Shown one piece after another: positions 1 to 64,000 of a stretch of 64,000 bases of DNA. Position numbers and translations under genes: made by a program. This DNA comes from a candidate division WOR-3 bacterium (GTDB lineage Bacteria > Hydrothermota > Hydrothermia > B15-G9 > WFZT01): the NCBI GenBank assembly GCA_027053075.1, contig JALUEE010000090.1, positions 10,392 to 74,391 on the forward strand, read 5' to 3'. The notes under the pieces are model-generated. The model was given only the letters and a program-made list of their open reading frames with translations. It did not search any database and was not told the DNA's origin. The number at the start of each line of letters is the position of its first letter. Within the stretch, counting starts at the first letter, position 1.

Positions 1-73
1 CCCTCCGATTATCGCAACCCCTGATTACTTATTTCGTTCCACCGATGTTTTTCCGCTTGAATTCAGCGAAATA

Positions 74-499
74 ATGGAAAATCACATTCTTGTTTTTGGA
101 AAAGACCTTGTGAACTCTATTGATATTCAGGCCGGGAACCTTAGATTGCAGGTGGAAAGTGAACTCAAAGGCAAACTCCTAAAATTCCGGCAGGGCATCA
201 TTTTTCTCTCAAATGATACTACAGAGTTCAAAAGATTTTTCATTCGAACAGTTACCTCGTTCGTACCCGTATTCAGGGGGGTTTTAAGATTATTCAACGT
301 TAAGCCACCCTATGATTTCCTTGAACTGGCGCATAAACTTGAGGAGCAGACCGGATTTTCAAGCTCAATCCTCGAAAAGGCATGGGAGATAAAGAAGGGT
401 GCCCCAATTTCTCACGACGACTTAAATAATGTCACGTATCAGTTCCATGAGGAGCTGGAAAAACTTATCGATCTCGTTGACCGGCTAAAGGTGAAATGA
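74..499 (+). CDS. hypothetical protein (141 aa); overlaps the next gene by ATGA
   Basis: ORF with no internal stops. The stop overlaps the start of the TPM gene (496-499). No motif recognised. Confidence 0.45.
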   Translation: MENHILVFGKDLVNSIDIQAGNLRLQVESELKGKLLKFRQGIIFLSNDTTEFKRFFIRTVTSFVPVFRGVLRLFNVKPPYDFLELAHKLEEQTGFSSSILEKAWEIKKGAPISHDDLNNVTYQFHEELEKLIDLVDRLKVK

Positions 500-1200
500 A
501 ACTGCTTTTATTTATTGCAATATTGATGAAATTCCCTGCTCCGAGAGGGTATGTCAATGATTTTGCCCATATCCTATCGCCAGCGGAAGAGGCGAGAATA
601 GAGCATCTCTGCCGAATTGCAAAGCAAAAACTCGGTGTCGAAATAGCAGTTGTAACCATTGAAACCTACGAGCCATATTCATCCATCGAAGAGTATGCCT
701 TCAGATTGTTTGAATCATGGGGAATTGGCTCAAAATCAAAGGATAATGGCCTTCTATTTCTTGTCTCGTTGAGAGAGCGGAGGGTGAGAATAGAAGTTGG
801 TTACGGCCTTGAGGGAATTATAACCGATGGCCGTGCGGGAGACATAATCAGAAATTACATCGTACCATACTTTAAAAAAGGGGAATTTGGCAAAGGGCTT
901 GAGAATGGCATCCGAAGGGCCATGGAACTGATCGCCGTAGAATACAGTGTAAATCTGGATGAAACCGAAAAAGCACAGCCTGTGAGCCAGAATCAAAACG
1001 ACTGGCGTAGTGCTATTATCTGGTTGATCTTTGTTATCCTCTTCATTCTCCCATTTTTCTTGAGAAAAAAAAGAAGAGGCGGAACAATTTTCTGGGGAGG
1101 TGGATTTGGAGGATGGGGTGGAGGAGATGGCGGCGGTGGAGGATTTGGAGGCTTTGGAGGAGGCGCCTCTGGAGGAGGTGGCGCGAGTGGTGGCTGGTAA
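496..1200 (+). CDS. TPM-domain protein (YgcG/TLP18.3 phosphatase-like) with C-terminal TM helix and Gly-rich tail
   Basis: YVNDFAHILSPAEEARIE...IAVVTIETY...GLLFLVSLRERRVRIEVGYGLEG fits the TPM fold. It is followed by a hydrophobic helix and a GGGFGGWGGGDGGGGG tail. Confidence 0.8.
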   Translation: MKLLLFIAILMKFPAPRGYVNDFAHILSPAEEARIEHLCRIAKQKLGVEIAVVTIETYEPYSSIEEYAFRLFESWGIGSKSKDNGLLFLVSLRERRVRIEVGYGLEGIITDGRAGDIIRNYIVPYFKKGEFGKGLENGIRRAMELIAVEYSVNLDETEKAQPVSQNQNDWRSAIIWLIFVILFILPFFLRKKRRGGTIFWGGGFGGWGGGDGGGGGFGGFGGGASGGGGASGGW

Positions 1201-1337
1201 TTCCCATAACTTCAACAGTTTTCAACTGGGGGTTGATTTTACCCAACGGCGTTGTTATAATTATTCACGCTTAAAGATGATGCTCTTTAAATAACGATAA
1301 AAATCCCCATCCAACCACCCCCTCCTGCCCCAGGGAG

Positions 1338-1380
1338 TCCGTCCCCGCTCCCTGGGGATTTTTTTTCTTTATAATATTTT
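1338..1380 (+). terminator. rho-independent terminator hairpin plus T-run
   Basis: CCCCAGGGAG-(10 nt)-CTCCCTGGGG followed by TTTTTTTTCTTT. Confidence 0.6.
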
Positions 1381-1382
1381 CC

Positions 1383-2252
1383 ATGCAGGCTTATCTCCTT
1401 GTCCTTATTTGCGTCTCTCTCTGGGCCCTTATCCCGGTAGTTTCAAAATTAGGACAGACAAACCTCGACCATCACCAGTTTCTATTCTGGTCAAGTCTCC
1501 TCTCTTTCCTTGCATACTTCATTCCGCTCGTCCTAAAAAGGAATTCAGGCTGGAGTCTCTCGAGAAAAGAATCTTTTGAGGCTACAGGGCTTGGATTCCT
1601 TGGAACCTATCTTTACTACATTTTGCTGTACTATGGCTACTCTCATGCAAAGCCCCTCGAAGTGCTGATAATTCAATACAGCTGGCCCATTTTTATCGTG
1701 ATTTTATCTATGATCATATTGAATGAGCGTCTCACTGCTCTGCGGGGAGTTTCAGCACTATTTGGATTTATGGCAGTTTTACTTGTGATAACCAGGGGAA
1801 ATTTACATAGTATCCGGTTTTCAAATCTCAGCGTTGACCTGATAGTTCTTTTTGCCGCTTTTGTTTTTGCACTGTTTTCTGTACTGAGTAAAGACATAAA
1901 AATCCAGCCTTTACCTCTTCTTACTGTGTATTTTGGAACAGCCCTAATTTTTTCGCTCGCGGGGATGTTTATCTTCTCGAGCTTCAGAGTGCCTCACGGC
2001 AAAAGTATTCTGCCGGTGCTAATAAATGGAATCTTAGTGAATGGGTACTCCTACCTATTCTGGATACTTGCATTGAGGAAGGCGGAAGCGTCATATGTTG
2101 CGCTGTTTGTGTACCTAACGCCGATAATTTCGACTATGTATGTTGTGTTAATTTTTGGGGCGAGGCTCAGCCCGATTTTCGGGCTGAGCCTCGCCCTCAT
2201 AGTTATAGCCGGCATTCTAAATCAGAAATCACAGATGGGAAGCTCGGGTTAA
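1383..2252 (+). CDS. EamA/DMT-family transporter (10 TM)
   Basis: Two repeated 5-TM halves and hydrophobic throughout, the typical drug/metabolite transporter architecture. Confidence 0.7.
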   Translation: MQAYLLVLICVSLWALIPVVSKLGQTNLDHHQFLFWSSLLSFLAYFIPLVLKRNSGWSLSRKESFEATGLGFLGTYLYYILLYYGYSHAKPLEVLIIQYSWPIFIVILSMIILNERLTALRGVSALFGFMAVLLVITRGNLHSIRFSNLSVDLIVLFAAFVFALFSVLSKDIKIQPLPLLTVYFGTALIFSLAGMFIFSSFRVPHGKSILPVLINGILVNGYSYLFWILALRKAEASYVALFVYLTPIISTMYVVLIFGARLSPIFGLSLALIVIAGILNQKSQMGSSG

Positions 2253-2343
2253 ACCCAGCCGGTTACCCGGTAATATTTTTATTCGGTTCATTTATGGGGA
2301 AACTAAACAAGAAAAAAGATGGAGGACTTATTTATGGTGAAAA

Positions 2344-2378
2344 AGGGTGTGGGCGGCGCCTTCGGCGCCGCCCACACC
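2344..2378. terminator. bidirectional terminator between convergent genes
   Basis: 16-bp perfect stem GGGTGTGGGCGGCGCC-TTC-GGCGCCGCCCACACCC, flanked by an A-run on the 5' side and a T-rich stretch on the 3' side. Confidence 0.6.
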
Positions 2379-2388
2379 CTCAAATTTC

Positions 2389-3339
<951 letters not shown>

Positions 3340-3412
3340 TTACCTCCATTTAAATTTTCAATTAAATTTTATGCCATAAATCGAATATGTTCAATGAATT
3401 GCCCGGTGGAAA

Positions 3413-4270
3413 CTAATACCTTTCGACTGGATAGCGCCAGTCTTTGTCGAGACACATCTTTGAAAGCCTCGTGATTGTGGGAGGTTTTCTTTTGTGCTCT
3501 GAGCGTATGATTCTGCGATAAATGTCCTCAACTGAGTCCATGCTGATATTGAGCAACTCCGAAGTTTCCCGGACTGAGAGCTCAAGCTCCACGAGAGCGT
3601 ATAGAACCCGGTCTATTTCGTAATATGTGTGTCCAAGTTCTTCTTCGTCAGTTTGTCCCTTCCAGAGCCCAGCAGATGGTTTCTTGCGTATGATTTCCGT
3701 TGGGATACCGATATATTCGGCAAGTTGCCAGACCTGAGTTTTATAAAGGTCACCTATAGGATAGATATCTGCTGCCATATCGCCAAATTTTGTTCCATAT
3801 CCGAGGAGAAGCTCTGTTTTGTTGGACGTACCAAGGACAATCTTGCCCTCGTAGTTGGCATACATGTAGTTTACGATCATCCTTATCCGGGGCTTTACAT
3901 TGGCAATGGTGAGTCGAGTCTGAGGATCATTTAGGTCCTGATTGGGGAGCATCTCTGTAAACCATTTCACAGCATCGTTGATTTTAATATACTTGTATTT
4001 GATCCCCCGGGATTTAACAAGATTCAGGGCATCCCGAATGTCATTTTCAGGAGAAATTCCCTCTTCTGGCATTATGATGGCAAGCAGTTTGTCCCCAAGA
4101 ACCTCGTGGGCAAGAGTGGCCACAAGGGATGAATCAATTCCACCGGAAAGCGCCACCACTCCGCCTTTTGCACGTATTTTCTCAATCCTCGTTAGGATAG
4201 ATTTTTGGATGATCCTTTTAAAGATTTCGAGCTCTTCTTCAGTGAGTTTTATGTCTATTGTCTGGTTCAT
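3413..4270 (-). CDS. nadE: NAD+ synthetase, synthetase (ATP-pyrophosphatase) subunit
   Basis: GVVALSGGIDSSLVATLA PP-loop; 285 aa, which is NadE-like. Confidence 0.85.
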   Translation of the reverse strand: MNQTIDIKLTEEELEIFKRIIQKSILTRIEKIRAKGGVVALSGGIDSSLVATLAHEVLGDKLLAIIMPEEGISPENDIRDALNLVKSRGIKYKYIKINDAVKWFTEMLPNQDLNDPQTRLTIANVKPRIRMIVNYMYANYEGKIVLGTSNKTELLLGYGTKFGDMAADIYPIGDLYKTQVWQLAEYIGIPTEIIRKKPSAGLWKGQTDEEELGHTYYEIDRVLYALVELELSVRETSELLNISMDSVEDIYRRIIRSEHKRKPPTITRLSKMCLDKDWRYPVERY

Positions 4271-5100
4271 AGATTCATATCCTCATAGGCATCAAGGAGT
4301 TCTTCGAGAATCTCCCTTCTTACCTCACGCACCCTGATGTCGCGTCTTCGAAGTCTCTTTGATTCGTCCAGGTCGATTTCCACTGTATCAAAGGTTTCTT
4401 CAAGCAGTGGAAGCTCTTTTATCAGCTTACCAGATGCACTGAACGCCATGCTACCTCCCCAATAGGTAACGCCGTCCTGTATCCCTGACTGGTTCACGAA
4501 AACAGCGGGAAGTATATTGTCTCTCACGCGCTCCCTCAGAAAATCTTTCCACAGTAGGTTTTTGCCTCTATCGTAGGGAGATGCAGAGAGAACAATCAGT
4601 ATTTCAGCGCCGCGGAATGTTAGTCCCCTTGATGGCTCAGGAAACCATACATCCTCGCAGATCAGGACACCAAGGTTTGCATATTTTGTTTTAAAAACTG
4701 GCAGATGTGAGCCGGGTTTAAAGTATCTTTTCTCATCAAAAAGCCTGTAGTTTACAAGTTGCACCTTATGATACTTACCGATAATCTCACCGTCTTCGAT
4801 GATAGCAGCTGCATTGTAGAAAAATCCCCTTTCATCCTGGTCAACAAATCCGACTACTCCAATTATTCCGGCCTCTCCGGCTACCTGCTTTATCTCCTCG
4901 AGGGCTTCGAGATTTTCGTTGACCTTATCGAGATAGATGTCGCCAGAGCCAAATCCCAGGGTCGAAAGCTCTGGAGTTATGAGGATTTTCGCCCCACTCT
5001 CCCGTGCTTTATAGATGGCATCAATTATTTTCTCCTTGTTGCCCTGAACATCTCCAAGTTTCGTTTCAATCTGGGCCATTGCAATCTTTAGTTTCTTCAT
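4267..5100 (-). CDS. carbon-nitrogen hydrolase (nitrilase-superfamily) protein, likely the glutaminase partner of NadE
   Basis: KIAMAQIE...ILITPEL...ICEDVWFPE gives the CN-hydrolase catalytic E-K-C context. Its stop overlaps the nadE start by ATGA (4267-4270). Confidence 0.75.
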   Translation of the reverse strand: MKKLKIAMAQIETKLGDVQGNKEKIIDAIYKARESGAKILITPELSTLGFGSGDIYLDKVNENLEALEEIKQVAGEAGIIGVVGFVDQDERGFFYNAAAIIEDGEIIGKYHKVQLVNYRLFDEKRYFKPGSHLPVFKTKYANLGVLICEDVWFPEPSRGLTFRGAEILIVLSASPYDRGKNLLWKDFLRERVRDNILPAVFVNQSGIQDGVTYWGGSMAFSASGKLIKELPLLEETFDTVEIDLDESKRLRRRDIRVREVRREILEELLDAYEDMNL

Positions 5101-5101
5101 G

Positions 5102-5413
5102 TCAATCCGCCAGGGTTAATACAACCTTTCGCCCCACCTTGACTATTTTCCCGGGTAATGGGTACTGCTCGACAACAGTCTGCGGTGGAGCGGGGTAGGT
5201 TTTGTACCCCTTTATTACGGGAACGAGCCCGTGTTTTACGAGAGTTACATTAGCCTTTGAAACACTCATACCTCTCACGTCTGGCACCTTTACCTCCTGC
5301 CCGTGACGAGTGTACATGGGCATGATTACCTGGTCAACCACAACGAGGGTGACCAGGGAAAGCACTCCAAACGTAATAAGTGCTATGATAACAATTTTTA
5401 AATACCGCTTCAC
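5102..5413 (-). CDS. single-TM PASTA-domain protein
   Basis: N-terminal TM helix, then VKVPDVRGMSVSKANVTLVKHGLVPV...VVLTLAD, a PASTA-like beta-rich module. Confidence 0.65.
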   Translation of the reverse strand: MKRYLKIVIIALITFGVLSLVTLVVVDQVIMPMYTRHGQEVKVPDVRGMSVSKANVTLVKHGLVPVIKGYKTYPAPPQTVVEQYPLPGKIVKVGRKVVLTLAD

Positions 5414-5431
5414 GGCTCTATTTTTTAGCTC

Positions 5432-6346
5432 TTACAGTATTTTGTCAATAATAAACGAGACCGCAAGGAGCAATCCGATATTCAGGTGAAGCTTTATCGT
5501 GGCGGCATTTGCAGGTGTAAGCTCACGGAACCTGTTGTAATTGTTTTTCACAATTTTCTGGGTTTTGATAGCCACAGGGAGAGTGACAAAGACGATTAAT
5601 GAGCAGACAGGGAGTGCTTTTGCAAGGATACCAATAATTACACTCAGGTAGGATAGATAGAGCAAGATGATGTAAATCTGTGCCGCCCTGTTTAATCCAA
5701 GTCTTGCTACAAGATGAACTTTGCCCGCTTTTTTATCCGCTTCACTGTCCTGAAATTGGTTGATCCAGAGAACAAGTGTTATGAGAAGGGAGACTGGAAT
5801 GGATGCAATAACCGGTGTCCATGAGAGAAAATCTGTTTGAACAAAAAATGCCCCCAATGTGATCAAAATACCGAAGTTCAAGCCAATGAGAATTTCACCC
5901 ACACCCTTTCCGGCAAGGAAAAGAGGGGTTGCAGTATAAAAATAACCTGAAAGAAGTCCGATGAATCCGAGTATCAGAACAATGTATCCATGACGAATGA
6001 AAAGGATGATACCCATTGCAAGGGCAATGAGGTATGCGACCATAAAGATCCCCTTCATCTCTTCTGGAGAAATTAAACCATTTGGAATCATTCTTGAGCC
6101 CCCGGTAAAGGGGAAAGCGAATGTTTTATTGTACCTGTCTGTTCCGTTTTTCCAGTCATAGTAGTCGTTTGAGGCGTTTGCACCTGCGTGAAGTGCGATC
6201 ACTCCCACGAGCGTTAAAAGGAAATCCACCAGCGAAAATTTACCATACCACGCCCAGGCCATGGCCGTACCGAGCAATACAGGCACAATACTTGCAGTGA
6301 AGAATGGCGGTCGAGTTGCCATAATGTAAAGCTTCAGTCGTTTCAT
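5432..6346 (-). CDS. UbiA-family prenyltransferase (MenA-like)
   Basis: NDYYDWKNGTD Asp-rich motif and 8-9 TM segments. Confidence 0.75.
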   Translation of the reverse strand: MKRLKLYIMATRPPFFTASIVPVLLGTAMAWAWYGKFSLVDFLLTLVGVIALHAGANASNDYYDWKNGTDRYNKTFAFPFTGGSRMIPNGLISPEEMKGIFMVAYLIALAMGIILFIRHGYIVLILGFIGLLSGYFYTATPLFLAGKGVGEILIGLNFGILITLGAFFVQTDFLSWTPVIASIPVSLLITLVLWINQFQDSEADKKAGKVHLVARLGLNRAAQIYIILLYLSYLSVIIGILAKALPVCSLIVFVTLPVAIKTQKIVKNNYNRFRELTPANAATIKLHLNIGLLLAVSFIIDKIL

Positions 6347-7011
6347 CAGTCCTCACCTCCGTTTTCTTCAAGGATTTTTAAAATCATGCGAAAATCACTT
6401 TTGATTTCATGCATACGGCCTGGATTTCTCAAAATTGCCGCGGGGTGATATGTAACGAGCAACCTGGGGCCGAAAACCGATTCGTGGAGTTTACCCCTGA
6501 GTTTTGAAAGCGGAACCTTATCTCTTCCGGATAGGAAATACGCAGCAAATCTGCCAAGTGCCACAAGAAGCTTGGGTTTTATTATTTTTATCTGCTTTAC
6601 AAGATATGGGCTGCATGCCCTGATTTCTGCTGGAAGAGGGTCTCTATTGCCGGGAGGTCTGCATTTTAAAACATTGGCAATGTAAACATCTTTTTCCCTG
6701 TCAAGCCCAATCTCCTTTAGAAGTTGAGTCAAGAGTTTACCAGCCCTGCCAACGAATGGCAGACCTTCACGGTCTTCATCTGCACCCGGTGCCTCTCCCA
6801 CAAACATAACCTTTGCGTATGGATTCCCTGAGCCGAAAACGTAGTTTGTTTTTTGCAGGTGAAGGGGACACTTCTTACACCTGTAAACCTCTTCTTTTAG
6901 CTCTTCGAGTTCTTTTTCGACAGTTCTCACCTCTTCCTTCTCCACCAAAATTTCATTTATTCCGAGGAATTCTTTTAAAAACAGGAGTACTTCTAAGTTA
7001 TCCTTTCTCAA
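6346..7011 (-). CDS. uracil-DNA glycosylase, family 4
   Basis: CKKCPLHL...[19 protein letters not shown]...GRAG are family-4 UDG Fe-S and active-site motifs. Confidence 0.85.
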
Positions 7012-8176
7012 TTTTCTCGGCTATTTTGTCATAAAGCAAAATTGCAAGCTCGGACTTGGTTATGGTCTCGAGGGGTATTCTCTCTCCATCCTTCGTTAGA
7101 ATGTAGCCACTGATGTAATCGCTTCCCATGGCAGTAGCGTAATTTGCTACAATCATGTCCACTCCCTTCTCTTCCATCTTTTTTCTGGCGTTTTCAAGTA
7201 GATTTTTAGATTCAAGAGCAAATCCCACGAAAACCTGGTCGGGTCTCTTATGTTCACTCAGACTTTTCAAAATGTCTTCAGTAGGCTCAAATTCTACCAC
7301 CAGTTTTCCACCCCTTTTAACCTTGCCTTCCATTCTCCCAACAGGCTTAAAATCCGATACAGCGGCGGCCATTATCAGGACATCCGCTTTAGGCACAATT
7401 TCATGAAGGGTCGCCGAAAGCTGGTCAACACTGCGTGCGTAATAAATTTCATCGTAGTAAAGGGGATGAACCTCTACTCTTCCCACCACCGCGATAACGT
7501 GAGCTCCGAGTTCTTTTGCCCTTCTTGAGAGCGAAATACCCATTTTGCCGCTGGATTTATTGGTAATTACACGCACTTCGTCAATATCTTCTTCAGTGCC
7601 ACCATAGGTAATGACAATTTTTTTACCGCGTAATTTTCTCTCGGTATTTCCAATCTCGATGACCCTCTCAATGATGTCTTCGGGCTCAGCCATACGACCA
7701 ATGCCACGATCTCCAGAGGAAAGCTCACCTTCGTAAGGACCTATGAATTCATAGCCAAAAATTTTCAGCCTTTTAACATTGTCCTGAAGCACGCGACTGT
7801 TCCACATCTCGGTGTGCATGGCTGGAGCAAGTAAAACAGGTCTGTCAATAGCTCCGATGGTGGATGTCAGAAGGTCATCTGCAAGTCCGTGGGCGAGCTT
7901 ACCTAAAAAGTGCATGGTGGCCGGTGCCACTACTACAACATCTGGCCACCTCGCGAGCTCGATGTGAAGAGGGACTTTCTGACCAGGAATCCAGAAGTCG
8001 TCCTCTGTAAAAACATCGTTAACCGTAAGGTTTGATATAGAGAGTGATGAGATAAAATTCTCACCCCCTCTTGAAAGTATAGTTTTTACTTCATGTCCGG
8101 CTTTTACTAAAAGCCTTGCAACTAAAACACTTTTGTATGCCGCTATACTACCGGTTACGCCCAGAAGGACCTTCAC
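6998..8176 (-). CDS. coaBC: bifunctional phosphopantothenoylcysteine decarboxylase / phosphopantothenate-cysteine ligase
   Basis: N-terminal flavoprotein motif VLLGVTGSIAAYK plus a C-terminal CoaB domain; 392 aa. Confidence 0.9.
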   Translation of the reverse strand: MKVLLGVTGSIAAYKSVLVARLLVKAGHEVKTILSRGGENFISSLSISNLTVNDVFTEDDFWIPGQKVPLHIELARWPDVVVVAPATMHFLGKLAHGLADDLLTSTIGAIDRPVLLAPAMHTEMWNSRVLQDNVKRLKIFGYEFIGPYEGELSSGDRGIGRMAEPEDIIERVIEIGNTERKLRGKKIVITYGGTEEDIDEVRVITNKSSGKMGISLSRRAKELGAHVIAVVGRVEVHPLYYDEIYYARSVDQLSATLHEIVPKADVLIMAAAVSDFKPVGRMEGKVKRGGKLVVEFEPTEDILKSLSEHKRPDQVFVGFALESKNLLENARKKMEEKGVDMIVANYATAMGSDYISGYILTKDGERIPLETITKSELAILLYDKIAEKIEKG

Positions 8177-8396
8177 TTATCACCACCTTTCTGACTTTTG
8201 TCTTTTTAACAATCCTCCACTTAATTTCACCTCTGATCAGTTTCTCAAGTGCCAGTATGGTGGGCTTTATAGGTAACTTCTCTCCCTTTTCTCTTGCCTC
8301 TCTTGCGATTCTCCTTGCTTCTTTAGATGCAATCACAATTGCTTTGTATTTATTGGGCATAACCTTCCACAGATCATCAACTGTGAATCTTTCCAT
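8148..8396 (-). CDS. rpoZ: DNA-directed RNA polymerase subunit omega
   Basis: MERFTVDDLWKVMPNKYKAIVIASKEARRI; sits directly upstream of coaBC, the conserved arrangement. Confidence 0.8.
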   Translation of the reverse strand: MERFTVDDLWKVMPNKYKAIVIASKEARRIAREAREKGEKLPIKPTILALEKLIRGEIKWRIVKKTKVRKVVISEGPSGRNR

Positions 8397-8468
8397 TTTT
8401 CAATCACCTCCAGGGCGTTGATTATAAAGCATTCAACCCGTATTTGGAATGTTTTTATGTGCTTTTTT

Positions 8469-8633
8469 AGGGGTGGCCCGCGCACTCTGTGCGCGGGCCA
8501 CCCCTAAAAAAGAGAGACAACTTTTCAATCAGCCCAACATGAGCTATTTGGCGAACTTCACGTTATTTGGGTTTCCAAAAGGAATCCCCCCATCTATCTC
8601 CTCCCCCCGCATAAATTTGTTCGCGGGGGGAGG
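8469..8633. repeat. pair of GC-rich palindromic units in the divergent rpoZ / TPR-lipoprotein promoter region
   Basis: AGGGGTGGCCCGCGCAC-TCTGT-GTGCGCGGGCCACCCCT (8469-8506) and CTCCTCCCCCCGC-ATAAATTTGTT-CGCGGGGGGAGGA (8598-8633). They share motifs with the repeats at 19.3, 28.1 and 50.4 kb. Confidence 0.6.
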
Positions 8634-8862
8634 ATGAAAGGAGAGGGGCCACATATTAAAGTTTTTTGGATAAAATGAGAGAAAATCTAACAAATTTTCC
8701 CTCACATCCAGTGTATGAGGGTATTTGTCTTAGATTATTAATTTTTCAAGAGAGATCCCTGCGTCTATACTTGCTTTGACAAGCAGTAGAAATCATTAAA
8801 TACACTCTATTTGCAAATGCAGATTATGGAGAATCAAATTTTCCAAATCCTTTTGTTTAACC

Positions 8863-8891
8863 TTGACATTGAACGATGAAAGTGATTACAC
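8863..8891 (+). promoter_or_regulatory. putative sigma70-type promoter for the TPR lipoprotein gene
   Basis: TTGACA, 17-bp spacer, then TTACAC/TACACT, with GGAGG 8 nt before the ATG at 8921. Confidence 0.3.
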
Positions 8892-8920
8892 TAATAAAAA
8901 TTTCCCAGGGAGGTAGAAAG

Positions 8921-10204
8921 AAGATGAAGAAGCTCATCATCGCTATAGCTGTATTCGGAGCACTCTATATGACATCTTGTGCACCACCGGCTTCTCAGCA
9001 GGGTGCGAATGTTACTGTTAAAAAAACAAAGAGAACCTATTCGCCGGACTCTGCCAAGATCTGGTTCTCCGTCGGCAAAGATTACCTGAATAAAAAGCGT
9101 TATGACGACGCCATCAGGAACTTTAAGGTCTCAATTGAGTACGATTCAACATTCATTCCTGCATACCTGAACCTCGCATGGGCTTATCTACAGAAGGCAC
9201 AGACGCTCACAATGGATACCACATGGAAGGTTTATTACGATTCTGCGGCAACGGTTTACAGAAAGATCGCTCAGATAGATCCAAAAGACTCCAGAGGCTG
9301 GCAGGGGCTCGGATTCATGTATGGAATTTATAAAAATGACATAGACTCAGGAATTTATTTTTACAGAAAAGCCCTTGAGGTGGACCCCAACAACAATGAT
9401 GCCCGCTACGGATTGGCAAAGTTGCTGGATAGGGCGGGCAGGAAAGATGAGGCCGAAAAACTATACAAAGAGGCCCTTGCAAAAGACCCGAACAATCCGG
9501 GTTTGAATAAATCCTACGGGAGATTCCTTGCAGAACAGAAGAGATATGCGGAGGCAGTTCCATATCTTGAAAAAGTCATTTCAAAGACTCCTAACGATTA
9601 CGAGTTGATTGGATACCTTGCCAAGGGATACGAACAACTTGCACAGAAGGAGCAGGACCCCCAGAAGAAGGCCGAATATATTGATAAAGCCCTTTATTAC
9701 TACGACAAACTGATTGAGCACAATCCCAAGGATTACACCCTCTACATGAAGAAGGGGGACCTCTTGCTGATGAAGGGCGACGTGGACGGTGCAATTGCCC
9801 AGTATGACAAGGCGATAGAGCTTGCCCCAAATAGCCCCTATCCATACCTGAAGAAGGTTGCAGTGATAATTGACAAGAAACACGATCAGATTGCAGCCCG
9901 TAAGATACTTTTGAAGGCCATCTCCCTTGAGATTCCAGACCCTGTTCTCAAAGCCGCTGCTTATGCTCTGCTGGCTGATACCTATATCTACACGGGTCGC
10001 CAGTATTACAAAAAGGCGAAGAAGGAAAAGATCAGAGACTACTACAAGGATGCTATGGACAATTACGACGAAGCAATCAAGTATCTTAAAAAAGTCCTTG
10101 AAATTCAGGGCGCGGGTAAATGGAAGGATTATGCGCAAAAGCAGCTTTTGAGGGTTCAGAAGCTGCGGAAATTTGCGTATCGTAAGTATGTTGGCATTGG
10201 GTAA
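8921..10204 (+). CDS. TPR-repeat lipoprotein
   Basis: MKKLIIAIAVFGALYMTSC lipobox signal, then multiple 34-aa TPR units (AW/LG/Y/A/P spacing). The ORF-track start at 8876 is probably too early. Confidence 0.75.
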   Translation, partial: KMKKLIIAIAVFGALYMTSCAPPASQQGANVTVKKTKRTYSPDSAKIWFSVGKDYLNKKRYDDAIRNFKVSIEYDSTFIPAYLNLAWAYLQKAQTLTMDTTWKVYYDSAATVYRKIAQIDPKDSRGWQGLGFMYGIYKNDIDSGIYFYRKALEVDPNNNDARYGLAKLLDRAGRKDEAEKLYKEALAKDPNNPGLNKSYGRFLAEQKRYAEAVPYLEKVISKTPNDYELIGYLAKGYEQLAQKEQDPQKKAEYIDKALYYYDKLIEHNPKDYTLYMKKGDLLLMKGDVDGAIAQYDKAIELAPNSPYPYLKKVAVIIDKKHDQIAARKILLKAISLEIPDPVLKAAAYALLADTYIYTGRQYYKKAKKEKIRDYYKDAMDNYDEAIKYLKKVLEIQGAGKWKDYAQKQLLRVQKLRKFAYRKYVGIG

Positions 10205-10713
10205 TGTCCGTTAAAGGAAGGGTACTTGTTTTAAATGGAAACTACGAACCTTTAAATGTAAGCACGGTAAAGAGGGCCGTTACCCTTGTTTATCTGGGGA
10301 AGGCCGAGATAGTTCACAGGTATGATGGCGGGGTATTGCGAGCCGAAAGGCTCGCAATACCCCGCCCAAGTGTTATTAAACTCCGCTACTACATCAAAGT
10401 CAAAAGAAGAGAAATACCCCTCACCAAGAAAAATATTCTCAAAAGGGATAACTACACATGCCAGTACTGTGGCACGACTGAGGGGCCAATGACTGTTGAC
10501 CATGTTATACCCAAAAAATACGGCGGAAAAGATACCTGGGAGAATCTTGTTTGTGCCTGTTTTAAATGCAACAACAAGAAAGGGGATAGAACCCCTGAAC
10601 AGGCTGGGATGAAACTACTCAGAAAACCAAGGAAGCCACACTACTTCCTCTTTATCTTAAACGGTGAGAAAATCCCCGACGAAAAATGGAAACCCTATCT
10701 TTTCATGGTTTGA
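10204..10713 (+). CDS. HNH endonuclease (stand-alone, McrA-like)
   Basis: CQYCG...DHVIPKKYGG...NLVCACFKCNNKKGD is the HNH ββα-Me motif. Its start overlaps the TPR gene stop (TAATG). Confidence 0.8.
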   Translation: MSVKGRVLVLNGNYEPLNVSTVKRAVTLVYLGKAEIVHRYDGGVLRAERLAIPRPSVIKLRYYIKVKRREIPLTKKNILKRDNYTCQYCGTTEGPMTVDHVIPKKYGGKDTWENLVCACFKCNNKKGDRTPEQAGMKLLRKPRKPHYFLFILNGEKIPDEKWKPYLFMV

Positions 10714-10752
10714 GAATTTGCAAAGCCTTCCCCTCCATTATTTCGGAACGGG

Positions 10753-11628
10753 TTAGAGGGGTTCTACTGCTGGTTCCTCACCTTCAGCAAAATAGTTGAT
10801 GACTATGCCAGCAAGGATAAAGAGGGAGCCTACTACCTGAAGTGTTTTAACACCTTCACCAAGGATGAAGTAGGCAAGAATTGCAGAGCCAATGGGCTCA
10901 CCAAGAATCAAAACTGTTACGAAGGTCGCAGACGTATGCTTCAGGGCCCAGTTGAAAGACGTGTGACCAATAATCTGTGGAATAAGCGCAAGAAGCACAA
11001 AATATTTGAAAACGTCAACCGGATAACTTTTTATTGGTGTTCCGGTAAGGACGCAAAAAATATAGAGAAACACCGAGGCTGAAAGGTAAACGGGGAACAC
11101 ATACTCAATCAATCCCGCGTGTTTCCTCGTTCTCCTGCCAATCAAAAAATAGATGGAAATCATTATAGAGCCAAGAATAGAAAGGACATCCCCCTTCAAA
11201 TTGGCAAGTCCTACAAGCCTGTCGGAATAGCCCACAATCAGTCCACCTAAAAGTGAAACAAAAATACCAGTCCAGGCAAGCAAAGACGGTTTCTCTTTTA
11301 GGAAAATCCAGGATAGAATACCCACGAAAACCGGGTTCATGGTTACAAGAACTACCGAACTCAGGACGGATGTGTATTTTAGAGAGCTTATCCAGAATGC
11401 AAAGTGTAATGCCATAAAGAGCCCCGCAAGCACCTCGTAGCGAAAATCTTCTCCAAGCCTTCCACCCTTCAGGGCATAGACCGGGGAAATGAAGAGGGTT
11501 GCAAGAAAAAGTCTGTAAAATGCGATAACAAGGGCTGGAACCTGTGGAACCAGTTTGATAAAAATACTTGCAAACGAAACAGATATAACCCCTATTAAAA
11601 CTACGGTAAAAACTTTGAATCTGGACAT
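10753..11628 (-). CDS. EamA/DMT-family transporter
   Basis: 10 TM helices in two EamA-like halves. Confidence 0.7.
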   Translation of the reverse strand: MSRFKVFTVVLIGVISVSFASIFIKLVPQVPALVIAFYRLFLATLFISPVYALKGGRLGEDFRYEVLAGLFMALHFAFWISSLKYTSVLSSVVLVTMNPVFVGILSWIFLKEKPSLLAWTGIFVSLLGGLIVGYSDRLVGLANLKGDVLSILGSIMISIYFLIGRRTRKHAGLIEYVFPVYLSASVFLYIFCVLTGTPIKSYPVDVFKYFVLLALIPQIIGHTSFNWALKHTSATFVTVLILGEPIGSAILAYFILGEGVKTLQVVGSLFILAGIVINYFAEGEEPAVEPL

Positions 11629-11636
11629 TCAGGAGT

Positions 11637-12032
11637 TTAAATGTCTATGTGCTTTTTCTCATTCCGCTTCAGGTCAAGTGATGAGGTGAGGAAAAATATC
11701 TCCAGGGTATTCCAGACCTCTGCCTCCAGGAGATGACCGCCTTTAACTTCTCCACTTTTCAGGCCAACTACGGCGTGGATATGATATGGAGGCTCCGCAT
11801 TCTTCATAAGAGAGCCACTCAGTGCGAGTACCTCAACCGGCTCTGGAATAAGATGTTCGATGTATTTCCCCTTCTCGAAGTATCCAAGCTTTACGCCGCG
11901 AAACATACCGAGACCAGATAGAATGATCTTCAATGGCTCACCTGTTTCGATCAAATCTTTTAAGCCAGCGATAAAATTCTCTCCGTCATCAAACCTTGCA
12001 ACCAATACTCCATCTTTTTCCACAAACTTCAT
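11637..12032 (-). CDS. PPC/DUF296 domain protein
   Basis: The FRGVKLGYFEKGKYIEH...YHIHAVVG pattern matches PPC (DUF296). Confidence 0.65.
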   Translation of the reverse strand: MKFVEKDGVLVARFDDGENFIAGLKDLIETGEPLKIILSGLGMFRGVKLGYFEKGKYIEHLIPEPVEVLALSGSLMKNAEPPYHIHAVVGLKSGEVKGGHLLEAEVWNTLEIFFLTSSLDLKRNEKKHIDI

Positions 12033-12943
12033 TGCATTTCCTCCTCTTTAACACTTTCAAGTGCAGCCTTTACCATTGCCCTTAAATTTATAAGGTAAGC
12101 CTCAATAGGCTGATACACCTGCTCCTTTTCGTAGTCCTCCATCGTTATGATTTTTACCACTTTTTCTGTGTCACCAAATCTTCTGTAAAGGCTAATTATT
12201 CGGTTGCGATAATCCATGGTTGTTCTAAGGTGCTTTTCAATATGCTCTCTCACCTGGTCTTTCCCCTTTACCACACCTGAGTGGGGGAGACACAGTAGCT
12301 CTATATCAAGTTTTTTTAGAAGTTCAATGGATTTCGCATATTCGTCGTAGTTCGAAAGAAACTCAGCCATGATGCTACCTGAGCCCGTGTAAACTCCAAG
12401 TCCATCGCTGCCAAATACCGCTTTATCGGGTGTCAGGTAGTAGGTCACTGAGTCTTTAGTGTGCCCCGGTGTATAAAAAACTTTCATTTCCACTCCATCG
12501 CCAAGATCAAAAACTTCACCATCTTCAGCTACATGGTCAACTTCAATTGTGTCAATCTCGGCTGCTTTCTTCCAGTCTTCATCAATGTTCGGATCAAATC
12601 TAAGGGATTGTCTGTTAAGCTCCCGGATGATTTCCATGGCCCGGGGATTTGAGAAAACCTTTGCTGCATAGGGGTGGGCAACCACCTTTATTCGTGGATT
12701 GATCCTTTTTATGTAGGAAACAAGCCCCACATGGTCATAGTGAGAATGGGTAAGAAAAAGGTAATCCAGTTTGTCAAATCCACCAATGGTCTTTTCCACA
12801 TCGTGGGTTAGCCCCTTAACGTTCACTGTCATCCCTGCATCCACAAGTGCCTTTGATGGGGCATCAATAATGTAGAACGACATCATGGCGTCCCCGACAA
12901 AATGGACATGTTCGGATACTCTTGAGGGCTCCAATATCCTCAT
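12029..12943 (-). CDS. MBL-fold metallo-hydrolase
   Basis: LTHSHYDHVG metal-binding motif. Confidence 0.8.
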   Translation of the reverse strand: MRILEPSRVSEHVHFVGDAMMSFYIIDAPSKALVDAGMTVNVKGLTHDVEKTIGGFDKLDYLFLTHSHYDHVGLVSYIKRINPRIKVVAHPYAAKVFSNPRAMEIIRELNRQSLRFDPNIDEDWKKAAEIDTIEVDHVAEDGEVFDLGDGVEMKVFYTPGHTKDSVTYYLTPDKAVFGSDGLGVYTGSGSIMAEFLSNYDEYAKSIELLKKLDIELLCLPHSGVVKGKDQVREHIEKHLRTTMDYRNRIISLYRRFGDTEKVVKIITMEDYEKEQVYQPIEAYLINLRAMVKAALESVKEEEMQ

Positions 12944-13446
12944 TTCTGTTTAGTGGTTGAGAGTTTTGTTATGGTCTCATAAATCTTCGCAAGGTCTCTT
13001 TTCTCTTCTTCGATGACCTTTTCAATCATCAGGCGGGCTTCCATGTCATGGATATAGTTGGCAAGTTCCTGATAGAGAAGAATTGCATTTTTCTTATGCT
13101 CCTTCGCAAGCTTCAGAGCGTCAAGCGGGTCTTTTATCCCCTTTAAAACTTCGTCCTTGTTTTTTCTGTTTACAAAGATGTTTTCGTCGATGATGAACTT
13201 GAAAAATTCTTCCATGCCCGGAGGTCCACATAGCTCATCCTCAATGGCTTTATCCTCACAGACCCGTGCCTTGAGACTCGAGAAAATATCGCGATGTTCC
13301 TTCTCCCTCTCGAGAATTTCCTTGAAAAGACCCTTGAGCTCCGGGTCTTTTACTGTTTCCACCACGTAGTTGTAGCAGAAAATGGTTTCATCAAAAATGG
13401 AGAGGATAAGGTCAATAACGTCCAGGACTTTAATCTTTTCCTTCAT
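12940..13446 (-). CDS. hypothetical ferritin-like / rubrerythrin-like helical protein
   Basis: All-helical, with an EKEH (ExxH) motif. Weak call. Confidence 0.4.
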   Translation of the reverse strand: MKEKIKVLDVIDLILSIFDETIFCYNYVVETVKDPELKGLFKEILEREKEHRDIFSSLKARVCEDKAIEDELCGPPGMEEFFKFIIDENIFVNRKNKDEVLKGIKDPLDALKLAKEHKKNAILLYQELANYIHDMEARLMIEKVIEEEKRDLAKIYETITKLSTTKQK

Positions 13447-14236
13447 TATTCCCTCCTTTTAAAACACGTGCTTTTATCTCTTTTAACCTTTGCTGAGTGG
13501 CATCAAGAATCTCAAACTCAATGTTACCTATGGTGAACTTTTCACCAACTTTTGGCACACGGTCGAGCTTCTCCAGGATGTAGCCACTCAATGTATTGAC
13601 CTCCTCGGATTCGAGGTCTACGCCAAGCACCTTCGATGCCTCGTCGAGGTCAATCCTCGCCTTGAAGATAACGCTACCGTCATCCAGTTTTCTGTATAAA
13701 ATTTCTTCCCTGTCAAATTCCTCCCAGATTTCACCCACGATTTCCTCGATCAAGTCTTCGAGTGTCACAAGCCCTGTAACACTTCCAAATTCGTCCACAA
13801 CCATGGCAATAGAAATATGCTTTGCCTGGAAGAATCTCAAGCTATCCAGTACTTTTTTATTCTCTGGAATGAAGACGGGCCTCATCATCAGGTCGCTAAC
13901 GGTAAATTTATCAATCTTATCCAGATGCTTGAGTACCTCCTTCATATACAGGATGCCGACCACATTATCAGAGCGTTCCCTTATCACTGGCATCTTTGAG
14001 AAACCGTTCTTCTTGTAAACTTCGATGGCCTCTCTTAGTGGCATGGATGCTTTGACAGTAACCATGTCAACTCTGGGTTTCATCACCTCTTCAACCTGCT
14101 TGTCCGAAATATCCATGAGCCTTTCCACTATCATCTTCAGGTGTTGGGGGATAATTTCTTTTTCAGCTGCCTTCTCAAATATTTCCTTTAGTTCTTCAAT
14201 GTTGTTTACGTTGCAAAATAGGTTAATCCATCGCAT
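13430..14236 (-). CDS. CBS-pair plus CorC/HlyC transporter-associated domain protein
   Basis: Two CBS motifs followed by a CorC_HlyC C-terminal domain; no DUF21 membrane part. Confidence 0.8.
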   Translation of the reverse strand: MRWINLFCNVNNIEELKEIFEKAAEKEIIPQHLKMIVERLMDISDKQVEEVMKPRVDMVTVKASMPLREAIEVYKKNGFSKMPVIRERSDNVVGILYMKEVLKHLDKIDKFTVSDLMMRPVFIPENKKVLDSLRFFQAKHISIAMVVDEFGSVTGLVTLEDLIEEIVGEIWEEFDREEILYRKLDDGSVIFKARIDLDEASKVLGVDLESEEVNTLSGYILEKLDRVPKVGEKFTIGNIEFEILDATQQRLKEIKARVLKGGNNEGKD

Positions 14237-14891
14237 TTTCTATTATCTCGCTCCCCTCAGGCGGAACTACGAGTCCGCCCGAAACAACCATTTTTATAGC
14301 ATCTTCAATACTGATGTTAAGGTACTTCACCTTCGATTCTTCCACTATTATATACCAACCCGAAGTCGGATTTGGAGTTGTGGGAATAAAAACATTTAGC
14401 AAATTTCCCCTACCGGTACGCCATTTCTCGCTATTGGTTATAAATCCTATGGCGAAACTCCCTTCATAAGGAAACTCAACAAGTACCGCATGGGCAAAGG
14501 AGCGGTTTTGCGTTGAAAACGCATTTATCAATTGCTTTGTGCCAACATAAATACTTCTCACAAAAGGGATTTTCTCAATTATTGACTCACCGTACCCAAG
14601 AATCTCGCGGCCAATAAAGCTCGAAGAGAAAATCCCCACTATGTAGATGATGAAAACAAGAAGCACAAGGGCAACAAGGGTCAGGAAAAACTGGGGAATC
14701 CAGCTCAGCAGAGGAAAGTGTGAGAGAATGGAGGCGAGTTTGCCTCCTATAGCTGCAACTATCACCCAGATGACATAAAGTGTGATTAGAACGGGTGCTA
14801 ATGTTATAAGGCCGGTTACGAAGTTCCTTCGAAAGGGTGGAGGCTCAACCTCTCGTGCCTTTTTTATGAGTTCTTCAAATTTTGCCTTCAT
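14223..14891 (-). CDS. DUF502 membrane protein
   Basis: 2 TM helices plus the conserved IPFVRSIY...VGF core. Confidence 0.65.
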   Translation of the reverse strand: MKAKFEELIKKAREVEPPPFRRNFVTGLITLAPVLITLYVIWVIVAAIGGKLASILSHFPLLSWIPQFFLTLVALVLLVFIIYIVGIFSSSFIGREILGYGESIIEKIPFVRSIYVGTKQLINAFSTQNRSFAHAVLVEFPYEGSFAIGFITNSEKWRTGRGNLLNVFIPTTPNPTSGWYIIVEESKVKYLNISIEDAIKMVVSGGLVVPPEGSEIIENAMD

Positions 14892-16272
14892 CTTTTATCC
14901 CCATCCTCTTTTTAATTTCTCCTGCAGCAACAAGCCCGGAAATTGCCGAGTGCAGAAGACCTCTTGTAATCCCTGCACCGTCACCAATAGTGAAAAGTCC
15001 CTGTACAGAAGTTTCAAGGGACTTACTGACCTCAATCCTATTGGAGTAGAACTTAACTTCAACCCCATACAGCAAAGTATAGGGTGAAGCCACACCAGGT
15101 GCAATTTTATCGAGAGCCTCGAGCATTTCGATCAGGTTCACAAGGTACCTGTATGGAAGAATAAAAGATATGTCACCGGGGACAGCACTTTCAAGTGTTG
15201 GTTTTACTGGGTTTTTGGAAATTCTCCTCTCTGTAGACCTACGCCCTCTCATGAGATCACCTAACCTCTGAAGAAGCACACCGCCGGAGATCAGGTTTGC
15301 AAGTCTTACTATGGATTTCCCAAATGTTATTGGATCATTAAAGGGCTCAGTGAAACTTGTTGAAACCAGCAGGGCAAAGTTGGTATTTTCTGAAATAGGC
15401 TCCGTATTGGAAAATCCGTTGACCGTGATGACATCTTCTGCGAATTCCTGAACCACCACACCATTGGGATTAACGCAGAAAGTTCTAATTCTATCGTCAA
15501 ACTTCTGAGAGTAGTAAATTAGCTTGGGCTCGTATACCACTTTTGTCAGGTGGTCCATAATGGATGCAGGAAGCTCCACTCTTACACCGATATCCACTGG
15601 ATTGGGGTGCGTTTTTAAACCTAATTTTTTTGCCTGCTTGGCCATCCAGGTCGCCCCTGCTCGCCCCGGCGCCACAATGACAAAGTCTGCATGATACTCA
15701 TTTCTCTTACTTCTTACTCCATAAACCTTGCCATCTTTAGCAAGAATTTCCTCGACCTTTTCGTTGAAATGAATATCAATCCCGAGCCTATCCACATAAT
15801 TTCTCATGCTCTCGAGAACCTTAAAGCCACCGTCTGTGCCAAGATGCCTGATAGGGGTTGGAACGAAAACGAGTCCATGCTTCTGGGCCTCATACTTAAT
15901 TTTCCTTATGGCGTCGTCGTCAGTTCCAAATAGCCTGTCTGGAGCACCAAATTCAAGCAGTCTGCTGTCCACATATTTCATTAATCTCAGGAAACTGTGG
16001 TTTTCGATGTATTTTTCGAGGTTGCCGCCCACCTGTGGTGAAAGCGTAATTTTCCCATCTGAAAATGCGCCCGCACCGCCAAATCCTGAAATCAGAGGAC
16101 ACACGGGGCATCTGAGGCATATTTTCTTATAGTCTATGGCGGGACAACGGCGTTTTTTTAAATCAGGCCCTTTTTCGATGATTATAACATTAAGTCCAGC
16201 CTCTGCGAGTTCAATGGCAGAAAACAAACCTGCAGGACCCGCACCAACGATTATAACGTCGTACTTTTCCAT
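14875..16272 (-). CDS. FAD-dependent oxidoreductase (COG2509-like)
   Basis: YDVIIVGAGPAGLFSA dinucleotide-binding motif plus a Cys cluster CPAIDYKKICLRCPVCP. Confidence 0.75.
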   Translation of the reverse strand: MEKYDVIIVGAGPAGLFSAIELAEAGLNVIIIEKGPDLKKRRCPAIDYKKICLRCPVCPLISGFGGAGAFSDGKITLSPQVGGNLEKYIENHSFLRLMKYVDSRLLEFGAPDRLFGTDDDAIRKIKYEAQKHGLVFVPTPIRHLGTDGGFKVLESMRNYVDRLGIDIHFNEKVEEILAKDGKVYGVRSKRNEYHADFVIVAPGRAGATWMAKQAKKLGLKTHPNPVDIGVRVELPASIMDHLTKVVYEPKLIYYSQKFDDRIRTFCVNPNGVVVQEFAEDVITVNGFSNTEPISENTNFALLVSTSFTEPFNDPITFGKSIVRLANLISGGVLLQRLGDLMRGRRSTERRISKNPVKPTLESAVPGDISFILPYRYLVNLIEMLEALDKIAPGVASPYTLLYGVEVKFYSNRIEVSKSLETSVQGLFTIGDGAGITRGLLHSAISGLVAAGEIKKRMGIKDEGKI

Positions 16273-17691
16273 TTATTCAACAATGGAAACTTTCATCAGG
16301 TTTGTGCGTCCCTTCACCCAGAGTGGGTAGCCAGCTACTGTCACGTAGAGGTCGCCTTTTTCAAGAACTTTCCGTTCGAGCCCGATGTCTTCTGCAAGCT
16401 CAAAGATGCTCTCTACCTGCTCAACCTTGCGGTTTATCACATGGTAATCAACGCCAAAGAGAATGAGCATCTTGCGCGCTACATCCATAGATGGAGTGAT
16501 GGCCAAAACTGGCATTCGTGGACGCAGTTTGGAGATAAATTTCGCCGTAAATCCACTCTTTGTGAAAACAATAATGGCCTTTGCGCCAAGCTCCACTGCA
16601 CTTTCCACAGCAGCACGCGCCACGGACCTTGCAATAGGCGAGCGTTTGAATGATATACTCTCGAATGGAGGCAAAGCCTCTTCCACAGTGGAGGCAACAT
16701 TTTCAAGTGTTTCAATGACTTTGACTGGATATTTGCCGATACTCGTTTCTTCGGTCACAAGAAGGGCATCCGAGCCATCAAAAATGGCATTGGCAATGTC
16801 TGAAACCTCTGCTCTTGTGGGAGTCTCGTGGGTAACCATGGACTCGAGAATCTGTGTGGCCGTTATAACGGGTTTTGAATACTCTTTGGCGAGTTTGATT
16901 ATCCTCTTCTGCGCGAGGGGGACAAGGGGCAGGGAAATTTCCACACCCAGATCACCACGGGCCACAATTACGCCATCAGAGACCTGCATTATTTCCGGCA
17001 GGTTGTCGAGCGCTGCCTTGCACTCGATTTTAGAAATTATCCAGGGATGTTCTTTTTTGTTGCCGAGTTTGCTTTGAATCAATTCCTTTACATATTTAAC
17101 ATCACCAGCGGTTCTCACAAATGAAAGTGCCACAAAATCCACACCAAGTTCAAGCGAGATATCAAGGTCAGCCCTGTCCTTATCAGTCAAAATGGGCAGA
17201 TTTTTCAATGCCCCGGGTACATTGACCCCTTTACCGACCTTTATTTCACCGCCGACAAGACATATTGCCTCAAGGTATCTTCTTGATTTTTTGACCACCT
17301 GAAAACGAACTTTACCATCGTTCACAAGTATCATATCGCCTTCATTTACGTCATCTACGAAGTCTCGAAAGTCCACAACGATAACATTTTCTTCCTCGAC
17401 ATCTTCAAATCCCGTGAACCGCACGACATCTCCCTTTTTGACATTCATTGGGGATGCAGCAAGTTTCTTAATCCTCACTTTGGGACCGTGGAGATCGGCC
17501 ATGATACCGATGGGGCGATTAAGCTCCTTCTCAAGCTCTCTTAGGAGCCCGTGATACTCCCGGAAAGTTTCGTGGTTTGTGAAGGAGAAGTTGAATCTGA
17601 AAACATCTGTTCCCGCGAGGACCATGTTTTTAATGGTCTCCCGGTCAAAGGTGCTTGGCCCAAGGGTTGCAAGAATCTTAGTCTTTGACAT
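16273..17691 (-). CDS. pyk: pyruvate kinase
   Basis: KTKILATLGPS and MVARGDLGVE motifs; 472 aa. Confidence 0.9.
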   Translation of the reverse strand: MSKTKILATLGPSTFDRETIKNMVLAGTDVFRFNFSFTNHETFREYHGLLRELEKELNRPIGIMADLHGPKVRIKKLAASPMNVKKGDVVRFTGFEDVEEENVIVVDFRDFVDDVNEGDMILVNDGKVRFQVVKKSRRYLEAICLVGGEIKVGKGVNVPGALKNLPILTDKDRADLDISLELGVDFVALSFVRTAGDVKYVKELIQSKLGNKKEHPWIISKIECKAALDNLPEIMQVSDGVIVARGDLGVEISLPLVPLAQKRIIKLAKEYSKPVITATQILESMVTHETPTRAEVSDIANAIFDGSDALLVTEETSIGKYPVKVIETLENVASTVEEALPPFESISFKRSPIARSVARAAVESAVELGAKAIIVFTKSGFTAKFISKLRPRMPVLAITPSMDVARKMLILFGVDYHVINRKVEQVESIFELAEDIGLERKVLEKGDLYVTVAGYPLWVKGRTNLMKVSIVE

Positions 17692-18421
17692 TTTTCAATT
17701 CCTCCAGAATCTCAGGCAATATTTCTCCTGCCTTGCCCATAAAAGAAAAGTCGGCAATTGCCGTAACAGGTGTTTTTTCAATGTTAACTTCGATTATAAG
17801 AGCTCCCATTTCTTTTGCCTCGAATGGGAGCTGTGCTGCAGGATAGACGACTGCCGACGTGCCTATTACAAAGAAAAATTCGGAATTTCTCGCGATTTCA
17901 AAACTCTTTCTGAGTGCATCGGGTGGTAGCATTTCACCAAACCATACCACGTCAGGCCTGAGAAGTGCACCGCACTCAGGACACCTGGGAAGCTCACCTT
18001 CCCGTATCTCAAAATCAGTGTAAATTTTGCCGCAGCCGGTACATCTGGCACGGAGGAGATTCCCGTGGAGCTCTATAACGTTCTTCGAGCCCGCCTTTTG
18101 ATGGAGATTGTCAACATTCTGAGTGATGGTGTGGAATTCCTCAAAAATGGATTCAAATTCCTTTAAGGTGTAGTGAGCGGGATTTGGTTCAGTGCTTTTG
18201 ACGAGTTTGATACGCCAATTGTACCATTCCCATACCAGTTTGGGGTTTCTCATGAAGGCCTCGGGAGTTGCCAGGTCCTCCGGCCGGTATTTATTCCACA
18301 AACCATCTTTCCCGCGGAAAGTTGGGACGCCGCTCTCACTGGAGACTCCGGCTCCAGTGAGAGCGGCGCCTCTTTTCATTTTACTCAAAATCCTGGCAAG
18401 CTCCCTGATTTTTGGGTTCAT
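17678..18421 (-). CDS. cobB: NAD-dependent protein deacylase (Sir2 family)
   Basis: GAGVSSESGVPTFRG, plus a CxxC...CxxC zinc ribbon. Confidence 0.85.
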   Translation of the reverse strand: MNPKIRELARILSKMKRGAALTGAGVSSESGVPTFRGKDGLWNKYRPEDLATPEAFMRNPKLVWEWYNWRIKLVKSTEPNPAHYTLKEFESIFEEFHTITQNVDNLHQKAGSKNVIELHGNLLRARCTGCGKIYTDFEIREGELPRCPECGALLRPDVVWFGEMLPPDALRKSFEIARNSEFFFVIGTSAVVYPAAQLPFEAKEMGALIIEVNIEKTPVTAIADFSFMGKAGEILPEILEELKNVKD

Positions 18422-18918
18422 TCCCTGCTCCAGTAGACCCTCAAAAGTTTTTGGCTATCAGAAAATGAAAATTCAAGCTCGCCCTGATGGGCCTTATGAA
18501 CCGCCTTGCCAAGCTTTTTGGCAAGGGTTTCAGTAGTGGTCTCGATAACGAGACCATCATCGGTTTCCTTGATACTCATAATTCTTGCAAGGGGATTGCG
18601 TTTCATTTCATATTCGGCCTCATTTTTAATGAGATTCAAAATCTCTTGCTTGTTCTCTTTAACGTAATCACCAACAAGCTCCACAATCCCCAGAGGGTAA
18701 TGATCCTCGATTTTTCTGCATGCCGGGCATTTCTTAAAGTTGACTTTACTTTTGTCTTTCATGAGCTCTTTGTAATAATCCTCATCCCAGAACCACCTTT
18801 TATTGTGGTAAATAAGTTTGCAGGAAGGACAGATTGTCGGGTCTTTGTACTGGGACTTGTCCATGTATGGATCGTGCAACTTCATGTCGTAGAGTTTATC
18901 AATTCTTTTCATCGTCAT
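18418..18918 (-). CDS. hypothetical zinc-ribbon protein (CPSC...CPAC)
   Basis: Two CxxC pairs 27 residues apart. Its stop overlaps the cobB start by ATGA. Confidence 0.5.
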   Translation of the reverse strand: MTMKRIDKLYDMKLHDPYMDKSQYKDPTICPSCKLIYHNKRWFWDEDYYKELMKDKSKVNFKKCPACRKIEDHYPLGIVELVGDYVKENKQEILNLIKNEAEYEMKRNPLARIMSIKETDDGLVIETTTETLAKKLGKAVHKAHQGELEFSFSDSQKLLRVYWSRE

Positions 18919-19159
18919 TCCTCCATTTTTCTATTCTCGTTTTTAGTTTAATAACCACTCATACCACTGTCAAGGATAGGGGGGGCGTTTCTATTCTGCA
19001 CAAGCGGTGTTTATTGTGGGTATTTCTTCATCCTTCGCTTACCTGGTGAGGGCACAGGATTGGTTATTACTCCTGGAAATCAAAGATATGGTAATCATTT
19101 AAACGGGGATTAACGGGTTCTTCACTCGAAAAGATTCCATTATGTAACCCTTTCTCGCT

Positions 19160-19425
19160 CCTTTCCCGTAAGAATTTACACGGGGAGAGGAAGTCTTATC
19201 TAATACCAAATCAAATTGTTGGGCCTACAACTTTTGCTATAGACTGAGTGAATTGCCACATATCAATTCCTGCAAGCACAACCTATGTGCATGGAGCACC
19301 GAAGGCACTTTCTTCATAAGTGAACCCTCTACCCGAAATTGGTAAGAATACTTATCTCCCCCGCGCTTTGCGCGGGGGAAGGCGACGGGTGGGGACATTC
19401 CGCTTAAAAACTATGTAAACAATGT
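19160..19425. repeat. intergenic mosaic repeat copy A
   Basis: GAATTTACACGGGGAGAGGAAGT block (19171-19194), CCCCCGCGC-TTTG-CGCGGGGG palindrome (19356-19378) and ACATTCCGCTTAAAAACTATGTAAAC block (19393-19420). Confidence 0.65.
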
Positions 19426-19450
19426 TCCCCGGTCTCAAGCTCCAATAAAT

Positions 19451-20458
19451 TTATTTAAGCTTCTCTATTGCCCACTCGATGTGAGGACTCCAGAGATCAT
19501 TGCCCTTCTCCCAGAGCTTCTTGAGTTTCTCGATATATTCGGGGTTTCCAGAATTGCCGGCAGCAATTATTACGTTTCTCATAAATCCCTCATACTTCGA
19601 ACGCCTGACCGGTGTCCCCTGAAATCTTTCTTCAAATTCTTCCTCACTAAGAGATAAAAGTTCTCCAATTAGCGGAGCAAAAGTTCCCTCTCTTGGTTTG
19701 AAATCCTCAATTCTCGTGGCTGGAATTTTCTGGTTATAAGGGCATACCTCCTGGCAGATGTCGCATCCGAAGACCCAGTTCCCCATTTTCTCGCGCAATT
19801 CCTCCGGGATGACCCCCTTGTACTCAACGGTTAAGTATCCTATGCAGAGATTTGCGTTAATGAGGCGGGGCTCCACGATGGCACCTGTAGGGCAGGCATC
19901 AATGCATCGTGTACAGTTGTAGCAGAGATCAGGCTGAATCTGCTCTTCGTCAGTTTCCAGTTTTTCCTTAAGAATGACCTCTGAGAGGAATAGGTACGAG
20001 CCAAAATTCTTATTTATGAGCATGGCATTTTTGCCGATCCAGCCAAAACCGGCCCTGTAGGCGAGTTCCCTTTCAAGTATGGGACCTGTATCAACGTAAA
20101 TTTTTCCGTGAAGGTCAAGCTCTCGCAAAACGCGTTTAAGCTTCTTTTTCAGCACCTTGTGATAATCTCTACCCCATGCATATTTTGAAATCAGGGCACG
20201 CTCTGGGTTATTCATAAATTTCTTTAGCGAGAATGTGAAATAGCTCGCTGCAAGAACAATTATGGTGCCGTGCCCATCAAATATTTTTTCAATATTTTGA
20301 ATGGCATCGAGGTGCCGTGCCATGTATTCCATTTCACCGTGAAAGTTGGACTCGAGCCACTTCTTGAAAAATTCTGCCGTCATATAATCTCTGGGTCTTA
20401 AAAATGAGATTAGGTCAAAACCCTCTTTCCTGGCGAGCTCTTTAAATTTTTCCTCCAT
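19451..20458 (-). CDS. queG: tRNA epoxyqueuosine(34) reductase
   Basis: CYNCTRCIDACPTGAI and CIGY...CDICQEVCPYN ferredoxin motifs, plus a HEAT-like C-terminus. Confidence 0.85.
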   Translation of the reverse strand: MEEKFKELARKEGFDLISFLRPRDYMTAEFFKKWLESNFHGEMEYMARHLDAIQNIEKIFDGHGTIIVLAASYFTFSLKKFMNNPERALISKYAWGRDYHKVLKKKLKRVLRELDLHGKIYVDTGPILERELAYRAGFGWIGKNAMLINKNFGSYLFLSEVILKEKLETDEEQIQPDLCYNCTRCIDACPTGAIVEPRLINANLCIGYLTVEYKGVIPEELREKMGNWVFGCDICQEVCPYNQKIPATRIEDFKPREGTFAPLIGELLSLSEEEFEERFQGTPVRRSKYEGFMRNVIIAAGNSGNPEYIEKLKKLWEKGNDLWSPHIEWAIEKLK

Positions 20459-20537
20459 CGGTTAAATGATAAACCAATCCATCCGAACACATTCTGGTTG
20501 AACATTGACAGATTCTTAAAAGATACAAGAAAATTGA

Positions 20538-21215
20538 GTGATGGCAGGAAAACTGTTTGTGGTGGCCACACCTATCGGGAATATTAAAGATATAACACTG
20601 CGGGCACTTGAAACCCTTAAGGAGGTTGACCTTATCCTCTGTGAGGACACGAGAAGAACGAGACCTCTTCTCTCGCATTACGGTATTTCAAATGAGCTTT
20701 TATCTTACAACGAGCACAACGAGCGCGAAAGAATACCATACGTCTTGGAGATGCTCGAACAGGGCCATGATGTAGCACTGGTCTCAGATGCTGGTACTCC
20801 CGGAATTTCTGATCCCGGATACCGCCTCGTAAGAGAGGCAAGATTGAGAGACTTTGAAGTCGTCTCGATTCCTGGTCCCTCTGCAATTATTGCGGCCCTT
20901 TCTATTTCCGGTTTACCCACAGACAGATTCGTTTTTGAAGGCTTCCTGCCACGTAAGAAATCAAGGCGTTTAAAACGCCTGGAATTTTTGAAAAAGGAGG
21001 ATCGAACGATTATAATTTATGAGTCGGTTCACCGCATAGAGCGAACCCTCCATGAGATTTTAGAGATTATGGGTGATAGAGAGGTGGCTCTGTGCAGGGA
21101 ATTGACGAAAGTACATGAAGAAGTTAAATTTGGAATGCTAAGCGAAATAATCAAGAAAGGTTTCACGAAAAAAGGTGAGTTTGTGATAGTTTTAAGAGGC
21201 TATGATGAGTCTTGA
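20538..21215 (+). CDS. rsmI: 16S rRNA (cytidine1402-2'-O)-methyltransferase
   Basis: GKLFVVATPIGNIKDITLRALETLKEVDLILCEDTRRT is the RsmI/tetrapyrrole-methylase signature. Confidence 0.85.
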   Translation: MMAGKLFVVATPIGNIKDITLRALETLKEVDLILCEDTRRTRPLLSHYGISNELLSYNEHNERERIPYVLEMLEQGHDVALVSDAGTPGISDPGYRLVREARLRDFEVVSIPGPSAIIAALSISGLPTDRFVFEGFLPRKKSRRLKRLEFLKKEDRTIIIYESVHRIERTLHEILEIMGDREVALCRELTKVHEEVKFGMLSEIIKKGFTKKGEFVIVLRGYDES

Positions 21216-21786
21216 CGCTCTGAAGAAGAAAGGGAAATCTTCTTTAAGGCCCTTTGTTAATCTCATGATTGCTCTCAAGGTGTCCCCGGACACTTTGAGT
21301 GTGACGGGATTCCTTATAACTCTAATCATCGGTTATTTCTATGCTCGTGGAGAGCTTGTACTGGGTGGAATTTTTATACTCGTGTCCGGATTGTTTGATG
21401 CCATTGATGGAGAGGTGGCAAGGGCAACAGGGAAAAGTTCAAGAAAAGGGGCACTTCTGGACTCAAGCATAGATAGAGTATCTGAATTCTTTATCTTTGG
21501 CGGCCTTTTGTACTATTTTAGGGCTAACACCTATGCGTTTGTCATCCTCTACCTTTCACTTGTTTTTTCTATACTCGTGAGTTACATGAGAGCTCGTGGC
21601 GAAGGACTTGGGTATTCTGCCCGTTCGGGCTTGATGGATCGGTCTGGAAGGATGATATATTTATTCTTTGCGTCACTTCTTGGGGAGAGGACGTTTATCT
21701 CCCTCATGACTGTATTTATGGTTCTGACATTTGCCACTGTGGTGGAAAGGTGGTTGATTTTGAGAAAAATTCTTTCTGAAAAATAA
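21202..21786 (+). CDS. CDP-alcohol phosphatidyltransferase family protein (candidate phosphatidylinositol-phosphate or DIPP synthase)
   Basis: [12 protein letters not shown]...G...D motif and 5-6 TM helices. Overlaps rsmI by 14 nt and lies 11 nt upstream of the inositol-phosphate synthase gene. Confidence 0.75.
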
Positions 21787-21797
21787 GGAGGTTAGAA

Positions 21798-22895
21798 ATG
21801 GGAGAAATCAGAGTTGCGATTGTTGGTGTTGGTAATTGCGCATCAAGTCTGGTGCAGGGCGTTTACTATTATAGAAATGCCCAGCCCGGTGATTTTATTC
21901 CGGGAATTATGCATGTGATTTTCGGTGGGTATCACATCAATGACATTAAATTCTGTTGCGCGTTCGACATCAACAAGACAAAGGTAGGAAAGGACCTCTC
22001 AGAGGCTATTTTTGCTTACCCCAACAACACATACAAGTTTACAGATGTTCCCAAAATGGGAGTGAAAGTTTACCGCGGAATGACCCATGACGGAATAGGC
22101 AAATATCTTGCTGACATTATCGAGAAGGCACCTGGTCCTACAGACGATGTGGCAAAAATCCTCAAAGAAGAAGGTGCTGACGTCGTAGTGAACTTCCTGC
22201 CTGTGGGCTCAGAAGAAGCCACAAAATGGTATGTTGAGCAGGCAATCCAGGCTGGAGCAGCGTTTGTTAATGGAATTCCGGTGTTTATCGCAAGCTCCGA
22301 ATACTGGAGCAAGAGGTTTGAGGAAGCCGGACTTCCTGTGCTCGGAGACGATATTAAGTCTCAGGTCGGTGCGACCATTGTCCACAGGACACTGGTACAG
22401 CTTTTCCTCGACAGAGGAGTAAAGCTTGAGAGAACCTCTCAGCTCAATGTAGGTGGAAACACTGACTTCCTCAACATGCTCGAGAGGGAAAGACTTCACT
22501 CAAAGAAGATTTCCAAGACTCAGGCTGTAACATCACTCCTACCCTACGACATTGGTGAGGAGAATGTGTACATTGGCCCATCAGACTATGTGGCATGGCT
22601 CAAGGACAGAAAGTGGGCATACATGAGACTTGAAGGTAGGACTTTCGGAGACGTGCCTCTGAATATCGAGCTCAAGCTTGAGGTCTGGGATTCGCCCAAC
22701 TCTGCAGGTGTAATGATAGATGCCATCAGAGCTGCAAAGATTGCAAAGGATAATGGACTTAAGGGTGCAATAATCGAGCCTTCAAGCTACTTCTTCAAGT
22801 CGCCACCGAAGCAGTTCCCTGACTACAAGGCACGTGCACTGCTTGAGGACTGGATAAAGAAGCACACGGAGAAGAAGGAAGAAAAGAAGAAGTAA
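21798..22895 (+). CDS. myo-inositol-1-phosphate synthase (archaeal/bacterial type)
   Basis: [23 protein letters not shown]-terminus and Lys-rich C-terminus; 365 aa. AAGGAGG RBS. Confidence 0.85.
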
Positions 22896-22917
22896 TAATT
22901 TGGGAGATCTTTGAACT

Positions 22918-22962
22918 TAAGTGGGGCGGCACGCTTCGCGTGCCGCCCCACTTAATTTTTCT
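22918..22962 (+). terminator. rho-independent terminator
   Basis: AAGTGGGGCGGCACGC-TTC-GCGTGCCGCCCCACTT followed by AATTTTTCTC. Confidence 0.65.
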
Positions 22963-23387
22963 CAAAAAAATTTTAGCCCCTCTCTCACCGGTAGGTGAGG
23001 AGAGGGGGCTAAGTCAAACCACCTCCTGCGTCCTTATTCCCCCTCCATGCAATTTTACAAATGGCAATTTTTCTGCCACAAGATAAAATTTGGGATGGAG
23101 AAATGTATATGCTCCTTCTAATTAAGAGAAGTGTCCTTTCTAAACCCGGGCTGCAGGGCAGATAGGAGCAGAAAGATTTATCATAAATTCTTAAAAAGTT
23201 CTATTTGATGAACGGGCGGCGTGCTTTTGTCTGAAGTCCCATTTTGAGACTTAACCAGGAGGAAAAGTTCATAAAATGCCCAAAATTCCTGCTAATATAT
23301 CGAGTCCCAAAATGGGACACAAAAACGGAACACTCTAACTCATTTTATTTTCTGCGGAAAAACACTCTAAACCACAGGGTGAAAGCT

Positions 23388-24101
23388 CTACAAAATATTT
23401 TTGATCTCGCTGAGTCGGGTAATCACCCAATCTGCTTCCGTATCCCCTTCCCATTCCGGGTTGAAGAGAATGGCCTTCATGCCCACAGATTTTGCTCCCT
23501 TAACATCATACTCTTCGAGGTCGCCCACCATAATCGTTTCCTCGGGATAAGACTCGAGCCTTTCGAGTGCCCTTCTAAAAATCTCAGGATGGGGTTTCCT
23601 TATCCCTTCACCGGCGGACGAAAGGATTTTGTTAAAAAATTTGTTTAATCCATGCTTTTCCATCAATCTTAAGACAAACCTGTGGCAGGTAGAATTTGAT
23701 ATCAGGCCCAGTCTGTGCCCCTTATTCTTCAGGTATGAAAGCACATCCAGCGTGTCTGGAAAGAGTACATATTTCTCAATTTCCGGGGTAAAGAAAGCGT
23801 CAACTGCACGTTTCTTTATGGATTCAGGCACATTTTCAATCTGAAGAATGGATAAAGTTTTATCGAGAACTTCGTCGGCTGTAACCTCCTTTAGGGTCTC
23901 GTCAGCCTTCTTGAACGCTTTTAACCTTTCTTTTGTCCATACCCTGAGAAGATCGTCAAATTCGATGTAAATACCCTCGAGAGAAAAGACCCTATGCATG
24001 AGCTCAACGCCCTTTCGATTTACCTCTTCCACATCACCTGTGAATTTTACAAGGGTATTCCCCAGATCAAAGATTAAGGTCAAAAAGCCCTCCCTCTTCA
24101 A
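23388..24101 (-). CDS. HAD-superfamily hydrolase (phosphatase)
   Basis: LIFDLGNTLV (DxG motif I) ... GLISNS ... MVGDLEEYDVKGA (motif IV). Confidence 0.75.
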   Translation of the reverse strand: MKREGFLTLIFDLGNTLVKFTGDVEEVNRKGVELMHRVFSLEGIYIEFDDLLRVWTKERLKAFKKADETLKEVTADEVLDKTLSILQIENVPESIKKRAVDAFFTPEIEKYVLFPDTLDVLSYLKNKGHRLGLISNSTCHRFVLRLMEKHGLNKFFNKILSSAGEGIRKPHPEIFRRALERLESYPEETIMVGDLEEYDVKGAKSVGMKAILFNPEWEGDTEADWVITRLSEIKNIL

Positions 24102-25098
24102 TGATCGCCGTTATAAGTGAAATTGTGGCCTCAACATCGGACTTTCTCACAATGGAATTTGCACTGTGAATGTATCTTACCGGGACAGAAATGGCGGTGG
24201 CGTGGACTCCCTCACGAGAGGTCTGGATGGCTGCTGCATCTGTGGCTCCAACTCGTTTAACGATGAGCTGATAGGGTATTCCTCTTTTCTCTGCGAGGCT
24301 GGAAATGAAATTTACCCAGGCGCGCGAGGCAACAAAGGCCCTATCAGAAAGCCTGATTTCAGGTCCTTTCCCAACTTCGGCAAGCTTCCTGTGAAATGGC
24401 ACGCCAGGGGTGTCAAGGGCAACTGTTCCCTCAAGGGCAACTGCAAGGTCAGGTTCGATTCCAAATGCCGCTGTTCGAGCTCCCCTTAATCCTGCCTCTT
24501 CTTCCGCTGCAGCGAGAAGATAAAGGTCCACAGACCTCTTCGAAGCCCTCCTTGCTGCCTCGATCATCACGAATACCCCGACTCTGTCATCAAAGGCCTT
24601 ACCAAGGATCGCCTCTTTCTGCTCAACCGCCTTTGTATCAAAGGTTACAGAATCACCTATCTTGATGAGCTTCTTAACCGTTTCAGGTTCAAGTCCGGTG
24701 TCAACAAACATCTCGTCGAGGTCCGGTAATTTTTTGTCCTCTCCTTTTCTGACGTGAGGTGGAACTGATCCAAAAACACCGTAAACTGGCTCCTTACCCC
24801 AAATCACAACTCTCTCTCCATAAGCATGCTCAGGGGGTATGCCGCCGACAGGGACAACCCGAATAAATCCGTCCTCGTCAATTTTTGATACCATAAAACC
24901 CACTTCGTCCATGTGGGCGTCAAGTAGAAGCTTCGGACCCTCACCTTTTATGTGTATAATGAGATTACCGAGGGGATCTGTTTTTACTTCATCCGCCAGG
25001 TCTTTGAGTTCGCGGAGCACAATTTCCCTTATCTTACCCTCGTCACCGGGAATACCCGGGGTATCCGATAATTCAATTAAAAGTTTCCAGTTAGTCAT
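24067..25098 (-). CDS. M42-family aminopeptidase (FrvX-like)
   Basis: DPLGNLIIHIKG...LLDAHMDEVGFMV matches the M42 metal-site region. Confidence 0.8.
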   Translation of the reverse strand: MTNWKLLIELSDTPGIPGDEGKIREIVLRELKDLADEVKTDPLGNLIIHIKGEGPKLLLDAHMDEVGFMVSKIDEDGFIRVVPVGGIPPEHAYGERVVIWGKEPVYGVFGSVPPHVRKGEDKKLPDLDEMFVDTGLEPETVKKLIKIGDSVTFDTKAVEQKEAILGKAFDDRVGVFVMIEAARRASKRSVDLYLLAAAEEEAGLRGARTAAFGIEPDLAVALEGTVALDTPGVPFHRKLAEVGKGPEIRLSDRAFVASRAWVNFISSLAEKRGIPYQLIVKRVGATDAAAIQTSREGVHATAISVPVRYIHSANSIVRKSDVEATISLITAIIEEGGLFDLNL

Positions 25099-25882
25099 CT
25101 ATTTCTTGCCTCCTTTCAGCGATTTCCTTAAGAAAATTTTTAAGCTCTTCGGGATTCCTGAGGAGGATTTTTAGTTCCATTAAGACGTTTGAGAAATCCT
25201 GTAGAGCGTCCTCAACATTTTTTCGGTTGGTTAAAAGTATATCAAATGCCATGTCAGGATTCTGGGCAGCAAGCCGGGTGGTGGATTTGATGCCTGGACC
25301 CCAAAAATCTGCATATTTTGACGAGAGTCTTGTGAGAGCCAGGGCTATCACATAAGGCATATGACTTGTGTAAGCCATCACAGTGTCGTGTATCTCTGGT
25401 TCGATCCAGATGGGAATTGCACCAACATCCCGAACGATGGTTTCAACAACTTTTTTGTCTTTTCGCCGAAGATTCCCGGAAAGGAAAAATTTCTGATTTT
25501 CAAAGAGGTCTGCATTCCAGCTCTCAGGACCCTTTTTCTCTGTTCCACACAGTGGATGACCTCCCACAAACTTGAGTTTTTTCCGCTTTGCAATTTCCAT
25601 TATCCTCAGCTTCGTACTTCCAGTGTCCATTATGATCCCGGCAAAACTTTCTATTGAGTCGAGGATTTTCTCGTTTGCGAGAATAGGAGCCGAAAGTATC
25701 AGAAAATCAACACTACCTTTTAGCTCGTCGAGTGTGTCAAACTGGCCGTCAATCTTTTCCTCAATTGCCTTTTTTATGGCCTTGTCTTTATCGAGGCCAA
25801 ATACCTGGTACTTCCCGGTTTTTGCAAGAGCAAGAGCCAGTGATCCACCTATTTGACCGAGACCCACGATTCCAATTTTCAT
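25091..25882 (-). CDS. tyrA: prephenate/arogenate dehydrogenase
   Basis: MKIGIVGLGQIGGSLA Rossmann motif ... HPLCG. Confidence 0.8.
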   Translation of the reverse strand: MKIGIVGLGQIGGSLALALAKTGKYQVFGLDKDKAIKKAIEEKIDGQFDTLDELKGSVDFLILSAPILANEKILDSIESFAGIIMDTGSTKLRIMEIAKRKKLKFVGGHPLCGTEKKGPESWNADLFENQKFFLSGNLRRKDKKVVETIVRDVGAIPIWIEPEIHDTVMAYTSHMPYVIALALTRLSSKYADFWGPGIKSTTRLAAQNPDMAFDILLTNRKNVEDALQDFSNVLMELKILLRNPEELKNFLKEIAERRQEIDD

Positions 25883-26700
25883 CTTTTTTCACCAGGATAT
25901 GAACCTATTACCTTCACAAAGGTTGCTAACTTCAGGAGTTCTATGAGTGCATCTTCGACGTTTTTGTCGGTTACGTGCCCCTCAAAATCGAGGTAAAATA
26001 CATACTGCCAGGGGGATTTTTTGTCCGGGCGAGACTCGATTTTTGTGAGATTTATGCCTCTTTTTGCGAAAGCTTCCAGACACTCCAGCAAAGCTCCAGG
26101 CTTGTGCCTTGTAGAAAAGACGATGGATGTTTTGTTGTAATCAGATTTCCCGGGTTCCTCACGCGATAGAATGAAAAATCTCGTGAAATTCCAGGGGAAA
26201 TCTTCGATGGATTCGTCAAGTATCTTTAGGCCGTAAATCCCAGCAGCCCTCTTTGAGGCGATACATGCATACTCAGGATTGTTCATCTCTTTTATTTTCC
26301 TTGCACTTCCTGCAGTGTCAAACTCTGGAATTGCCTGAAGATTTTTTCTGCGAATGTAGTTCTGGCACTGAGCTAAGGCCTGTGGGTGAGAGATGACGTA
26401 TTTAACAGTGGAAAGAGAAGCTGAGTCCACACCAAGAAGAGCATGGGATACCCTTAGTGTGACCTCTCCGTAAACGTGCAGAGGCGTCATAAACAGCAGG
26501 TCATAAACCTGAGTGACGGAGCCGGCAACAGAGTTTTCAATGGGTAGAATACCAAAATCTGCTTCTCCGCTTTGAACAAGCTCCACAACCTCTTCGAATG
26601 AATAGCAGGGGATCGTTTCAATGTCTTCGCTTTTGAAAAACTTCAGTGCCGCTTCTTCTGAAAAAGCGCCTTTCTCGCCCTGAAAAGCTACTTTTTTCAT
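25879..26700 (-). CDS. pheA: prephenate dehydratase with ACT domain
   Basis: KVAFQGEKGAFSEEAA...ESRP; the C-terminal ACT domain GALLECL. Confidence 0.85.
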   Translation of the reverse strand: MKKVAFQGEKGAFSEEAALKFFKSEDIETIPCYSFEEVVELVQSGEADFGILPIENSVAGSVTQVYDLLFMTPLHVYGEVTLRVSHALLGVDSASLSTVKYVISHPQALAQCQNYIRRKNLQAIPEFDTAGSARKIKEMNNPEYACIASKRAAGIYGLKILDESIEDFPWNFTRFFILSREEPGKSDYNKTSIVFSTRHKPGALLECLEAFAKRGINLTKIESRPDKKSPWQYVFYLDFEGHVTDKNVEDALIELLKLATFVKVIGSYPGEKR

Positions 26701-27053
26701 GATAAATCACTCCTCAAGGAGGCAGCGCCCCTCAAATAGACATGCTTAATCTCATCCTGTGATTTGTCGGTTTCAAAAAGGAGGAGAATGCGAATAACCC
26801 GTTTCATTGCTCCTTCTACCTCCATCTCCTGGGTGTCAAGCAGTGGAACACGTGTAAGGCCCATCTCTCTTGCCGCCTCTGCCGGAAACGCCTTGTTCAG
26901 ATCACTTGTTGCCGAAAAAATGATAGCAGAGATATTTTCTCCAGAAATTTGATTCCGCTCCAGAATCTCTGTCAAAAGCTCTTTTGTGCGGGAGAGAATC
27001 TCCTCGCGTTCATTTTTATTGCAGGTTATAGCTCCTCTGACTCCTCTTACCAT
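26697..27053 (-). CDS. aroH: chorismate mutase, AroH class
   Basis: MVRGVRGAITCNKNEREEIL...VYLRGAASLRSDLS is colinear with B. subtilis AroH. Confidence 0.85.
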   Translation of the reverse strand: MVRGVRGAITCNKNEREEILSRTKELLTEILERNQISGENISAIIFSATSDLNKAFPAEAAREMGLTRVPLLDTQEMEVEGAMKRVIRILLLFETDKSQDEIKHVYLRGAASLRSDLS

Positions 27054-27973
27054 GCCCTGCCGTTTGAACCGAAAAGGCGAATTTTCCTCTTTACCGTTTC
27101 TTTCACCATTTCTCTGCCCTCGCCGAGGTATTTCCTCGGGTCGAAGACGTCAGGGTTTTCTGAGAGGAATTTTCGAACACCTGCAAGAAAAGATAGTCTT
27201 AAGTCGGTATCTATGTTGATCTTGCAAATACCTGCCTCAATCGCGGCTTTAATCTGATCATCCGGTACTCCCTTTGCTCCTTTGAGCTCAGCACCATATT
27301 TTTCTGCAAGTGCAACAATGTCAGGAAGTACACCAGATGCACCGTGTAGAACGAGGGGAATTTTAACAAGTTCACGTATCTTTTTGATCCTTTCAATGTC
27401 TAATTTTGGCTCACCTTTGAACTTGTATGCACCATGGGATGTTCCCACTGCCACTGCAAGAGCATCAACTCCTGTGGCGTCTACGAACTCTTTTGCCTCC
27501 ACGGGGTCCGTAAGAACTGCTTCTCTTTCACTGACCTTGACGATATCTTCAATCCCTTTAAGTCTCCCAATTTCAGCCTCGACTGTTACCCCCACTGCGT
27601 GGGCAAGGTCCACAACTTTGGAAGTAATTCTTACATTATCCTCAAAAGGTTTATCCGAAGCATCAATCATTACAGATGTGAATCCATTTCGAATGGCCGA
27701 GACAATCACTTCCCAGTGCTTTCCGTGGTCCACGTGGAGTGCAATGGGGACAGATGACTTTGATGCGGCGAGTTTGACCATCTCTGCTAAAAATTCGATT
27801 CCAGCGTATTTCATTGCACCTTCACTAACTGCGATAATAACCGGTGAATTTTCTTCCTCTGCTGCCTCTACGATAGCCTGCATAAATTCAAGATTGTTGA
27901 TATTGAAGGCGCCTACACCATAACCCTTTTCGTAGGCGTCAGTGAGAATTTCTTTCATTGTAACAAGTGCCAT
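27047..27973 (-). CDS. fba: class II fructose-bisphosphate aldolase
   Basis: GYGVGAFNINNLEF...LHVDHG...VMIDAS zinc-aldolase motifs. Confidence 0.85.
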   Translation of the reverse strand: MALVTMKEILTDAYEKGYGVGAFNINNLEFMQAIVEAAEEENSPVIIAVSEGAMKYAGIEFLAEMVKLAASKSSVPIALHVDHGKHWEVIVSAIRNGFTSVMIDASDKPFEDNVRITSKVVDLAHAVGVTVEAEIGRLKGIEDIVKVSEREAVLTDPVEAKEFVDATGVDALAVAVGTSHGAYKFKGEPKLDIERIKKIRELVKIPLVLHGASGVLPDIVALAEKYGAELKGAKGVPDDQIKAAIEAGICKINIDTDLRLSFLAGVRKFLSENPDVFDPRKYLGEGREMVKETVKRKIRLFGSNGRAW

Positions 27974-28109
27974 GATTACCTCCTTGTAAATAGTTTAATC
28001 TTCGAGAGAAGGCGTTGCAATAGAGGGTGAATTTATGCGGGAAGGAAAATTTTGTAAGCAGGCATAAGCAATGAGTACTCGAGAGGCTCATCCTGTAAAA
28101 TAAAAAAAG

Positions 28110-28345
28110 AAAATACGCCCCTCTCCCACAAACTTAGTTTGTGGAAGAGGGTGCAGGGAGAAGGTATTCCGCTTGAAAACTTAAAAATCCAAGATGTAAA
28201 CCCTCACCCCACCCCTCTCCCGCGAAGCAGGAGAGGGAGATTTTCAGATTTTTGATTGAAATTTTGTCAGATGTGACCACTAACCTCATTCATATCCCAG
28301 CAGAGAATTTACACGGGGAGAGGAAGTTTATTTTGATGGGGTGTC
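28110..28345. repeat. intergenic mosaic repeat copy B (most complete)
   Basis: CTCTCCCACAAAC-TTAG-GTTTGTGGAAGAG palindrome, GGTATTCCGCTTGAAAACTTAAAAATCCAAGATGTAAACCCTCACCCC block, CCCTCTCC-CGCGAAGCAG-GGAGAGGG palindrome, then GAATTTACACGGGGAGAGGAAGT block. Confidence 0.7.
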
Positions 28346-28394
28346 TAAACTTTTTCTCTGGTAGAAAACCATTAAATTAGAGTGGATTGGGGAT

Positions 28395-29357
28395 TTATTT
28401 CACCCCTCTTTTTATCTCCGGTACAAGATAAAAGTTGATGCCTCTGTAATTGATTCGTTTGAGGTCCCCTCTTTTAACAAGCTGGTCAAGGAAGTTGTCC
28501 GGTATGTCCTCGAATCTTTTCTTCAGGGTTTCGATAATCTCATCTTCCCTCATTGGATGCCTGCGACAAATAGATTTTATGGCCTCAACTGGATTTTCAA
28601 ATCCTTCAAGGTCAAATTCACCCTGCTCCGGGTGTGTAATTGGAACTACATTCCCTAATATTGCATGCGCTCTTACAATGGCCTCTTCATCAGGTGGAAC
28701 AGCCCAGGGCTCTGCCGGTGGTCTGATGGGAACATTAATATAAACCCTATCCGGCCTGATCTTTTTAAGGGCTTGGGCAAGCTCGGTCAGCTCCTTCTCG
28801 CTGTCGTTCAACCCTTTAACGAGCATTATTTCAAGCCATATCTGACCTTTATAGATTTCCCGGAACCTGATTTGACCATCAATAACTTTATCAATTGTTA
28901 TACTTTTGTGCGGCCTGTTTAAACGTTTGAAAGTTTCCTCAAAAACGGTGTCAAGTGAGGGAAGTACTACATCAGCTTTCGAAAGGTCTTCTCTTACTCC
29001 CTTGTCATATAAAAGTGCCCCGTTGGTGATAACCGCCACAGGTAAACCTGTTTTTGATTTTGCCATCTCGATGAGCCAGCCCAGGTTAATGTTTAAAGTT
29101 GGCTCCCCCTCTCCCACAAATGTGATAAAATCTATTTTATTTTTATTGAGTGAAACTGCTTCGATTATTTCATCAAGGATGTCTTCTTTAGAGAAAAACT
29201 CCTGACGCTCATTGATAAGATGAAGTGTCCTCCCGAGTTGACAGTATACGCATGAGTAATTACAGGTTTTTAAGGGTATCGGATTAACACCGAGGGAACG
29301 ACCGAGCCTCCTTGATGGGACTGGTCCATATACATACTTAAATTTTTTCGAGTTCAC
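28395..29357 (-). CDS. radical SAM protein (GTG start)
   Basis: CNYSCVYCQLG CxxxCxxC cluster; GPVPSRRLGRSLGVN N-terminal motif. Confidence 0.8.
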   Translation of the reverse strand: MNSKKFKYVYGPVPSRRLGRSLGVNPIPLKTCNYSCVYCQLGRTLHLINERQEFFSKEDILDEIIEAVSLNKNKIDFITFVGEGEPTLNINLGWLIEMAKSKTGLPVAVITNGALLYDKGVREDLSKADVVLPSLDTVFEETFKRLNRPHKSITIDKVIDGQIRFREIYKGQIWLEIMLVKGLNDSEKELTELAQALKKIRPDRVYINVPIRPPAEPWAVPPDEEAIVRAHAILGNVVPITHPEQGEFDLEGFENPVEAIKSICRRHPMREDEIIETLKKRFEDIPDNFLDQLVKRGDLKRINYRGINFYLVPEIKRGVK

Positions 29358-29691
29358 TTTTCACCATCTCCAGTGCCTTTTCAATGGGTACATTTTTCTT
29401 CATTAATGGGAACATTTTTATACCCTTCTTTTCAAGTAGTTTCCTGTTTTGTAGACCCATTGAGTGGCCAATAAAAACCTGACAGTCCGAGAGCAAATGT
29501 TTTATGAGCTTTGCCTTCTCGGGATTGTTGTGCTCATCAATACCTAATTTTTCATCGGTGTAATCATTTATTCGCTTTTCAACGAAATGGAACTCACCAT
29601 CTTTGTAATCGTAAATGTAATACATTTCAGCGTCACCAAAATGGCCAAACCTCACAGTTTTACCGTCATCTGTGGCAACTGCTATTCTCAT
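29338..29691 (-). CDS. NifX/NifB-C-terminal-like (dinitrogenase FeMo-cofactor-binding fold) domain protein
   Basis: MRIAVATDDGKTV..HFGDAEMYYIYD matches the PF02579-type fold. GGAGGAG RBS. Overlaps the radical SAM start by 20 nt. Confidence 0.75.
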   Translation of the reverse strand: MRIAVATDDGKTVRFGHFGDAEMYYIYDYKDGEFHFVEKRINDYTDEKLGIDEHNNPEKAKLIKHLLSDCQVFIGHSMGLQNRKLLEKKGIKMFPLMKKNVPIEKALEMVKSELEKI

Positions 29692-30197
29692 GTTTCTCTC
29701 CTCCTTTTTGCAGCTATGAAAATTTCCATGAAAGTTTCACGAATTTCTACGATCTCAAAGCCGTACTTTTTAAGCATGGATTCAAATTCTTCCCTGCTGT
29801 AGTATCTTTCGGGGATTCCTGTATTCGCCCCTTTCTTCCAGTCTATGATGATAAAAATTCCGTCTGGCTTTAATACGAGTGGTAATTTGCTTAAGAATTT
29901 GTCAGGATGTGAGATATGATGGAAAGAATGTATGGTGTATACAAGATCAAACGTGCCTTCAAGTTTATCAACGTCTTCTGCTTTTAGCGGAACAAGCTCA
30001 ATGTTTTTATCTTTGTAATGGGTGGTATATGGGTCTATCCCAACGCCTCTAACTCCAAATTTTTCTACGAGCTTGAAAAGGAACCTCCCGCTTCCAGTAC
30101 CCACGTCAAGAATAGTATGTCCCTTTTCTGTTCGTGCAGTGACTGCCTTTAGTTTCAGGTTTTCTATGTATTTTGCGATAAAATCAAGGTGCTGCAT
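29688..30197 (-). CDS. class I SAM-dependent methyltransferase
   Basis: ILDVGTGSGRF motif I ... GIDP ... LKPDGIFII. GGAG RBS. Confidence 0.75.
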   Translation of the reverse strand: MQHLDFIAKYIENLKLKAVTARTEKGHTILDVGTGSGRFLFKLVEKFGVRGVGIDPYTTHYKDKNIELVPLKAEDVDKLEGTFDLVYTIHSFHHISHPDKFLSKLPLVLKPDGIFIIIDWKKGANTGIPERYYSREEFESMLKKYGFEIVEIRETFMEIFIAAKRRRET

Positions 30198-30358
30198 CAG
30201 TCTCCGAATTCTTCGTAAAGTTTCTGATAATCTTCTGTATCAACGACGAATTGATTCAGCTTCTGGTCATCCCGATCGAAGATATTTTGTCTGTAACGTT
30301 GAAAATTTCTACCATTTCTTTTGAGTCTTCTCAGGTTTATGGTATTTTTGAGATTCAT
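30197..30358 (-). CDS. possible 54-aa basic small protein (MNLKNTINLRRLKRNGRNFQRYRQN...), TGATG-coupled to the methyltransferase gene
   Basis: Found by manual translation of the minus strand; below the 60-aa cutoff of the ORF track. Only a weak GAG Shine-Dalgarno. Confidence 0.25.
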   Translation of the reverse strand: MNLKNTINLRRLKRNGRNFQRYRQNIFDRDDQKLNQFVVDTEDYQKLYEEFGD

Positions 30359-30509
30359 TCTCAATTATCGCCGGATTTTATTGATTAATCAAGATTTCGA
30401 GAACGTGTTCGGAAACATCACCTCTGTTTATCCCTTTGTGGGTGTAAGTGGAGTGAGTAGAAAGATGATGTTAAAAATTAAGTAATTCAAGACTTTCCAG
30501 TTTGGACGA

Positions 30510-30720
30510 AACGAAACTCCCTCCCTTCCACTGGAAGGGAGGGCTGGGGTGGAATGGGGGAACAAAATTTCGAAATAATTCATTTTCCCACTCTCCCCTG
30601 GCCTCTCCTTCCTCGAGAAAAGGAGGGAAATTTACGCTGCAATTATCATTGATGGGATTCCGTTAGAAAATGTGGCAATCAAAATTCAGATTTTTCGAAC
30701 AAGCTTGAACCGATGTTTAT
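30510..30720. repeat. intergenic mosaic repeat copy C (long form)
   Basis: CCCTCCCTTCCA-CTGG-AAGGGAGGG perfect palindrome, GGGGTGGAATGG, CTCCCCT...GGAGGGAAATTTAC, GATTCCGTTAGAAAATGTGG and GATTTTTCGAACAAGCTTG blocks. Paralogous to 36484-36745. Confidence 0.7.
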
Positions 30721-30803
30721 ACATGTATGGTGAGTCAGGAAGTTTAGATGAGTCTAAAAAGCCAGGCAGTGCATTATAAGGGTGCATTATAATTTCGATT
30801 CTT

Positions 30804-32042
30804 ATGCACAGGGAGACGCGGAAAATCTTTGAGAATTTCTCCTGGATGTTACTCGGTCAGGTGGCCGGTCGGGTATTTGGCTTCTTTGCCATCATCTTTC
30901 TTGCCAGGAGACTCGGTAAGAGTGCCTATGGTATGTGGGCTTTTGCATTCGCACTGCTTTCCTACGGCATGCTCCTAACGGATTTCGGACTCAGCACCTA
31001 CGGGTTGATCGAGGTTTCAAAAGACAGAAAAGCACTGAAAACACTCCTCGGAGATATCCTTTCCATCAGGCTTGTAATAGCATTTTTTCTACTCATCATC
31101 ATTGTTCCTTTCTCGCGGATTGTCCCAAAGCTCAGCTCAATGTCAGGCCTCTTATTCTTAACCTTCCTTAATCTCATCCCCTTTGCCCTCTCCTTAGATT
31201 GGGCGTTCAGAGCGCTGGAAGATATGAAGTTCGCTGCACTCTGGACGTTTATTTTTAATCTTTTATTCTTTTTGCTGATAATTTTTGTGGTTAGAAGTCC
31301 GTCAGATATTCTAAAAGTCCCATCCTCAAGATTCTTTTCACTTCTTATTGCTTCTGGTCTTCTTATTTACTTTCTCTGGAAAAGATACCCTGAGCTCTTT
31401 GCCTTCAATGTAAATTTCAGCAGATGGCCTGCCATTATGAAGGTTTCAGTTGTCCTTACGGCTTCCTTTGTCATGATTAAAATTTACTACAACATTGATG
31501 TACTGATGCTTGGATTTTACAGGACAATGAAGGAGGTGGGAGTTTACAGCGCAATTTACAACTTTGTCCTCGCCCTGTCAGTGGTGAGATTTTCGCTTCT
31601 CTATGCTGTGCAGCCTACACTTTCCCGGATTGAGCAGATACCCTGGAAGGATTATTCGAAAAAATTGTGGAAATTCGAGACAGTCTCCATAGCCATTGGG
31701 GTTCTTTTGTATCTTTTTGTTTTCGTTCTGGCAGGACCTATCATAAAGATTTTTTACGGTGGTAAATACACAAGTCCCGAAACAATAAAACTTTTAAGAA
31801 TTCTCATCAACGCCAACCTTATAATGTTCATAAACCTTGTTTTCCCCTCTCTTTTGATCATTGTGAAGAGGGAAATGCTCTACTTCTGGGTTACAACCGC
31901 TGGAGCGACCACAAACTTTTTATTAAATCTGTATCTGATACCGAGGTTTGGGTACTTTGGGGCTGCATACACGACTGTGCTCTCAGAATTTGTTGTATTT
32001 TTGCTGTCTTTTGTTTTATACTACCGCCTGATTAGACCATGA
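30804..32042 (+). CDS. MOP-superfamily (Wzx-like) polysaccharide/lipid-linked oligosaccharide flippase
   Basis: 412 aa with 12-14 TM helices and a Wzx-like N-terminal basic patch. Confidence 0.65.
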   Translation: MHRETRKIFENFSWMLLGQVAGRVFGFFAIIFLARRLGKSAYGMWAFAFALLSYGMLLTDFGLSTYGLIEVSKDRKALKTLLGDILSIRLVIAFFLLIIIVPFSRIVPKLSSMSGLLFLTFLNLIPFALSLDWAFRALEDMKFAALWTFIFNLLFFLLIIFVVRSPSDILKVPSSRFFSLLIASGLLIYFLWKRYPELFAFNVNFSRWPAIMKVSVVLTASFVMIKIYYNIDVLMLGFYRTMKEVGVYSAIYNFVLALSVVRFSLLYAVQPTLSRIEQIPWKDYSKKLWKFETVSIAIGVLLYLFVFVLAGPIIKIFYGGKYTSPETIKLLRILINANLIMFINLVFPSLLIIVKREMLYFWVTTAGATTNFLLNLYLIPRFGYFGAAYTTVLSEFVVFLLSFVLYYRLIRP

Positions 32043-32758
32043 AAGCATTTATTCTTGCAGCGGGAAAGGGTACACGACTTATGCCATTGACAGCCGAGAT
32101 TCCGAAGGCCCTGCTTGAGTTGAAAGAAGGCCTCACTCCACTGGATTTTCAGCTGAATCTACTCACCAAGTATGGGTTTTCCCCGGCGGATATTTTCATT
32201 ATCGGTGGTTATCGTTTTGAAAAACTCAAGAGATACGGTGAAATTGGAGTCAATCTTGTTTTTAATGAGAAATACGACAGTTTGAACAATATCTACACTT
32301 TTCTGCTTGCTTCAAATTTCACAAACGGTGAAGATTTTTTAATTTTGAATGTTGACACAATTTTTGATGAATCATTGCTCGATGAGCTTATAAAAACACC
32401 AGGAAGTGCAATGGTGGTGGATAACGTCAAGATTCTTGGTGATGAGGAAATGAAGGTCAAGATCGCTGATGGAAGAATTGTGGAGGTCAGTAAATTCATA
32501 CCACCTGAGAATGCCCATGGTGAATACATCGGGATTTCAAAATACTCGCACTCAGAGGCCACAGTGATATTCGACAAAATCAGGGATATGCTTGAAAATG
32601 GCGAGGGGCACAGATGGTATGAGGACGCAATAAATCTTGTTCTCGACAGGGTTGAGATATCACCTGTTTTCACAGAAGGTAAAAAGTGGATTGAAATTGA
32701 TACGCCGCAGGATTTAGAAATAGCGCGGGGGCTTGTTCATGATTTACAGAACGATTAA
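32039..32758 (+). CDS. LicC/IPCT-type alcohol-phosphate cytidylyltransferase (nucleotidyltransferase fold)
   Basis: MKAFILAAGKGTRLMPLT..PKALL, LVFNEKYDSLNNIYTFLL and WIEIDTPQDL are nearly colinear with S. pneumoniae LicC. ATGA overlap with the flippase gene. Confidence 0.8.
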   Translation: MKAFILAAGKGTRLMPLTAEIPKALLELKEGLTPLDFQLNLLTKYGFSPADIFIIGGYRFEKLKRYGEIGVNLVFNEKYDSLNNIYTFLLASNFTNGEDFLILNVDTIFDESLLDELIKTPGSAMVVDNVKILGDEEMKVKIADGRIVEVSKFIPPENAHGEYIGISKYSHSEATVIFDKIRDMLENGEGHRWYEDAINLVLDRVEISPVFTEGKKWIEIDTPQDLEIARGLVHDLQND

Positions 32759-33776
32759 CATTCCGGTTTTTCTGGAAATCGGTGAGGGTATCCTTGAAGA
32801 CTTTAATGGAATTTTAAAAAAACATAATCTCTCCTTTTCTCGTCCATTGATTCTCACAGGTGAGAAAAGCTCAAAAGTTCTTGCAGGATTTGATTTTTTT
32901 AATAGATTTGAAAAGCTATTCATCCGGGAAAACGACCTTGAAACTTTGCTCGTGATAAAAAGTGACATTTACGGTAAAGGTTACGATCTGTTACTCGCGT
33001 GCGGAGGTGGAAGGGTAATTGATAGTGGAAAGTTTCTCTCCCTCGAGACTTCCCTGCCACTTGTTGCTATTCCAACAATCTTATCGAGCGACAGCGTGTC
33101 ATCGCCAATAAGTATTCTTAAAGATAACCATGGAACGAGGAGCATGGGGACAGTTATGCCAATGGGGGTTTTAATTGATGTACAGATAATCAGGACTTCG
33201 CCCGAGATTTACCTAAAAGCGGGATTGGGTGACCTTATGTCCAATCTGTCATCTGCTTATGACTGGGAGCTTGCTTACAAACGAGGTTTTGAAAGAATCG
33301 ATAACTTCTCGAGGATGCTCGCCCTTTTGCCCGCTCAGCGGATTCTTCTCAAAACCGATGGGTACAAGGGGTTAAAAGACGAGGAGCTACTTGCTGATCT
33401 TGCCGAAGGACTGGTGCTCAGCGGAATTTCAATGGCTATAGCCGGGAGTTCAAGGCCTGCCAGTGGAAGTGAGCACAATATCAGCCATAGCCTTGACAGG
33501 ATACTCGGGCAGCAAAAGAAACTTCACGGGCTGCAGGTAGGACTTGCTACCGTTCTTACCCTAATTCTTCAGGGGAATAGAGAGCAGGCCGATGTGCTTT
33601 CGCAATTGTATAAGAAGACTGGCTTCCCTTTGAATTTAAAGGAGCTTGATATCTCCTGTGAAGATTTCGAGAAGGCCCTTGAAATAGCACCAGGCCTGAG
33701 AGACAGATATACTGTCCTTAATGAAATCCCTATTGAGGAGCTGAAAGAAGTCGCAAGAGCCAGACTCTGCAAGTAA
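32733..33776 (+). CDS. egsA: sn-glycerol-1-phosphate dehydrogenase (EgsA/AraM family)
   Basis: GGGRVIDSGK, PTILSSDSVSSP, GLGDLMSNLSSAYDWELAYK and SSRPASGSEHNISHSLD match the archaeal G1PDH motif set; 347 aa. Overlaps the cytidylyltransferase gene by 26 nt. Confidence 0.8.
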   Translation: MFMIYRTINIPVFLEIGEGILEDFNGILKKHNLSFSRPLILTGEKSSKVLAGFDFFNRFEKLFIRENDLETLLVIKSDIYGKGYDLLLACGGGRVIDSGKFLSLETSLPLVAIPTILSSDSVSSPISILKDNHGTRSMGTVMPMGVLIDVQIIRTSPEIYLKAGLGDLMSNLSSAYDWELAYKRGFERIDNFSRMLALLPAQRILLKTDGYKGLKDEELLADLAEGLVLSGISMAIAGSSRPASGSEHNISHSLDRILGQQKKLHGLQVGLATVLTLILQGNREQADVLSQLYKKTGFPLNLKELDISCEDFEKALEIAPGLRDRYTVLNEIPIEELKEVARARLCK

Positions 33777-33780
33777 CCAC

Positions 33781-34698
33781 ATGTTTGATCCCATTTATCT
33801 TGAAGCCTACGAGACGGGCAGGCTAAAGGAAAAAGTGGAAGAGGCCCTTGAGTCTCTGAGTTCATGCGTAGCCTGTCCGATTGGATGTCGGGTGAATAGG
33901 CTCGAAGATGAGATTGGTGATTGCGGGGTTGGGAGATTTGCAATTCTTTCTTCCTATGGACCTCATTTCGGGGAAGAATCTGTGCTTGTCGGTTACCACG
34001 GCTCGGGTACGGTGTTCTTTGGAGGATGCAACCTCAGATGTGTTTACTGCCAGAACTATGATATAAGTCAGCTCAGATGGGGTAGAGCAGTGGACGCTAA
34101 AACCCTTGCAGGTGTGTTCCTCGAAATTCAGGATATGGGTTGTCATAACCTCAATCTCGTGAGTCCCACCCACGTGGTTCCCCAGATCCTCGAAGCACTT
34201 TTGATCGCTGTGGAGAAAGGTTTCAGGCTACCTCTTGTTTATAATACAGGTGGATATGACCACATAAGGACGTTGAAATTGCTCGACGGAATTGTTGATA
34301 TTTACATGCCCGATACGAAATATGGCGATTCTAAAAAGGGTTTAAAGTACTCAGGGGTTAAAAACTACTTTGAGATCAATAAGAGAAACCTGAGAGAAAT
34401 GCATCGGCAGGTAGGAGATTTGAGGATTGAAGAAGGTCTTGCCGTCAGAGGACTCCTAATTCGGCATCTTGTTTTACCGAACAATATTTCTGACTCTGAG
34501 AAGGTCATCGATTTTATAGCCGATGAACTCTCAAAAGATAGCTGGCTGAATCTCATGGATCAGTATTATCCTGCCTACAGAGCGATGGAGTACCCTGAAC
34601 TGTCCCGAAGGATTACACGGAGAGAATACTTCAGGCTTGTGGATTATGCATTAAACAAGGGAATTCACAGAGGAATTCCGTTTGATCATGCCCGATAA
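33781..34698 (+). CDS. radical SAM protein, PflX/COG1313 (AmmeMemoRadiSam-type) family
   Basis: CNLRCVYCQNYDIS cluster plus an N-terminal extra Cys motif SCVACPIGC. Confidence 0.7.
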   Translation: MFDPIYLEAYETGRLKEKVEEALESLSSCVACPIGCRVNRLEDEIGDCGVGRFAILSSYGPHFGEESVLVGYHGSGTVFFGGCNLRCVYCQNYDISQLRWGRAVDAKTLAGVFLEIQDMGCHNLNLVSPTHVVPQILEALLIAVEKGFRLPLVYNTGGYDHIRTLKLLDGIVDIYMPDTKYGDSKKGLKYSGVKNYFEINKRNLREMHRQVGDLRIEEGLAVRGLLIRHLVLPNNISDSEKVIDFIADELSKDSWLNLMDQYYPAYRAMEYPELSRRITRREYFRLVDYALNKGIHRGIPFDHAR

Positions 34699-34699
34699 A

Positions 34700-36163
<1,464 letters not shown>

Positions 36164-36171
36164 TTAAAAAG

Positions 36172-36243
36172 CTGGGGGGCAGGGATTCGAACCCCGACTA
36201 CCTGATCCAGAGTCAGGCGTCCTGCCGGTTAGACGACCCCCCA
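36172..36243 (-). tRNA. tRNA-Gln (anticodon CUG)
   Basis: U1-A72 acceptor pair, anticodon stem CCUGA/UCAGG, loop CUCUGGA, T-loop TTCGAAT; hand-folded. Confidence 0.7.
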
Positions 36244-36250
36244 AAATTTT

Positions 36251-36328
36251 TGGCAGCGCCACCGGGATTTGAACCCGGGTCTCCTGGCTGAGAACCAGGT
36301 ATCCTAGGCCGGACTAGACGATGGCGCC
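36251..36328 (-). tRNA. tRNA-Glu (anticodon CUC), CCA encoded
   Basis: UCGUCUAG D-arm as in tRNA-Glu, anticodon stem CCUGG/CCAGG, loop UUCUCAG, T-loop TTCAAAT; hand-folded. Confidence 0.7.
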
Positions 36329-36483
36329 GCGTGAAAGTGCTATATTTATAAACCACCACCCCATACCTGTCAATAGGAGGGGGTGTGTTTGAAAATGTTC
36401 CCCTGGTTATTTTGTAGCTATAGGTTAATAGATTGATCAGAAAAGTGAGGTTAAACAAGTTTCCTTAAGCATGTTAAGTAGCA

Positions 36484-36745
36484 AACTCCCTCCCTTCCGC
36501 TGGAAGGGAGGGTTGGGGTGGAATGGATAAATTTAATGATATCACTGTATGTTCTGAAATATCACTCCATTAGATATTCTAAATCTAAAGATTGTTAATC
36601 TTACCCCCATTCTCCCCTAACCCCTCCTTCCCCGGGGAAGGAGGGGAAATTTACCGACTGGTTTGCGATAATTAATGGAATTTTAAGAATCTTAAAAAGT
36701 GGAACTTAAATCGAGGATTTTTCGAACAGGCTCGTAGGAGGGGAG
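36484..36745. repeat. intergenic mosaic repeat copy D (long form with ~80-nt insertion)
   Basis: CCCTCCCTTCC-GC-TGGAAGGGAGGG, GGGGTGGAATGG, CCCTCCTTCCCC/GGGGAAGGAGGG 24-nt perfect palindrome, GGGGAAATTTACC and GATTTTTCGAACAGGCTCG. Confidence 0.7.
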
Positions 36746-37018
36746 TGTGTTTGAATAATTCCAACCCTAAAGATTGGTACCTGTAAGAAAGGTACATGTG
36801 ACTACTTTCTTTGTTTTGCCTGACTCTTAGGGTTGTGCAACCAGATATTCTTCTTCCGCAAAAAATTTATGCGAAGAGAGGAATTTCTTCGTGTAATTAG
36901 CAATGTATTTTTGAACTTGACGCAGGAGACTGGATTCAAAAATATTAAAAATTTTTAAATACCCGGCTTCTCTGTCACCTTTCACCCTCATTGAGGGGAC
37001 AATTGGGTTGACTTATAA

Positions 37019-37777
37019 TTGAAGTCCATGAGTGGTGATAAAGAATTAACCGTATGGGAACATCTTGAAGAGCTTCGTACACGTCTCATCAGAATAACCA
37101 TAGCGGTACTCGTCACGGGTATAGTTGGCTATATCTTTTCTGACTGGATTATTCACGTTGTGTCAAAGCCAGTTGGCACACTCTATTTCTTCTCACCTCC
37201 AGAGGCATTCATTATTCGACTGAAAATCCTCCTTTTCTCTGGCCTTTTTTTCTCAGCTCCCTACATGCTTTACGAACTCTGGAAGTTTGTGGAGCCCGGA
37301 CTCCTGCCCCATGAGAAAAAGTATGCCCTACCACTTATCCTGAGTGGCACAATTCTCTTTTACGTTGGCATTGCCTTTGGGCTTTTTATAGCTCTTCCCC
37401 TTGGAGTCAAAGTCCTCGTTGAATTTGGTGGAAAATACATGCAGGGGCTTTTCAACGCAAAAAGCTATTTTAATTTTGCCCTGCTTCTGCTTTTTAGCTT
37501 TGGAATTCTATTCGAGTTTCCAGTGGTGATCGTATTCCTTGCCCAGATTGGTGTGATAGACCCTTACAAACTGGCAAAGCAGAGAAAGTATGTCATCGTC
37601 GGAATATTCGTGGTTGCAGCCATCATCACACCCTCTGTTGATATGGTCACACAGCTTGTGCTTGCGATTCCTCTGATTTTTCTCTTCGAGATTTCCATAT
37701 TTTTCTCAAAGATGGTCCGAAAGAAACCCGCAGAAACCAGGGTAGAGAAGGAGAATGAGGTTACAGAGAACAAATGA
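37019..37777 (+). CDS. tatC: twin-arginine translocase subunit TatC
   Basis: LTVWEHLEELRTRLIR N-terminal signature and 6 TM helices. Confidence 0.85.
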   Translation: MKSMSGDKELTVWEHLEELRTRLIRITIAVLVTGIVGYIFSDWIIHVVSKPVGTLYFFSPPEAFIIRLKILLFSGLFFSAPYMLYELWKFVEPGLLPHEKKYALPLILSGTILFYVGIAFGLFIALPLGVKVLVEFGGKYMQGLFNAKSYFNFALLLLFSFGILFEFPVVIVFLAQIGVIDPYKLAKQRKYVIVGIFVVAAIITPSVDMVTQLVLAIPLIFLFEISIFFSKMVRKKPAETRVEKENEVTENK

Positions 37778-39255
37778 TACTTGTTGCCCTTTCACTGGTT
37801 CTCTATATCCTCTCTTTTCCACCATTTAGTGTTCCATTCCTGATATTCATCGCGTTTGTTCCGGCATTTTTAGCCATTGGCAAAATCTCTTACAAGAAGG
37901 CCTTCTGGTGGTTCTTTGCAGGAGGAGCAATCTTTTCTCTCATTCATGTTCACTGGATTTTAAATCTTCAGGTTCCTCCGGGCATAGAAAAGCTCCTTGT
38001 ACTTGGCCTCATTTTGATGATTGCATATCTCGGCGCTTTTTATGGAATTATAGGTGTTGCTTTCAAATATGGGGCCAAAAGCACAGCAGGATTTTTACTT
38101 TTCATCCCTTCCGCATGGGTTTTGATTGAATTTTTCCGTTCCTATGGTGACCTTGGATTCCCCTGGAATCCGCTCTGGGAAGCACTGCTTCACAACTTGA
38201 GTATTTATCAAATTGCAAGGTTCTGGGGACCCTTTGGTGTATCCTTCCTCATTATTCTCGTGAATGCTCTAATGGCTTATGGTTTACTTAAAAGAAGAAG
38301 GCTATTTGCCGCCGCAGGTTTCCTGATCATCGTGATGCTTCAATTTTGGGGAATCTATCTCAGGTCACAAACTTTTAAATCTACCAAATCTTTGAAAGTG
38401 GCTATCTTCCAGCCCAATGTATTACCTCGCTACGAGGACAACCCTGAAGAATGGAAAGAAACCTTTGCCGCCTATGATAGCCTGAACCGTCTTTTAAAAG
38501 ATTCGCCGGATTTAATAGTTTTTTCCGAGTCATCATTACCCGGATATTACAGGCTTTCAAGGAACTCAAAGGAAGTTGTCAGGAATGTTCTGGAAAGGCA
38601 TAAAAGTTACATTTTGCTTGGCACCGCCGATTACAAATTTGAGACTCGAGACAAATACAATCTTTATAACGCAGCATTTCTGATTTCACCCACCGGAGCG
38701 GTGATAGATAAATTTTACAAAACCCATCTTGTTCCATTTGGTGAGTGGTTGCCCTTTCAGGACAAATTCCCGTGGCTTGCTAATATCCACCTTGGCCAGG
38801 GTAACTACCTACCCGGGAAAAGATTCAGACCTCTGCAAGTGAAATGTGCAAGGCTTGGAGTTTTGATTTGCTTTGAATCCATTTTCCCGGAAATTGCAAG
38901 GAAAGAGGTAAACCTTGGGGCAAACCTGCTTGTCAACATAACAAACGACGGCTGGTTCGGGCGTTCTCTTGGCCCGCGAGAGCATTTTTATCTTGCTATC
39001 TTCAGGTCGATTGAGACCCAGAGGTATCTTGTAAGAGCTGCTAAAACAGGTATCTCAGCTATAGTGAGTCCAGAGGGGAAAATAGAGGAAAAACTCGACC
39101 AGTTTAAATTGGGGATTATTGAGAGGGAAGTTCCTCTCCTGAGGAATGAAACTTTTTATGTAAGGCATGGCAACTGGATGGTGTATTTATCGTTATTGAT
39201 GGCAATCATATTTCTGGCTTATAATTCAGTCAAAAGGCTAATCCACGGAGGTTAA
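37774..39255 (+). CDS. lnt: apolipoprotein N-acyltransferase
   Basis: N-terminal 6-TM domain plus a C-terminal CN-hydrolase domain (FSESSLPGY...ICFESIFPE). ATGA overlap with tatC. Confidence 0.85.
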   Translation: MILVALSLVLYILSFPPFSVPFLIFIAFVPAFLAIGKISYKKAFWWFFAGGAIFSLIHVHWILNLQVPPGIEKLLVLGLILMIAYLGAFYGIIGVAFKYGAKSTAGFLLFIPSAWVLIEFFRSYGDLGFPWNPLWEALLHNLSIYQIARFWGPFGVSFLIILVNALMAYGLLKRRRLFAAAGFLIIVMLQFWGIYLRSQTFKSTKSLKVAIFQPNVLPRYEDNPEEWKETFAAYDSLNRLLKDSPDLIVFSESSLPGYYRLSRNSKEVVRNVLERHKSYILLGTADYKFETRDKYNLYNAAFLISPTGAVIDKFYKTHLVPFGEWLPFQDKFPWLANIHLGQGNYLPGKRFRPLQVKCARLGVLICFESIFPEIARKEVNLGANLLVNITNDGWFGRSLGPREHFYLAIFRSIETQRYLVRAAKTGISAIVSPEGKIEEKLDQFKLGIIEREVPLLRNETFYVRHGNWMVYLSLLMAIIFLAYNSVKRLIHGG

Positions 39256-39258
39256 GAG

Positions 39259-42009
39259 ATGCAATCAATGTTATTGGCATTTTTATTGTTTTCGCAGCAG
39301 CAGGTGACGATACAGCAGATTCAAGGTAACGGTCCAACGTCCCCCTATGTTGGTCAAAGAGTGATAACCACTGGAGTAGTAACTGGTGTCTACCAGCATG
39401 GATTTTTTATAGAGGACACCAGTGCAGGTCCCTGGAGTGGAATATGGGTCCATTCATACGCAAGTGTTGCAAGGGGTGACTTTATCAGGCTTTCTGGGGT
39501 TGTGGTGGAATACTACGATTTAACCGAGCTTGATAGCACGGAGAATGTTTCAGTGCTGGCTCATGGATATGTCATCCCCCCGGAGACCCTTTCAACCCAT
39601 GATGTTGCCAATGAGATGTGGGAAAGTGTACTGGTGACGGTTCTTGGGGCCGTATGTGATTCTCTTCCCAACCAGTACGGTGAATGGTGGGTGAATGATG
39701 GAAGTGGCCCAATAATGGTTGACGATATGGGATACGCCGCATCTCCAACCCTCGGTCACTGTTACAATATAACCGGGCCGGTTTACTATTCCTATAGAAA
39801 TTATAAAATTGAGCCGAGGGACGCCAACGATGTTCAGGAAGTTGTCTGTCCCATTAGATTCACAAATGTTTACTTTAACCCAACTTTGCCAGATCCAGAC
39901 GAGGATGTTTCTGTGGTTGCAGTGGTGAGTTCTCATACCCAGATTTATCAGGACTCGTTGTTTTATGCAGTAAACGGGACTTCTTCCTGGAATTCTGTGC
40001 CTCACGACAGTGTTGTCGGCTCAAACTACTATTACACTATTCCTCATCAGCCACTCGGTAGTATAGTCCATTTCTATATCACGCTCTGGAGGCAGGACTT
40101 AAGCTTTGAAACATCCGATACTCTCATGTATCTCGTGCCTGATTTCTCGAAAACCATTCCGCTTGGTTTTGTCCATGTCCTCGATAGAAACGGAGTTTCT
40201 ATTCTTGAAGGAAGAACCATTAAATTTACCGGGAAATTAACCACGGGAGGCGAACTTGGCCTCACATACTTCTTGCAGGATACCTCAGGTGGAATAGCCA
40301 TCTATAATCCGGGAGTCTCTCTGAATAGAGGCGACAGTGTTGTGGGAATGGGCACTGTGGAGTCTTATTACGGTCTTGCGGAATTGAAAAATGTTTCCTT
40401 CAGCTTGATTGAGCATGGAAACGAAATACCTCCACAGGTGGTTACCTGCAGGGAGCTTTCGGAGAATGGAGAGAAGTATGAAGGTAAACTTTTGAGAATA
40501 AAGGGTGTAACCTCGACTGCTACCTTCTTCCCGGTGGATGGAACCATCACTGTGACTGATTCAACAGGTACTTTTACCCTTTTCATCGACAGAGATACTG
40601 ACCTTGGCTCGCTTCCTGTGCCTGAGGGAGAGTTTGATGTTATTGGTGTTCTTTCCCAGCACGATGCAACACCTCCTTATACTGAAGGCTATCAGCTCGT
40701 CCCAAGGTCCCACGAGGATGTGATATTCCAGGGTAATGGAAGTGGTGAGGTCAATATTATCCCGCCCATCGCTTTTCCCGGTGACACGACGTCACTGCAT
40801 TTTGAAGGTAGCAATTTACCTGGAAATGTCAGGGTAGTTATCCCAACAGGGCTCGAATGGAGCTTTGATACTACTGATGTCCAGGTATCAGGTGTTGACT
40901 CATTTAGTATTGATACGACCTCGCGTTTTGTTACTTTTTACAGCACGGACACACTGATTTCTTTTGACCTTGAAAATGTATATGTGCCCGATACAACAAG
41001 AGATTACATCTTCATGGTGAAGACCTCTTCTGGCACCAGTTTCAGGAGAATAATGAAATATCCGGTGCTCTACACAGTGACTCCGCTTAAGGATGTTCAG
41101 GGTGACGATTACACCTCTCCCATGCTTGGAGATACCGTTCGGATCGGAGGCTGGGTCATTGGCCCATCAGACGTGTTCAGCCCATCAGGTAAGACAACAT
41201 TCTGGCTCTATGATGGGACAGACGGTGTGGAAGCCTTTTCTTACAGCACAACACCACCTGAAAGGGTGGGAGATTTTATCGTGCTCACAGGAGTCGTCAA
41301 TGAGTACAATGGACTTACGCAGGTAACATTTTCATCTGATGGATTTACAAAGGTTTTAAGTGTATCTCCTGATTCCCCATTCCTGCCTACGCCTGATACT
41401 CTTGGAGAATCTGAGGGACTCAACGAATCCCTTGAAGGTCATCTTGTCGTGGTTCGTGGAAATGTTGCCACTGATCCGTCTCGTGGTGGCAGTGGTTTTA
41501 ATCTGACAATAATGAACGGCCTTACACCTGTTGATCTGCGAATTTTAGATGCAACCGGAATTGATGTCACACAGTTTCACAAAGGACAGGTCCTGGAAGT
41601 TAGAGGAATTGTTTCCCAGTACGACCAGACCCCTCCATTTACTTCTGGTTACCAGCTTATGCCTGTGAAACCCGGCGATATAAGGATTTTTCAGGGTCAG
41701 ACGACAACAGCGGTTTCCATGCAGCTCAACAGGTCGGTGGGAATTATAGATGATGGTAAGACTTTCACAATAACCGTGAAATCACCTTCAACTGCTGAGA
41801 ATACTATTACAATCTACGACCTCGAAGGCCGGAAGATCAGGACACTGATTGAGCGACACGTGGGGCCTGTGGTGGTAAACTGGAATCTACTTGACGATTA
41901 CGGCCAGACGGTTAAATTAGGAATGTATATCATTCAGCTAAAGTCAATTGTAGGTGGAAAGACAAAAGTTTTAAATAAACTTGTGCTTGTGACGAGGAGG
42001 TTTAAGTAA
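39259..42009 (+). CDS. 916-aa secreted protein of tandem ExeM/NucH-type OB-fold domains with a C-terminal T9SS/FlgD-Ig-like sorting domain
   Basis: At least four copies of the IQG..x..SP..G..V...GVVT...YQL.P module (aa 14-95, 310-400, 610-690, 720-800). The C-terminus ITIYDLEGRKIRTL...GMYIIQL is typical of Por-secretion CTDs. GGAGG RBS. Confidence 0.7.
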   Translation: MQSMLLAFLLFSQQQVTIQQIQGNGPTSPYVGQRVITTGVVTGVYQHGFFIEDTSAGPWSGIWVHSYASVARGDFIRLSGVVVEYYDLTELDSTENVSVLAHGYVIPPETLSTHDVANEMWESVLVTVLGAVCDSLPNQYGEWWVNDGSGPIMVDDMGYAASPTLGHCYNITGPVYYSYRNYKIEPRDANDVQEVVCPIRFTNVYFNPTLPDPDEDVSVVAVVSSHTQIYQDSLFYAVNGTSSWNSVPHDSVVGSNYYYTIPHQPLGSIVHFYITLWRQDLSFETSDTLMYLVPDFSKTIPLGFVHVLDRNGVSILEGRTIKFTGKLTTGGELGLTYFLQDTSGGIAIYNPGVSLNRGDSVVGMGTVESYYGLAELKNVSFSLIEHGNEIPPQVVTCRELSENGEKYEGKLLRIKGVTSTATFFPVDGTITVTDSTGTFTLFIDRDTDLGSLPVPEGEFDVIGVLSQHDATPPYTEGYQLVPRSHEDVIFQGNGSGEVNIIPPIAFPGDTTSLHFEGSNLPGNVRVVIPTGLEWSFDTTDVQVSGVDSFSIDTTSRFVTFYSTDTLISFDLENVYVPDTTRDYIFMVKTSSGTSFRRIMKYPVLYTVTPLKDVQGDDYTSPMLGDTVRIGGWVIGPSDVFSPSGKTTFWLYDGTDGVEAFSYSTTPPERVGDFIVLTGVVNEYNGLTQVTFSSDGFTKVLSVSPDSPFLPTPDTLGESEGLNESLEGHLVVVRGNVATDPSRGGSGFNLTIMNGLTPVDLRILDATGIDVTQFHKGQVLEVRGIVSQYDQTPPFTSGYQLMPVKPGDIRIFQGQTTTAVSMQLNRSVGIIDDGKTFTITVKSPSTAENTITIYDLEGRKIRTLIERHVGPVVVNWNLLDDYGQTVKLGMYIIQLKSIVGGKTKVLNKLVLVTRRFK

Positions 42010-42011
42010 CA

Positions 42012-43397
42012 TTGGCAGACCCGAGAGTTTTAACAGATAAAAAGCCACCGCACTCTATAGAAGCAGAGATGAGTGTACTGGGCTCTATGATGCTCGATGA
42101 GAGTGCGGTGCATAAGGCTATTGAAATTCTCCGTGAAGAGGATTTTTACCTGAAATCCCACAGAATTATTTTCAAAACCCTGGTGGAACTTTATGAGGAG
42201 CGCTCCACGACGGACATCCTCTCAGTAAAGGACAAGCTTGAGAAGGAAAACAAACTGCAGGAGATCGGTGGGCCAGAGTATCTCAGTGCACTTGTTGAGG
42301 CTGTGATTACTCCGGACCTTGTTACTGAACATGCAAAGATTGTGCTCGAGAAGTCCATTTACAGACGTGTCATTCAGGTGGCAAACTCCATACTTATGCA
42401 GGCTTATCAGGAAGGTGAGCCGGCAGACTACCTTCTTGATTTTGCAGAGCACAAAATCCTTGAGATCGGTCAGAGAAGGGTTTCAGGCGGATGGGTGAAA
42501 AGTAGTAAAGTGATTGTGGATGTATTTGAAGAAATTGAAGCCATGATCAAAAGGGGTGAGGGCATCGTAAGTGGACTCCCCAGTGGATTCAAAGACCTGG
42601 ATAAGCTTACAACCGGTTTCCAGCCCGGTGACCTTGTAATTCTTGCATCAAGACCGTCAGTGGGAAAAACAACCCTCGCCTTGAATATAATGCGACACCT
42701 GTCCATTGAGGAAAACATTCCGACTGCTATCTTCAGTCTGGAGATGACAAAGGAGCAGCTCGCATTTCGCCTCTTGTGCATGGAAGCTCGAGTTGACGCC
42801 CAGAAAATAAGAAAAGGTTATGTGGACAAGTCTGAAATCAAGAAGTTAACTGATGCCGCAAGTGTACTCTCAAAGGCTCCGATCTTTATTGATGACACAC
42901 CTGCAATTTCAATTCTTGAGCTCAAAGCCAAAGCAAGAAGGATAGTGAAAGATGAGGGTGTAAAGCTGATAGCAGTTGACTACCTCCAGCTTGTTCAGGG
43001 GCCAAGGGATGTAGACAACAGGCAGCAGGAAATTTCTGCCATTTCCCGTTCTCTTAAGGCACTCGCAAAGGAGCTGAATATCACAGTCCTTGCACTTTCT
43101 CAGCTCTCACGTGCAGTTGAGCAGAGGCATGACAAGCGGCCGCAGCTGTCTGACCTCAGGGAATCGGGTGCTATTGAGCAGGATGCGGATACTGTCCTCT
43201 TCATCTACAGGCCTGAAATGGGCAGAAGAGAAGAGGAAGTTCCCGAAGAAGAAAGAAACGTTGCAGAAATCATTATCGGAAAACAAAGAAACGGTCCTGT
43301 CGGGACCATTAAATTAGTATTCTTGAAGAACCAGCTGAGGTTTGAGAACTTTACACAACAGGAGGAAGAAATTCCTGAAATAGACATCATTGGATAA
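42012..43397 (+). CDS. dnaB: replicative DNA helicase
   Basis: PHSIEAEMSVLGSMMLD N-terminus; Walker A GSRPSVGKTT; 461 aa. Confidence 0.9.
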   Translation: MADPRVLTDKKPPHSIEAEMSVLGSMMLDESAVHKAIEILREEDFYLKSHRIIFKTLVELYEERSTTDILSVKDKLEKENKLQEIGGPEYLSALVEAVITPDLVTEHAKIVLEKSIYRRVIQVANSILMQAYQEGEPADYLLDFAEHKILEIGQRRVSGGWVKSSKVIVDVFEEIEAMIKRGEGIVSGLPSGFKDLDKLTTGFQPGDLVILASRPSVGKTTLALNIMRHLSIEENIPTAIFSLEMTKEQLAFRLLCMEARVDAQKIRKGYVDKSEIKKLTDAASVLSKAPIFIDDTPAISILELKAKARRIVKDEGVKLIAVDYLQLVQGPRDVDNRQQEISAISRSLKALAKELNITVLALSQLSRAVEQRHDKRPQLSDLRESGAIEQDADTVLFIYRPEMGRREEEVPEEERNVAEIIIGKQRNGPVGTIKLVFLKNQLRFENFTQQEEEIPEIDIIG

Positions 43398-43403
43398 GGA
43401 GGT

Positions 43404-43793
43404 TTGAAGATGAAAGTTCAGCTGATTTTGTCGCTGATTTACTTTATAGTCGCGGCACTGTTTTTGGGAGTAAACTCGGAGTATGCAAGAGGGACATTCC
43501 ACATCAACCTGATTTTCGGGAAAGCAGATGTTGCCATTTTCCCTTTGATTATTGGCATCTCTTTCATCTGGATGCTCATCATTATTCTCATTGACTACAT
43601 GAGCATAAACTCGCTAAAGAAGCAGATTTACAAGCTAAAAGCACAGGTCCACGACACTGAAAAATCCGAGATGCTAAAACTCCTTAAAGAAATCAATGAA
43701 AAATTTGATGGGCACGCAACAACTGTTTATCAGCAGTTGCATGAAATTGAGGAGATAATCAAGGGAAAGCAAAATCAGCAGAAAACGGAGTAG
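43404..43793 (+). CDS. LapA-like (DUF1049) small membrane protein
   Basis: 2 TM helices plus a C-terminal coiled coil. AGGAGG RBS. Confidence 0.5.
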   Translation: MKMKVQLILSLIYFIVAALFLGVNSEYARGTFHINLIFGKADVAIFPLIIGISFIWMLIIILIDYMSINSLKKQIYKLKAQVHDTEKSEMLKLLKEINEKFDGHATTVYQQLHEIEEIIKGKQNQQKTE

Positions 43794-43797
43794 GGGA

Positions 43798-45165
43798 ATG
43801 AAAATTTACAACACGTTAACAAAGAAGCTGGACGATTTTGTGCCAATACGAGATAACAAAGTCGGTTTTTACATGTGCGGAATGACCGTTCAGGACAGAC
43901 CGCACCTGGGGCATTTGAGGACCTTTACCACCGGTGATATCGTGCGGCGGTATCTCATTTACAAAGGTTACGAAGTCACATACGTGACAAACTTTACGGA
44001 TATTGACGACAAAATTATTCAGAAATCACATGACCTTGGGATTGACTGGCGAAAGATCGGAGAAACCTACATCGAGGAATTTTTCAAAGTAACCGATGAA
44101 ATAAACATCATGCGAGCTGATTATTATCCGCGAGCGACCCAATTCATTCAGGAAATAATCGAGGCGGTGGAAATTCTGGTGGACAAAGGGTTTGCCTATG
44201 TCACCGGCGGCGATGTCTGGTTTGATGTCAGGAAGAAAAAGGACTATGGAAAGCTCTCTGGCAAAAAACTTGAGGACCTGATGGAGGGCGCGAGGGTTGA
44301 GCCTTCCCCAAATAAGAAATTCCCCATGGATTTCTCCGTCTGGAAGGCCTGGAAAGAGGGTGAACCTTATTGGTGGTCTCCATGGGGGAAGGGCAGACCC
44401 GGATGGCACATTGAGTGTTCGGTGATGTCCACACATTACCTTGGACAGCCCTTTGACATTCATGGTGGGGCGCAGGATTTGATTTTCCCGCACCATGAGA
44501 ATGAAATTGCCCAGTCCGAGGCAATAAGGGGCACAGAATACGTTAGATACTGGCTCCACGGTGGCTTTGTAAATATAAAAGGCGAAAAGATGTCCAAAAG
44601 CAAGGGACTCTTTTTTGCTGCCCAGGAAGTTTTGAAAGAATACGGTGCCAATCCTGTGAGACTATATTTCCTTCAAACTCATTATAGAAGTCCCATAGAT
44701 TTTTCGGCCGAAAGGCTGACTGAGTCTCAAAAGGCTTGGGAAAGGATTTCGAATTTCCTCGAAAAAGTACCGGAGGGTAACGGAAAGGAGACGGACTTTT
44801 CTTTTGCTGGTGAATACCTGAAGAGATTTGAAGAAGCTATGGACGAGGATTTCAACACACCCCGTGCAGTTGCGGTAATTTTTGATATGGTAAAGCAGGG
44901 AAATGCACTTCTTGATAAGGAGCCTGAGAAGGCGGCAGAAATCGGCAGAGTACTTAGAACAATCTTAAATATTCTTGGATTCAAGCCTGAGAAAAAAGAG
45001 AGAGCAGGAATCGAAGATGATCTTGTTTCTATCATCGTAGAAGTCCGCCAGAAGATGCGCCAGGAAAAGAAATTTGAAATTGCGGACTGGATCAGAGACC
45101 AGCTCAAAAATCTTGGAGTAATCCTCGAGGACACCCCTCAGGGGACAAAGTGGAAGATAAAATAA
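43798..45165 (+). CDS. cysS: cysteine--tRNA ligase
   Basis: HLGHLRT (HIGH) and KMSKS both present. Confidence 0.9.
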   Translation: MKIYNTLTKKLDDFVPIRDNKVGFYMCGMTVQDRPHLGHLRTFTTGDIVRRYLIYKGYEVTYVTNFTDIDDKIIQKSHDLGIDWRKIGETYIEEFFKVTDEINIMRADYYPRATQFIQEIIEAVEILVDKGFAYVTGGDVWFDVRKKKDYGKLSGKKLEDLMEGARVEPSPNKKFPMDFSVWKAWKEGEPYWWSPWGKGRPGWHIECSVMSTHYLGQPFDIHGGAQDLIFPHHENEIAQSEAIRGTEYVRYWLHGGFVNIKGEKMSKSKGLFFAAQEVLKEYGANPVRLYFLQTHYRSPIDFSAERLTESQKAWERISNFLEKVPEGNGKETDFSFAGEYLKRFEEAMDEDFNTPRAVAVIFDMVKQGNALLDKEPEKAAEIGRVLRTILNILGFKPEKKERAGIEDDLVSIIVEVRQKMRQEKKFEIADWIRDQLKNLGVILEDTPQGTKWKIK

Positions 45166-45336
45166 AATCTGGTTTTTAGGGATGTAGAGTTGTTTTAATT
45201 TTTGTGGGGCCGCGCACTATTTTTCAAACTTCAAGCCTTTCGGTCAATATTTATACACTCGCTCAGGAATATCTCATTTTTCCTGAACCTGCAAATACCC
45301 ATTTGCCCATGGAGCCAGGATAGGAAGAGAATTTGT

Positions 45337-45365
45337 CTTACATTCTTTGACACAACCTTTATAAT
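45337..45365 (+). promoter_or_regulatory. putative sigma70-type promoter for the acyl-CoA ligase/dehydratase operon
   Basis: CTTACA, 17 bp, then perfect TATAAT (45360-45365). GGAGG RBS at 45385. Confidence 0.35.
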
Positions 45366-45397
45366 TTCTATGACAAAAACTTCATGGAGGTGTTTTT

Positions 45398-47068
45398 ATG
45401 GATCGTCCGTGGCTGAAATTCTACGATGAAGATGTACCACGGAGTATTGATTATCCCAGAATGCCCATCTATGGCATTCTCGATGGTTCAGCAGAAAAGT
45501 TCCCCTCCAAAACGGCTTCCATATTCTACGGTAAAAAGCTCACTTACAAAGAGCTAAAAGAATTATCCGATAGATTTGCAAATTCCCTCAAAAAACTTGT
45601 CATTGGAAAAGGAGACAAAGTAGCACTTCTCCTGCCAAACTTCCCGGGTTACGTTATTGCCTACTTTGGTGCTTTAAAATCCGGCGCTGTCGTTGTCCCA
45701 CTGAATCCCCTTTACACAGAGAGTGAGCTTGAGTTTCACTTTAACGATTCCAGTGCGGAGACCGTTGTTACAATCCCTATGTTTGTTGAAAAGGCAGCCG
45801 CACTAACGAAAAAGACACCACTCAAGCGTGTCATCGTTTCCTACATTGCTGACTTTTTACCATTTCCCCTCAGTTTTGTTCAGAAACTCAGAGAAAATCC
45901 ATATGTGAAGCGGGCAAAGAAGACCATTTCAGGTGAGCTTCTCAATATGAAAGACATGATTTCGAGCCCTGCCACTGGTTTTAAACCTGCACAGGTGAAT
46001 CCCGATGAGCTTGGAATTCTCATTTATTCGGGAGGTACAACAGGTGTGGCAAAGGGGATAATGCTCTCTCACTACGCAGTTGTGGCAAATGCCCACATGA
46101 TCAAAGCCTGGGGTCACCTTGATGAAAACGAGAGGATGCTGGCAGTGCTGCCGTTTTTTCACGGCTACGGCATGAATGTAACCATGAACGCAGCACTACT
46201 CTCGGGCATGTCCATTGTAATGCTGCCCAGATTCAGCGCGCGCGAGATGGCAAAGACCATTGATAAATACAAACCCACGCAGACCGCAGTTGTTCCCACC
46301 ATCCTCGTTGCACTTTCCGCTGTCAAAAACGTGGAAAAGTATGATTTTTCAAGCCTCAAGGCCATTTGGGTTGGAGCTGCCCCGCTGACTGCTGCCATCA
46401 AAGAGAATTTTGAGAAGAAAACCGGTGGACGTGCCATAGAGGGTTATGGCCTCACCGAGGCAGTCACTGCAATAATGGCCAATCCCATGAAGGGAAAACA
46501 CAAGGTAGGAAGTATCGGACTCCCATTCCCTGATGTTGATGCGAAAATCGTTTCACTTGATGGAACAAAAGACCTTCCATCCGGTGAGGTGGGAGAGATT
46601 GCACTAAAAACCCCGACCGTGATGCTCGGTTACTACAATAGACCCGAGGAAACTGCAAAAACCATTAAAGACGGCTGGCTTCTCACTGGGGATATTGGTT
46701 TTATGGACGAAGAGGGTTATTTTTATATAACCGACAGGAAAAAGGACCTCATCATTGTTGGTGGATTTAACGTTTTCCCGAGGGAAATTGACGAGTTGAT
46801 TTATAAGCATCCGAAGGTGAAAGAGGGAATAACTGTTGGCGTGCCTGATGAATTTAAGGGTGAGAAAATAAAAGTCTTTATCGTGCTCAAAGAGGGTGTT
46901 ACAGCCACGGCAGAAGAGTTTATTGAATATTTCAAAAAGCACCTTGCCCCCTACAAAGTGCCAAGTGAGGTAGAATTCAGGAAAGAGCTTCCAAAGAGTG
47001 CAATTGGAAAGATTCTTCGAAGGGTACTAAGAGAGGAGGAAATCAAAAAGCGTGGTAAAAATACCTAA
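45398..47068 (+). CDS. AMP-forming acyl-CoA ligase (FadD/long-chain-type)
   Basis: YSGGTTGVAKG AMP-binding P-loop, GYGLTE, TGDIGFMDEEGYFYITDRKKDLI and PKSAIGKILRR. Confidence 0.85.
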   Translation: MDRPWLKFYDEDVPRSIDYPRMPIYGILDGSAEKFPSKTASIFYGKKLTYKELKELSDRFANSLKKLVIGKGDKVALLLPNFPGYVIAYFGALKSGAVVVPLNPLYTESELEFHFNDSSAETVVTIPMFVEKAAALTKKTPLKRVIVSYIADFLPFPLSFVQKLRENPYVKRAKKTISGELLNMKDMISSPATGFKPAQVNPDELGILIYSGGTTGVAKGIMLSHYAVVANAHMIKAWGHLDENERMLAVLPFFHGYGMNVTMNAALLSGMSIVMLPRFSAREMAKTIDKYKPTQTAVVPTILVALSAVKNVEKYDFSSLKAIWVGAAPLTAAIKENFEKKTGGRAIEGYGLTEAVTAIMANPMKGKHKVGSIGLPFPDVDAKIVSLDGTKDLPSGEVGEIALKTPTVMLGYYNRPEETAKTIKDGWLLTGDIGFMDEEGYFYITDRKKDLIIVGGFNVFPREIDELIYKHPKVKEGITVGVPDEFKGEKIKVFIVLKEGVTATAEEFIEYFKKHLAPYKVPSEVEFRKELPKSAIGKILRRVLREEEIKKRGKNT

Positions 47069-48173
47069 GAGGCACGAGGTTTGCAGGAAATTTAAGGAGC
47101 AGGGGGGAAAGGTTGCGGCAGTATTGCCCATCCATTATCCGAGAGCACTTTTGAGGGCTTTTGATATACTACCTGTGGAAGTGTGGGGACCTCCTCAAGT
47201 GGACGTAAGTTATGGAGGTGCACACCTGCAGCCCTATGTTTGCTCGATAGTTCACAATGCCCTTTCGTTTCTCAAAACCGGTGGGCTGGATGAAACCGAC
47301 ATTATCATTGTTCCGCACACGTGTGACTCGCTTCAGGGATTTGGAAGCATTCTGCTTGATTTTGTTAAGCCCAGACAGCCGGTTTTTCCAATTTATTTGC
47401 CACGCGGAAAAAGGTCGGAGGATGTTGAATTTCTGGTGAATGAGTTTAAATCTCTATACAGGGGGCTCGAAAAAATTACCGGCAAAAGCCCGATGGATGA
47501 TGAGATGCTTAAGAGAATCGAAATTGAAGAGGAGGCCGATGCAAAGCTAAAAGAGCTTTATGAGATCAGGGGTGAATTTTCCTTTGAGTCAGGAAAGACC
47601 AAAAGCAGGTCAAGCAAGGGAGAAGCCCTTTCAACCTACGATTTTTACAGGGTTGTGCGGGCAAGAGAATTTTTACCAGCCGAGAAATTTATTGAGATTG
47701 CTGACGAGGTGATTTCGGAATATTCATTTGTAAGAGATGGTGTGCCTGTGATACTTTCGGGGATAGTTCCAGAGCCCATGGAGGTTTTGAATGCCATTGA
47801 AGAAGCCGGGGGATTTGTCGTTGTAGATGACCTTGCCTGCTGTGGCAGACGTCTTTATGGACGTGGAAAATCGAGTGAGCCATTGAAAAGGATGGCCGAA
47901 AGGATTATTTTCGGGCCACCTGATGTGACACGAGGGAATTTGATTGAGGAGAGGTTTGAACATTTGAAGTATCTTGCTGAGGTCACAGGGGCACGCGGTA
48001 TCATTTTCTATACTGTAAAGTTCTGCGAGCCCGAGTTATTTGATTTACCTGACCTGAAGAATATGCTGAAGAGTGCGGGGGTACCTTCGGTGCAGGTTGA
48101 GATCGATATCGGTGACCCATTACCTCATCAGACTATCACGAGATTGACTGCGTTTTTAGAGGTGCTGGCATGA
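47052..48173 (+). CDS. 2-hydroxyacyl-CoA dehydratase / benzoyl-CoA reductase family subunit (HgdB/BcrB-like), GTG start
   Basis: [26 protein letters not shown] and [11 protein letters not shown] patterns of the HgdAB/BcrBC fold. Overlaps the ligase by 17 nt. Confidence 0.7.
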
Positions 48174-49492
48174 GTTTGAAAGACCATCTCAAATATTACT
48201 GGAATGTGAAGCTTGTTGGGAGTGCCTATCTCAGGTGGCAGAGGTGGCAGGCAGAGCGGAAGCCTCGAATTCCGCGAAATTGGAGAACGAATATAATCGC
48301 ACCACCGCTGAAGATCAGTGCCCGCACAAAAGAGCTGATCTCAAGGCATTATCTTGAGGGAAGGTATGCGAATGGGCATAAGCCTGTTGCGTGGGTTACA
48401 TCTGGTGGGCCGGTCGAAATCCTTCAGGCTCTTGGCTTTTATGTTTTGTATCCTGAAAATCACGGCGCGCTCTGTGGAGCGCGCCGTTACGCTCTTGAAC
48501 TCTCAGAAGAGGCCGAAAACTACGGTTTCTCCCAGGATATTTGCTCATACGCGAGGACGGATATAGGGAGCATGCTCTCGGGGAAGACACCGATTGGAAG
48601 ACTTCCAAAGCCTGATCTTCTGCTTGCATGCACAAATATTTGTCAGACAGTGCTTTTCTGGTATCGAGTGCTTGCAAAGCATTTTAACGTTCCGATTATC
48701 CTGATTGACACACCATTCGTTTACAAAGATGCACCGGAGCACGCTATTGAATACGTGAAAAAGCAGCTCGAGGCTTCGATTCCGGTGGCCCAGAGGGTTG
48801 CAAAGAAAAAGCTTAGCTTTAAAAAATTAAAGGAAGTTGTGAGGCTCAGCCGTGAGGCTTCTGAGCTGTGGCTCGAGATTATGTATAGGGGAAAGGCAAA
48901 GCCTGCCCCGATCTCGGTTTTTGACCAGTTCATACACATGGCTCCAATTGTGGAGATGCGGGGTAAACCCGAAACGGTGGATTTTTACGCAGCAATGCTC
49001 AAAGAGGTTGATGAAAGAATCAAAAAGGGTATCGGAGCAGTGAAGAATGAGAGGAAAAGGCTGCTCTGGGATAATTTGCCCATCTGGTATAAACTGAGAT
49101 TCCTTGCGGAGTATCTTGGTGAGCATGGGATTTCGGTGGTTGCTTCTACTTATACCATGGCATGGGGTGAGCTTGCCCCATTGATTGACCCGGAAAGACC
49201 CATTGAATCAATGGCAAAGACTTATATTTACCCAATTTTGAATCGTGGAACAGGCTACAAGTTGCAAAAGATGAGGGACATGGTTGAGGAATTTGACCTT
49301 GATGGTGCAATTTTGCATTCTGACCGCTCGTGTAAGCCTTATTCTATCGGACAGGTGGATCAGAGGAACAGATTGATCAGTGAATACGGGATACCTGCTC
49401 TTATTTTAGAGGCTGATCATAATGATCCCCGGGCATTTGCAGATGAGCAGGTAAAAGCAAGACTTGATTCATTTATAGAGATGCTGGAATGA
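48170..49492 (+). CDS. 2-hydroxyacyl-CoA dehydratase family subunit (HgdA/BcrC-like)
   Basis: [32 protein letters not shown] and [10 protein letters not shown] Cys ligand context. ATGA overlap upstream. Confidence 0.7.
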
Positions 49493-50265
49493 TTAAAGCA
49501 ATAGGAATTGATGTAGGTTCAACAACGGCAAAGATTGTAGGAGTTAACGAGGGTGGGGACTTTGTGTGGAGCTATATTGAACCTGCCGACCCAAGGGTAG
49601 AGGACCAGGTGGAGAGGTTTCTCGAGAAGGTCAGGGAAGTGGCAGGTTCCATTGAAGGAATTCCCATAGTGGCAACAGGTTATGGAAGAAACCTTGTCCA
49701 TCAGGCAACGAAGAAGGTGACAGAAATCACCTGCCATGCGCGCGGGGTTTTCAAGCAGCTTGGCCATGGTGGAACGCTTGTGGATATTGGTGGACAGGAC
49801 AGTAAGGTGATTGTAATAGGGCCGCATGGAGAGGTGGTGGATTTCACCATGAACGACAAGTGCGCCGCAGGGACAGGAAGATTTCTTGAAAATACTGCCG
49901 GAAGGCTCAGGGTGAAGCTCGAAGAGATGGGGAGTGTGGCCCTCTCTGCTCCTGAAGAGGTGAAAATTTCCAGTACGTGTACGGTTTTTGCTGAATCTGA
50001 GATTATTTCAATGATTGCTCATGGTGTGAGGGTTGAGCCCATTTTAAAGGGGCTTCACAGGTCCCTTGTGAAGCGAATTGTTGCCATGATTAGAAGTGTG
50101 GGGCTGGTGCCTCCATTGATGCTGTCCGGGGGAGTAGTAAAAAACCCGGCAATAAGGAAGATGATTGAGGAAGAAACGGGAGAGAAGGTAATTTTACCCG
50201 AGCACCCGCAGTTCATGGGCGCCTACGGCGCCGCCTTGATAGGATTGAAGTTGGGGAAAGGGTAG
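49489..50265 (+). CDS. CoA-substrate-specific enzyme activase (BadF/BadG/BcrA/BcrD/HgdC ATPase)
   Basis: [14 protein letters not shown]-terminal ASKHA motif and [12 protein letters not shown]; ATGA overlap. Confidence 0.85.
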
Positions 50266-50364
50266 GCAAATTAGGAGAATTATTAAATTCAAAGAATTTT
50301 GTTTACTTTCCTGAGAGTTATTTGGTTATAGCAATCCCCATTGGAAATTATAAAATATAGCCCC

Positions 50365-50665
50365 TCACCTTGCCTCTCCCCGCAAAGAATTTATGCGGGG
50401 AGAGGAAGTTTTTGGGTGTAGGAGTAATTGATTGAACATGCAAACGGAGCGCATAGGCTAAATGAATTTCCACCTGTACATCCCTGCAATCACAATATAA
50501 ATTACCAGAAAACCAAGTAGAACCTTTCTAACAAGCGAAACTTGTTTCCCCCAACAACACAAAATATTTCCCTCCCCTGCGCTTTGCGCTGGGGAGGGTG
50601 AGGGAGGGGTATTCCGCTTGAAATCTTGAAATTACATATCTAAACCATCACCCTTACCCCCTTCT
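50365..50665. repeat. intergenic mosaic repeat copy E
   Basis: CCTCTCCCCGC-AAAGAATTTAT-GCGGGGAGAGG palindrome with embedded GAATTTATGCGGGGAGAGGAAGT block, CCCTCCCCTGCGC-TTTG-CGCTGGGGAGGG palindrome, then GGTATTCCGCTTGAAATCTTGAAATTACATATCTAAACCATCACCC block. Confidence 0.7.
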
Positions 50666-50906
50666 GCTAAGCTGAAGAGGTAGATAGATTTTTCCTCAAA
50701 ACTTTTGAAATGTAGCCTCTTTCCTCAACCCTCTTAAACAAATTTTTGTGGGAAAAGTTTTTTATAAAATCGTCAACCTGTTTGAGCCCCCTCGTTTAGA
50801 CGCTTCCTCGTAATTATGCGCCCCAATTTACACTGTAGCAAATTCAACAATGTGCACCAATAGAAACCCGGTTGTTTGTGCCATCGGTGGAAATTATCAT
50901 ATCAAT

Positions 50907-52673
50907 ATGAAGAAAGAGTTGAGGCCTGAGGAACTCAAAGATAGCCTGATTTCAGGTGCGGCCAATGTTATTAAAAATCGGGAAAAGCTCAACAAGATCA
51001 ACGTCTTCCCGGTGCCGGATGGGGATACCGGTTCAAACCTTGCGGAGACCTTCAAAAGTATTCTCCAAACCCTAAAAAGTCGCGATTTTGACAGTGCCCA
51101 CGCTCTTCTCAGTGCTGTATCACGAAACATGCTTAGAAATGCCAGAGGAAATTCAGGGGTCATATTTTCCCAATTTTTCTACAGTTTCAGCAAGTCTTTG
51201 AAGGGCAAGAAAAACGTTTCAATTCATGATTTTGCGGAAAGTATGAAGCAATCTATCAAAAAGACCTATGAAGCACTTGAAAAGCCTGTCGAAGGCACTG
51301 TTCTCACGGTCATCAGAGAGGTATCCGAAGAGGCTGAGAAAATTTCCTTGAAGGTAAATGATTTTCGTGAATTTATAGAGCATCTTCAGGAAACCGCTAA
51401 AAAATCGGTTGAAAAAACGCGGGAGACATTGCCACAGTTGAAAAAGGCACGGGTGGTGGATGCCGGTGGACTCGGATTCCTTTATTTTTTACAGGGAATT
51501 TCTGCTTATTTTAAAGGAGATAGGATTAAATTTGATGAGGATTTTTCGGCATCCCGCGTTGACGAATACAAGGCTGAATTTAGCGAGAAGTATAGATATT
51601 GTACAGAAGTTTTACTTGAGGATAGCAGATTAAATTCTGTTGAAATAAAAAGGAAGCTCTCTTCTCTTGGAGATTCCCTTATTGTTGTGGGTGACCCGGC
51701 TCTATTTCACATACATATTCACACAGACGAGCCTGAAAAAGTTTTTAAAACACTTTCCGAAGTTGGAAAAATCAGGATGAAAAAGGCCGACGACATGCAT
51801 GCGCAGGTGCGCATCAGGCAGGATTATGCAATTCTTGTGGATTCAGGAATGGACCTCCCTCCTTCGTATTATCAAAAATATGGGTTCAAGGTAATTCCCT
51901 TTCAGGTTTTCGTCGGGAATAAATCGTATAAAGAAGGAGTGGATATATCTCGTGAAGAGATTATAAAAATCCTCACTTCAAACAGATGGAAAGAATTGAA
52001 AACCTCGCAGCCTGCCTTCTCCGATTATTTAGAAGCTTATAAAGAGCTCTTAAACCGGGCTCGTCACGTATATGCCATTCATCTATCTTCAAATTTCAGT
52101 GGCACATATTCGAGTTCGGTTACAGCCGCGGAAAGGATTGACCCTGAGCGTATCACGGTTTTTGACACAAAACTGTTCAGTATTGCTGCTGGTCTGCTGG
52201 CTTTAAGGATCAGAGATATGATTGAGAAAAAGATGCCGCGAGAGGAAATTCTAAAGAAAATTGAAGAAATTCGGCTCCAATCCTTTGCTGTAATAGTTCT
52301 CGATACCATGAAAAATTTGGTTCATGGAGGTAGGGCTGGGAAGCTTAAAGGAGGGTTTGTAGATTTCCTTGGTATCAAATTGATTATCACCATTGATGAG
52401 GATGGATACCTCAAAAAACTCACCCAGGCCTTTGGAAGAAAAGCCGCCCTCAAGAAAGTTTTATCTCTTTTGCGAGAGAAACTGGACCCGGGACGCACTT
52501 ATGACTTTGGAATAGCTCACGTAAATACACCTCAAAAAGTGGAGTTTATCAGGGAATTCATCAGGTCAAATTTTAAGTACAGGGACATTATCGTGAACTA
52601 CACCACCCCTGCAATTGCTGTCTATGGTGGTCCTGGAGCTTATGGGGTATTTGCGGTACCTGTAGAAGAATAG
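50907..52673 (+). CDS. DAK2-domain fusion protein (YloV/FakA-like fatty-acid kinase subunit)
   Basis: VFPVPDGDTGSNL Dak2 motif, a middle domain, and a C-terminal EDD/DegV-like domain (ILVDSGMDLP..., SSNFSGTY). Start taken at the second Met (MKKELRPEEL). Confidence 0.75.
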   Translation: MKKELRPEELKDSLISGAANVIKNREKLNKINVFPVPDGDTGSNLAETFKSILQTLKSRDFDSAHALLSAVSRNMLRNARGNSGVIFSQFFYSFSKSLKGKKNVSIHDFAESMKQSIKKTYEALEKPVEGTVLTVIREVSEEAEKISLKVNDFREFIEHLQETAKKSVEKTRETLPQLKKARVVDAGGLGFLYFLQGISAYFKGDRIKFDEDFSASRVDEYKAEFSEKYRYCTEVLLEDSRLNSVEIKRKLSSLGDSLIVVGDPALFHIHIHTDEPEKVFKTLSEVGKIRMKKADDMHAQVRIRQDYAILVDSGMDLPPSYYQKYGFKVIPFQVFVGNKSYKEGVDISREEIIKILTSNRWKELKTSQPAFSDYLEAYKELLNRARHVYAIHLSSNFSGTYSSSVTAAERIDPERITVFDTKLFSIAAGLLALRIRDMIEKKMPREEILKKIEEIRLQSFAVIVLDTMKNLVHGGRAGKLKGGFVDFLGIKLIITIDEDGYLKKLTQAFGRKAALKKVLSLLREKLDPGRTYDFGIAHVNTPQKVEFIREFIRSNFKYRDIIVNYTTPAIAVYGGPGAYGVFAVPVEE

Positions 52674-52722
52674 ACCAATCCCTTTGGCTAAATAGAGAGG
52701 CAGCTAAGAATCAGTTCTGTAA

Positions 52723-53331
52723 TTAGCCCTTTCTCGGGGCAATAACAAGAACAACATTATCCCCACGCCCAACCTGATAGACCCTGATCTTTCTATCCCT
52801 TTTGAGAATATCCCTGATGAGTTTTCTCTCTTCGGGGGAAAGGTCATCGTCAATGCGCATTTCCATGCCAGTTTCTTTTACCCTCTTTGCAACGGCTTTT
52901 GCCTTGTTGATAATGAACTCTCTACGACGTCTCCTGTATCCAGAGACATCTATGTCCACATGGATGTCATTCTTTTTACGTTTGATGAGCAAGGAGAGAA
53001 GATAAGCAAGGGCATCCAGATTCTTTCCCTTTTTACCAATGAAAACAGAGTCATACCCCCTGGTATGTATGTTTACATTGTATCTTTTCCTCCTTCTCGG
53101 CTCTATATCAATTTCGACTTTGACACCGAGGGTATCAAAAAATTCTTTTATTACCCCTTCTATGATGTCAAAGTCCTCTTCGTCCAGATAGAGCCGAATT
53201 TTTGCAGGCTCGCTATTAAACCCTTCATTTATAATTTCAAAGCGAGCCTCACTCCTCTCTATGCCTGCCTTCCTTAGCGCCTTTTCCAATGCCTCTTCTA
53301 CCGTTTTTCCTTCCTCTTCGATGTACCGCAT
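52723..53331 (-). CDS. jag: RNA-binding protein Jag/KhpB (Jag_N-KH-R3H)
   Basis: MRYIEEEGKTVEEALEKAL N-terminus; directly downstream of yidC. Confidence 0.85.
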   Translation of the reverse strand: MRYIEEEGKTVEEALEKALRKAGIERSEARFEIINEGFNSEPAKIRLYLDEEDFDIIEGVIKEFFDTLGVKVEIDIEPRRRKRYNVNIHTRGYDSVFIGKKGKNLDALAYLLSLLIKRKKNDIHVDIDVSGYRRRRREFIINKAKAVAKRVKETGMEMRIDDDLSPEERKLIRDILKRDRKIRVYQVGRGDNVVLVIAPRKG

Positions 53332-53334
53332 TCT

Positions 53335-54855
53335 CTACCCTCCGCTGTACTCTTTTTTGATCACGTACTGTTCAATTATGCTTAACAAATTATAAACAAA
53401 CCAATAAAGTACTATCCCTGAAGGGAATTTGAGGAATAGTACTGTAATAAAAATGGGCATAAACAAAGCCATCATCCTGGCATTTTTATCCTGCGCTGGC
53501 TGAGTTAACGCCTGACCAAGACTTGCCAGACCCATCAAAATTGGTAAAATGAAATAAGGGTCTGCACTTGAAAGGTCTTTTATCCATAGAATCCAGTGTG
53601 CCCCCCTCAGGTCAATGGTGGTCTTTAAGACCTGATAAAGAGCCCAGAAAATGGGGAACTGTAGCACGAGAACAAGGCAGCCCGAGAATGGATTTACCTT
53701 ATACTGCCTGTAGAGCTCCATCATTTCCTTGTTTAATCTCTGAGGATCATCTTTGTATATTTTCTGCAACTGCTTCATTTTCGGCTGGAGTTCCTGCATC
53801 TTCCTCATGGATTTCAAACTGTATCTGGTGAATGGGAAGAAGAGGATTTTCATCAGGATGGAGAAGATTACAATTGCCCAGCCATAATTTGGAATAAATC
53901 TGTGGATATACCTCAATGCGTAAAGGATTATTTTGGAGAAAATGTTGATGACAGGAGGTCCGAATTCATAAATACTTGCAAGGTCGTATCCCACATCCTT
54001 AAGGAGGAAATAGTCAATGGGCCCGAAATAAACCTTTAATGGATGTGGCCCATCTTTAGAAAGTGCATCAAAAGAAATCCTGTCTTTTTCCGCTCTTGCA
54101 TAGACCCTATGAAGCTTCCCCTTGTGAATTACATCAAAGGTGAAGTATTTTGTCCTTATGCCAAACCATGTAAAGTCATCGGCAATGGCCTTAAATTCAT
54201 ACTTTCTAAGTTTTTTGAGCCCTATTTTGTGGAGTTTATCTTTGTAATAGATAAATTTAAAATGTCTAACATCGTCAGAATGATTTTTTTCTGTCCCTTT
54301 CAAACCTGAATCAAACCTGTAGAGGATTTCACCCCTGTAACCCTTGATTTTAAGGTCATAATCGATCATGTAAATCTTTGGATCGAATTTAAAAACCTTT
54401 TCTATCTGTAGGTTATCATTAACTCTGGAAACAAGCTTTAATTCAAAAGGTCCATTTATAACAAAAGTATCTTTGGCCGCTTCGAAATCGAGATTTATCC
54501 CTTTAATGCTATCTGTTTCAAAATCAAACATTCCGTAACCTTCAGGGATAAGCTCAACGGGTTTACCAAAGGCATCTTTGTACTTTTTCAAAGTGTAACT
54601 TACAAGTAATCCCCCTTTCCTTGAGAATTTTGCGATAAAGGTGGGTGATTCCACTACTATCGGGGTAGTTACCTTTACTGTTTTAACTGCTTTTGTAACG
54701 GTTTTCTCAAGGCTTTTCCCTGCCTTTGTGGTATCAACCTGAGTGGACTGAGCTTTACTTACAGGCTTTTTGGGCTTTGGCTTCATGAAAAGCGCCTGAT
54801 ACAGGATGAGAAATAGGAATATGAATATGGTGTATGTTAGAAATCTTTTATCCAT
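53335..54855 (-). CDS. yidC: membrane protein insertase YidC
   Basis: Periplasmic domain plus a 5-TM core with the NPFSGCLVLVLQFPIF motif. Confidence 0.9.
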   Translation of the reverse strand: MDKRFLTYTIFIFLFLILYQALFMKPKPKKPVSKAQSTQVDTTKAGKSLEKTVTKAVKTVKVTTPIVVESPTFIAKFSRKGGLLVSYTLKKYKDAFGKPVELIPEGYGMFDFETDSIKGINLDFEAAKDTFVINGPFELKLVSRVNDNLQIEKVFKFDPKIYMIDYDLKIKGYRGEILYRFDSGLKGTEKNHSDDVRHFKFIYYKDKLHKIGLKKLRKYEFKAIADDFTWFGIRTKYFTFDVIHKGKLHRVYARAEKDRISFDALSKDGPHPLKVYFGPIDYFLLKDVGYDLASIYEFGPPVINIFSKIILYALRYIHRFIPNYGWAIVIFSILMKILFFPFTRYSLKSMRKMQELQPKMKQLQKIYKDDPQRLNKEMMELYRQYKVNPFSGCLVLVLQFPIFWALYQVLKTTIDLRGAHWILWIKDLSSADPYFILPILMGLASLGQALTQPAQDKNARMMALFMPIFITVLFLKFPSGIVLYWFVYNLLSIIEQYVIKKEYSGG

Positions 54856-54858
54856 AGC

Positions 54859-55122
54859 TTACCTCACAGGGTCGTAACCTCCGGGATTTAGTGGATTACA
54901 ACGCAAGATTCTCCAGATAGACATTAAACCTCCTTTTAAGATTCCGTATTTTTTGATTGCCTCGATGCTGTAATTTGAACAGGTTGGGTAAAATCTACAG
55001 GTGTGTGGGAGAGAGGGAGAAATAGCCCTTTGATAAAATTTAATCAGGGAAATTGCAATGTCACTCAGGAATTTTCCAGGTCCTTTGCGAACCTTTTCAG
55101 GTCTTCCTGAATCTCCTCCCAT
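54859..55122 (-). CDS. yidD: membrane protein insertion efficiency factor YidD (start uncertain)
   Basis: [37 protein letters not shown] is the YidD core. The ORF-track call (155 aa) runs into rnpA; an internal Met at 55122 would give 88 aa. Confidence 0.65.
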
Positions 55123-55379
55123 CTGGCCCTCAATGTATTGTGAGAGCCCATGAATATGTATTTCCCGGGTGGTAAGATGTCCAGGTTCAGCCTCACGACT
55201 TCCCTGAGCCTCCTCTTGACCCGATTTTTTTTGACCCTGGTTCTTAACTTTTTTGAAGCCGCGAAGCCGAATTTCTTTTCTTCTGACGGTACCCAGTACA
55301 CCACGAATGTTTTTAATCTTCTCCATCTCCCGTTTTTTATAATATAAAAAAAATCCTCGTTCTTCTTTAAGGTTTCCAA
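55065..55379 (-). CDS. rnpA: ribonuclease P protein component
   Basis: Basic [19 protein letters not shown]-like motif; sits between rpmH and yidD. Confidence 0.8.
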
Positions 55380-55383
55380 AAGA

Positions 55384-55518
55384 TCAGGCTGTTAAAACTT
55401 TTCTTCCTCTTCTTCTGCGGTTTCTTATAATTTTTCTACCTGATTTTGTTTTCATTCTCGCTCTGAAGCCATGTCTTCTCTTTCTTTTAATAATAGACGG
55501 CTGAAAAGTCCTCTTCAT
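55384..55518 (-). CDS. rpmH: 50S ribosomal protein L34
   Basis: Manual translation gives [44 protein letters not shown] (44 aa). AGGAGG RBS. Not in the ORF track because it is under 60 aa. Confidence 0.85.
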
Positions 55519-55546
55519 TGGGGCCTCCTTGGGGAATTTTTACAAG

Positions 55547-55622
<76 letters not shown>

Positions 55623-55879
55623 ACGTTAAGCTCGTATATTATAATAAGTATGCAAAAAATTTACAAGTGAAGTTGGTTCTGTTTATGGGGAGAGGTAAAA
55701 AGTAAAGGTTTTCGTGGATTCCATGATATTAAATCCATTGAAAGCCACAGCTCCCATGTAAGAGTGAAATATTACCATTCTGGAGATATCCAGATCGGCC
55801 AAAAATAAGGCTAACCTGCCGTGTACGATACTTCCGGGTATTTGACATTTCATTTTCTTGGCCAATAAACTAAATCCCG

Positions 55880-56026
55880 ATGAGAAAGATTGGATGGATA
55901 ATAGCGATAATTGTTACCATTACAGTTTCTGCGGCCTTTCTATATCACGGGATAAAGGCCGGAGAAAATAACGAAATAGGGATGAATGCATCACTTATCT
56001 GTTTTTCATGCATCGGGCTTGAATAA
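55880..56026 (+). CDS. possible 48-aa small membrane protein with CFSC motif, TAATG-coupled to the polyferredoxin gene
   Basis: Manual translation gives MRKIGWIIAIIVTITVSAAFLYHGIKAGENNEIGMNASLICFSCIGLE. Confidence 0.3.
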   Translation: MRKIGWIIAIIVTITVSAAFLYHGIKAGENNEIGMNASLICFSCIGLE

Positions 56027-56889
56027 TGGTTTCGAAAATCAGGAGATTTTTTCAATATATAAGTGCCGCCGCCATTGACAACTATGTCAAGGGGGTTTTA
56101 ATAGGGCAGGCCATTTATCAGGGAGTTTTTAAGAACGTACCTGCACCTGCCCTCAACTGCTACTCGTGCCCCCTTTCGAGATTCGCCTGTCCCATTGGTA
56201 CTTTTCAGCATTTTTTGACCCTCAGACAGGTCCCGTACTTTATGCTTGGTTTCTTTGGCTTCATCGGAGGCTTGATCGGAAGGGCTCCATGTGGATGGAT
56301 CTGCCCTTTTGGGCTTATCCAGGAACTCCTCTACAAAATCCCTTCATTCAAAATCAGCTTGCCTGAGTGGGTAAAATACTTCAAGTATGTGGTTCTTGTC
56401 ATTCTTGCGATTTTGTTGCCAATTTTTCTCCTTGAGCCGTGGTTCTGTAAATTCTGCCCCGCAGGCACAATCGAAGCCGGTATCCCACTTCTCGCCTGGA
56501 ATCCAGTTAAATCCATGGGGTCATCCCTGTATGACCTTTTAACCACCCATTTTTACGTCAAATACGGGATATTACTCGCATTCCTTGCCCTGTTTATCAC
56601 GACCAAGAGACCATTTTGCCGTATGATGTGCCCACTTGGTGCTATTTTCTCCCTTTTCAATAAGTTCGCTGTTATTAGAATGCATGTTGATCTTGATAAG
56701 TGCTCCAGGTGCGACCTTTGCTACAATGTTTGCCCCATGGAGATAAGAATCTGGGAAAATCCAGACAACGTAGACTGTATAAGATGCATGAAATGCTACG
56801 ATGTATGCCCGGATAGGGCTATTCAGGTGATAACTCCCCTAAACTTCCCGGTAGAAGTCAAGCTACAAAAGAATTATCCTCCGGCATGA
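56026..56889 (+). CDS. NapH/MauN-like membrane polyferredoxin (4Fe-4S binding)
   Basis: CYSCPLSRFACPIG and CGWICPFG in the membrane region; two C-terminal CxxCxxCxxxCP ferredoxin motifs. Confidence 0.75.
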   Translation: MVSKIRRFFQYISAAAIDNYVKGVLIGQAIYQGVFKNVPAPALNCYSCPLSRFACPIGTFQHFLTLRQVPYFMLGFFGFIGGLIGRAPCGWICPFGLIQELLYKIPSFKISLPEWVKYFKYVVLVILAILLPIFLLEPWFCKFCPAGTIEAGIPLLAWNPVKSMGSSLYDLLTTHFYVKYGILLAFLALFITTKRPFCRMMCPLGAIFSLFNKFAVIRMHVDLDKCSRCDLCYNVCPMEIRIWENPDNVDCIRCMKCYDVCPDRAIQVITPLNFPVEVKLQKNYPPA

Positions 56890-57749
56890 TTTTCACATAT
56901 TAGCCCTGAATCACAGATTTTTTCTTTTTCAATCTGGATGGTTGTATGAGTGATGCCAAATTTGTCTTTAAGTGTGTCCTGAACCCTTTTCAAAATACTA
57001 TCCGTGTCTGAGCTTGATGCGACCAGATGACAGGAGAGAAATATTTCCTTTGAATCAACACTCCAGACATGGATACTGTGAATATCGTCCACGCCATCAA
57101 TTTTCTTAATCTCCCTGGCAATTTCATTTATGTCAAAACCTTCGGGTACCCCCATCATGAGAATGTGCACCGTATTTTTTAGTAACTCATAGGCGCTTTT
57201 TAACATCAGAATGACTATCAAAAAAGAGATAATTGGGTCGAAAAAAACGAATCCTGTAAAGTAGATAACTGGAACCGCTATTACCACAAGTACAGAAGAA
57301 AGTGTATCATAAAATAAGTGGAGATAGGCGGCTTTAACGTTGATGCTATGCTCTTTGTGTGAATGTAGCATAAGGATACTGAAGAAGTTTCCAAGAAGTC
57401 CAATCACTGCTGCAACTGACATTACCCCAAGCTCAATAGGCTCCGGGTGGGTAAATCTCTTAACAATTTCAATCACTATCCAGATGGCGACTGCAAAAAG
57501 GAAGACTGCGTTTAAAAGCGCGGCAAGGATTTCTGACCTTTTGAAGCCAAAGGTGTGTCTTTCATCTGCTGGCTTCTTTGAAATCCTTTCCCCGAGATAG
57601 CCAATTATGAGTGAGAGAACATCACTCAGGTTATGGATTGCATCCGAAATGAGGGCGAGGCTCCCGGATAAAAGCCCTCCCAATATTTCCACAAGGGTAA
57701 TAGTTATATTTAGCAGGATTGAAATGAGAAACTTACGGGAGAGATTCAT
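56874..57749 (-). CDS. cation diffusion facilitator family transporter
   Basis: ALISDAIHNLSD CDF signature, 6 TM helices, C-terminal cytoplasmic domain. Confidence 0.85.
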   Translation of the reverse strand: MNLSRKFLISILLNITITLVEILGGLLSGSLALISDAIHNLSDVLSLIIGYLGERISKKPADERHTFGFKRSEILAALLNAVFLFAVAIWIVIEIVKRFTHPEPIELGVMSVAAVIGLLGNFFSILMLHSHKEHSINVKAAYLHLFYDTLSSVLVVIAVPVIYFTGFVFFDPIISFLIVILMLKSAYELLKNTVHILMMGVPEGFDINEIAREIKKIDGVDDIHSIHVWSVDSKEIFLSCHLVASSSDTDSILKRVQDTLKDKFGITHTTIQIEKEKICDSGLICENHAGG

Positions 57750-58888
57750 TTAGAGGTAAATTCTTTGACAATTTTTCGTAGTTTTTTATCGTTTTTGAGA
57801 TGCACGTAGGCAAATATTACAAATCCGTCGGTGTCCTTAGAATCTTTAACGAGTTCAAGCTCCTTTTTAACATAATCTTTGCTCAGGGTGTCAAACCAGA
57901 CTCCAATTCCCATGAGCAGTTTTGAGTTTTTCTTACCCGCAGTGCAATAACGGAGGTATTTCTCGAAAGTGTTGACATAAGGGGTGTATGCCATAGGAAC
58001 TGTGAGGTCGAGAAGTCCATCCTCATTCCACGTCCTCCAGTCTTGACCAAGCTGGAGGTACGCAGAGCCTACATTGGCAAATACTGCCGCAGATATTTCT
58101 ACCTCTGGATTAATGGCTTTAACCCTTTCCCTCACCTGGGCCACTATTTGTTTTACTGCCTCAACACGGGTTTCGTTCCACAGCTTGAATTTGTATTCCG
58201 CATAACGTTCGTAAAGGTTCTTTGCCCTCAATGTATTCCAGTGAGGAGATTTGATGCGCGAGATGTACGGAGAATAAATGGGGTCGTAGTGGTTTTGTGC
58301 TTCAAAATCCTCCCTGATTTCAGGATCGTAACCGTAATTATATCCGGGATATCTAATGAAATCAAAGTGAACGCCATCCACATCATAGTTGGAAACAATC
58401 TCTTCAAAGATACTTGTGATGAAATCCCGAACCTCTTTTTTCCGTGGCTCCAGGAAGAGCCCGTCTGCACTTAAACGGATAAATTGCTCTTTGGTGTAAT
58501 AACGGGTGTTTGTACCATTGTCATCGTAGAGGAACCAATCAGGATGTTTGTAATAAACATGATTTGAGTCTTTTGGTGGAGTTCTCAATGACCAAAATAG
58601 GACCGAATTCACCCATGCGTGGACTTTGATCCCGTTTTTGTGAGCTTCTTCTACAATTTCTTTTAAAGGGTCACGCCCTTTTATGTATTCCGAGACCGGT
58701 AAAATTTTAGATGGGTAGTATGCGTATCCACCAACAACGACCTGGACGAAAATGGCGTTAAGCCCCATCTCTTTGACATTTTTCACTATTTCTCGCGGAG
58801 CGTCAGGAGGCCTTAACTGTCTTGCCGTAATCCAAACACCTTTCACATTCATCGTTCCCATGAGTAGCAAAAGCAATAGCTTCAACAT
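57746..58888 (-). CDS. GH10-like (GHL10/UPF0748) putative glycoside-hydrolase-like lipoprotein
   Basis: Signal peptide, then GVWITA...GLNAIFVQVVVGGYAYYPS...GIKVHAWVN TIM-barrel pattern. Confidence 0.6.
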   Translation of the reverse strand: MLKLLLLLLMGTMNVKGVWITARQLRPPDAPREIVKNVKEMGLNAIFVQVVVGGYAYYPSKILPVSEYIKGRDPLKEIVEEAHKNGIKVHAWVNSVLFWSLRTPPKDSNHVYYKHPDWFLYDDNGTNTRYYTKEQFIRLSADGLFLEPRKKEVRDFITSIFEEIVSNYDVDGVHFDFIRYPGYNYGYDPEIREDFEAQNHYDPIYSPYISRIKSPHWNTLRAKNLYERYAEYKFKLWNETRVEAVKQIVAQVRERVKAINPEVEISAAVFANVGSAYLQLGQDWRTWNEDGLLDLTVPMAYTPYVNTFEKYLRYCTAGKKNSKLLMGIGVWFDTLSKDYVKKELELVKDSKDTDGFVIFAYVHLKNDKKLRKIVKEFTSK

Positions 58889-58921
58889 TGCCTTCTATCG
58901 TAAACAAATCCACAAAAAACG

Positions 58922-60610
58922 TCAAGAAGACGGGAACTCAAATCCCCTTTTGAAAACTTCTATGCAGGCATCCACAACGTCCCTGTCGTATAGCGTCCCC
59001 CTGTTCTTTTTGATCTCATCGAGGGCAACCGAAATGCCAAGAGCAGGCCTGTATGGTCTGTGGGAGCTTATAGCCTCGACTACATCGGCTACGGCAATTA
59101 TCCTTGCCTCAATAAGAATGTCTCCGTCTTTCAGCCCCTGAGGATACCCTGATCCATCCAACCTCTCATGGTGCTGAAGAACGATAGTAGCTACTGGCCA
59201 GGGGAATTCTATCTTTTTAAGAATTTGATAGCCGGTAACTGGATGATGTTTAACGAGCATGTATTCAACCTCGGTGAGTCGAGTGGGCTTTGTCAGTATA
59301 TCTGATGGGATAGCAATTTTGCCAATATCATGTAATAATCCAGCGATTCTCAAGGCTTTAATTCTGTTCTCAAGGCCCATTTCTTTTGCAATCTCAACAG
59401 CGAGCTGGGTTACCCTCCTCTGGTGTCCTGCAGTGTAGAGGTCTCTTACCTCCACAGCTGAGCTTAATGCCATCACAGTGGAATCAAAGAGTTTCTCCAT
59501 CTTCCTCAGATTCTCGAGTAGCGAAGCTTCAAGATTTTTCAGCTCAGTTATGTCCTGTAGACTACCTTCAATATACACTTTCCCGTGCTCGTCTTTCCTT
59601 ATTCTTGAAGTATCCTTTAGCCAGATTATTCTGCCGTCCTTTCGCCTCATCCTGAATTCTCGCTCCACACTCCCTTTCTTTAATAACTCTTTAAGCCATT
59701 TTTCTCTTTCAGCTTTGTCAACATAAAAGTCCGAGGCCTTCCTGACTTTTAGTTCTTCCTGTGAGTAACCAAGTATCAAGGATGACTGTGGATTAAAGTT
59801 GACAATATCCCCTTCAGGTGTTGTAGTATAGAGACCTACAGGCACATGCTCAAAGAGAGACCTGTATTTTGATTCGGACTTCTCAAGCTTCTTATAGGCC
59901 TTTCTTATCTCCGTGATATCACGTACAACCAGGACGACTCCTCGATAACGCATGTTTAGCATGATAGGTGACTGTTTTACATGAAAATATCTTGTTTTAC
60001 CTTCTATTCTGAGCTCAACCTCGTACTCTGCAATTTTCCCCTTTTGGTTCTCTTCAAGTGCCTTATAAAATCTGTTAGAGAATTTCTCTGGCAGAATGTC
60101 TTCAGGTTTCTTACCCACAAGCGTTTGGGTTTTGAGAGAACCAAATCCGTAGGGATTATTGGCAAATATAACCCTTCCATGTTCGTTCATAAGAAAAACA
60201 AAATCACCGATGGAATTTAAGAAAATGTGCATAATGGCTTCGATTTCTTTTTCAGTAAATCCAAGTCCATAGACCATCTCATTAACATATCCAGTGACTA
60301 TATGGTCTTCCTTATCCCTAGTTTTGCTCGTAACTACATTAATAAAAATCTCTTCTCCATTTTTCCTTAATGCTTTGAAAGTGCAGCTCTGAAAACCAGG
60401 CTTTTGCATCTCTGTAAGCACTGCGTTTTTCCACGATGGATGTATGAGAGATTCAAAGCCAACATTTAGCAACTCTTCCTTTGAATATCCGAAGATTCTT
60501 GAGAAAGAGGAGCTAACATAGGTGAACCTCTCGTTCTTGACCTGGAATATTCCGTACCCTGACTCATCAGCGAGGTGTACGAGAATATCCGTTATTTCTC
60601 CATTACTCAT
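58922..60610 (-). CDS. three-PAS HD-GYP phosphodiesterase
   Basis: LLHDIGKIAIP...HHERLDGSGYPQGL is the HD-GYP motif. Three PAS-like blocks precede it. Confidence 0.8.
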   Translation of the reverse strand: MSNGEITDILVHLADESGYGIFQVKNERFTYVSSSFSRIFGYSKEELLNVGFESLIHPSWKNAVLTEMQKPGFQSCTFKALRKNGEEIFINVVTSKTRDKEDHIVTGYVNEMVYGLGFTEKEIEAIMHIFLNSIGDFVFLMNEHGRVIFANNPYGFGSLKTQTLVGKKPEDILPEKFSNRFYKALEENQKGKIAEYEVELRIEGKTRYFHVKQSPIMLNMRYRGVVLVVRDITEIRKAYKKLEKSESKYRSLFEHVPVGLYTTTPEGDIVNFNPQSSLILGYSQEELKVRKASDFYVDKAEREKWLKELLKKGSVEREFRMRRKDGRIIWLKDTSRIRKDEHGKVYIEGSLQDITELKNLEASLLENLRKMEKLFDSTVMALSSAVEVRDLYTAGHQRRVTQLAVEIAKEMGLENRIKALRIAGLLHDIGKIAIPSDILTKPTRLTEVEYMLVKHHPVTGYQILKKIEFPWPVATIVLQHHERLDGSGYPQGLKDGDILIEARIIAVADVVEAISSHRPYRPALGISVALDEIKKNRGTLYDRDVVDACIEVFKRGFEFPSS

Positions 60611-60799
60611 GATTTTTACTCCCGGGAACCTTTTACGGACCTTTTAAATTAACCCTCCGTGAGATTAATTTCACGTAAGTATTAGGTCAATGGTAACTTT
60701 GATTCGAGCGCAAGTCAAGGACAATGCCTGCCTGGTCTGATACTGGCCCATGTGAGAGATTGAGTCCGGTAAGTGAAGGATTAATTTATCAGAAACAAT

Positions 60800-61972
60800 T
60801 TAGGTCAATTCAGACATTATAGATATGTATTTACTGGCTACATCTTCTGGAGCGAATTCCCTTGCGTGAGCGAAGGCGTTTCTGGACATTTTCCAGAGTT
60901 CACTCTCAGAGAGGCCCAGAATGGCCTTTTTTAAACCATCTTGGCTGTCGATATCAAAAACAATACCTGTTTCTTTATGCTTTACGAGCTCTGGAAGGCC
61001 GCCTCTATTCGAGGCTATAACAGGTATTCCGTATGCATTTGCCTCGTGAACAACGGTTGGAGAGGAGTCGTTACACAGGGACGGTACCACGAGCACGTCA
61101 ATCTGGGAGTAAAAACTTGTGGCATCAACCCATCCGAGGAATTTAATATTTCCCCTTTTGACAAGTGAGTTAAGAAATTTCCCGTATTCTGACGTATAAG
61201 GACTTCCGGCGATGAGCAACGGGGCGTCAATTTCGTTGAAGGTTTTAATTGCTACTTCAATACCTTTAGATGGGTGGAGTTTTCCGATAAATCCAAAGGT
61301 GGGATTCTTGAAGTCTTTCTCGATGTGCTCGGGGAAGGGTACTATAACCGGGTTGTAAATGACAGAGAATGGAGTGTCTGTGAAAAATCCGAGATTCTGG
61401 TGTCTTGTGATGATATATCTACTTGTACCCACTACAAAATCGATATAATTGATAAACTTTTTCTTCAATGCAGCGTATATACTGCATGTCGTGCAAATCT
61501 TTTCACAGTTCTTCATGTTTTTAAACATGGTGGCTTTAACACACATGAAACTGTGATCATGGAGGGTATGGACAACCTTGAAACTTCTAAACTCCTTCAG
61601 CACTCCAAAAGACAGTTCGCTTAAGTTGTGGGTGTGGATGATATCGGGTTTTTCAGACGATAATATATCTTTTACCTTCCCCCGGACAAGGGGGTTGTTT
61701 ACGTTGATAAGATGCCAAAGAGGGCGAATAACGGGAGATTTGGACGAGGAATCTTTTCCCCGGTAAATATTTCTGTTGTGAAGTCTGTAAACCCTTATCC
61801 CTTCTATTTCCTCAATTGAGTCTCTGGCTCCGGAAGTAATGACAAAAACCTGATGTCCTAGTTTACGGTAAGTCTCGGTAAGCTTTTTCACTACCATCTC
61901 CGCGCCACCAATTGATTCCGGATAGTAGTATGAATTTACAACCGCAATCTTAAATTTTTTTGAAGAATTCAT
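60800..61972 (-). CDS. GT4-family glycosyltransferase
   Basis: KIAVVNSYYYPESIGGAEMVV N-terminus and the EX7E-type C-terminal region (GLPELV...ETG). Confidence 0.8.
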   Translation of the reverse strand: MNSSKKFKIAVVNSYYYPESIGGAEMVVKKLTETYRKLGHQVFVITSGARDSIEEIEGIRVYRLHNRNIYRGKDSSSKSPVIRPLWHLINVNNPLVRGKVKDILSSEKPDIIHTHNLSELSFGVLKEFRSFKVVHTLHDHSFMCVKATMFKNMKNCEKICTTCSIYAALKKKFINYIDFVVGTSRYIITRHQNLGFFTDTPFSVIYNPVIVPFPEHIEKDFKNPTFGFIGKLHPSKGIEVAIKTFNEIDAPLLIAGSPYTSEYGKFLNSLVKRGNIKFLGWVDATSFYSQIDVLVVPSLCNDSSPTVVHEANAYGIPVIASNRGGLPELVKHKETGIVFDIDSQDGLKKAILGLSESELWKMSRNAFAHAREFAPEDVASKYISIMSELT

Positions 61973-63170
61973 ATATTCTCCTCGCTGCCTCGCCATCCCG
62001 AAATTTATAAATACGTGTCACAAACCTATCTCGTGCCTCTTTAAAAGGGTCATTGCCCGATAGATGGTCTTCAATGTGTTTAATTAGCGAAGGAAAGTCA
62101 CGTGCTTTCTCGCCAGGCGTGAAATCTTCATATTTGAAATACATGTCACGGTTTTTTGAAAGATATTCCTCGAGGTCATATGGGTAAAAGATAACAGGCC
62201 TGTTAAGGATCAGGAAATCGAGGTATATCGAAGAATAATCGGTGATTAAAACGTCAATTAGTAGAAGAAGTGGATAGAAATCAAATGTCTGCTCCACGAA
62301 GACTATATTTGAATAATTCCTATCCGGTTTAAAAGGTGTGTAGGGATGGGGTTTGATGATCAAATAAGCTCCATAATTTTTGAACACCCGGTTTAGCTGG
62401 TCAAGGTCAAGAAAATCAATAGGATTCTCTCCGCTCTCTCTAAAAGTCGGAAAATATGCAAACAATTTTTTCCCTGAAGTTTTAAGCTCCTTCAGCCTTT
62501 TGTAAATTTCTTCTGAGGAGCCGATAAACATCCCGCGGATTTTCTTAAAGAGTACATCGTTTCGTGGATATCCAGTAATAATCACGTGATCTTCAGGGAT
62601 ACCGAGTCCACTTGAAAGACCTTTTACGAAGATTTCTGAGGTGGCTATTGTGTAATCCCATTTCTCAAAGGTCCAGGGTCTGAAGATTTTTAAGATCAGC
62701 CTTTTTATAGGGTTTGGCGTATTCCTCATGTCATTTTTGTCATCATTCGCAATCCTCTTAAGTGGCAGACCATGCCAGAGATTGACCTTAATGCTTCCAC
62801 CTGCAAACCAGTAGTTGAGGTCCTGAGTGCAATAATCAAAAAAAGTAAATTTTGCACGCAGAAGCTTTAGAATCCCTTTCAAAGAGTTGGAATGATAGAC
62901 CTGAAAGCCAAGAGCCCTTAGTTTTTTTAAAACATCTTTGTTTTCGGTTATCCAGATCGTTTCTATATCCTTTCTCTCCTGTAATTCAAGAAAAAGGTAT
63001 TTGGGATTTCCGGAAAATGTTTGTGCTCCAAAACTTCCAAATGCCCATAAATTCTGGTCTTTTGGAATGAACTTACTGAATATGCGAAAAAAATGCATGA
63101 AAGGCCTGAGAAGTATGCGAATTTTCTTCTCCCTGAAGATTTTCTCGAAAAACGAAGCTATTATGGACAT
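61950..63170 (-). CDS. CDP-glycerol glycerophosphotransferase (TagB/TagF family)
   Basis: GNPKYLFLEL...WHGLPLKRI...TDYSSIYLDF matches the TagF catalytic-domain pattern; 406 aa. Confidence 0.75.
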   Translation of the reverse strand: MSIIASFFEKIFREKKIRILLRPFMHFFRIFSKFIPKDQNLWAFGSFGAQTFSGNPKYLFLELQERKDIETIWITENKDVLKKLRALGFQVYHSNSLKGILKLLRAKFTFFDYCTQDLNYWFAGGSIKVNLWHGLPLKRIANDDKNDMRNTPNPIKRLILKIFRPWTFEKWDYTIATSEIFVKGLSSGLGIPEDHVIITGYPRNDVLFKKIRGMFIGSSEEIYKRLKELKTSGKKLFAYFPTFRESGENPIDFLDLDQLNRVFKNYGAYLIIKPHPYTPFKPDRNYSNIVFVEQTFDFYPLLLLIDVLITDYSSIYLDFLILNRPVIFYPYDLEEYLSKNRDMYFKYEDFTPGEKARDFPSLIKHIEDHLSGNDPFKEARDRFVTRIYKFRDGEAARRIYEFFKKI

Positions 63171-63380
63171 GGTGTTTTATTTAAAAGGAATTGGGGAAGT
63201 TATTCAATGGCAGATTTAGAGTCGGTGAGGTGAGATGAAAGATTAAAAAAGTTGGGAGCTCTCATCATATCACCCACTAATTCTTGGATTAGAAGGAATT
63301 CATGTTCCCGCGGGCTCACAACCTGTTGACATTACTAATTTGAGGCAGGGAAAATAAAGTAAACCCGAAGGAGACTCTTT

Positions 63381-64000
63381 ATGAGAGATATTGCCTTTGA
63401 AATTTCGGAATATATCAGCTCAGTAAAATTCGAGGATATCCCTGAAGAAACTCTGCACAATGTAAAGCTTTTCATTTTTGACACCATAGGAGTTGGAATT
63501 GCTGGACATAGAGCGCCAGGTGTCAGGCCTCTCTATGAGCTTCTCTCTCAACTCGGTGGTAGTAGAGATTCTACCGTTTTAAAGTTTCGTACCCGGCTTC
63601 CTGCCCCTTCAGCTACACTCCTAAACAGTACCATGATACATGCTTATGATTTTGACGATACCTTCGATGAGGGAGCACTTCATACCTACGTCTCTATACT
63701 CCCTTCCGTGCTATCACTTGCCGAATGGTCAGGAAACACTGGAGGTAAAGAAATTCTCACGGCTACCACGCTGGGTGTGGACCTTATCGTCAGGCTTTCT
63801 CTTGGAATAAAGACACCACTCTCGTGGATAAGAACAGCCACACTTGGCTCCTTTGGCGCAGCTGCCGCTTCCGCAAAAATCCTTGGATTCGGGAAAGATA
63901 AGACTCACAGGGCACTCGGTGTTGTTTATAGCATGACTTCCGGCAATGCTCAGACGCTTATTGACGGCGGGCTCACCAAAAGGATGCAGCCAGGATTCAG
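63381..64000 (+). CDS. MmgE/PrpD-family protein (2-methylcitrate dehydratase-like), 3'-truncated by the window end
   Basis: MRDIAFEISEYISSVKFEDIPEETLHNVKLFIFDTIGVGIAG is the MmgE/PrpD N-terminus. AAGGAG RBS at 63368. Confidence 0.7.
   Translation, partial: MRDIAFEISEYISSVKFEDIPEETLHNVKLFIFDTIGVGIAGHRAPGVRPLYELLSQLGGSRDSTVLKFRTRLPAPSATLLNSTMIHAYDFDDTFDEGALHTYVSILPSVLSLAEWSGNTGGKEILTATTLGVDLIVRLSLGIKTPLSWIRTATLGSFGAAAASAKILGFGKDKTHRALGVVYSMTSGNAQTLIDGGLTKRMQPGF

Follow-up and report, generated by a model that had tools for sequence, protein, structure and literature searches.

The question raised by this locus is whether a candidate division WOR-3 bacterium makes inositol phospholipids, lipids that are uncommon among bacteria and for which most work has been done in Actinobacteria and Bacteroidetes. 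The two-step prokaryotic route through phosphatidylinositol phosphate (PIP) is known from mycobacteria and Bacteroides, and from archaea with CDP-archaeol as the donor. An earlier note on the window (the whole 64,000-nt stretch of DNA analyzed here) had proposed that a myo-inositol-1-phosphate synthase (MIPS) and a CDP-alcohol phosphatidyltransferase of the PIP synthase (PIPS) type form a toolkit for PIP synthesis, and this core reading holds on the grounds of family, pocket residues, fold, and conserved linkage. We consider it probable, from sequence comparison and a structural model, that the operon makes phosphatidylinositol-type lipids via the route known from mycobacteria and archaea. MIPS would convert glucose-6-phosphate to L-myo-inositol-1-phosphate, and the membrane transferase, with six predicted transmembrane helices, would move the phosphatidyl group of CDP-diacylglycerol onto the inositol phosphate, yielding PIP and CMP. 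A phosphatase encoded elsewhere would then release phosphatidylinositol, which may be glycosylated further.

Operon layout and conserved neighborhood

All four ORFs described for this region (rsmI, transferase, MIPS, and a HAD hydrolase) were recovered at the positions and on the strands originally assigned, and the first three lie in this order in one operon on the + strand. The family matches of all four products lie far outside what chance would give. The features are as follows.

20505..20534, + strand: candidate sigma-70-like promoter TTGACA-18-GAAAAT, directly 5' of rsmI (10/12 in a consensus scan; consensus match only)
20538..21215, + strand: rsmI, 16S rRNA (cytidine1402-2'-O)-methyltransferase, operon gene 1 (TIGR00096, PF00590)
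20988..21016, + strand: putative internal promoter TTGAAA-17-TATAAT within rsmI, about 190 nt 5' of the transferase gene (11/12 in a consensus scan)
21202..21786, + strand: class I CDP-alcohol phosphotransferase, 194 aa, PIPS/archaetidylinositol-phosphate synthase (AIPS) family (NCBIfam, PDB, signature residues, AF2 fold)
21798..22895, + strand: myo-inositol-1-phosphate (inositol-3-phosphate) synthase, bacterial Ino1 type (PF01658, TIGR03450, 1GR0)
22917..22965, + strand: intrinsic terminator, an 18-bp G+C-rich hairpin with a T-run, closing the operon (terminator scan and inverted repeat)
23388-24101, - strand: HAD ORF (PF00702)

The rsmI gene starts with GTG, with an ATG at 20541, and its product scored 257.9 bits on TIGR00096 (cutoff, 167.9) and 5.8e-37 on PF00590. 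The product of the transferase gene includes [12 protein letters not shown]. As had been claimed, the gene overlaps rsmI, the two sharing 14 nt, and it has an AAGAGG ribosome-binding site just 5' of its start. MIPS begins 11 nt past the transferase stop, again as described, and is preceded by an AAGGAGG site. The three genes would be co-transcribed and translationally coupled.

The rsmI-transferase-MIPS triad is kept in WOR-3, Hydrothermota, Cloacimonadota, and other related uncultured bacteria, and rsmI adjoins the transferase gene in every bacterial relative of the subclade. The loci of those other uncultured bacteria carry the LPS-pathway genes LpxK and LptF/G; there and in Cloacimonadota the triad has housekeeping neighbors, with tmk and an S41 peptidase gene, joined in the LPS-gene bacteria by dnaE. 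The linkage of MIPS across phyla shows that the supply of inositol-1-phosphate is genomically coupled to the transferase. The flanks of the locus differ completely even in WOR-3 relatives that are 81-84% identical, and the terminator hairpin is the sole part of the downstream spacer that is kept in three WOR-3 relatives (L004, L022, and L023).

Identity of the transferase and MIPS

The transferase matched PF01066 (3e-14, 54.1 bits; cutoff, 22) and scored best, over its full length, on the AIPS model NF040950 (152.5 bits, 1.2e-44), followed by the PIPS model NF045883 (121.1 bits) and the Bacteroides PIPS (BT_1523) model NF052561 (100.1 bits). Far lower scores were obtained for the IPCT/DIPPS model NF041135 (55.8 bits; cutoff, 580), pssA (TIGR00473; 35.7 bits; cutoff, 107), and pgsA (TIGR00560; 24.3 bits; cutoff, 109.1), and this order of models was identical in all bacterial relatives tested. 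The protein falls under the equivalog cutoffs of both leading models (180 for NF040950 and 170 for NF045883), and we therefore place it within the family, in an uncharacterized subclade of its own, and do not call it an equivalog. The ranking of the AIPS model is itself soft, given that even a genuine Thermoproteota homologue (145 bits) stays under the AIPS cutoff, which a Desulfurococcales homologue exceeds (200.5 bits). In a PDB sequence search the best solved relatives were the Renibacterium and Mycobacterium PIP synthases (5d92, 3e-20; 6h53, 4e-16), and the Archaeoglobus fulgidus IPCT/DIPPS 4MND gave 37 bits. The closer archaeal homologues, from Thermoproteota and Nitrososphaerota, share 33-37% identity with the transferase and actinobacterial PIPS share 26-34%. 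A midpoint-rooted, bootstrapped NJ tree placed the clade on the side of actinobacterial PIPS and outside the archaeal group with negligible support, and the deep order of archaeal AIPS, actinobacterial PIPS, and the WOR-3 transferase clade has no bootstrap resolution.

The active site agrees with the PIPS/AIPS assignment. The signature D1xxD2G1xxAR...G2xxxD3xxxD4 is complete (D66, D69, G70, A73, R74, G83, D87, and D91), and all eight residues are invariant or near-invariant among 189 aligned relatives. Mutagenesis of the mycobacterial enzyme (MtPIPS) showed that S132, K135, R155, and R195 bind inositol phosphate (PMC4634129). These positions correspond to S127, R130, R150, and R183 in the transferase and are near-invariant in the same 189 relatives; R130 represents a conservative K to R change, and Arg is the majority state among the relatives. 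The AF2 model (pLDDT, 90.5; pTM, 0.83) contains seven helices, in agreement with the class I CDP-alcohol phosphotransferase fold, in which one juxtamembrane and six transmembrane helices enclose a polar cavity. The top 14 Foldseek matches were all PIPS chains (E about 1e-8; TM, 0.76-0.88), followed by AF2299 and AfDIPPS (5e-7 to 5e-6), with a TM-score of 0.80 for the IPCT/DIPPS structure 4MND.

We considered that the transferase could be an ordinary PgsA or PssA whose adjacency to MIPS is coincidental, a reading favored by the names of many homologues at JGI ('CDP-diacylglycerol--glycerol-3-phosphate 3-phosphatidyltransferase'). In WOR-3, Hydrothermota, and Cloacimonadota, public annotation goes no further than 'CDP-alcohol phosphatidyltransferase family protein' or gives PgsA, which is wrong. 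This reading is effectively refuted by the pgsA and pssA scores far under cutoff, by fold matches to PgsA/PssA structures at a TM of only about 0.54 (E 4e-3 or worse), and by the linkage to MIPS across phyla. The earlier assignment of the transferase to the PIPS/AIPS type, neither PgsA/PssA nor DIPPS-like, is therefore borne out by the HMM, PDB-sequence, and fold rankings together with the pocket residues.

The MIPS protein aligned with Mycobacterium tuberculosis Ino1 (1GR0) over 351 ungapped residues at 65.8% identity (501 bits), and scored 126 bits on PF01658 (8.5e-37; cutoff, 27) and 539 bits on TIGR03450 (4e-162), the latter under the cutoff of 638. Loss of the NAD-binding motif or of the catalytic Lys residues would have spoken against the synthase, and both are kept: GVGNCAS lies at residues 9-15, and D185, K272, D298, and K334 align with M. 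tuberculosis D197, K284, D310, and K346, which we take to be the active-site residues.

Donor of the CDP-activated group

Other genes in the window, for Lnt, an acyl-CoA ligase, and a fatty-acid kinase of the FakA-DegV type, indicate ordinary fatty-acyl lipids; the lipid donor would be CDP-diacylglycerol, in preference to a soluble CDP-alcohol or an ether lipid. The earlier note had favored a PIP synthase on the argument that no IPCT domain is fused to the transferase. The observation stands, with no protein of IPCT-fusion length among the 150 nearest transferase representatives, the four longest of which carry GT4, Tmk, or no second domain. The argument is weaker than it was put, since stand-alone IPCT genes exist and one IPCT/LicC-like cytidylyltransferase gene (32039-32758) lies 10 kb from the operon, in another operon. 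Against NF041135 its product aligns with the IPCT half (58.6 bits), and it also matches A. fulgidus IPCT 2XME and, as its second-best PDB match, 4JD0 (5e-10), presumably the Thermotoga maritima IPCT. The gene is translationally coupled to a glycerol-1-phosphate dehydrogenase (G1PDH) homologue (32733-33776), and in WOR-3 it is conserved with that homologue and a Wzx-like flippase gene.

Soluble inositol phosphodiesters occur in thermophilic settings, and both the host (about 75 C by an IVYWREL estimate) and most relatives look thermophilic. Given this and the nearby cytidylyltransferase, a minor rival persists in which the product of the transferase is a soluble phosphodiester with a thermoprotective role, formed from inositol-1-phosphate and CDP-inositol or CDP-glycerol supplied by the 32039-32758 enzyme. 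With CDP-inositol the product would be DIPP and then di-myo-inositol phosphate, and with CDP-glycerol it would be glycero-phospho-inositol. Such enzymes need an inositol-phosphate pocket too, and in Archaeoglobus and Odinarchaeum the homologues of the cytidylyltransferase adjoin CDP-alcohol transferases, the Archaeoglobus one being AIPS-like with the same pocket residues. However, the DIPPS model and structure rank far below PIPS and AIPS (a comparison made with the IPCT/DIPPS fusion), no cytidylyltransferase or NTP-transferase adjoins the transferase in about 14 bacterial loci, and no transferase fusion was found among the 120 best homologues of the cytidylyltransferase. The flippase and G1PDH homologues beside that gene, together with a TagF-like CDP-glycerol user encoded in the window, point to a surface polymer, and the inositol operon itself is set among housekeeping genes. 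We regard this soluble product as unlikely. A Kennedy-type, BEPIS-like route, in which CDP-inositol from the cytidylyltransferase would be joined to diacyl- or dialkyl-glycerol, is reported from Rhodothermus marinus and has been suggested for an NTP-transferase/transferase/HAD cluster of Bacteroides vulgatus, both FCB-group bacteria (PMC4587543, PMC9246714), and the window likewise holds MIPS, the transferase, a nearby HAD gene, and a distant NTP-transferase. Yet the operon-like MIPS-IPCT-transferase order is absent at the locus and in all relatives, the two conserved phosphate-binding arginines of the pocket would be unexpected for a lipid-alcohol acceptor, the Bacteroides PIPS model gives 100 bits, and the HAD protein is neither syntenic nor catalytically canonical, so that the route appears very improbable.

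The transferase could also be an archaeal-type AIPS in a bacterium, acting on an ether-linked or glycerol-1-phosphate-based CDP-lipid, or on both kinds of donor, and so contributing to a mixed membrane. The best-scoring model and the higher identity to archaeal homologues favor this possibility, as do a genome scan that, beyond WOR-3, Hydrothermota, and Cloacimonadota, returned archaea only, the G1PDH homologue in the same window, and the presence of GGGPS and DGGGPS in FCB-group Cloacimonetes (PMC7852524). On the other side stand the placement in the NJ tree, negligible as its support is, and the softness of the model ranking. Neither GGGPS nor DGGGPS was seen in the window, where the sole UbiA-family protein is MenA-like; Lnt and the fatty-acid kinase indicate acyl lipids; and the G1PDH homologue is coupled to the cytidylyltransferase and flippase genes rather than to lipid genes. 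We judge the archaeal-type donor to be quite unlikely. It would be a long shot that the AIPS-like transferase, by accepting such CDP-lipids and drawing on the host's own G1PDH homologue, gives a mixed membrane with inositol lipids of archaeal style or, with the LicC/IPCT-like cytidylyltransferase, represents the missing synthase of the solute glycero-phospho-inositol. The phosphatidylinositol-type reading with CDP-diacylglycerol is the one we carry forward.

The HAD hydrolase and comparison with known systems

The convergent HAD hydrolase (subfamily IA; PF00702, 4.2e-25) had been put forward as a candidate for the dephosphorylating step, that is, as the PIP or DIPP phosphatase. Its gene is close to the operon, and of the catalytic residues the protein retains the nucleophile Asp, the Lys of motif III, and the acidic residues of motif IV. 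Among bacteria, a PIP phosphatase has been identified only in Bacteroides (PMC4634129, PMC9246714), and that enzyme is PgpA-like, not a HAD protein (PMC9246714). The proposal is unsupported by the locus, however: the gene lies on the opposite strand, past the strong terminator and a spacer of about 490 nt, and its start overlaps the stop of an M42 peptidase gene, which makes it the last gene of a long - strand FBA-CM-PheA-PDH-M42 operon. A homologue was absent from 20/20 related loci, in keeping with the unpreserved flanks of the closest WOR-3 relatives. The protein is soluble, with no hydrophobic or membrane segment (maximum KD19, 1.01), and lacks the Asp+2 general acid/base, given that motif I reads FDLGNT in place of DxDx(T/V) and aligns with FDLDDT of 3QNM. 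The HAD gene probably stands outside the inositol-lipid pathway and is a poor candidate for its phosphatase. Neither the window nor any related locus yielded a PIP phosphatase.

Among known systems, the actinobacterial PIPS (M. tuberculosis PgsA1/Rv2612c and Renibacterium salmoninarum PIPS; 5D91/5D92, 6H53) are the best PDB sequence and fold matches. They share with the transferase a size of about 200 aa, the six transmembrane helices (predicted here) with an N-terminal juxtamembrane helix, the eight-residue signature, and the pocket S, K/R, R, R. The transferase differs in its 26-34% identity, a score below the NF045883 cutoff, Arg at the K135 equivalent, a host that is an uncultured and probably thermophilic WOR-3 bacterium, and a gene context of rsmI and MIPS rather than the mycobacterial pgsA1-acyltransferase-pimA. 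An AIPS has reportedly been characterized in Methanothermobacter, in work attributed to Morii et al. in 2009. The archaeal enzymes of the NF040950 family offer the best model, the same pocket residues, and the 33-37% identity noted for Thermoproteota and Nitrososphaerota, whereas the transferase stays below the 180-bit cutoff, its bacterial host has fatty-acyl lipid genes, the rsmI/MIPS linkage was not seen at archaeal loci, and the donor is presumably CDP-diacylglycerol, not CDP-archaeol. The IPCT/DIPPS of hyperthermophiles (A. fulgidus AF0263, 4MND) has in common the superfamily, the inositol-1-phosphate acceptor, and the thermophilic setting, but is a far weaker sequence match, and the WOR-3 gene has no fused or adjoining IPCT. 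In Bacteroides thetaiotaomicron, the cluster of BT_1526 (MIPS), BT_1523 (PIPS), BT_1525 (PgpA-like PIP phosphatase), and BT_1522 works in two steps via PIP (PMC9246714). This FCB-lineage cluster likewise brings MIPS and a PIPS-type transferase together, whereas the WOR-3 locus has neither a PgpA-like phosphatase nor an inositol-phosphoceramide synthase gene, its MIPS belongs with the actinobacterial Ino1 type, and the genes are joined into a housekeeping operon with rsmI.

The locus alone opens no new mechanism; it predicts inositol phospholipids in WOR-3, Hydrothermota, and Cloacimonadota and would extend a known pathway to new phyla. In favor of the phosphatidylinositol-type reading, more distant members of the family occur in MIPS...GT4-transferase clusters or as fusions with a GT4 glycosyltransferase, which we take to resemble the mycobacterial pgsA1-pimA arrangement. 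Given that the clade falls between two curated models, that of archaeal AIPS and that of bacterial PIPS, it would be a useful test case for the evolution of donor-lipid specificity across the lipid divide, and in hydrothermal metagenomes it may serve to mark inositol lipids.

Operon layout and the identity of its enzymes

The locus is predicted to encode the two-step prokaryotic phosphatidylinositol route, in which MIPS (myo-inositol-1-phosphate synthase) is followed by a phosphatidylinositol- or archaetidylinositol-phosphate synthase (PIPS or AIPS). The ORF list bore out all coordinates of the earlier note, which had described an inositol-lipid operon with a convergent HAD gene:

20538-21215, + strand, rsmI (225 aa)
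21202-21786, + strand, CDP-alcohol phosphotransferase, "the transferase" (194 aa; contains [12 protein letters not shown])
21798-22895, + strand, MIPS (365 aa)
23388-24101, - strand, HAD hydrolase (237 aa)

The end of rsmI and the beginning of the transferase gene share 14 nt, with AAGAGG ahead of the transferase start, and 11 nt separate the transferase stop from the start of MIPS, which has AAGGAGG ahead of it. A promoter-like TTGACA-18-GAAAAT ends 4 nt upstream of rsmI, and MIPS is followed by a G+C-rich hairpin of 18 bp and a T-run (22917-22955). The family matches of the operon and HAD proteins were far beyond chance.

By both structure and key residues, the transferase belongs to the PIPS/AIPS family. 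Its NCBIfam scores were highest for AIPS (152.5 bits), followed by PIPS (121.1) and the Bacteroides BT_1523-type PIPS (100.1), with IPCT/DIPPS (55.8), PssA (35.7) and PgsA (24.3) far lower, and the order was identical in all bacterial relatives tested and in one archaeal Thermoproteota homologue. Both the AIPS and PIPS scores fall below the curated equivalog cutoffs and, thus, relatives are named by NCBI only as "CDP-alcohol phosphatidyltransferase family protein," while many are called PgsA by JGI. A sequence search of the PDB returned Renibacterium PIPS (3e-20) and then Mycobacterium PIPS (4e-16), with AF2299 (5e-9), AfIPCT-DIPPS (3e-8) and PssA (5e-5) ranking lower. An AlphaFold model made with an input of 21 homologues (pLDDT 90.5) contains a juxtamembrane helix and six TM helices; Foldseek placed 14 PIPS chains on top (TM 0.76-0.88), AF2299 and AfDIPPS next, and PgsA/PssA at just ~0.54. 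Eight of eight signature residues are kept. Mutagenesis of MtPIPS has identified S132, K135, R155 and R195 as inositol-phosphate binding (Clarke et al., PMC4634129), and their counterparts in the transferase (S127, R130, R150 and R183) are near-invariant among 189 relatives.

MIPS aligned without gaps to M. tuberculosis Ino1 (1GR0) over 351 residues (501 bits, 65.8% identity). The N-terminal GVGNCAS dinucleotide-binding motif is present, as are the residues aligned to Mtb D197, K284, D310 and K346, which we take to be the active-site list; a literature search for Ino1 mutagenesis residues found nothing. Two outcomes that the earlier note had set against its own reading were not seen: the transferase did not group with PgsA/PssA by HMM, PDB match, fold or residues, and MIPS, given its GVGNCAS motif and the aligned residues, has not lost its NAD-binding or catalytic Lys residues.

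The HAD gene and the spacer after MIPS

The convergent HAD hydrolase had been proposed as the dephosphorylating enzyme of the pathway, a role that we now set aside given that its gene lies on the opposite strand, past the terminator and a 490-nt spacer, and has no homologue in the related loci. The 5' end of the HAD gene overlaps the 3' end of an M42 aminopeptidase gene, which makes it the last member of a long - strand operon comprising aldolase, chorismate mutase, prephenate dehydratase, prephenate dehydrogenase and M42; M42 was confirmed by a profile match, and the other names were read from translations. The protein has no hydrophobic segment, and its nearest solved structures are generic soluble HAD-IA proteins. 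Its motif I reads FDLGNT, compared to DxDxT in phosphatases, with the second Asp (general acid/base) replaced by Gly, and this HAD-IA protein may not be a conventional phosphatase. The only bacterial PIP phosphatase to have been identified, BT_1525, is PgpA-like (PMC9246714). Neither the window nor the conserved neighbourhoods yielded a phosphatase candidate, which matches the situation in mycobacteria, where the PIP phosphatase is likewise unidentified (PMC4634129).

The spacer between the convergent genes (22896-23387) contains no ORF, and an Rfam search at a permissive threshold gave only sub-threshold chance matches on the terminator hairpin, the sole part of the spacer that is conserved in relatives. 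A second strong hairpin is located at about 22975-23010, and long gaps of a similar kind occur 3' of MIPS in two related loci (L003 and L022).

A lipid or a soluble product

We consider it probable, from context, relatives and the acyl-lipid genes of the window, that the transferase uses a CDP-diacylglycerol donor and forms PIP. The alternative of a soluble DIP product was weighed seriously in view of the probable thermophily of the host. The following genes bear on both this alternative and those involving ether lipids:

30804-34698, + strand, operon of a Wzx-like flippase, a cytidylyltransferase, a glycerol-1-phosphate dehydrogenase (G1PDH) homologue and a radical SAM protein
32039-32758, + strand, LicC/IPCT-like cytidylyltransferase, the second-named gene of that operon
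32733-33776, + strand, G1PDH homologue (NF002022, 226 bits, below the cutoff of 413)
60800-63170, - strand, TagF-type CDP-glycerol:poly(glycerophosphate) glycerophosphotransferase (PF04464, 236 bits), with a GT4 glycosyltransferase alongside

The cytidylyltransferase scores 58.6 bits on the IPCT (CTP:inositol-1-phosphate cytidylyltransferase) half of NF041135, and its PDB matches are LicC, then 4JD0, presumably the T. maritima IPCT, and then the A. fulgidus IPCT 2XME. Its homologues in Archaeoglobus (L026:6354-7735) and Odinarchaeum (L025:7001-8596) adjoin CDP-alcohol transferases, of which the Archaeoglobus one is AIPS-like. However, the gene is translationally coupled to the flippase and G1PDH homologue, both here and in another WOR-3 genome (L024), and the TagF-type protein points to a glycerol-phosphate surface polymer. 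No transferase fusions occur among the 120 best homologues of the cytidylyltransferase, and in ~14 bacterial loci no cytidylyltransferase adjoins the transferase-MIPS pair. The only long proteins among the 150 nearest library representatives of the transferase are a GT4 fusion, a dTMP-kinase fusion and two without a second recognised domain, and more distant transferase relatives are housed in MIPS...GT4-transferase clusters, which we read as resembling the mycobacterial PI-mannoside genes. The window's genes for Lnt, a FakA-DegV fatty-acid kinase and an acyl-CoA ligase are indicative of ordinary acyl lipids. It is these points that lead us to favor PIP, and a soluble phosphodiester is unlikely. 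An ether-lipid or G1P-lipid donor, which the G1PDH homologue might bring to mind, is more doubtful still: Pfam scans of 33 window ORFs and other translations detected no GGGPS or DGGGPS (nor PgpA, PAP2 or an IMPase-type phosphatase), and the sole UbiA-family protein in the window is MenA-like. We give very little credence to a Kennedy-type route, in which CDP-inositol is transferred onto a lipid alcohol as by BEPIS in Rhodothermus marinus. A second database search, with a profile including MtPIPS, was swamped by mycobacterial PIPS and returned no labelled BEPIS or DIPPS. We find it just as improbable as the Kennedy-type route that the transferase has an archaeal-style or promiscuous donor specificity tied to the nearby G1PDH homologue, or that it serves as the missing glycero-phospho-inositol synthase.

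The G1PDH homologue matches M. jannaschii G1PDH (4RGQ) at 1e-43, and a scan of metagenomes turned up no relatives of it. The coupling of a bacterial G1PDH to a cytidylyltransferase suggests that CDP-glycerol could be made from sn-glycerol-1-phosphate, of which, to our knowledge, there is no description. The TagF-type protein is a likely consumer of this CDP-glycerol, in a host lineage that is probably diderm. The Archaeoglobus transferase (177 aa, 125 bits as AIPS-like) keeps the inositol-phosphate pocket residues and could, speculatively, be put forward as the glycero-phospho-inositol-phosphate synthase yet to be identified.

Among the transferase relatives, fusions take the form of GT4 glycosyltransferase::transferase (646 aa) and transferase::dTMP-kinase (471 aa) (P0147, P0086). 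The MIPS...GT4-transferase clusters lie at L020:3688-6639, where the genes are adjacent, and L021:2340-6606, with four small ORFs between. These GT4 fusions and clusters suggest that other uncultured bacteria make inositol lipids bearing sugars.

Conservation, host and further genes

What is new here is the phyletic range (WOR-3, Hydrothermota and Cloacimonadota), the consistent placement of the genes within a housekeeping operon headed by rsmI, and a transferase sequence intermediate between archaeal and actinobacterial models. A literature search for WOR-3 or Cloacimonadota with inositol gave nothing relevant, and none of the papers in the library searched links WOR-3, Hydrothermota or Cloacimonadota to inositol lipids. 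The same region is present in a candidate division WOR-3 MAG contig (L001) at 97-100% protein identity. The triad of rsmI, transferase and MIPS also occurs in three more WOR-3 or WOR-3-like MAGs (transferase identity 80-82%), in Hydrothermota (47%), in Cloacimonadota (39%), and in further bacteria with LpxK and LptF/G at the locus, where the order is rsmI-transferase-MIPS-tmk-S41 peptidase-dnaE; the MIPS-tmk-S41 peptidase stretch is common to these and Cloacimonadota. Overlap or abutment of rsmI and transferase is the rule, and the flanks beyond the triad differ even between WOR-3 genomes. MIPS identity is 85-89% across WOR-3, Hydrothermota and LPS-gene-bearing relatives (L005, L016, L018), unusually high compared to only 47-65% for its neighbours RsmI and transferase, a contrast implying either that MIPS is very strongly constrained or that it has been exchanged laterally.

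In pairwise comparisons, the transferase shares 33-37% identity with AIPS-like proteins of Thermoproteota/Nitrososphaerota, and 26-34% with PIPS from actinobacteria. An NJ tree was built from 189 sequences, made up of 150 library representatives, first-search matches, locus translations and the PIPS of Mt and Rs. Rooted at its midpoint, the tree divided into a 14-tip archaeal group and a remainder in which the transferase clade fell with bacterial sequences, at a deep-split bootstrap of 1-3%; a value of 97% from another bootstrap measure was trivially satisfied and is disregarded. Because the deep-split support is negligible, we make no claim of archaeal or bacterial origin. Judged by its sequences, the clade forms a subclade of its own within the PIPS/AIPS family.

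The window has 44% G+C, and the amino-acid composition of its 61 ORFs (IVYWREL 0.438; (E+K)/(Q+H) 3.9) suggests a thermophilic host with a growth optimum of roughly 75 C. Relatives mostly look thermophilic by composition as well (small samples).

The 166-aa product of 18418-18918 (- strand) carries two CxxC pairs and matches NMD3 (PF04981, 38.5 bits, model positions 128-219), a family normally found in eukaryotes or archaea; a PDB sequence search gave no match, and the protein is conserved in L001. One block at 45398-52673 (+ strand) encodes the acyl-CoA ligase and the FakA(Dak2)-DegV fusion, together with two 2-hydroxyacyl-CoA dehydratase subunits of the HGD-D family and their apparent activator.

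Follow-up and report, generated by a model that had tools for sequence, protein, structure and literature searches.

What occupies the intergenic spacer at 28.1 kb, and is it peculiar to this place? The window, by which we mean the whole stretch of 64,000 nt that was analysed, is ~90% coding. An earlier note had described in this spacer (hereafter the flagged locus) a mosaic of GC-rich palindromes and AT-rich blocks, shared by at least seven loci and never found inside ORFs. The placement was borne out: every member of the repeat family is intergenic, the genes contain none, and 7/8 of the spacers of at least 420 nt are occupied by members. The genes of the window are ordinary chromosomal housekeeping genes. 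The closest named homologues of the aldolase (70% identity) belong to Candidatus Hydrothermota and candidate division WOR-3 MAGs, and the presence of di-myo-inositol-phosphate synthesis genes suggests a thermophile. A viral source of the repeats was considered and rejected; the viral collection gave one chance match, which did not contain the hairpin.

A repeat search of the window recovered six direct-repeat families (D1, D2, D4, D5, D7 and D13) at the loci where repeats had been reported. By sensitive self-BLAST, positions 19170-19412 aligned with 50385-50626 (248 nt, 65%, E 5e-20) and 28102-28288 with 50553-50727 (187 nt, 69%, E 1e-18), and 28255-28329 matched 50340-50411. The segments 30514-30557 and 36483-36526 were 95% identical, 30565-30705 matched 36581-36732, and 8599-8664 gave an inverted match to 50406-50345. 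The repeats were confirmed at these places, with one correction to the membership: two long palindromes (8462-8512 and 22914-22958) and a half-site (45204-45217), which had been counted as members, belong to a different, terminator-like class. Palindromes of this separate class lie at many gene ends; with a 5' arm rich in G and flanks of A/T runs, they resemble bidirectional terminators.

The short blocks are the best-conserved stretches within far longer homologies. The 23-mer block has three occurrences in the window, compared with 0.00 expected; its start positions, 19172, 28305 and 50387, are each shifted by +1 relative to those first given. The 16-mer GGTATTCCGCTTGAAA of a second block occurs five times with up to three mismatches, compared with 0.65 expected. 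This second block had been called nearly identical between two loci, but the copies at 28163 and 50608 are identical only over their first 16 nt and ~70% alike beyond. Hairpins with a C-rich 5' arm number eight in the window and 0-1 in shuffled sequences.

The blocks are not confined to the window. JALXCE01 (GCA_026991055.1, 'candidate division WOR-3 bacterium') has contigs that are 94-95% identical to the window over 26.7-36.2 and 43.9-55.3 kb, and the blocks are found on at least 18 other contigs of this ~95%-identical genome. There, an exact 22-mer occurs 19 times on 18 contigs, often at their ends; it is also present on five JGI contigs. An nhmmer search of 176 kb gave 133 matches and ~69 non-overlapping S-like modules, and alignments between copies extended over 250-390 nt with E-values down to 1e-46. 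Numerous JALXCE01 contigs terminate inside islands of these repeats, which is the usual mark of a multi-copy repeat. By extrapolation, the genome-wide copy number would be on the order of 100.

The genes beside the islands are unrelated housekeeping genes (aldolase, radical SAM, queG, tatC, fakA, tricorn-like protease, mfd, hisG, lptD, feoB and ppdK). Dozens of copies in JALXCE01 contigs have unrelated neighbours of this kind. Islands occur in both orientations relative to the genes, and the distances to the genes vary. Since the neighbours are unrelated and distances and orientations are variable, the shared strings are not the promoter flanks of one gene family. Neither of the two outcomes that the earlier note had named as speaking against its reading, blocks unique to the window and flanks of one family's promoters, was observed. 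We also considered chance similarity of low-complexity sequence (CCCTCC/GGGAGG), because the arms are compositionally simple and the G-rich and C-rich tracts pair promiscuously, giving many weak two-strand matches. The length and significance of the alignments between copies, the excess of hairpins over shuffled sequences and the unrelated neighbours refute both possibilities, to which we assign practically no probability.

The anatomy of the elements was derived from full copies in the window and in JALXCE01 contigs, which were aligned (alignment A1, 14 copies) and profiled. The basic module is ~45-75 nt in size and consists, in this order, of an A/T-rich stretch, often a GT(A/T/G)(G/A) head, a C-rich leader CCCCTCACC, 4-5 nt, a hairpin and a tail. 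The hairpin is GC-rich, comprises 11-16 bp with an all-pyrimidine 5' arm, and is followed by AAG and the T-rich tail. Hairpin cores measure 25-37 nt, and conservation spans 45-95 nt by including the leader, the upstream A/T-rich stretch and the tail. Three hairpin types were distinguished: H1 (CCTCTCCCCGC, with the loop (A)AGAATTTAT, in which AATTT is invariant across the 14-copy alignment), H3 (CCCTCTCCCGC, with a loop of 3-4 nt) and H2 (with the base CCCTCCCCC, a variable distal stem of 4-6 bp and a 3-nt loop). In 26 of ~30 H1-type modules, a GTAG, GTTG, GTTA, GTAA or GTGG head precedes the C-rich leader at 14-18 nt upstream of the stem, a position that is taken by AATA, AAGG or AAAG in H2-type modules.

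Three modules in + - + orientation and two conserved linkers form a composite unit of ~340 nt with the layout H1(+) - linker M - H2(-) - linker B - H3 or H1(+). Linker M joins its modules tail-to-tail, is ~150 nt long and sets H1 and H2 apart by ~130-175 nt. Linker B joins head-to-head, is ~40 nt long with a 13-nt core ATTCCGCTTGAAA, and gives an H2-to-H3/H1 spacing of 61-65 nt. H2 is always oriented opposite to H1 and H3, so that the G-rich tract that follows it on the element strand is the complement of its own leader. The blocks, first taken for independent modules, were placed by alignment and profile as parts of this unit; its most complete copy lies at 50.3-50.7 kb and not at 28.1 kb, which had been thought the fullest. 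From the invariant AATTT of the H1 loop and the conservation of linker B, one might suspect a role that goes beyond selfish spread.

Units were found whole, in tandem, truncated and as solo modules (Table 1). Tandem units follow each other head to tail with ~50 nt from H3 to the next H1, and islands reach up to 1 kb in contig L003. The H3(+) to H1(+) junctions in such islands are direct, which is a departure from strict alternation. At the flagged locus, the 5' arm of S(H1) has decayed. The truncated unit at 19128-19444 stops 7 nt from the queG stop codon. The second (E/F) subfamily represents the same kind of module as an inverted pair, with the hairpins CCCTCCCTTCC and CCCCTCCTTCC, and we only tentatively assign the variant hairpin at 22975-23010 to the family.

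Table 1. Positions and parts of repeat-family members and related hairpins in the window
Feature	Position	Strand	Parts and evidence
Complete composite unit S(H1) - M - H2 (inverted) - B - S(H3)	50341..50683	+	nhmmer profile of A1 covers 4-352 of 353, E 2.5e-84; aligns with full copies in contigs L002-L022
S(H1) module of the 50.3-kb unit	50344..50416	+	S-profile match, E 1.6e-21; exact 23-mer at 50387
Parts of this S(H1)	hairpin 50373-50405	+	Leader AGCCCCTCACC; hairpin CCTCTCCCCGCA / TGCGGGGAGAGG, loop AAGAATTTA; tail AAGTTTTT; hairpin search
Linker M, poorly conserved	50417..50558	+	Mini-hairpin AACAAG-CGAA-CTTGTT; A1 columns ~90-265; folds
H2 module	50570..50609	-	Hairpin 50570-50598 (CCCTCCCCTGCGC TTT GCGCTGGGGAGGG); covariance-model alignment of helix
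G-rich tract after H2, complement of leader	50599-50609	+	Within inverted H2 module
Linker B, C-rich leader and short H3 hairpin	50610..50680	+	Linker B TATTCCGCTTGAAAT...; H3 hairpin 50660-50680
Degenerate extra S module, start of next unit	50699..50754	+	S-profile match, E 0.0013; tail of A1
Flagged locus, permuted/partial unit	28105..28348	+	Self-BLAST, profiles
Order of parts at flagged locus	28119-28332	+	H2 28119-28151; G-rich tract 28152-28164; linker B and leader 28165-28210; H3 28213-28237; linker; S(H1) 28260-28332
Isolated H1 hairpin fragment (loop and 3' arm) beside aldolase promoter	28029..28049	+	Read from sequence; conserved in all strains
3'-truncated unit	19128..19444	+	S(H1) 19131-19198, M, H2 19357-19379, start of linker B 19395-19420; nhmmer profile 4-331, E 2.9e-58
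Solo S(H1)-type module	8599..8667	-	Hairpin 8599-8634, compensated variant stem CCTCCCCCCGC / GCGGGGGGAGG; S-profile E 5.6e-13 (minus); inverted match to 50345-50406
Variant hairpin (tentative member)	22975..23010		Leader-like AGCCCCTCTCTCACC paired with its own complement GGTGAGGAGAGGGGGCT; read from sequence; no profile match
Second subfamily (E/F type)	30514..30705	+	Direct repeats D4, D5, D13; self-BLAST
Inverted module of 30.5-kb E/F copy	30519-30560		Hairpin CCCTCCCTTCC ACT GGAAGGGAGGG and G-rich tract
Forward module of 30.5-kb E/F copy	30587-30627		Leader CCCACTCTCCCC and hairpin; B-like block 30654-30682
Second E/F copy	36483..36732	+	Direct repeats, self-BLAST
Parts of 36.5-kb E/F copy			Hairpin 36488-36512, G-rich tract 36513-36526; leader 36606-36617, hairpin 36621-36646; block 36694-36732
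Degenerate S(H1) hairpin	36852..36889	+	TTCCGCAAAAAATTTATGCGAAGAGAGGAA; family D1; S-profile E 8e-5

The ends of the unit are S(H1) on the left and S(H3 or H1) on the right, co-oriented and with homologous 5' flanks; the left boundary is A/T-rich and fuzzy. The sole inverted similarity of the unit is that of the hairpin arms, which is trivial. We rejected an assignment to the MITEs because terminal inverted repeats are absent and the same S module stands at both ends in direct orientation. A CRISPR array, which had been discounted from the start, was rejected as well: the segments between the hairpins are conserved between loci and are not unique spacers, and there are three hairpin types in two orientations. 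A scan of the window against Rfam at the gathering threshold reported tRNAs only, and an E-value scan of five element-rich loci added sub-threshold hairpin look-alikes only.

We investigated the conservation of base pairing with a covariance model that spans H2 through the next leader and to which 26 copies were aligned. This alignment was used in place of RNAalifold on a MAFFT alignment, in which stems of unequal length were misaligned. An unfiltered search with the model was noisy, as any C-rich or G-rich hairpin matched on both strands. In the 26-copy alignment the H2 helix was 97% paired and 11/16 pairs were changed on both sides, values that are to be read with the fitting of the alignment to the model and the shared ancestry of the copies in mind. 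When the partner was slid by 1-3 columns as a control, whole-structure pairing fell to 43-61%. The distal stems took 17 distinct forms among 28 H2 copies, all of them complementary. Compensated changes in DNA palindromes can also arise by template-switch mutation, without selection.

Minimum free energy folds of 14 copies indicated that the H2(-)/H3(+) pair can fold into one long hairpin, in which the G-rich tract pairs with the C-rich leader around linker B. In the model-fitted alignment this long stem was 78-82% paired with many G.U pairs and little covariation, and an inner CTTGAA/TTCAAG stem was 84.5% paired almost without covariation. We regard both of these predicted stems as plausible but unproven. 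Among 48 H1/H3 hairpins, 18 G.T-type and five C.A-type mismatches were counted on the element strand (binomial ~0.01, the copies not being independent). This asymmetry suggests that one particular strand folds, either as RNA or as single-stranded DNA. Strand-biased deamination is an alternative source of such a G.T excess. Folding energies gave no strand preference, those of the reverse strand being equal or lower.

We also considered whether the modules could be independent genes for ~55-nt hairpin RNAs, each comprising an S module and the upstream TTGAAA...ATGTAG and together forming a multi-copy family of regulatory sRNAs with a leader CCCCUCACCUC that resembles the anti-Shine-Dalgarno end of 16S rRNA. 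A conserved TTGAAA does lie 16-18 nt before ATGTAG, followed by leader, hairpin and T-rich tail, and the invariant H1 loop and the strand-specific mismatch pattern are consistent with this arrangement. The second hexamer (TGTAGC or ATGTAG), however, does not have the A2 and T6 of a -10 box, whereas canonical promoters are present in the same genome (TTGACA-17-TATAAA at the tRNA operon and TTGCAA-17-TAAACT at the aldolase gene). A promoter scan found nothing within the elements, no Rfam family matched, and H2-type modules do not have the TTGAAA...ATGTAG stretch. Taken together, these findings make sRNA genes very unlikely. Linker B itself was rejected as a sigma-70 promoter, since its TTGAAA-N17-TGTAGC is without the key -10 bases and the scan was empty.

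Another possibility is that the modules are primarily functional elements at the RNA level (terminator-like, insulating or 3'-end stabilising) that are selected in the larger spacers of a compact thermophile genome and repeated by cassette duplication and not by transposition. Read in its own orientation, a module provides a strong GC hairpin, AAG and a T-rich tail, and at least four T residues at +3 to +10 were present in 30 of 34 H1 copies. The modules of a full unit face both ways and could thus halt transcription from either side, on the minus strand the H2 of the flagged locus is called as a terminator, and the element strand tolerates G.U-type mismatches. For the REPs of E. coli, effects in 3'-UTRs are documented. 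Yet the consensus terminator scan flagged only the H2 of the flagged locus and neither H1 nor H3; the T-run begins 2-3 nt past the stem, and the loops have 8-10 nt. The orientation of solo modules towards genes is inconsistent, those at 8599-8667(-), 19131(+) and 28260(+) being antisense to or upstream of their neighbours. Moreover, the genome has different gene-end palindromes of its own, and orthologous copies decay or are replaced between close strains. We consider a primary function of this kind unlikely, if less so than sRNA genes. A terminator or insulator role is also credible as a secondary function.

We compared four orthologous spacers between strains. The flagged locus was present in all strains, but the 3' arm of H2 differs by an indel of 13 nt and H1 has decayed differently (L038, L041). 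The 30.5-kb spacer carries the E/F-type pair in the window and an H2-B-S(H1) element in JALXCE01. The 50.3-kb island is absent from JALXCE01, which has two small genes there instead; homology breaks at the upstream gene's stop codon and 46 nt ahead of the downstream start. At 22.9 kb, the hairpins lie inside one contiguous alignment (96.4% identity) to scaffold L039, which is of the same lineage and from another metagenome. No clean pair of empty and filled alleles was found among these spacers, the 50.3-kb and 30.5-kb comparisons showing whole spacers replaced.

More distant relatives were screened as well. The ~84 kb screened from six lineages with 79-88% aldolase identity contained no composite unit, and neither did an additional 20.6 kb (L044) of one of these lineages. 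The neighbours of the relatives at the aldolase and BcrAD junctions differ from those in the window. In one relative (L029/L044), H2-like hairpins carry the same ATTGA-GGAGGGGG flank, and its L044 sequence holds a bare inverted doublet of the same module type without linker B. As the module type is found in a distant relative, it is older than the species, and the composite of 340 nt seems to have been elaborated recently and locally.

Several known families of non-coding repeats resemble these elements. The REPs and BIMEs of Enterobacteria, Pseudomonas, Xanthomonas and Stenotrophomonas (Nunvar 2010, PMC2817692; Ton-Hoang 2012, PMC3333891) are likewise extragenic, high-copy GC-rich hairpins, and the WOR-3 family is extragenic with many copies per genome. 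Shared with them are also the mosaics of alternating modules with conserved linkers of two lengths, the complementary stem changes, and a GT(A/G)G-like tetranucleotide that is conserved on the 5' side of the module. Across loci we found the alternating hairpins, regular spacing and conserved linkers that define BIMEs, and as in BIMEs the content of individual loci varies between strains, here between ~95%-identical genomes. In REPs, however, the GT(A/G)G head is located directly 5' of the stem (PMC2817692, PMC3333891), whereas the WOR-3 head is not at the foot of the stem but separated from it by the C-rich leader of 9-10 nt and a spacer of 4-5 nt, and the module is longer. Strict REP membership is thus denied by a head 14-18 nt from the stem that is missing from the H2 type. 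The WOR-3 family differs further from REPs and BIMEs in its long (~40 and ~150 nt), well-conserved linkers and 340-nt unit, in its direct H3-H1 neighbours, in a host that does not belong to the Proteobacteria, and in that no RAYT was found in the 334 kb searched, which cover the genome only in part.

REPINs (Bertels & Rainey 2011, PMC3116915; PMC3337134) share the two inverted hairpin modules at a fixed spacing, here 61-65 nt, and the L044 relative has such a doublet in bare form. In the focal species, by contrast, the doublet forms part of a three-module unit, and its long stem shows little covariation. Pneumococcal BOX elements (boxA-boxB(n)-boxC; Croucher 2011, PMC3049150) are also modular, intergenic, non-coding mosaics with a variable number of subunits and strong predicted structure; they have no sequence relationship to the WOR-3 family, whose logic is one of alternating hairpin modules, and come from a different phylum. 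Non-autonomous derivatives of IS200/IS605 (palindrome-associated elements; PMC6006769) have no terminal inverted repeats and carry same-strand subterminal hairpins at both ends with similar 5' flanks, and the WOR-3 unit agrees with them in these features. Both also show signs of a strand-specific fold, but a third, internal inverted hairpin is atypical of these derivatives, no conserved target tetranucleotide was recognised, and neither tnpA nor tnpB was seen in the 334 kb searched, which cover the genome only in part. With MITEs such as Correia and ERIC, the family shares a length of 100-400 nt and a non-coding, intergenic, multi-copy nature; its ends, however, are direct repeats, and no target-site duplication was detected in comparisons in which whole spacers were replaced. 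The initial description as REP/BIME- or MITE-like therefore holds for the BIME architecture (+ - + with 61-65 nt and conserved linkers) and not for MITEs or REPs in the strict sense.

We conclude, with a probability of about 0.65, that the elements are a REP/REPIN/BIME-like family of non-autonomous intergenic repeats, lineage-specific to a thermophilic WOR-3 (Hydrothermota-like) bacterium. With its defined anatomy, its restriction to intergenic DNA, its dispersal in many copies beside unrelated genes, its maintained stems and its turnover between ~95%-identical genomes, the family is ordinary in kind; its sequence and its lineage are new, whereas the type of system is a familiar one.

REPs and the ends of IS200/IS605 are hairpins that are bound on single-stranded DNA by HUH/Y1 enzymes (PMC2817692, PMC3333891). 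By analogy, the WOR-3 elements would be non-autonomous selfish DNA that is copied or recombined via a single-stranded, hairpin-folded intermediate. This intermediate would be recognised in trans by an enzyme of the HUH/Y1 type (RAYT- or IS200/IS605-like) encoded elsewhere in the genome. After insertion, the stable stem-loops and T-rich tails may act incidentally as transcript ends or insulators.

No transposase was found in the 334 kb searched, which cover the genome only in part, by tblastn with approximate IS200, IS608 and E. coli RAYT queries, nor by Pfam scans of ~40 ORFs. RAYT genes are typically single-copy (PMC5581495), so that absence from a partial genome sample says little. Two unannotated ORFs between islands in contig L011 were like those of secreted proteins and not enzymes. 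In a reading that we regard as improbable, the elements would not be passengers of an enzyme of the RAYT/IS200 type. WOR-3 would then either have an unrecognised mobilising or binding protein of its own, with the AATTT of the H1 loop and the ATTCCGCTTGAAA core of linker B as putative sites, or express the S modules as small hairpin RNAs that influence translation in trans through their anti-Shine-Dalgarno-like leader.

Mosaics of the REP/BIME type are best characterised in Proteobacteria, and to our knowledge WOR-3 had no cultured member until recently. The family described here would be a detailed example of this type in the candidate phylum WOR-3, and it is unusually elaborate with its three modules and two conserved linkers. 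Our findings leave the current understanding of how such elements work unchanged. In practical terms, most large spacers are filled by the repeats, at which short-read assemblies break, many MAG contigs ending inside them; the repeats also mark fast-evolving loci usable for strain typing. They further offer a lead in the search for a cognate single-strand-DNA transposase.

The stretch of the window that includes the complete repeat unit (50266-50803) has a different counterpart in the 95%-identical WOR-3 genome JALXCE01 (GCA_026991055.1). At the same place, its orthologous contig JALXCE010000297 (L042, 6355-7620) carries two small minus-strand genes. This two-gene insert is possibly a small cassette, either mobile or for defence. 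The two genomes also differ by an indel of ~270 nt (window 30290-30345 versus 5870-6150 of the orthologous contig L038), which lies inside a small ORF upstream of a methyltransferase gene. The ORF encodes 139 aa in JALXCE01 and is truncated both in the window and in L001, a further sequence compared with it; this looks like gene decay beside a repeat-bearing spacer.

Besides the repeat family, the window contains long perfect GC-rich palindromes, which are located at gene ends and have stems of 15-24 bp, loops of 3-4 nt and a 5' arm rich in G; runs of A and of T often border them. They resemble bidirectional intrinsic terminators fit for high temperature. The tip GCGCAC NNN GTGCGC is common to several of these palindromes and to many H2 hairpins, one of the hairpin types of the repeat family. 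Inositol-1-phosphate synthase and CDP-alcohol phosphatidyltransferase, also encoded here, are members of the pathway for di-myo-inositol-phosphate, a solute characteristic of (hyper)thermophiles. The HNH endonuclease gene lies directly 3' of a TPR protein gene.

Features in the window and in compared sequences
Feature	Position	Strand
Long perfect GC-rich palindromes	window 2155-2199, 2344-2380, 8462-8512, 10327-10366, 22914-22958	
Half-site only of the GC-rich palindrome class	window 45204-45217	
Stand-alone HNH endonuclease gene, 169 aa	window 10204-10713	+
Inositol-1-phosphate synthase and CDP-alcohol phosphatidyltransferase genes, adjoining	window 21202-22895; L001 7509-9199	
jag(khpB)-yidC-yidD cluster, then tRNA-Val and 699-nt spacer	window 52723-56025	- (cluster)
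80-aa product, Pfam AF_1447 family	L042, within 6355-7620	-
323-aa product, faint NucS_C match	L042, within 6355-7620	-

The order of the jag(khpB)-yidC-yidD cluster is typical for the rnpA/dnaA-oriC neighbourhood, and the 699-nt spacer after tRNA-Val is the sole large spacer of the window without members of the repeat family. Cumulative GC skew is lowest near 31 kb and highest near 51 kb; the genes change strand near 30.5 kb. A repeat island adjoins a tRNA gene cluster on its promoter side both in the window (36171-36328) and in L020 (398-746), a contig with copies of the family; the arrangement may be due to chance or may reflect a favoured site.

The 17-mer GATTTTTCGAACARGCT is present in two window spacers (30689-30705 and 36716-36732; 0.03 expected). 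It also occurs at 9405-9421 of L032, upstream of the aldolase gene; this relative, whose aldolase is 79% identical, does not have the repeat family. The 17-mer may serve as a regulatory site and not belong to the repeats. At 9230-9330, this L032 spacer has short tandem motifs of its own, GGCGAGACGCC twice and AAGTGGGAC three times, and spacer repeats therefore seem to differ among related lineages.

What the first reader, a model, noticed from the sequence alone, without database searches (positions are those of the whole stretch)
28395..30358. Methyltransferase / NifX-like / radical SAM cassette with a translationally coupled 54-aa basic ORF at its head
The minus-strand operon has four parts. 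A 54-aa ORF (MNLKNTINLRRLKRNGRNFQRYRQN...EEFGD) ends with a TGATG overlap into a class I SAM methyltransferase (GGAG RBS). Then comes a NifX/NifB-C-terminal-like FeMo-cofactor-binding-fold protein (GGAGGAG RBS). Last is a GTG-started radical SAM enzyme (CNYSCVYCQLG; N-terminal GPVPSRRLGRSLG), which the NifX-like gene overlaps by 20 nt. The NifB architecture (radical SAM + NifX domain) is split and reordered here. Adding a methyltransferase and a small peptide suggests maturation of a metallocluster/cofactor or of a small modified product. This organism shows no nitrogenase in the window.
Basis: partly seen in the sequence, partly recalled or inferred. Interest (0 to 1): 0.5.

Follow-up and report, generated by a model that had tools for sequence, protein, structure and literature searches.

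The report
Decayed leader gene; NifX-like/radical-SAM operon
The methyltransferase, NifX-like and radical SAM genes are real and intact, but the small "peptide" ORF at their head is the broken remnant of a 139-aa gene, and the radical SAM enzyme is not a split NifB but an uncharacterised, widespread family that usually sits beside "orange-protein"-type metal-cluster genes of anaerobes.

Summary
The four minus-strand ORFs exist as described, with one correction: the small ORF is 53 aa from its ATG, not 54. The domain calls hold: class I SAM methyltransferase, PF02579 NifX-like protein, radical SAM enzyme.

The small basic ORF is not a gene. A syntenic sister contig, 95% identical, has an intact 139-aa gene at that position. 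The window lost about 286 bp of it and also has a 1-nt frameshift. The ATG comes from the old 5'UTR, the basic stretch is an out-of-frame reading, and only the last ~24 codons are ancestral. The ancestral protein belongs to a rare, divergent Panacea (SocA-like) family.

The radical SAM enzyme has only the three CX3CX2C cysteines, so no SPASM or twitch domain. It carries none of the five NifB-specific motifs and falls below every curated family cut-off. The family is large (≥593 species) and very conserved (≥51% identity between bacteria and archaea). In 43 of 79 loci it lies within 3 kb of MinD/Mrp-type ATPases (a broad local profile; Pfam finds ferredoxin inserts in most adjacent ones), PF02579 proteins or DUF134. 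That is the gene set of the Desulfovibrio orange-protein (ORP) complex.

Best reading: a reduced ORP-type metal–sulfur cluster module with unknown chemistry. Interest is moderate.

The parts
28395..29357 (-). Radical SAM enzyme, 320 aa, GTG start. It belongs to an uncharacterised, highly conserved family with the N-terminal motif YGPVPSRRLGxSLG. It has a single CX3CX2C site and a C-terminal helix-helix-helix-strand-strand module that looks like a winged helix.
   Evidence: PF04055 E=1.9e-18. All NCBIfam hits are far below their cut-offs: viperin 53.8 vs 180, MoaA 50.4 vs 284, TYW1 30.5 vs 318. Only C32, C36 and C39 are invariant in 23 bacterial and archaeal homologues. AF2 model pLDDT 78.9. 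Foldseek finds only the generic radical SAM core. dN/dS against L008 is 0.10.
29338..29691 (-). Single-domain PF02579 protein (NifX / NifB C-terminal / orange-protein 'Di-Nase' fold), 117 aa, GGAGGAG RBS. Its 3' end overlaps the radical SAM start by 20 nt.
   Evidence: Nitro_FeMo-Co 52 bits vs GA 26.3. It is below the cut-offs for nifX (31 vs 112), nifB (46.5 vs 344) and MrpORP (18.7 vs 450). It has one Cys (C70) and an HFG motif at H17. dN/dS is 0.06.
29688..30197 (-). Class I SAM-dependent methyltransferase of the small-molecule type, 169 aa, GGAG RBS. Its start overlaps the stop of the remnant ORF (TGATG).
   Evidence: Methyltransf_23 E=8.8e-20. The best NCBIfam hit, the DVU_1556 family, scores 49 vs cut-off 155. 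The nearest solved structure is 3dh0, a generic methyltransferase. It is fused to the PF02579 domain in L001/L002. dN/dS is 0.25.
30197..30358 (-). It is a pseudogene remnant of a 139-aa Panacea-like gene. Codons 1-5 come from a former 5'UTR mini-ORF. Roughly codons 6-28 are an out-of-frame reading of ancestral sequence. The last ~24 codons (DDQKLNQF...EEFGD) are in the ancestral frame.
   Evidence: L008 4663-4726 matches window 30408-30345, and L008 5069 onward matches window 30288 onward. Between these, 342 bp in L008 correspond to 56 bp in the window. tblastn finds only the C-terminal 24 aa. The ORF is a singleton in the protein collection.
30289..30344 (-). Scar of the ~286-bp deletion: 56 nt that align only weakly with the 3' part of the lost region, with 3-nt and 1-nt gaps. 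Read in the ancestral frame it gives ...T*EDSKEMVEIFNVTDKISS..., which contains a stop codon.
30345..30408 (-). Conserved promoter/5'UTR segment shared with L008 (62/64 identical). It contains a sigma-70-like -35 TTGATT and -10 GATAAT (30392-30364). The ATG of the remnant ORF begins 6 nt after the -10 hexamer and has no Shine-Dalgarno sequence.
   Evidence: 96.9% identity; promoter scan; a consensus match only. In L008 the same ATG opens a 12-codon out-of-frame mini-ORF upstream of the real start.
28119..28151 (-). Terminator-like G+C-rich hairpin (15 bp stem) followed by a T-run. It is the likely 3' end of the operon.
   Evidence: inverted repeat I3, 94% complementary.

Best explanation
The locus is a former four-gene operon that now has three intact genes.

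Shown: the first gene encoded a 139-aa divergent Panacea (SocA-like) domain protein. In this population it was destroyed by a ~286-bp deletion plus a frameshift. What remains is a 53-aa chimeric open frame that is very unlikely to be functional.

Shown: the three downstream genes are intact, under purifying selection and tightly coupled. They encode a class I SAM methyltransferase, a single-domain PF02579 'Di-Nase'/NifX-like protein and a radical SAM enzyme. They are probably still transcribed from the conserved promoter.

Shown: the radical SAM enzyme belongs to a large, very conserved, uncharacterised family with a single [4Fe-4S]/SAM site and no auxiliary-cluster cysteines. In bacteria and archaea this family is preferentially embedded among the gene types of the Desulfovibrio orange-protein (ORP) complex: MinD/Mrp-type ATPases, many with ferredoxin inserts, PF02579 proteins, MrpORP-like proteins, DUF134, DUF5320 and NifU.

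Inferred mechanism: the PF02579 protein acts as a carrier that holds an inorganic metal–sulfur species or a small cofactor intermediate. Documented members of this fold do so: NifX/NafY, the ORP Mo-Cu-S cluster, IssA thioferrate and the MrpORP Fe-S cluster. The radical SAM enzyme performs a 5'-deoxyadenosyl-radical step on or for that cargo or its client. In this lineage the methyltransferase, which is physically fused to the carrier in a relative, adds a methyl group to the same cargo. The Panacea-like protein was a dispensable accessory subunit, either a regulator or a protein-binding adaptor. The substrate and the exact chemistry remain unknown.
For: Pseudogene:
- L008 is 95% identical and syntenic, and has an intact 139-aa gene where the window has the 53-aa ORF.
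- The junction, the frameshift and the frames were worked out.
- All nine close homologues are 138-140 aa.
- The 53-aa sequence is a singleton.
- The allele is reproduced in two other assemblies.

Intact remainder:
- dN/dS is 0.06-0.25.
- Overlapping starts and stops and RBSs are visible in the sequence.
- The promoter segment is conserved.

Coupling:
- The methyltransferase and PF02579 domains are fused in L001/L002.
- PF02579 plus the radical SAM gene are adjacent and overlapping in a WOR-3 relative.
- An archaeal locus has 2 PF02579 genes, 2 MinD-ferredoxin ATPase genes, the radical SAM gene and DUF134 in a row.

Family context:
- Pfam scan of the ±2 same-strand neighbours in about 75 loci gives ParA/NUBPL 24 hits, of which 17-18 have Fer4 domains, Nitro_FeMo-Co 7, DUF5320 4, NifU_N 3, DUF134 3 and DUF364/DUF4213 3.
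- Local profiles find an ORP-type gene within 3 kb in 43 of 79 loci. Density is 16-19 per 100 ORFs within 2 kb.
- The ORP complex composition and the cluster-binding roles of PF02579 proteins are taken from PMC6345978.

Panacea-like family:
- 11 of 30 members hit PF13274, which is the only Pfam family found.
- Distant members sit in front of a methyltransferase, a PF02579 gene or MinD-ferredoxin ATPase genes.
Against: - No MinD/ferredoxin ATPase, second PF02579 gene or DUF134 is present anywhere in the 64-kb window, so here the 'ORP module' is minimal.
- Close homologues of the NifX-like protein (62-68% identity) also occur alone, without this radical SAM.
- 36 of 79 radical SAM loci show no ORP-type neighbour within 3 kb.
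- My local MinD profile may include generic ParA/Mrp proteins.
- The PF02579 protein has only one Cys, so any cluster would have to be held non-covalently.
- No experiment or paper links this radical SAM family to any substrate. Six literature searches for the radical SAM family or its ORP link found nothing on it.
- The best partial HMM hits (viperin, MoaA) are nucleotide-acting enzymes, which leaves a nucleotide substrate open.
Confidence: 0.6

Rival explanations
1. RiPP-like or small-peptide maturation. The 53/54-aa ORF is a precursor peptide that is modified by the radical SAM enzyme and the methyltransferase.
For: The arrangement looks superficially RiPP-like: a short ORF coupled by TGATG to modifying enzymes.
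Against: The ORF is a deletion-plus-frameshift remnant of a 139-aa folded protein (pLDDT 94). Its basic part is an out-of-frame reading. It is a singleton. It has no SD, and its ATG lies next to the -10 element. The radical SAM enzyme has no SPASM/twitch cysteines and no RiPP-recognition element.
Confidence: 0.02
2. Split NifB. The radical SAM enzyme and the NifX-like protein together, with the methyltransferase supplying the methyl-transfer half-reaction, carry out NifB-like carbide or cluster-fusion chemistry in a non-diazotroph.
For: The NifX-like protein matches the C-terminal domain of the nifB model. NifB structures are among the top Foldseek hits (7bi7 E=1e-9). From established NifB mechanism, NifB uses SAM both as a methyl donor and as a radical source, which a methyltransferase plus a radical SAM enzyme could in principle divide between them.
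Against: None of the five NifB-specific fingerprint motifs is present in the window protein or in 22 homologues (motifs from PMC5715403). There are no conserved Cys or His residues for K1/K2 clusters. The NifB fold hit is no better than PFL-activase or viperin, at 18% identity and TM about 0.5. The methyltransferase is present only in a narrow sub-lineage. The NifX-like protein has a single Cys.
Confidence: 0.06
3. Nucleic-acid or nucleotide modification. The radical SAM enzyme, labelled 'wyosine synthetase' (the label matches the name of COG0731, from memory), 'GTP 3',8-cyclase' or 'QueE' by automatic pipelines, acts on tRNA or on an NTP, and its neighbours are incidental.
For: Automatic names are listed. 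The best partial HMM hits are NTP-acting enzymes: viperin, MoaA and QueE. The family has invariant basic motifs (SRRLG, RHPxR) and a C-terminal winged-helix-like module. TrmO_N genes lie next to the radical SAM gene in 4 loci.
Against: Every curated model is missed by a wide margin: TYW1 30 vs 318, MoaA 50 vs 284, QueE 33 vs 260. The enzyme lacks the second cluster that MoaA and TYW1 have. Bacteria do not make wyosine (established knowledge). Overlapping translational coupling with PF02579 genes and the recurrent ORP-type context are not expected for a tRNA enzyme.
Confidence: 0.15
4. PanA-type toxin-antitoxin or defence cassette. The 139-aa Panacea-like protein is an antitoxin, and one of the downstream enzymes is its toxin or effector.
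Against: The putative antitoxin has been lost here while all three downstream genes stay intact under purifying selection, which is not tolerable for a real toxin. The downstream partner varies (methyltransferase, PF02579 or MinD-ferredoxin ATPase) but always belongs to the same metabolic neighbourhood. The signature GPV motif is degenerate in this lineage (QPYTF). The pVip and viperin scores are generic-core level, 54 vs cut-off 180. The locus sits among housekeeping genes with conserved synteny.
Confidence: 0.04

Closest known systems
Orange-protein (ORP) complex and MrpORP of Desulfovibrio vulgaris / D. alaskensis (Orp3/Orp4 MinD-type ATPases with two ferredoxin motifs; Orp8 single-domain PF02579 protein binding a Mo-Cu-S cluster; Orp9 = MrpORP) (PMC6345978)
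   Same: The window has a single-domain PF02579 protein. Homologous loci of the radical SAM family carry the same gene set: PF02579 genes, tandem MinD-ferredoxin ATPase genes and MrpORP-like ~400-aa proteins. The lineages are anaerobes.
   Different: The held MrpORP paper lists five ORP proteins, none a radical SAM enzyme, methyltransferase or Panacea-like protein, and six literature searches found no link. The window itself lacks the ATPases and MrpORP. The NifX-like protein scores only 18.7 vs cut-off 450 on the MrpORP model. Sigma-54 control was not examined.
NifB / NifX / NafY (FeMo-cofactor biosynthesis)
   Same: The PF02579 fold of the 117-aa protein is shared. The pairing of a radical SAM enzyme with a NifX-type domain is also shared.
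   Different: The radical SAM enzyme lacks all NifB-specific motifs and the K-cluster ligands. The NifX-like protein is below the nifX and nifB cut-offs. There are no nif genes in the window.
Panacea (DUF4065, SocA-like) antitoxin domain, PanA (PMC8832971, PMC10440598)
   Same: The ancestral 139-aa protein family gives PF13274 as its only Pfam match (11 of 30 members, best E=5e-7). It is a compact alpha/beta domain, first in the operon and overlapping the next gene. The nearest solved fold is the DarG antitoxin chain.
   Different: The window-lineage proteins fall below the Pfam gathering score (17-25 vs 25.7). The GPV motif is not kept in this lineage. The partners are metabolic or metal-handling genes, not toxins. 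The gene is dispensable here. Many distant members carry 3-4 conserved cysteines.
Viperin / MoaA / PFL-activase-type 'minimal' radical SAM enzymes
   Same: The partial TIM-barrel radical SAM core and CX3CX2C motif are shared. These are the best partial HMM and fold hits.
   Different: Identity is about 18% and all scores are far below the family cut-offs. The family has its own invariant N-terminal YGPVPSRRLGxSLG motif, an NxPxRPPxExW motif, an RHPxR motif and a winged-helix-like C-terminus.

Membership tests
Radical SAM superfamily (PF04055) | CX3CX2C cluster motif and a Pfam score above the gathering threshold | tested here: met
   67.6 bits vs 29.5. C32-x3-C36-x2-C39 is invariant in 23 homologues.
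SPASM/twitch radical SAM enzymes | Additional conserved cysteines for auxiliary Fe-S cluster(s) C-terminal to the core | tested here: not met
   The only other Cys (C264) is not conserved. No invariant Cys exists beyond the three. SPASM-type NCBIfam hits score ≤25 bits vs cut-offs of 400-650.
NifB (TIGR01290) | Fingerprint motifs HPC, ExRP, AGPG, TxTxN and Cx2CRxDAxG in the radical SAM domain (PMC5715403) | tested here: not met
   0 of 5 motifs in the window protein and in all 23 aligned sequences.
NifB (TIGR01290) | Whole-protein score above the curated cut-off | tested here: not met
   nifB is not among the 25 best NCBIfam hits listed for the radical SAM protein. The NifX-like protein matches only positions 331-435 of the model, at 46.5 vs 343.65 bits.
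NifX (TIGR02663) | Score above the curated cut-off; nif gene context | tested here: not met
   31.1 vs 112 bits. No nif-type or further PF02579 genes were found in the window by tblastn.
PF02579 Nitro_FeMo-Co ('Di-Nase') domain family | Pfam score above the gathering threshold over the full domain | tested here: met
   52.0 vs 26.3 bits, covering model positions 7-93 of 94.
ORP (orange protein) complex gene cluster | Single-domain PF02579 protein together with paired MinD-type ATPases carrying two ferredoxin motifs (Orp3/Orp4) and MrpORP | tested here: not met
   Only the PF02579 component is present in the window. tblastn with archaeal MinD-ferredoxin ATPase and DUF134 queries finds nothing in 64 kb. 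The feature is met in many homologous radical SAM loci.
ORP (orange protein) complex gene cluster | Binding of a Mo-Cu-S or Fe-S cluster by the PF02579 protein | not testable with these tools
   This needs anaerobic purification and metal analysis.
TYW1 / wyosine synthase (TIGR03972; 'COG0731' label from memory) | Score above the cut-off; second Fe-S cluster | tested here: not met
   30.5 vs 317.95 bits. There are no auxiliary-cluster cysteines.
Prokaryotic viperin (NF038283 / PADLOC pVip) | Score above the cut-off across the full length, including the CTP-binding C-terminal part | tested here: not met
   53.8 vs 180 bits, restricted to core residues 29-204. The pVip match covers only residues 29-198.
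Class I SAM-dependent methyltransferases | Rossmann-type methyltransferase domain above the Pfam thresholds | tested here: met
   Methyltransf_23 71.5 vs 27, Methyltransf_11 50.1 vs 21.2.
DVU_1556 family methyltransferase (NF045667) | Equivalog score above the cut-off | tested here: not met
   49 vs 155 bits.
Panacea / PanA antitoxin (PF13274) | Pfam score above the gathering threshold | tested here: inconclusive
   L008 protein 17.2, L001 protein 19.8 and L003 protein 24.8 bits vs 25.7. 11 of 30 family members match at E≤0.01, best 5.2e-7, and PF13274 is the only family hit.
Panacea / PanA antitoxin (PF13274) | Conserved GPV signature motif (PMC8832971) | tested here: not met
   The window-lineage proteins have QPYTF at that position. 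Some distant members keep GPGVF or GPAVF.
Panacea / PanA antitoxin (PF13274) | Paired with a growth-inhibiting toxin that requires it | tested here: not met
   The gene is destroyed in the window while the downstream genes remain intact with dN/dS 0.06-0.25. This is indirect evidence; toxicity was not assayed.
RiPP precursor peptide | Short ORF conserved with its modifying enzymes | tested here: not met
   The ORF is a singleton. All relatives have a 138-140-aa gene instead.

The most novel reading that the evidence does not exclude
The conserved YGPVPSRRLG-type radical SAM family, together with PF02579 carriers (and here a carrier-fused or carrier-coupled methyltransferase), could be the missing catalytic component of ORP-type systems. 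In that reading it builds or remodels an unrecognised metal–sulfur or organometallic cofactor on a NifX-like scaffold in non-diazotrophic anaerobes and archaea. This would be functionally analogous to NifB but evolutionarily independent of it.
Probability: 0.1. Interest if true: 0.85.

Novelty: new variant of a known kind. Interest (0 to 1): 0.38.

Why it matters
The function of the anaerobe-specific ORP complex is still unresolved, and so is the function of the many stand-alone NifX-like proteins in organisms that do not fix nitrogen.

This radical SAM family has ≥593 species hits and keeps ≥51% identity between bacteria and archaea. It is preferentially wired into ORP-type neighbourhoods. 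That gives a concrete, testable catalytic candidate for these systems.

The locus also offers natural 'genetics':
- A methyltransferase–carrier fusion in one relative points to which proteins work together.
- The loss of the Panacea-like gene in this population indicates that this gene is dispensable.

For annotation, the case shows that a plausible 'translationally coupled micro-ORF' can be a deletion scar. It also shows that the automatic names given to this radical SAM family (wyosine synthetase, GTP 3',8-cyclase, QueE) have no support.

Tried and rejected
- Curated family assignment of the radical SAM enzyme: nothing reaches a cut-off in NCBIfam or Pfam.
- PDB sequence search with the radical SAM enzyme gave only marginal viperin-like hits. 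Foldseek against the PDB gave only the generic core.
- PDB sequence search with the NifX-like protein gave nothing.
- Six literature searches for the radical SAM family or its ORP link found no paper on it. The terms were COG1433, COG0731, PF02579, DUF134/DUF5320/COG1149, ORP plus radical SAM, and the motif PSRRLG.
- Fiévet 2011, the original ORP paper, is not held in the library.
- An Rfam scan of 27900-30900 looked for a riboswitch, for example Moco or SAM. It returned only sub-threshold miRNA-like hits on a G+C-rich hairpin, so no riboswitch was found.
- Foldseek of the 139-aa model against the PDB gave no significant match. The afdb50 library was unavailable.
- My first local iterative methyltransferase profile drifted because of the methyltransferase-NifX fusion protein. 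I discarded it and used Pfam instead.
- A low-gap-extension global alignment of the deletion region fragmented. I therefore defined the junction from the blastn anchors and the MAFFT alignments.
- A search for the Panacea-like gene in the 80 GTDB radical SAM loci found none. It is lineage-restricted.
- The short representatives P0145 and P0151 of the 139-aa family are contig-edge fragments (one begins MYKRQ, which I recognise, from memory, as read-through of a sequencing adaptor). They are not truncated alleles.
Full report
**1. What is in the sequence**

- Small ORF, 30197-30358: 53 aa from the ATG, or 55 aa from a TTG at 30364.
- Methyltransferase, 169 aa, 29688-30197: it overlaps the small ORF by TGATG and has a GGAG RBS.
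- PF02579 protein, 117 aa, 29338-29691: GGAGGAG RBS.
- Radical SAM protein, 320 aa, GTG start, 28395-29357: it overlaps the PF02579 gene by 20 nt.

Pfam confirms the three domain calls: Methyltransf_23 E=8.8e-20, Nitro_FeMo-Co E=9.2e-14 and Radical_SAM E=1.9e-18.

A G+C-rich hairpin with a T-run at 28151-28119 looks like the operon terminator. A sigma-70-like promoter (-35 TTGATT, -10 GATAAT) lies at 30392-30364.

**2. The small ORF is a pseudogene remnant**

The closest radical SAM homologue (P0001, 98% aa identity) sits on contig L008. That contig is syntenic with the window and 95% identical to it. Where the window has the small ORF, L008 has a 139-aa gene.

The blastn anchors are:
- L008 4663-4726 matches window 30408-30345 (promoter/5'UTR, 62/64 identical).
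- L008 5069-7114 matches window 30288-28247.

Between these anchors L008 has 342 bp and the window has 56 bp. The 56 bp align only loosely with the 3' part of the missing segment, with a 3-nt and a 1-nt gap.

The consequences are as follows.
- The ATG of the window ORF is the start of a 12-codon out-of-frame mini-ORF in the 5'UTR of L008 (MNLKNRGKQPWN*).
- The basic stretch RRLKRNGRNFQRYRQNIF is a wrong-frame reading. In the ancestral frame the window reads T*EDSKEMVEIFNVTDKISS, which is homologous to DSLPVEMREILDRIIEETS of relatives and contains a stop.
- Only the last ~24 codons (DDQKLNQFVVDTEDYQKLYEEFGD) are ancestral. tblastn E=7e-6.

Further points support this reading.
- All nine close homologues are 138-140 aa.
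- The 53-aa sequence is a singleton among about 15 billion proteins.
- Shorter database entries are contig-edge fragments.
- The truncated allele is real. It is present without gaps in GCA_015489415.1 (99.92% identical) and in a Logan assembly of SRR10312501 (100% identical).
- The ATG lies 6 nt after the -10 hexamer and has no SD.
- The TGATG 'coupling' and the GGAG RBS are inherited from the 139-aa gene.

**3. What the lost gene was**

The 139-aa protein folds confidently (pLDDT 94.3). An exhaustive HMMER search of 1.8 billion representative proteins finds only 40 relatives.

PF13274 (SocA_Panacea) is the only Pfam family matched. It is hit by 11 of 30 members, with best E=5e-7, but the window-lineage proteins are below the gathering score.

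The GPV signature described for Panacea (PMC8832971) is kept as GPGVF or GPAVF in some distant members but reads QPYTF in this lineage. Many distant members carry 3-4 conserved cysteines.

Distant members sit directly upstream of a methyltransferase (L089), a PF02579 gene (L091/L092) or tandem MinD-ferredoxin ATPase genes (L093). This is therefore a Panacea-like accessory protein of ORP-type operons, not a classical antitoxin. Its loss here, with the downstream genes still under purifying selection (dN/dS 0.25, 0.06 and 0.10), argues against those genes being toxins.

**4. The radical SAM enzyme**

Every NCBIfam hit is far below its cut-off: viperin 54 vs 180, MoaA 50 vs 284, W-cofactor maturase 50 vs 380, TYW1 30 vs 318.

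An alignment of 23 bacterial and archaeal homologues (≥51% identical to the window protein) shows only three invariant cysteines, those of CX3CX2C. The alignment also shows family-specific invariant motifs:
- YGPVPSRRLGxSLG
- GEGEPTL
- NxPxRPPxExW
- RHPxR

None of the five NifB-specific fingerprints (HPC, ExRP, AGPG, TxTxN, Cx2CRxDAxG; PMC5715403) occurs in any of the 23 sequences.

In the AF2 model (pLDDT 78.9), NifB is a top Foldseek hit (E=1e-9). It is level with PFL-activase, viperin, DesII, TYW1 and RlmN, all at about 18% identity and TM about 0.5. The match is to the generic core. The C-terminal ~55 residues form a helix-helix-helix-strand-strand module; calling it a winged helix is my inference.

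The automatic database names are mutually inconsistent: 'wyosine synthetase', 'GTP 3',8-cyclase', 'QueE'. I found no paper on the family.

**5. Genomic context of the family**

The family is large. All 120 best hits are ≥53% identical, and at least 593 GTDB species carry it. These include Methanosarcinales/ANME, Asgard archaea, Anaerolineae, Zixibacteria, Ignavibacteriales and Clostridia.

In close relatives the cassette varies.
- In L001/L002 the methyltransferase and PF02579 domains are fused into one 273-aa protein.
- A WOR-3 relative has the Panacea-like gene, the PF02579 gene and the radical SAM gene, but no methyltransferase.
- A Halobacteriota locus has 2 PF02579 genes, 2 MinD-ferredoxin ATPase genes, the radical SAM gene and DUF134, then NifU.

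A Pfam scan of the ±2 same-strand neighbours in about 75 loci gives the following counts:

| Family | Hits |
|---|---|
| ParA/NUBPL | 24 (17-18 with Fer4 domains) |
| Nitro_FeMo-Co | 7 |
| DUF5320 | 4 |
| NifU_N | 3 |
| DUF134 | 3 |
| DUF364/DUF4213 | 3 |

ZIP and ArsP transporters also appear among the neighbours.

With local profiles, 43 of 79 loci have a MinD/Mrp-type, PF02579 or DUF134 gene within 3 kb. Density peaks within 2 kb.

This is the gene repertoire of the Desulfovibrio ORP complex: Orp3/Orp4 ATPases with ferredoxin motifs, Orp8 (a PF02579 protein with a Mo-Cu-S cluster) and MrpORP (PMC6345978).

There are caveats.
- The window itself has none of the ATPases.
- Close NifX-like homologues also occur alone.
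- 36 of 79 loci show no such neighbour.
- My MinD profile may include generic ParA proteins.

**6. Mechanism**

Shown:
- The operon structure.
- The intactness of the three genes.
- The single-cluster nature of the radical SAM enzyme.
- The carrier-type fold of the 117-aa protein.
- The methyltransferase-carrier fusion in a relative.
- The ORP-type context of the radical SAM family.

Inferred: the PF02579 protein holds an inorganic or cofactor-like cargo. The radical SAM enzyme performs a radical step on or for that cargo or its client. The lineage-specific methyltransferase methylates the same cargo. The Panacea-like protein was a dispensable regulatory or adaptor subunit.

The substrate is unknown. 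A nucleotide or RNA substrate remains a serious rival, at about 0.15.

**7. Verdict**

I rate this a new variant of a known kind, namely an ORP-type module extended by an uncharacterised radical SAM family, a methyltransferase and a Panacea-like accessory gene that has decayed here. Interest is moderate.

Noticed in passing
window 30409-30682 vs L008 4375-4662; window 8599-8654; window 50361-50413: The intergenic spacer upstream of the operon cannot be aligned between the two 95%-identical strains. It contains G+C-rich hairpins (for example 30517-30543). A 56-nt piece of the L008 spacer recurs at window 8599-8654 (94.6% identical), and a piece downstream of the L008 radical SAM gene recurs at 50361-50413. 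This suggests a small mobile intergenic repeat (REP/MITE-like).
   Followed up: partly
window 30289-30344: The 56-nt scar is only about 60% identical to L008, while the flanks are 95% identical. That is more divergence than neutral decay alone should give (dS is about 0.1-0.2). It may derive from a different allele or from a complex rearrangement.
   Followed up: partly
L001 2128-2949 and L002 3307-4128: In a relative whose radical SAM enzyme is 73% identical, the methyltransferase and the PF02579 domain are one fused 273-aa protein. This is a natural Rosetta-stone fusion.
   Followed up: yes
alignment A7 (P0138, P0141, P0146, P0149-P0161 and others): Distant members of the 139-aa Panacea-like family carry 3-4 conserved cysteines (GCxHPF, CxEK, GC...C) that the window lineage lacks. 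This hints at a metal- or cluster-binding, possibly sensory, version of the domain.
   Followed up: no
window 30804-34698 (+): The divergently transcribed neighbouring operon encodes a Polysacc_synt flippase, an NTP_transferase, an Fe-ADH-type dehydrogenase and a second, unrelated 305-aa radical SAM protein (Pfam labels taken from the syntenic L008 genes).
   Followed up: no
L076 7167-8345, L033, L027: Proteins of about 400 aa with a PF02579 domain lie next to the radical SAM gene in Anaerovorax odorimutans, an Anaerolineaceae MAG and a Helarchaeota MAG. They could be MrpORP-like.
   Followed up: partly
window 28395-29357 (radical SAM enzyme, database names): Public annotations of this family are contradictory: wyosine synthetase, GTP 3',8-cyclase, 7-carboxy-7-deazaguanine synthase. 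None is supported by curated model scores.
   Followed up: yes
window 25879-27973 (-): Directly downstream lie a class II fructose-bisphosphate aldolase gene, an AroH-type chorismate mutase gene and a prephenate dehydratase gene (Pfam labels from L095). These are housekeeping genes, so the cassette is chromosomal and not on an obvious mobile element.
   Followed up: no

Follow-up and report, generated by a model that had tools for sequence, protein, structure and literature searches.

The two repeat copies located in divergent intergenic regions of the 64,000-nt stretch of WOR-3 DNA analysed here (hereafter, the window), i.e. copy C at 30401-30706 and copy D at 36383-36734 of the + strand, are, with a probability of roughly 90%, copies of a lineage-specific, non-coding MITE of ~350 nt that is mobilised in trans. 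Copy D is a recent insertion that is missing from sister strains, and copy C is an old, decaying copy; the family to which both belong is specific to a narrow WOR-3 (Caldifarciminota) lineage, and the body between the termini is swappable among its members. The preliminary description of this DNA had proposed either a mobile MITE or a shared regulatory cassette: the termini, the 9-bp duplications, the at least 35 copies and an exact site without D speak for the former, while the latter has not been sustained by our comparisons.

The two copies had been described as sharing an ordered series of blocks beyond a common palindrome, and this has been borne out: the same blocks in the same order are recovered by the alignment of C with D and by the repeat families, and the homology extends well outside the palindrome, so the reading in which only the palindrome is shared fails. 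The palindrome, CCCTCCCTTCC-NN-TGGAAGGGAGGG, is located at 30519-30543 in C and at 36488-36512 in D, with 0 occurrences expected in shuffled sequences; the perfect 12-bp arms attributed to it are found in C (12-nt arms, one central base), while D has 11-nt arms and a 3-nt loop. The hairpin hp1 and its G-rich tail are identical at 42 of 44 positions, a 49-nt block that comprises the C-rich segment, the hairpin hp2 and AAATTTAC is 80% identical, and the right-end block, ending in GATTTTTCGAACARGCT, is 74% identical. The mean column identity of C and D is also 74%, hence the earlier term “near-identical” is too strong.

The coordinates given earlier located both copies but covered them only partially: a family profile built from 17 members (nhmmer) covers D end to end (36383-36733, E=7.5e-88) and C likewise (30402-30705, E=6e-61, model positions 2-377), giving sizes of 352 nt for D and 306 nt for C, where ~50 nt of the middle loop, present in D and in most family members, are missing. 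Neither copy contains an ORF of 60 aa or more, and one ORF (36213-36458), which spans tRNA genes, overlaps the left edge of D. The gene context and the divergent position of both copies have been confirmed as first described: C is flanked by a − strand methyltransferase/Nitro_FeMo-Co/radical-SAM operon and a + strand Polysacc_synt/NTP_transferase/Fe-ADH_2/radical-SAM operon, and D by the − strand tRNA-Glu, tRNA-Gln and guaB genes and the + strand tatC gene. As an observation on the surroundings of C, the putative egsA gene (32733-33776) has Pfam matches to Fe-ADH_2/Fe-ADH only, and it shares its operon with a nucleotidyl transferase, a flippase-like protein and a radical-SAM enzyme.

The alignment of 17 long copies gives the order of the parts of the element: the left end, GAGCCTGTTCGAAAATG, is followed by a left arm of ~90-105 nt and by hp1 with its tail (core unit U1); a loop of 70-90 nt leads to the C-rich segment and hp2 (core unit U2, inverted), after which a right arm of ~70 nt, starting with AAATTTACCGACTGG, runs to the right end, GGATTTTTCGAACAAGCTC. 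The ends are terminal inverted repeats of 16-17 nt, GAGCYTGTTCGAAAAT / ATTTTCGAACARGCTC, at which the similarity among the 17 copies halts; 185 kb of WOR-3 loci contain 36 instances of the terminus motif, compared with 0 in shuffled sequences. The core, consisting of two hairpin-plus-tail units in inverted orientation, also folds as a single long hairpin. The same termini enclose shorter relatives of ~120 and ~285 nt with other hairpin modules, fragments of which occupy the other long intergenic regions of the window.

In D, an intact long-form copy according to nhmmer and to the empty sites of two sister strains, the left terminal inverted repeat GTGTGTTTGAAAATG (36383-36397) and the right terminal inverted repeat GATTTTTCGAACAGGCTC (36716-36733) enclose U1 at 36488-36526 (hp1 with 11-nt arms and the loop GCT, followed by the tail TTGGGGTGGAATGG) and the inverted U2 at 36604-36646 (the C-rich CCCCCATTCTCCCCTAA and hp2, CCCCTCCTTCCCCGGGGAAGGAGGGG), all on the + strand. 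In C, which is full-length according to nhmmer but decayed, with the middle loop deleted internally, the corresponding + strand elements are a decayed left terminal inverted repeat GAACGTGTTCGGAAACA (30401-30417) that aligns to the left end of the family, U1 at 30519-30562 (hp1, CCCTCCCTTCC-ACT-GGAAGGGAGGG, and the G-rich tail CTGGGGTGGAATGGGGGAA), the inverted U2 at 30585-30628 and the right terminal inverted repeat GATTTTTCGAACAAGCTT (30689-30706). The assignment of U2 in C, i.e. of hp2 and of a C-rich segment paired to the tail, is based on the fold and on the comparison with the orthologous locus L048, relative to which hp2 of C has decayed through non-compensatory changes; L048 retains GTGTTCGAAAAT at the left terminal inverted repeat. 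In both copies, the 3' arm of hp1 and the tail, GGGAGGGYTGGGGTGGAATGGG (30533-30562 and 36502-36526), carry three to four G-runs, which, judging by the sequence, could form a G-quadruplex that competes with the hairpin.

The mobility of the family is seen at its insertion sites. The 9-bp flanks of 19 end-pairs are identical at 9/9 positions in 8 pairs, at 8/9 in 3 and at 7/9 in 4, i.e. 15/19 reach at least 7/9, compared with 3.5% of the mismatched-flank controls. The flanking direct repeats that the preliminary description had suggested looking for are found at D, which has the 9-bp TAGGAGGGG on both sides (36374-36382 and 36735-36743), while no target duplication is recognisable in the flanks of C, checked partly by eye. 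In the sister strains L067 (97% nucleotide identity to the window) and L064 (95.5%), TGTCAA-TAGGAGGGG-AGTGTGTTTGAATAAT is continuous: in place of the two copies of TAGGAGGGG with 352 nt between them that are seen in the window, these strains have TAGGAGGGG once and lack both D and one copy of the duplication. A second filled/empty pair occurs among near-identical WOR-3 MAG contigs, with L023 being filled by a 124-nt member and L011 and L054 being empty. Two more distant loci, L039 and L041 (85-86% guaB identity), which contain no C/D-type sequence, were also considered as empty sites; they are not clean ones, because their synteny differs.

Copy D has been inserted right against the left end of a resident, short “X-type” relative (36743-36921, + strand), which has like ends (GAGTGTGTTTGAATAAT ... 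GTATTTTTGAACTTGAC) and an X hairpin at 36850-36883, and which is also present in the D-empty allele of L067. The duplication of a new insertion directly abuts the end of a resident copy in three cases (D, L008 and L023), and such insertions against resident ends would explain the long, repeat-filled intergenic arrays. On its other side, the target duplication of D begins 1 nt past the −35 hexamer of a promoter-like motif, TTGACA-17-TATAAA (36345-36373, − strand), located upstream of the tRNA-Glu/Gln genes; this motif, which was read from the sequence and is also conserved ahead of the tRNA genes of L039 and L042, is a putative promoter.

Copy C is in decay. Its ortholog in L048 is ~92% identical, the figure for the whole aligned block, coding DNA included, being 94.5%, and its termini have decayed differently in the window and in L048, each lineage losing a different one. 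At the same site, L064 agrees with L048 in its flanks and in the decayed right end of the copy but encloses a different body, from which it follows that bodies are exchanged between copies. The locus L059 is orthologous to 49769-50429 of the window (89% identity) and continues, past the X hairpin, with a C-like element and different genes, i.e. from 50430 onwards synteny breaks at the repeats. Upstream of C, two further differences have been observed: a 53-codon ORF in the NCBI MAG (30198-30359) seems to be what is left of an ORF of 139 aa, of which L064 has the intact form, and L048 has ~290 nt that are absent from the window between 30323 and 30345.

Four other regions of the window contain relatives of the family: a fragment of a short member at 8547-8670, with an X hairpin at 8598-8635 (nhmmer E=2e-8; 95% identity over 61 nt to L006), and three related mosaic repeats on the + strand, namely “A” at 19150-19425 (an X-like motif and a hairpin with a G-rich tail), “B” at 28105-28330 (two hairpins, a G-rich/C-rich pair, TATTCCGCTTGAAAAC and an X-like motif, 79-84% identical to WOR-3 MAG loci) and “E” at 50340-50690 (an X hairpin at 50371-50407 and a Y module). 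Hairpins of another kind, perfect, GC-rich and 17-24 bp long, are located at 2157-2197, 8461-8513, 10326-10367, 18326-18370 and 22914-22958; those at 8461-8513 and 22914-22958 have A-run/T-run flanks and stand at gene ends, and the group looks like bidirectional intrinsic terminators that would be unrelated to the MITE family. A separate repeat family of similar style is found in L039 (GCA_964571845.1, 86% guaB identity), where 1-690 and 8400-8900 hold tandem arrays of ~37-nt units, each a CCCCTCC...GGGGAGG hairpin with a variable centre and the spacer ATTGTCTTTCAAA.

The distribution of the family has been examined with the 21-nt core GGGAGGGNTGGGGTGGAATGG, which we have searched for in 185,579 species-representative genomes (one per GTDB species). 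There are 35 exact matches, on both strands of 34 contigs, in one WOR-3 (Caldifarciminota) MAG, JALXCE01, and none besides one chance match elsewhere among these representatives; a related WOR-3 genome therefore holds at least 35 dispersed copies. In the JGI metagenome scan, true family members are found only in Ga0256831 and Ga0256832 (10 contigs), and the remaining nine core matches are without hp1. The scan of IMG/VR for the same 21-nt core gave 0 matches, distant BLAST searches of a plasmid collection, with D and with the consensus of the short element, gave no match, and nothing relevant was retrieved when the full-text literature was searched for WOR-3 MITEs or the terminus sequence. As to the host, GCA_015489415.1, the ENA assembly REYS20-1 and a Logan assembly each contain a guaB protein identical to that of the window, the named guaB relatives at ~63% identity are from WOR-3, now Caldifarciminota, and no clear orthologs of the window genes are found in the sampled WOR-3 MAG loci.

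We propose that a DDE-type transposase encoded elsewhere would bind the terminal repeats and insert the MITE through 9-bp staggered cuts, and that the copies would then decay, C being an example; the palindromes would be the internal core of the element, rather than a regulatory site of the host. Our search for an autonomous partner in ~215 kb of family-bearing DNA has found no pair of ends at a spacing of 0.6-3.5 kb and no terminus with a transposase next to it, and an all-versus-all comparison of ORFs, together with the ORFs at contig ends and the DNA inward of solitary termini, has yielded only an unrelated IS3-family element. The latter is located beside U1 at two sites (L013 7530-7937 and L034 5615-6189), both copies reaching contig ends; its OrfA carries HTH_Tnp_1, an A-run forms a slippery site, and its ends, starting with TGTCCCGTCCTGATATATG, differ from the MITE termini. 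In another locus (L047 1224-1837), a gene for a 144-aa DUF559 protein (Vsr-like endonuclease fold), whose C-terminus runs into a repeat, is located between two U1 units of the same orientation; this is a single case. The identity of the mobiliser is suggested by the termini: IS903B has the inverted repeat GGCTTTGTTGAATAAATC and a 9-bp direct repeat, CTCAGATGC (PMC10569121). The terminus GAGCTTGTTCGAAAATTC is identical to this inverted repeat at 11/18 positions, ungapped, a comparison for which IS903 was picked post hoc among several families. Given the 9-bp duplication and the 11/18 terminal identity, our best guess for the mobiliser, offered as a lead, would be an enzyme of the IS5 family (IS903 group).

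The alternative in which the repeat is a shared cis-regulatory cassette, i.e. a set of promoters or operators that drive or coordinate the divergent operons on either side, draws on the location of C and D in divergent intergenic regions with the same orientation to the + strand operon, and on the target duplication of D, which adjoins the −35 hexamer of the promoter-like motif ahead of the tRNA genes. However, the copies of the family, all of them intergenic, are oriented at random with respect to the downstream gene (8 same, 7 opposite), the promoter scan within the elements is at or below shuffle expectation, the strains without D retain the same tRNA and tatC genes, one strain has a different body between the same ends at the C site, and the C ortholog shows no more conservation than the coding DNA beside it; we consider this alternative very unlikely. 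Scans of both intergenic regions for Sigma-70 promoters and terminators have also remained at shuffle level, hp1 on the − strand giving the sole weak terminator score. The insertions may nevertheless have a secondary effect on neighbouring promoters. It is extremely improbable that the repeat is a multicopy structured non-coding RNA gene or an RNA motif with a three-hairpin domain: the folds are more stable than those of shuffled sequences (z = −3.3 for C, −2.6 for D and down to −6.6 for relatives) and one compensatory change, from C-G to U-A, separates C and D in the middle stem, yet the covariation term of RNAalifold is −0.35 kcal/mol with most pairs invariant, neither strand folds consistently better (9/13 copies, mean 1.8 kcal/mol), and the random orientation to the downstream gene applies here as well. 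The consensus fold of RNAalifold is one long imperfect palindrome, and Rfam yields 3 tRNAs in the window at the gathering score, to which permissive E-values add only miRNA-hairpin noise.

A further alternative concerns the core units, which would be of the REP/REPIN or BIME type, i.e. hairpin-plus-tail units spread by a RAYT (Y1 HUH) enzyme, with the terminal repeats being incidental. U1 and U2 always form oppositely oriented pairs, ~90-130 nt apart, that occur in a convergent or in a second, divergent arrangement with conserved spacers, in other terminus-bounded frames as well, and within mosaics with other hairpin units; the IS3-family element has been inserted beside them twice, which recalls IS1397 in the BIMEs of E. 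coli. The core is also better conserved than the termini, with values above 0.9 for the 5' arm of hp1, 0.9 for the C-rich segment and 0.8-0.9 for hp2, against ~0.7 for the termini and the arms, but the core is partly fixed by the search pattern, which makes the size of this effect uncertain. Against this alternative, which we regard as having very little chance of being correct, stand the terminal inverted repeats and the 9-bp target duplications of the insertions, neither of which Y1 enzymes are known to produce in HUH transposition; moreover, the polymorphic unit in D and in L023 is the whole terminus-bounded element rather than the hairpin pair, no RAYT gene occurs among the multi-copy or contig-end ORFs of the fetched loci, and no GTAG is located immediately 5' of the palindrome. 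We have likewise rejected an IS200/IS605-derived PATE, which would have subterminal hairpins, no inverted repeats and no duplication: here, ~105 nt lie between the left end and the hairpins and ~88 nt between the hairpins and the right end, with both inverted repeats and a target duplication being present.

Within the MITE reading, a better-kept core is unusual and hints at some constraint on it. It is conceivable, although rather unlikely, that the GC-rich U1/U2 core is a separately selected cassette that is exchanged between terminus-bounded frames, either because the element needs it to spread, e.g. as an additional site for protein binding or synapsis, or because the thermophilic host has exapted it in a structural role or as an insulator or terminator; the family would then be a hybrid of a MITE and a REPIN/BIME-like mosaic.

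The retention of the D-empty site by sister strains marks the repeat as ordinary selfish DNA and not as a common gene switch, and the absence of D from strains that are 95-97% identical shows that transposition is ongoing in an uncultivated hydrothermal WOR-3 (Caldifarciminota) population. The MITE family accounts for the handful of 400-700-nt intergenic regions with CCCTCC/GGGAGG hairpins in an otherwise compact genome, as well as for the breaks of the assemblies of this lineage at these regions. Its filled and empty sites can be used as strain markers, and D, with 1 nt between it and the −35 hexamer of the promoter-like tRNA motif and with tatC 285 nt downstream, offers a natural experiment on whether an insertion alters expression.

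Among known systems, the REPINs and BIMEs of Pseudomonas and E. coli resemble the WOR-3 family in their inverted pairs of short imperfect palindromes with conserved spacers, in their mosaics, in their exclusively intergenic location and in the IS3-family element that inserts alongside; REPINs, however, are associated with a RAYT gene and have neither terminal inverted repeats nor target duplications, whereas the WOR-3 elements are terminus-bounded and have a 9-bp duplication, with no RAYT seen in the fetched loci. The Correia elements (CREE) of Neisseria are terminus-bounded, high-copy intergenic repeats of ~100-150 nt, often promoter-adjacent, that form long hairpins when transcribed, have 26-nt inverted repeats and duplicate TA. 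The WOR-3 family shares with them the terminus-bounded, high-copy, intergenic character, but it duplicates 9 bp, has sizes of ~120, 285 and 350 nt and has no sequence similarity to them. From the MITEs of the IS5 family (IS903 group), the WOR-3 family differs in that an IS903-like transposase with these ends was not found in the ~215 kb, in its host, an uncultivated thermophile lineage, and in its conserved GC-rich double-hairpin core, with internal modules being shuffled between copies; with these same MITEs it has in common that the elements are short, non-coding, high-copy and intergenic, and that they have inverted repeats at their ends and duplicate 9 bp of target.
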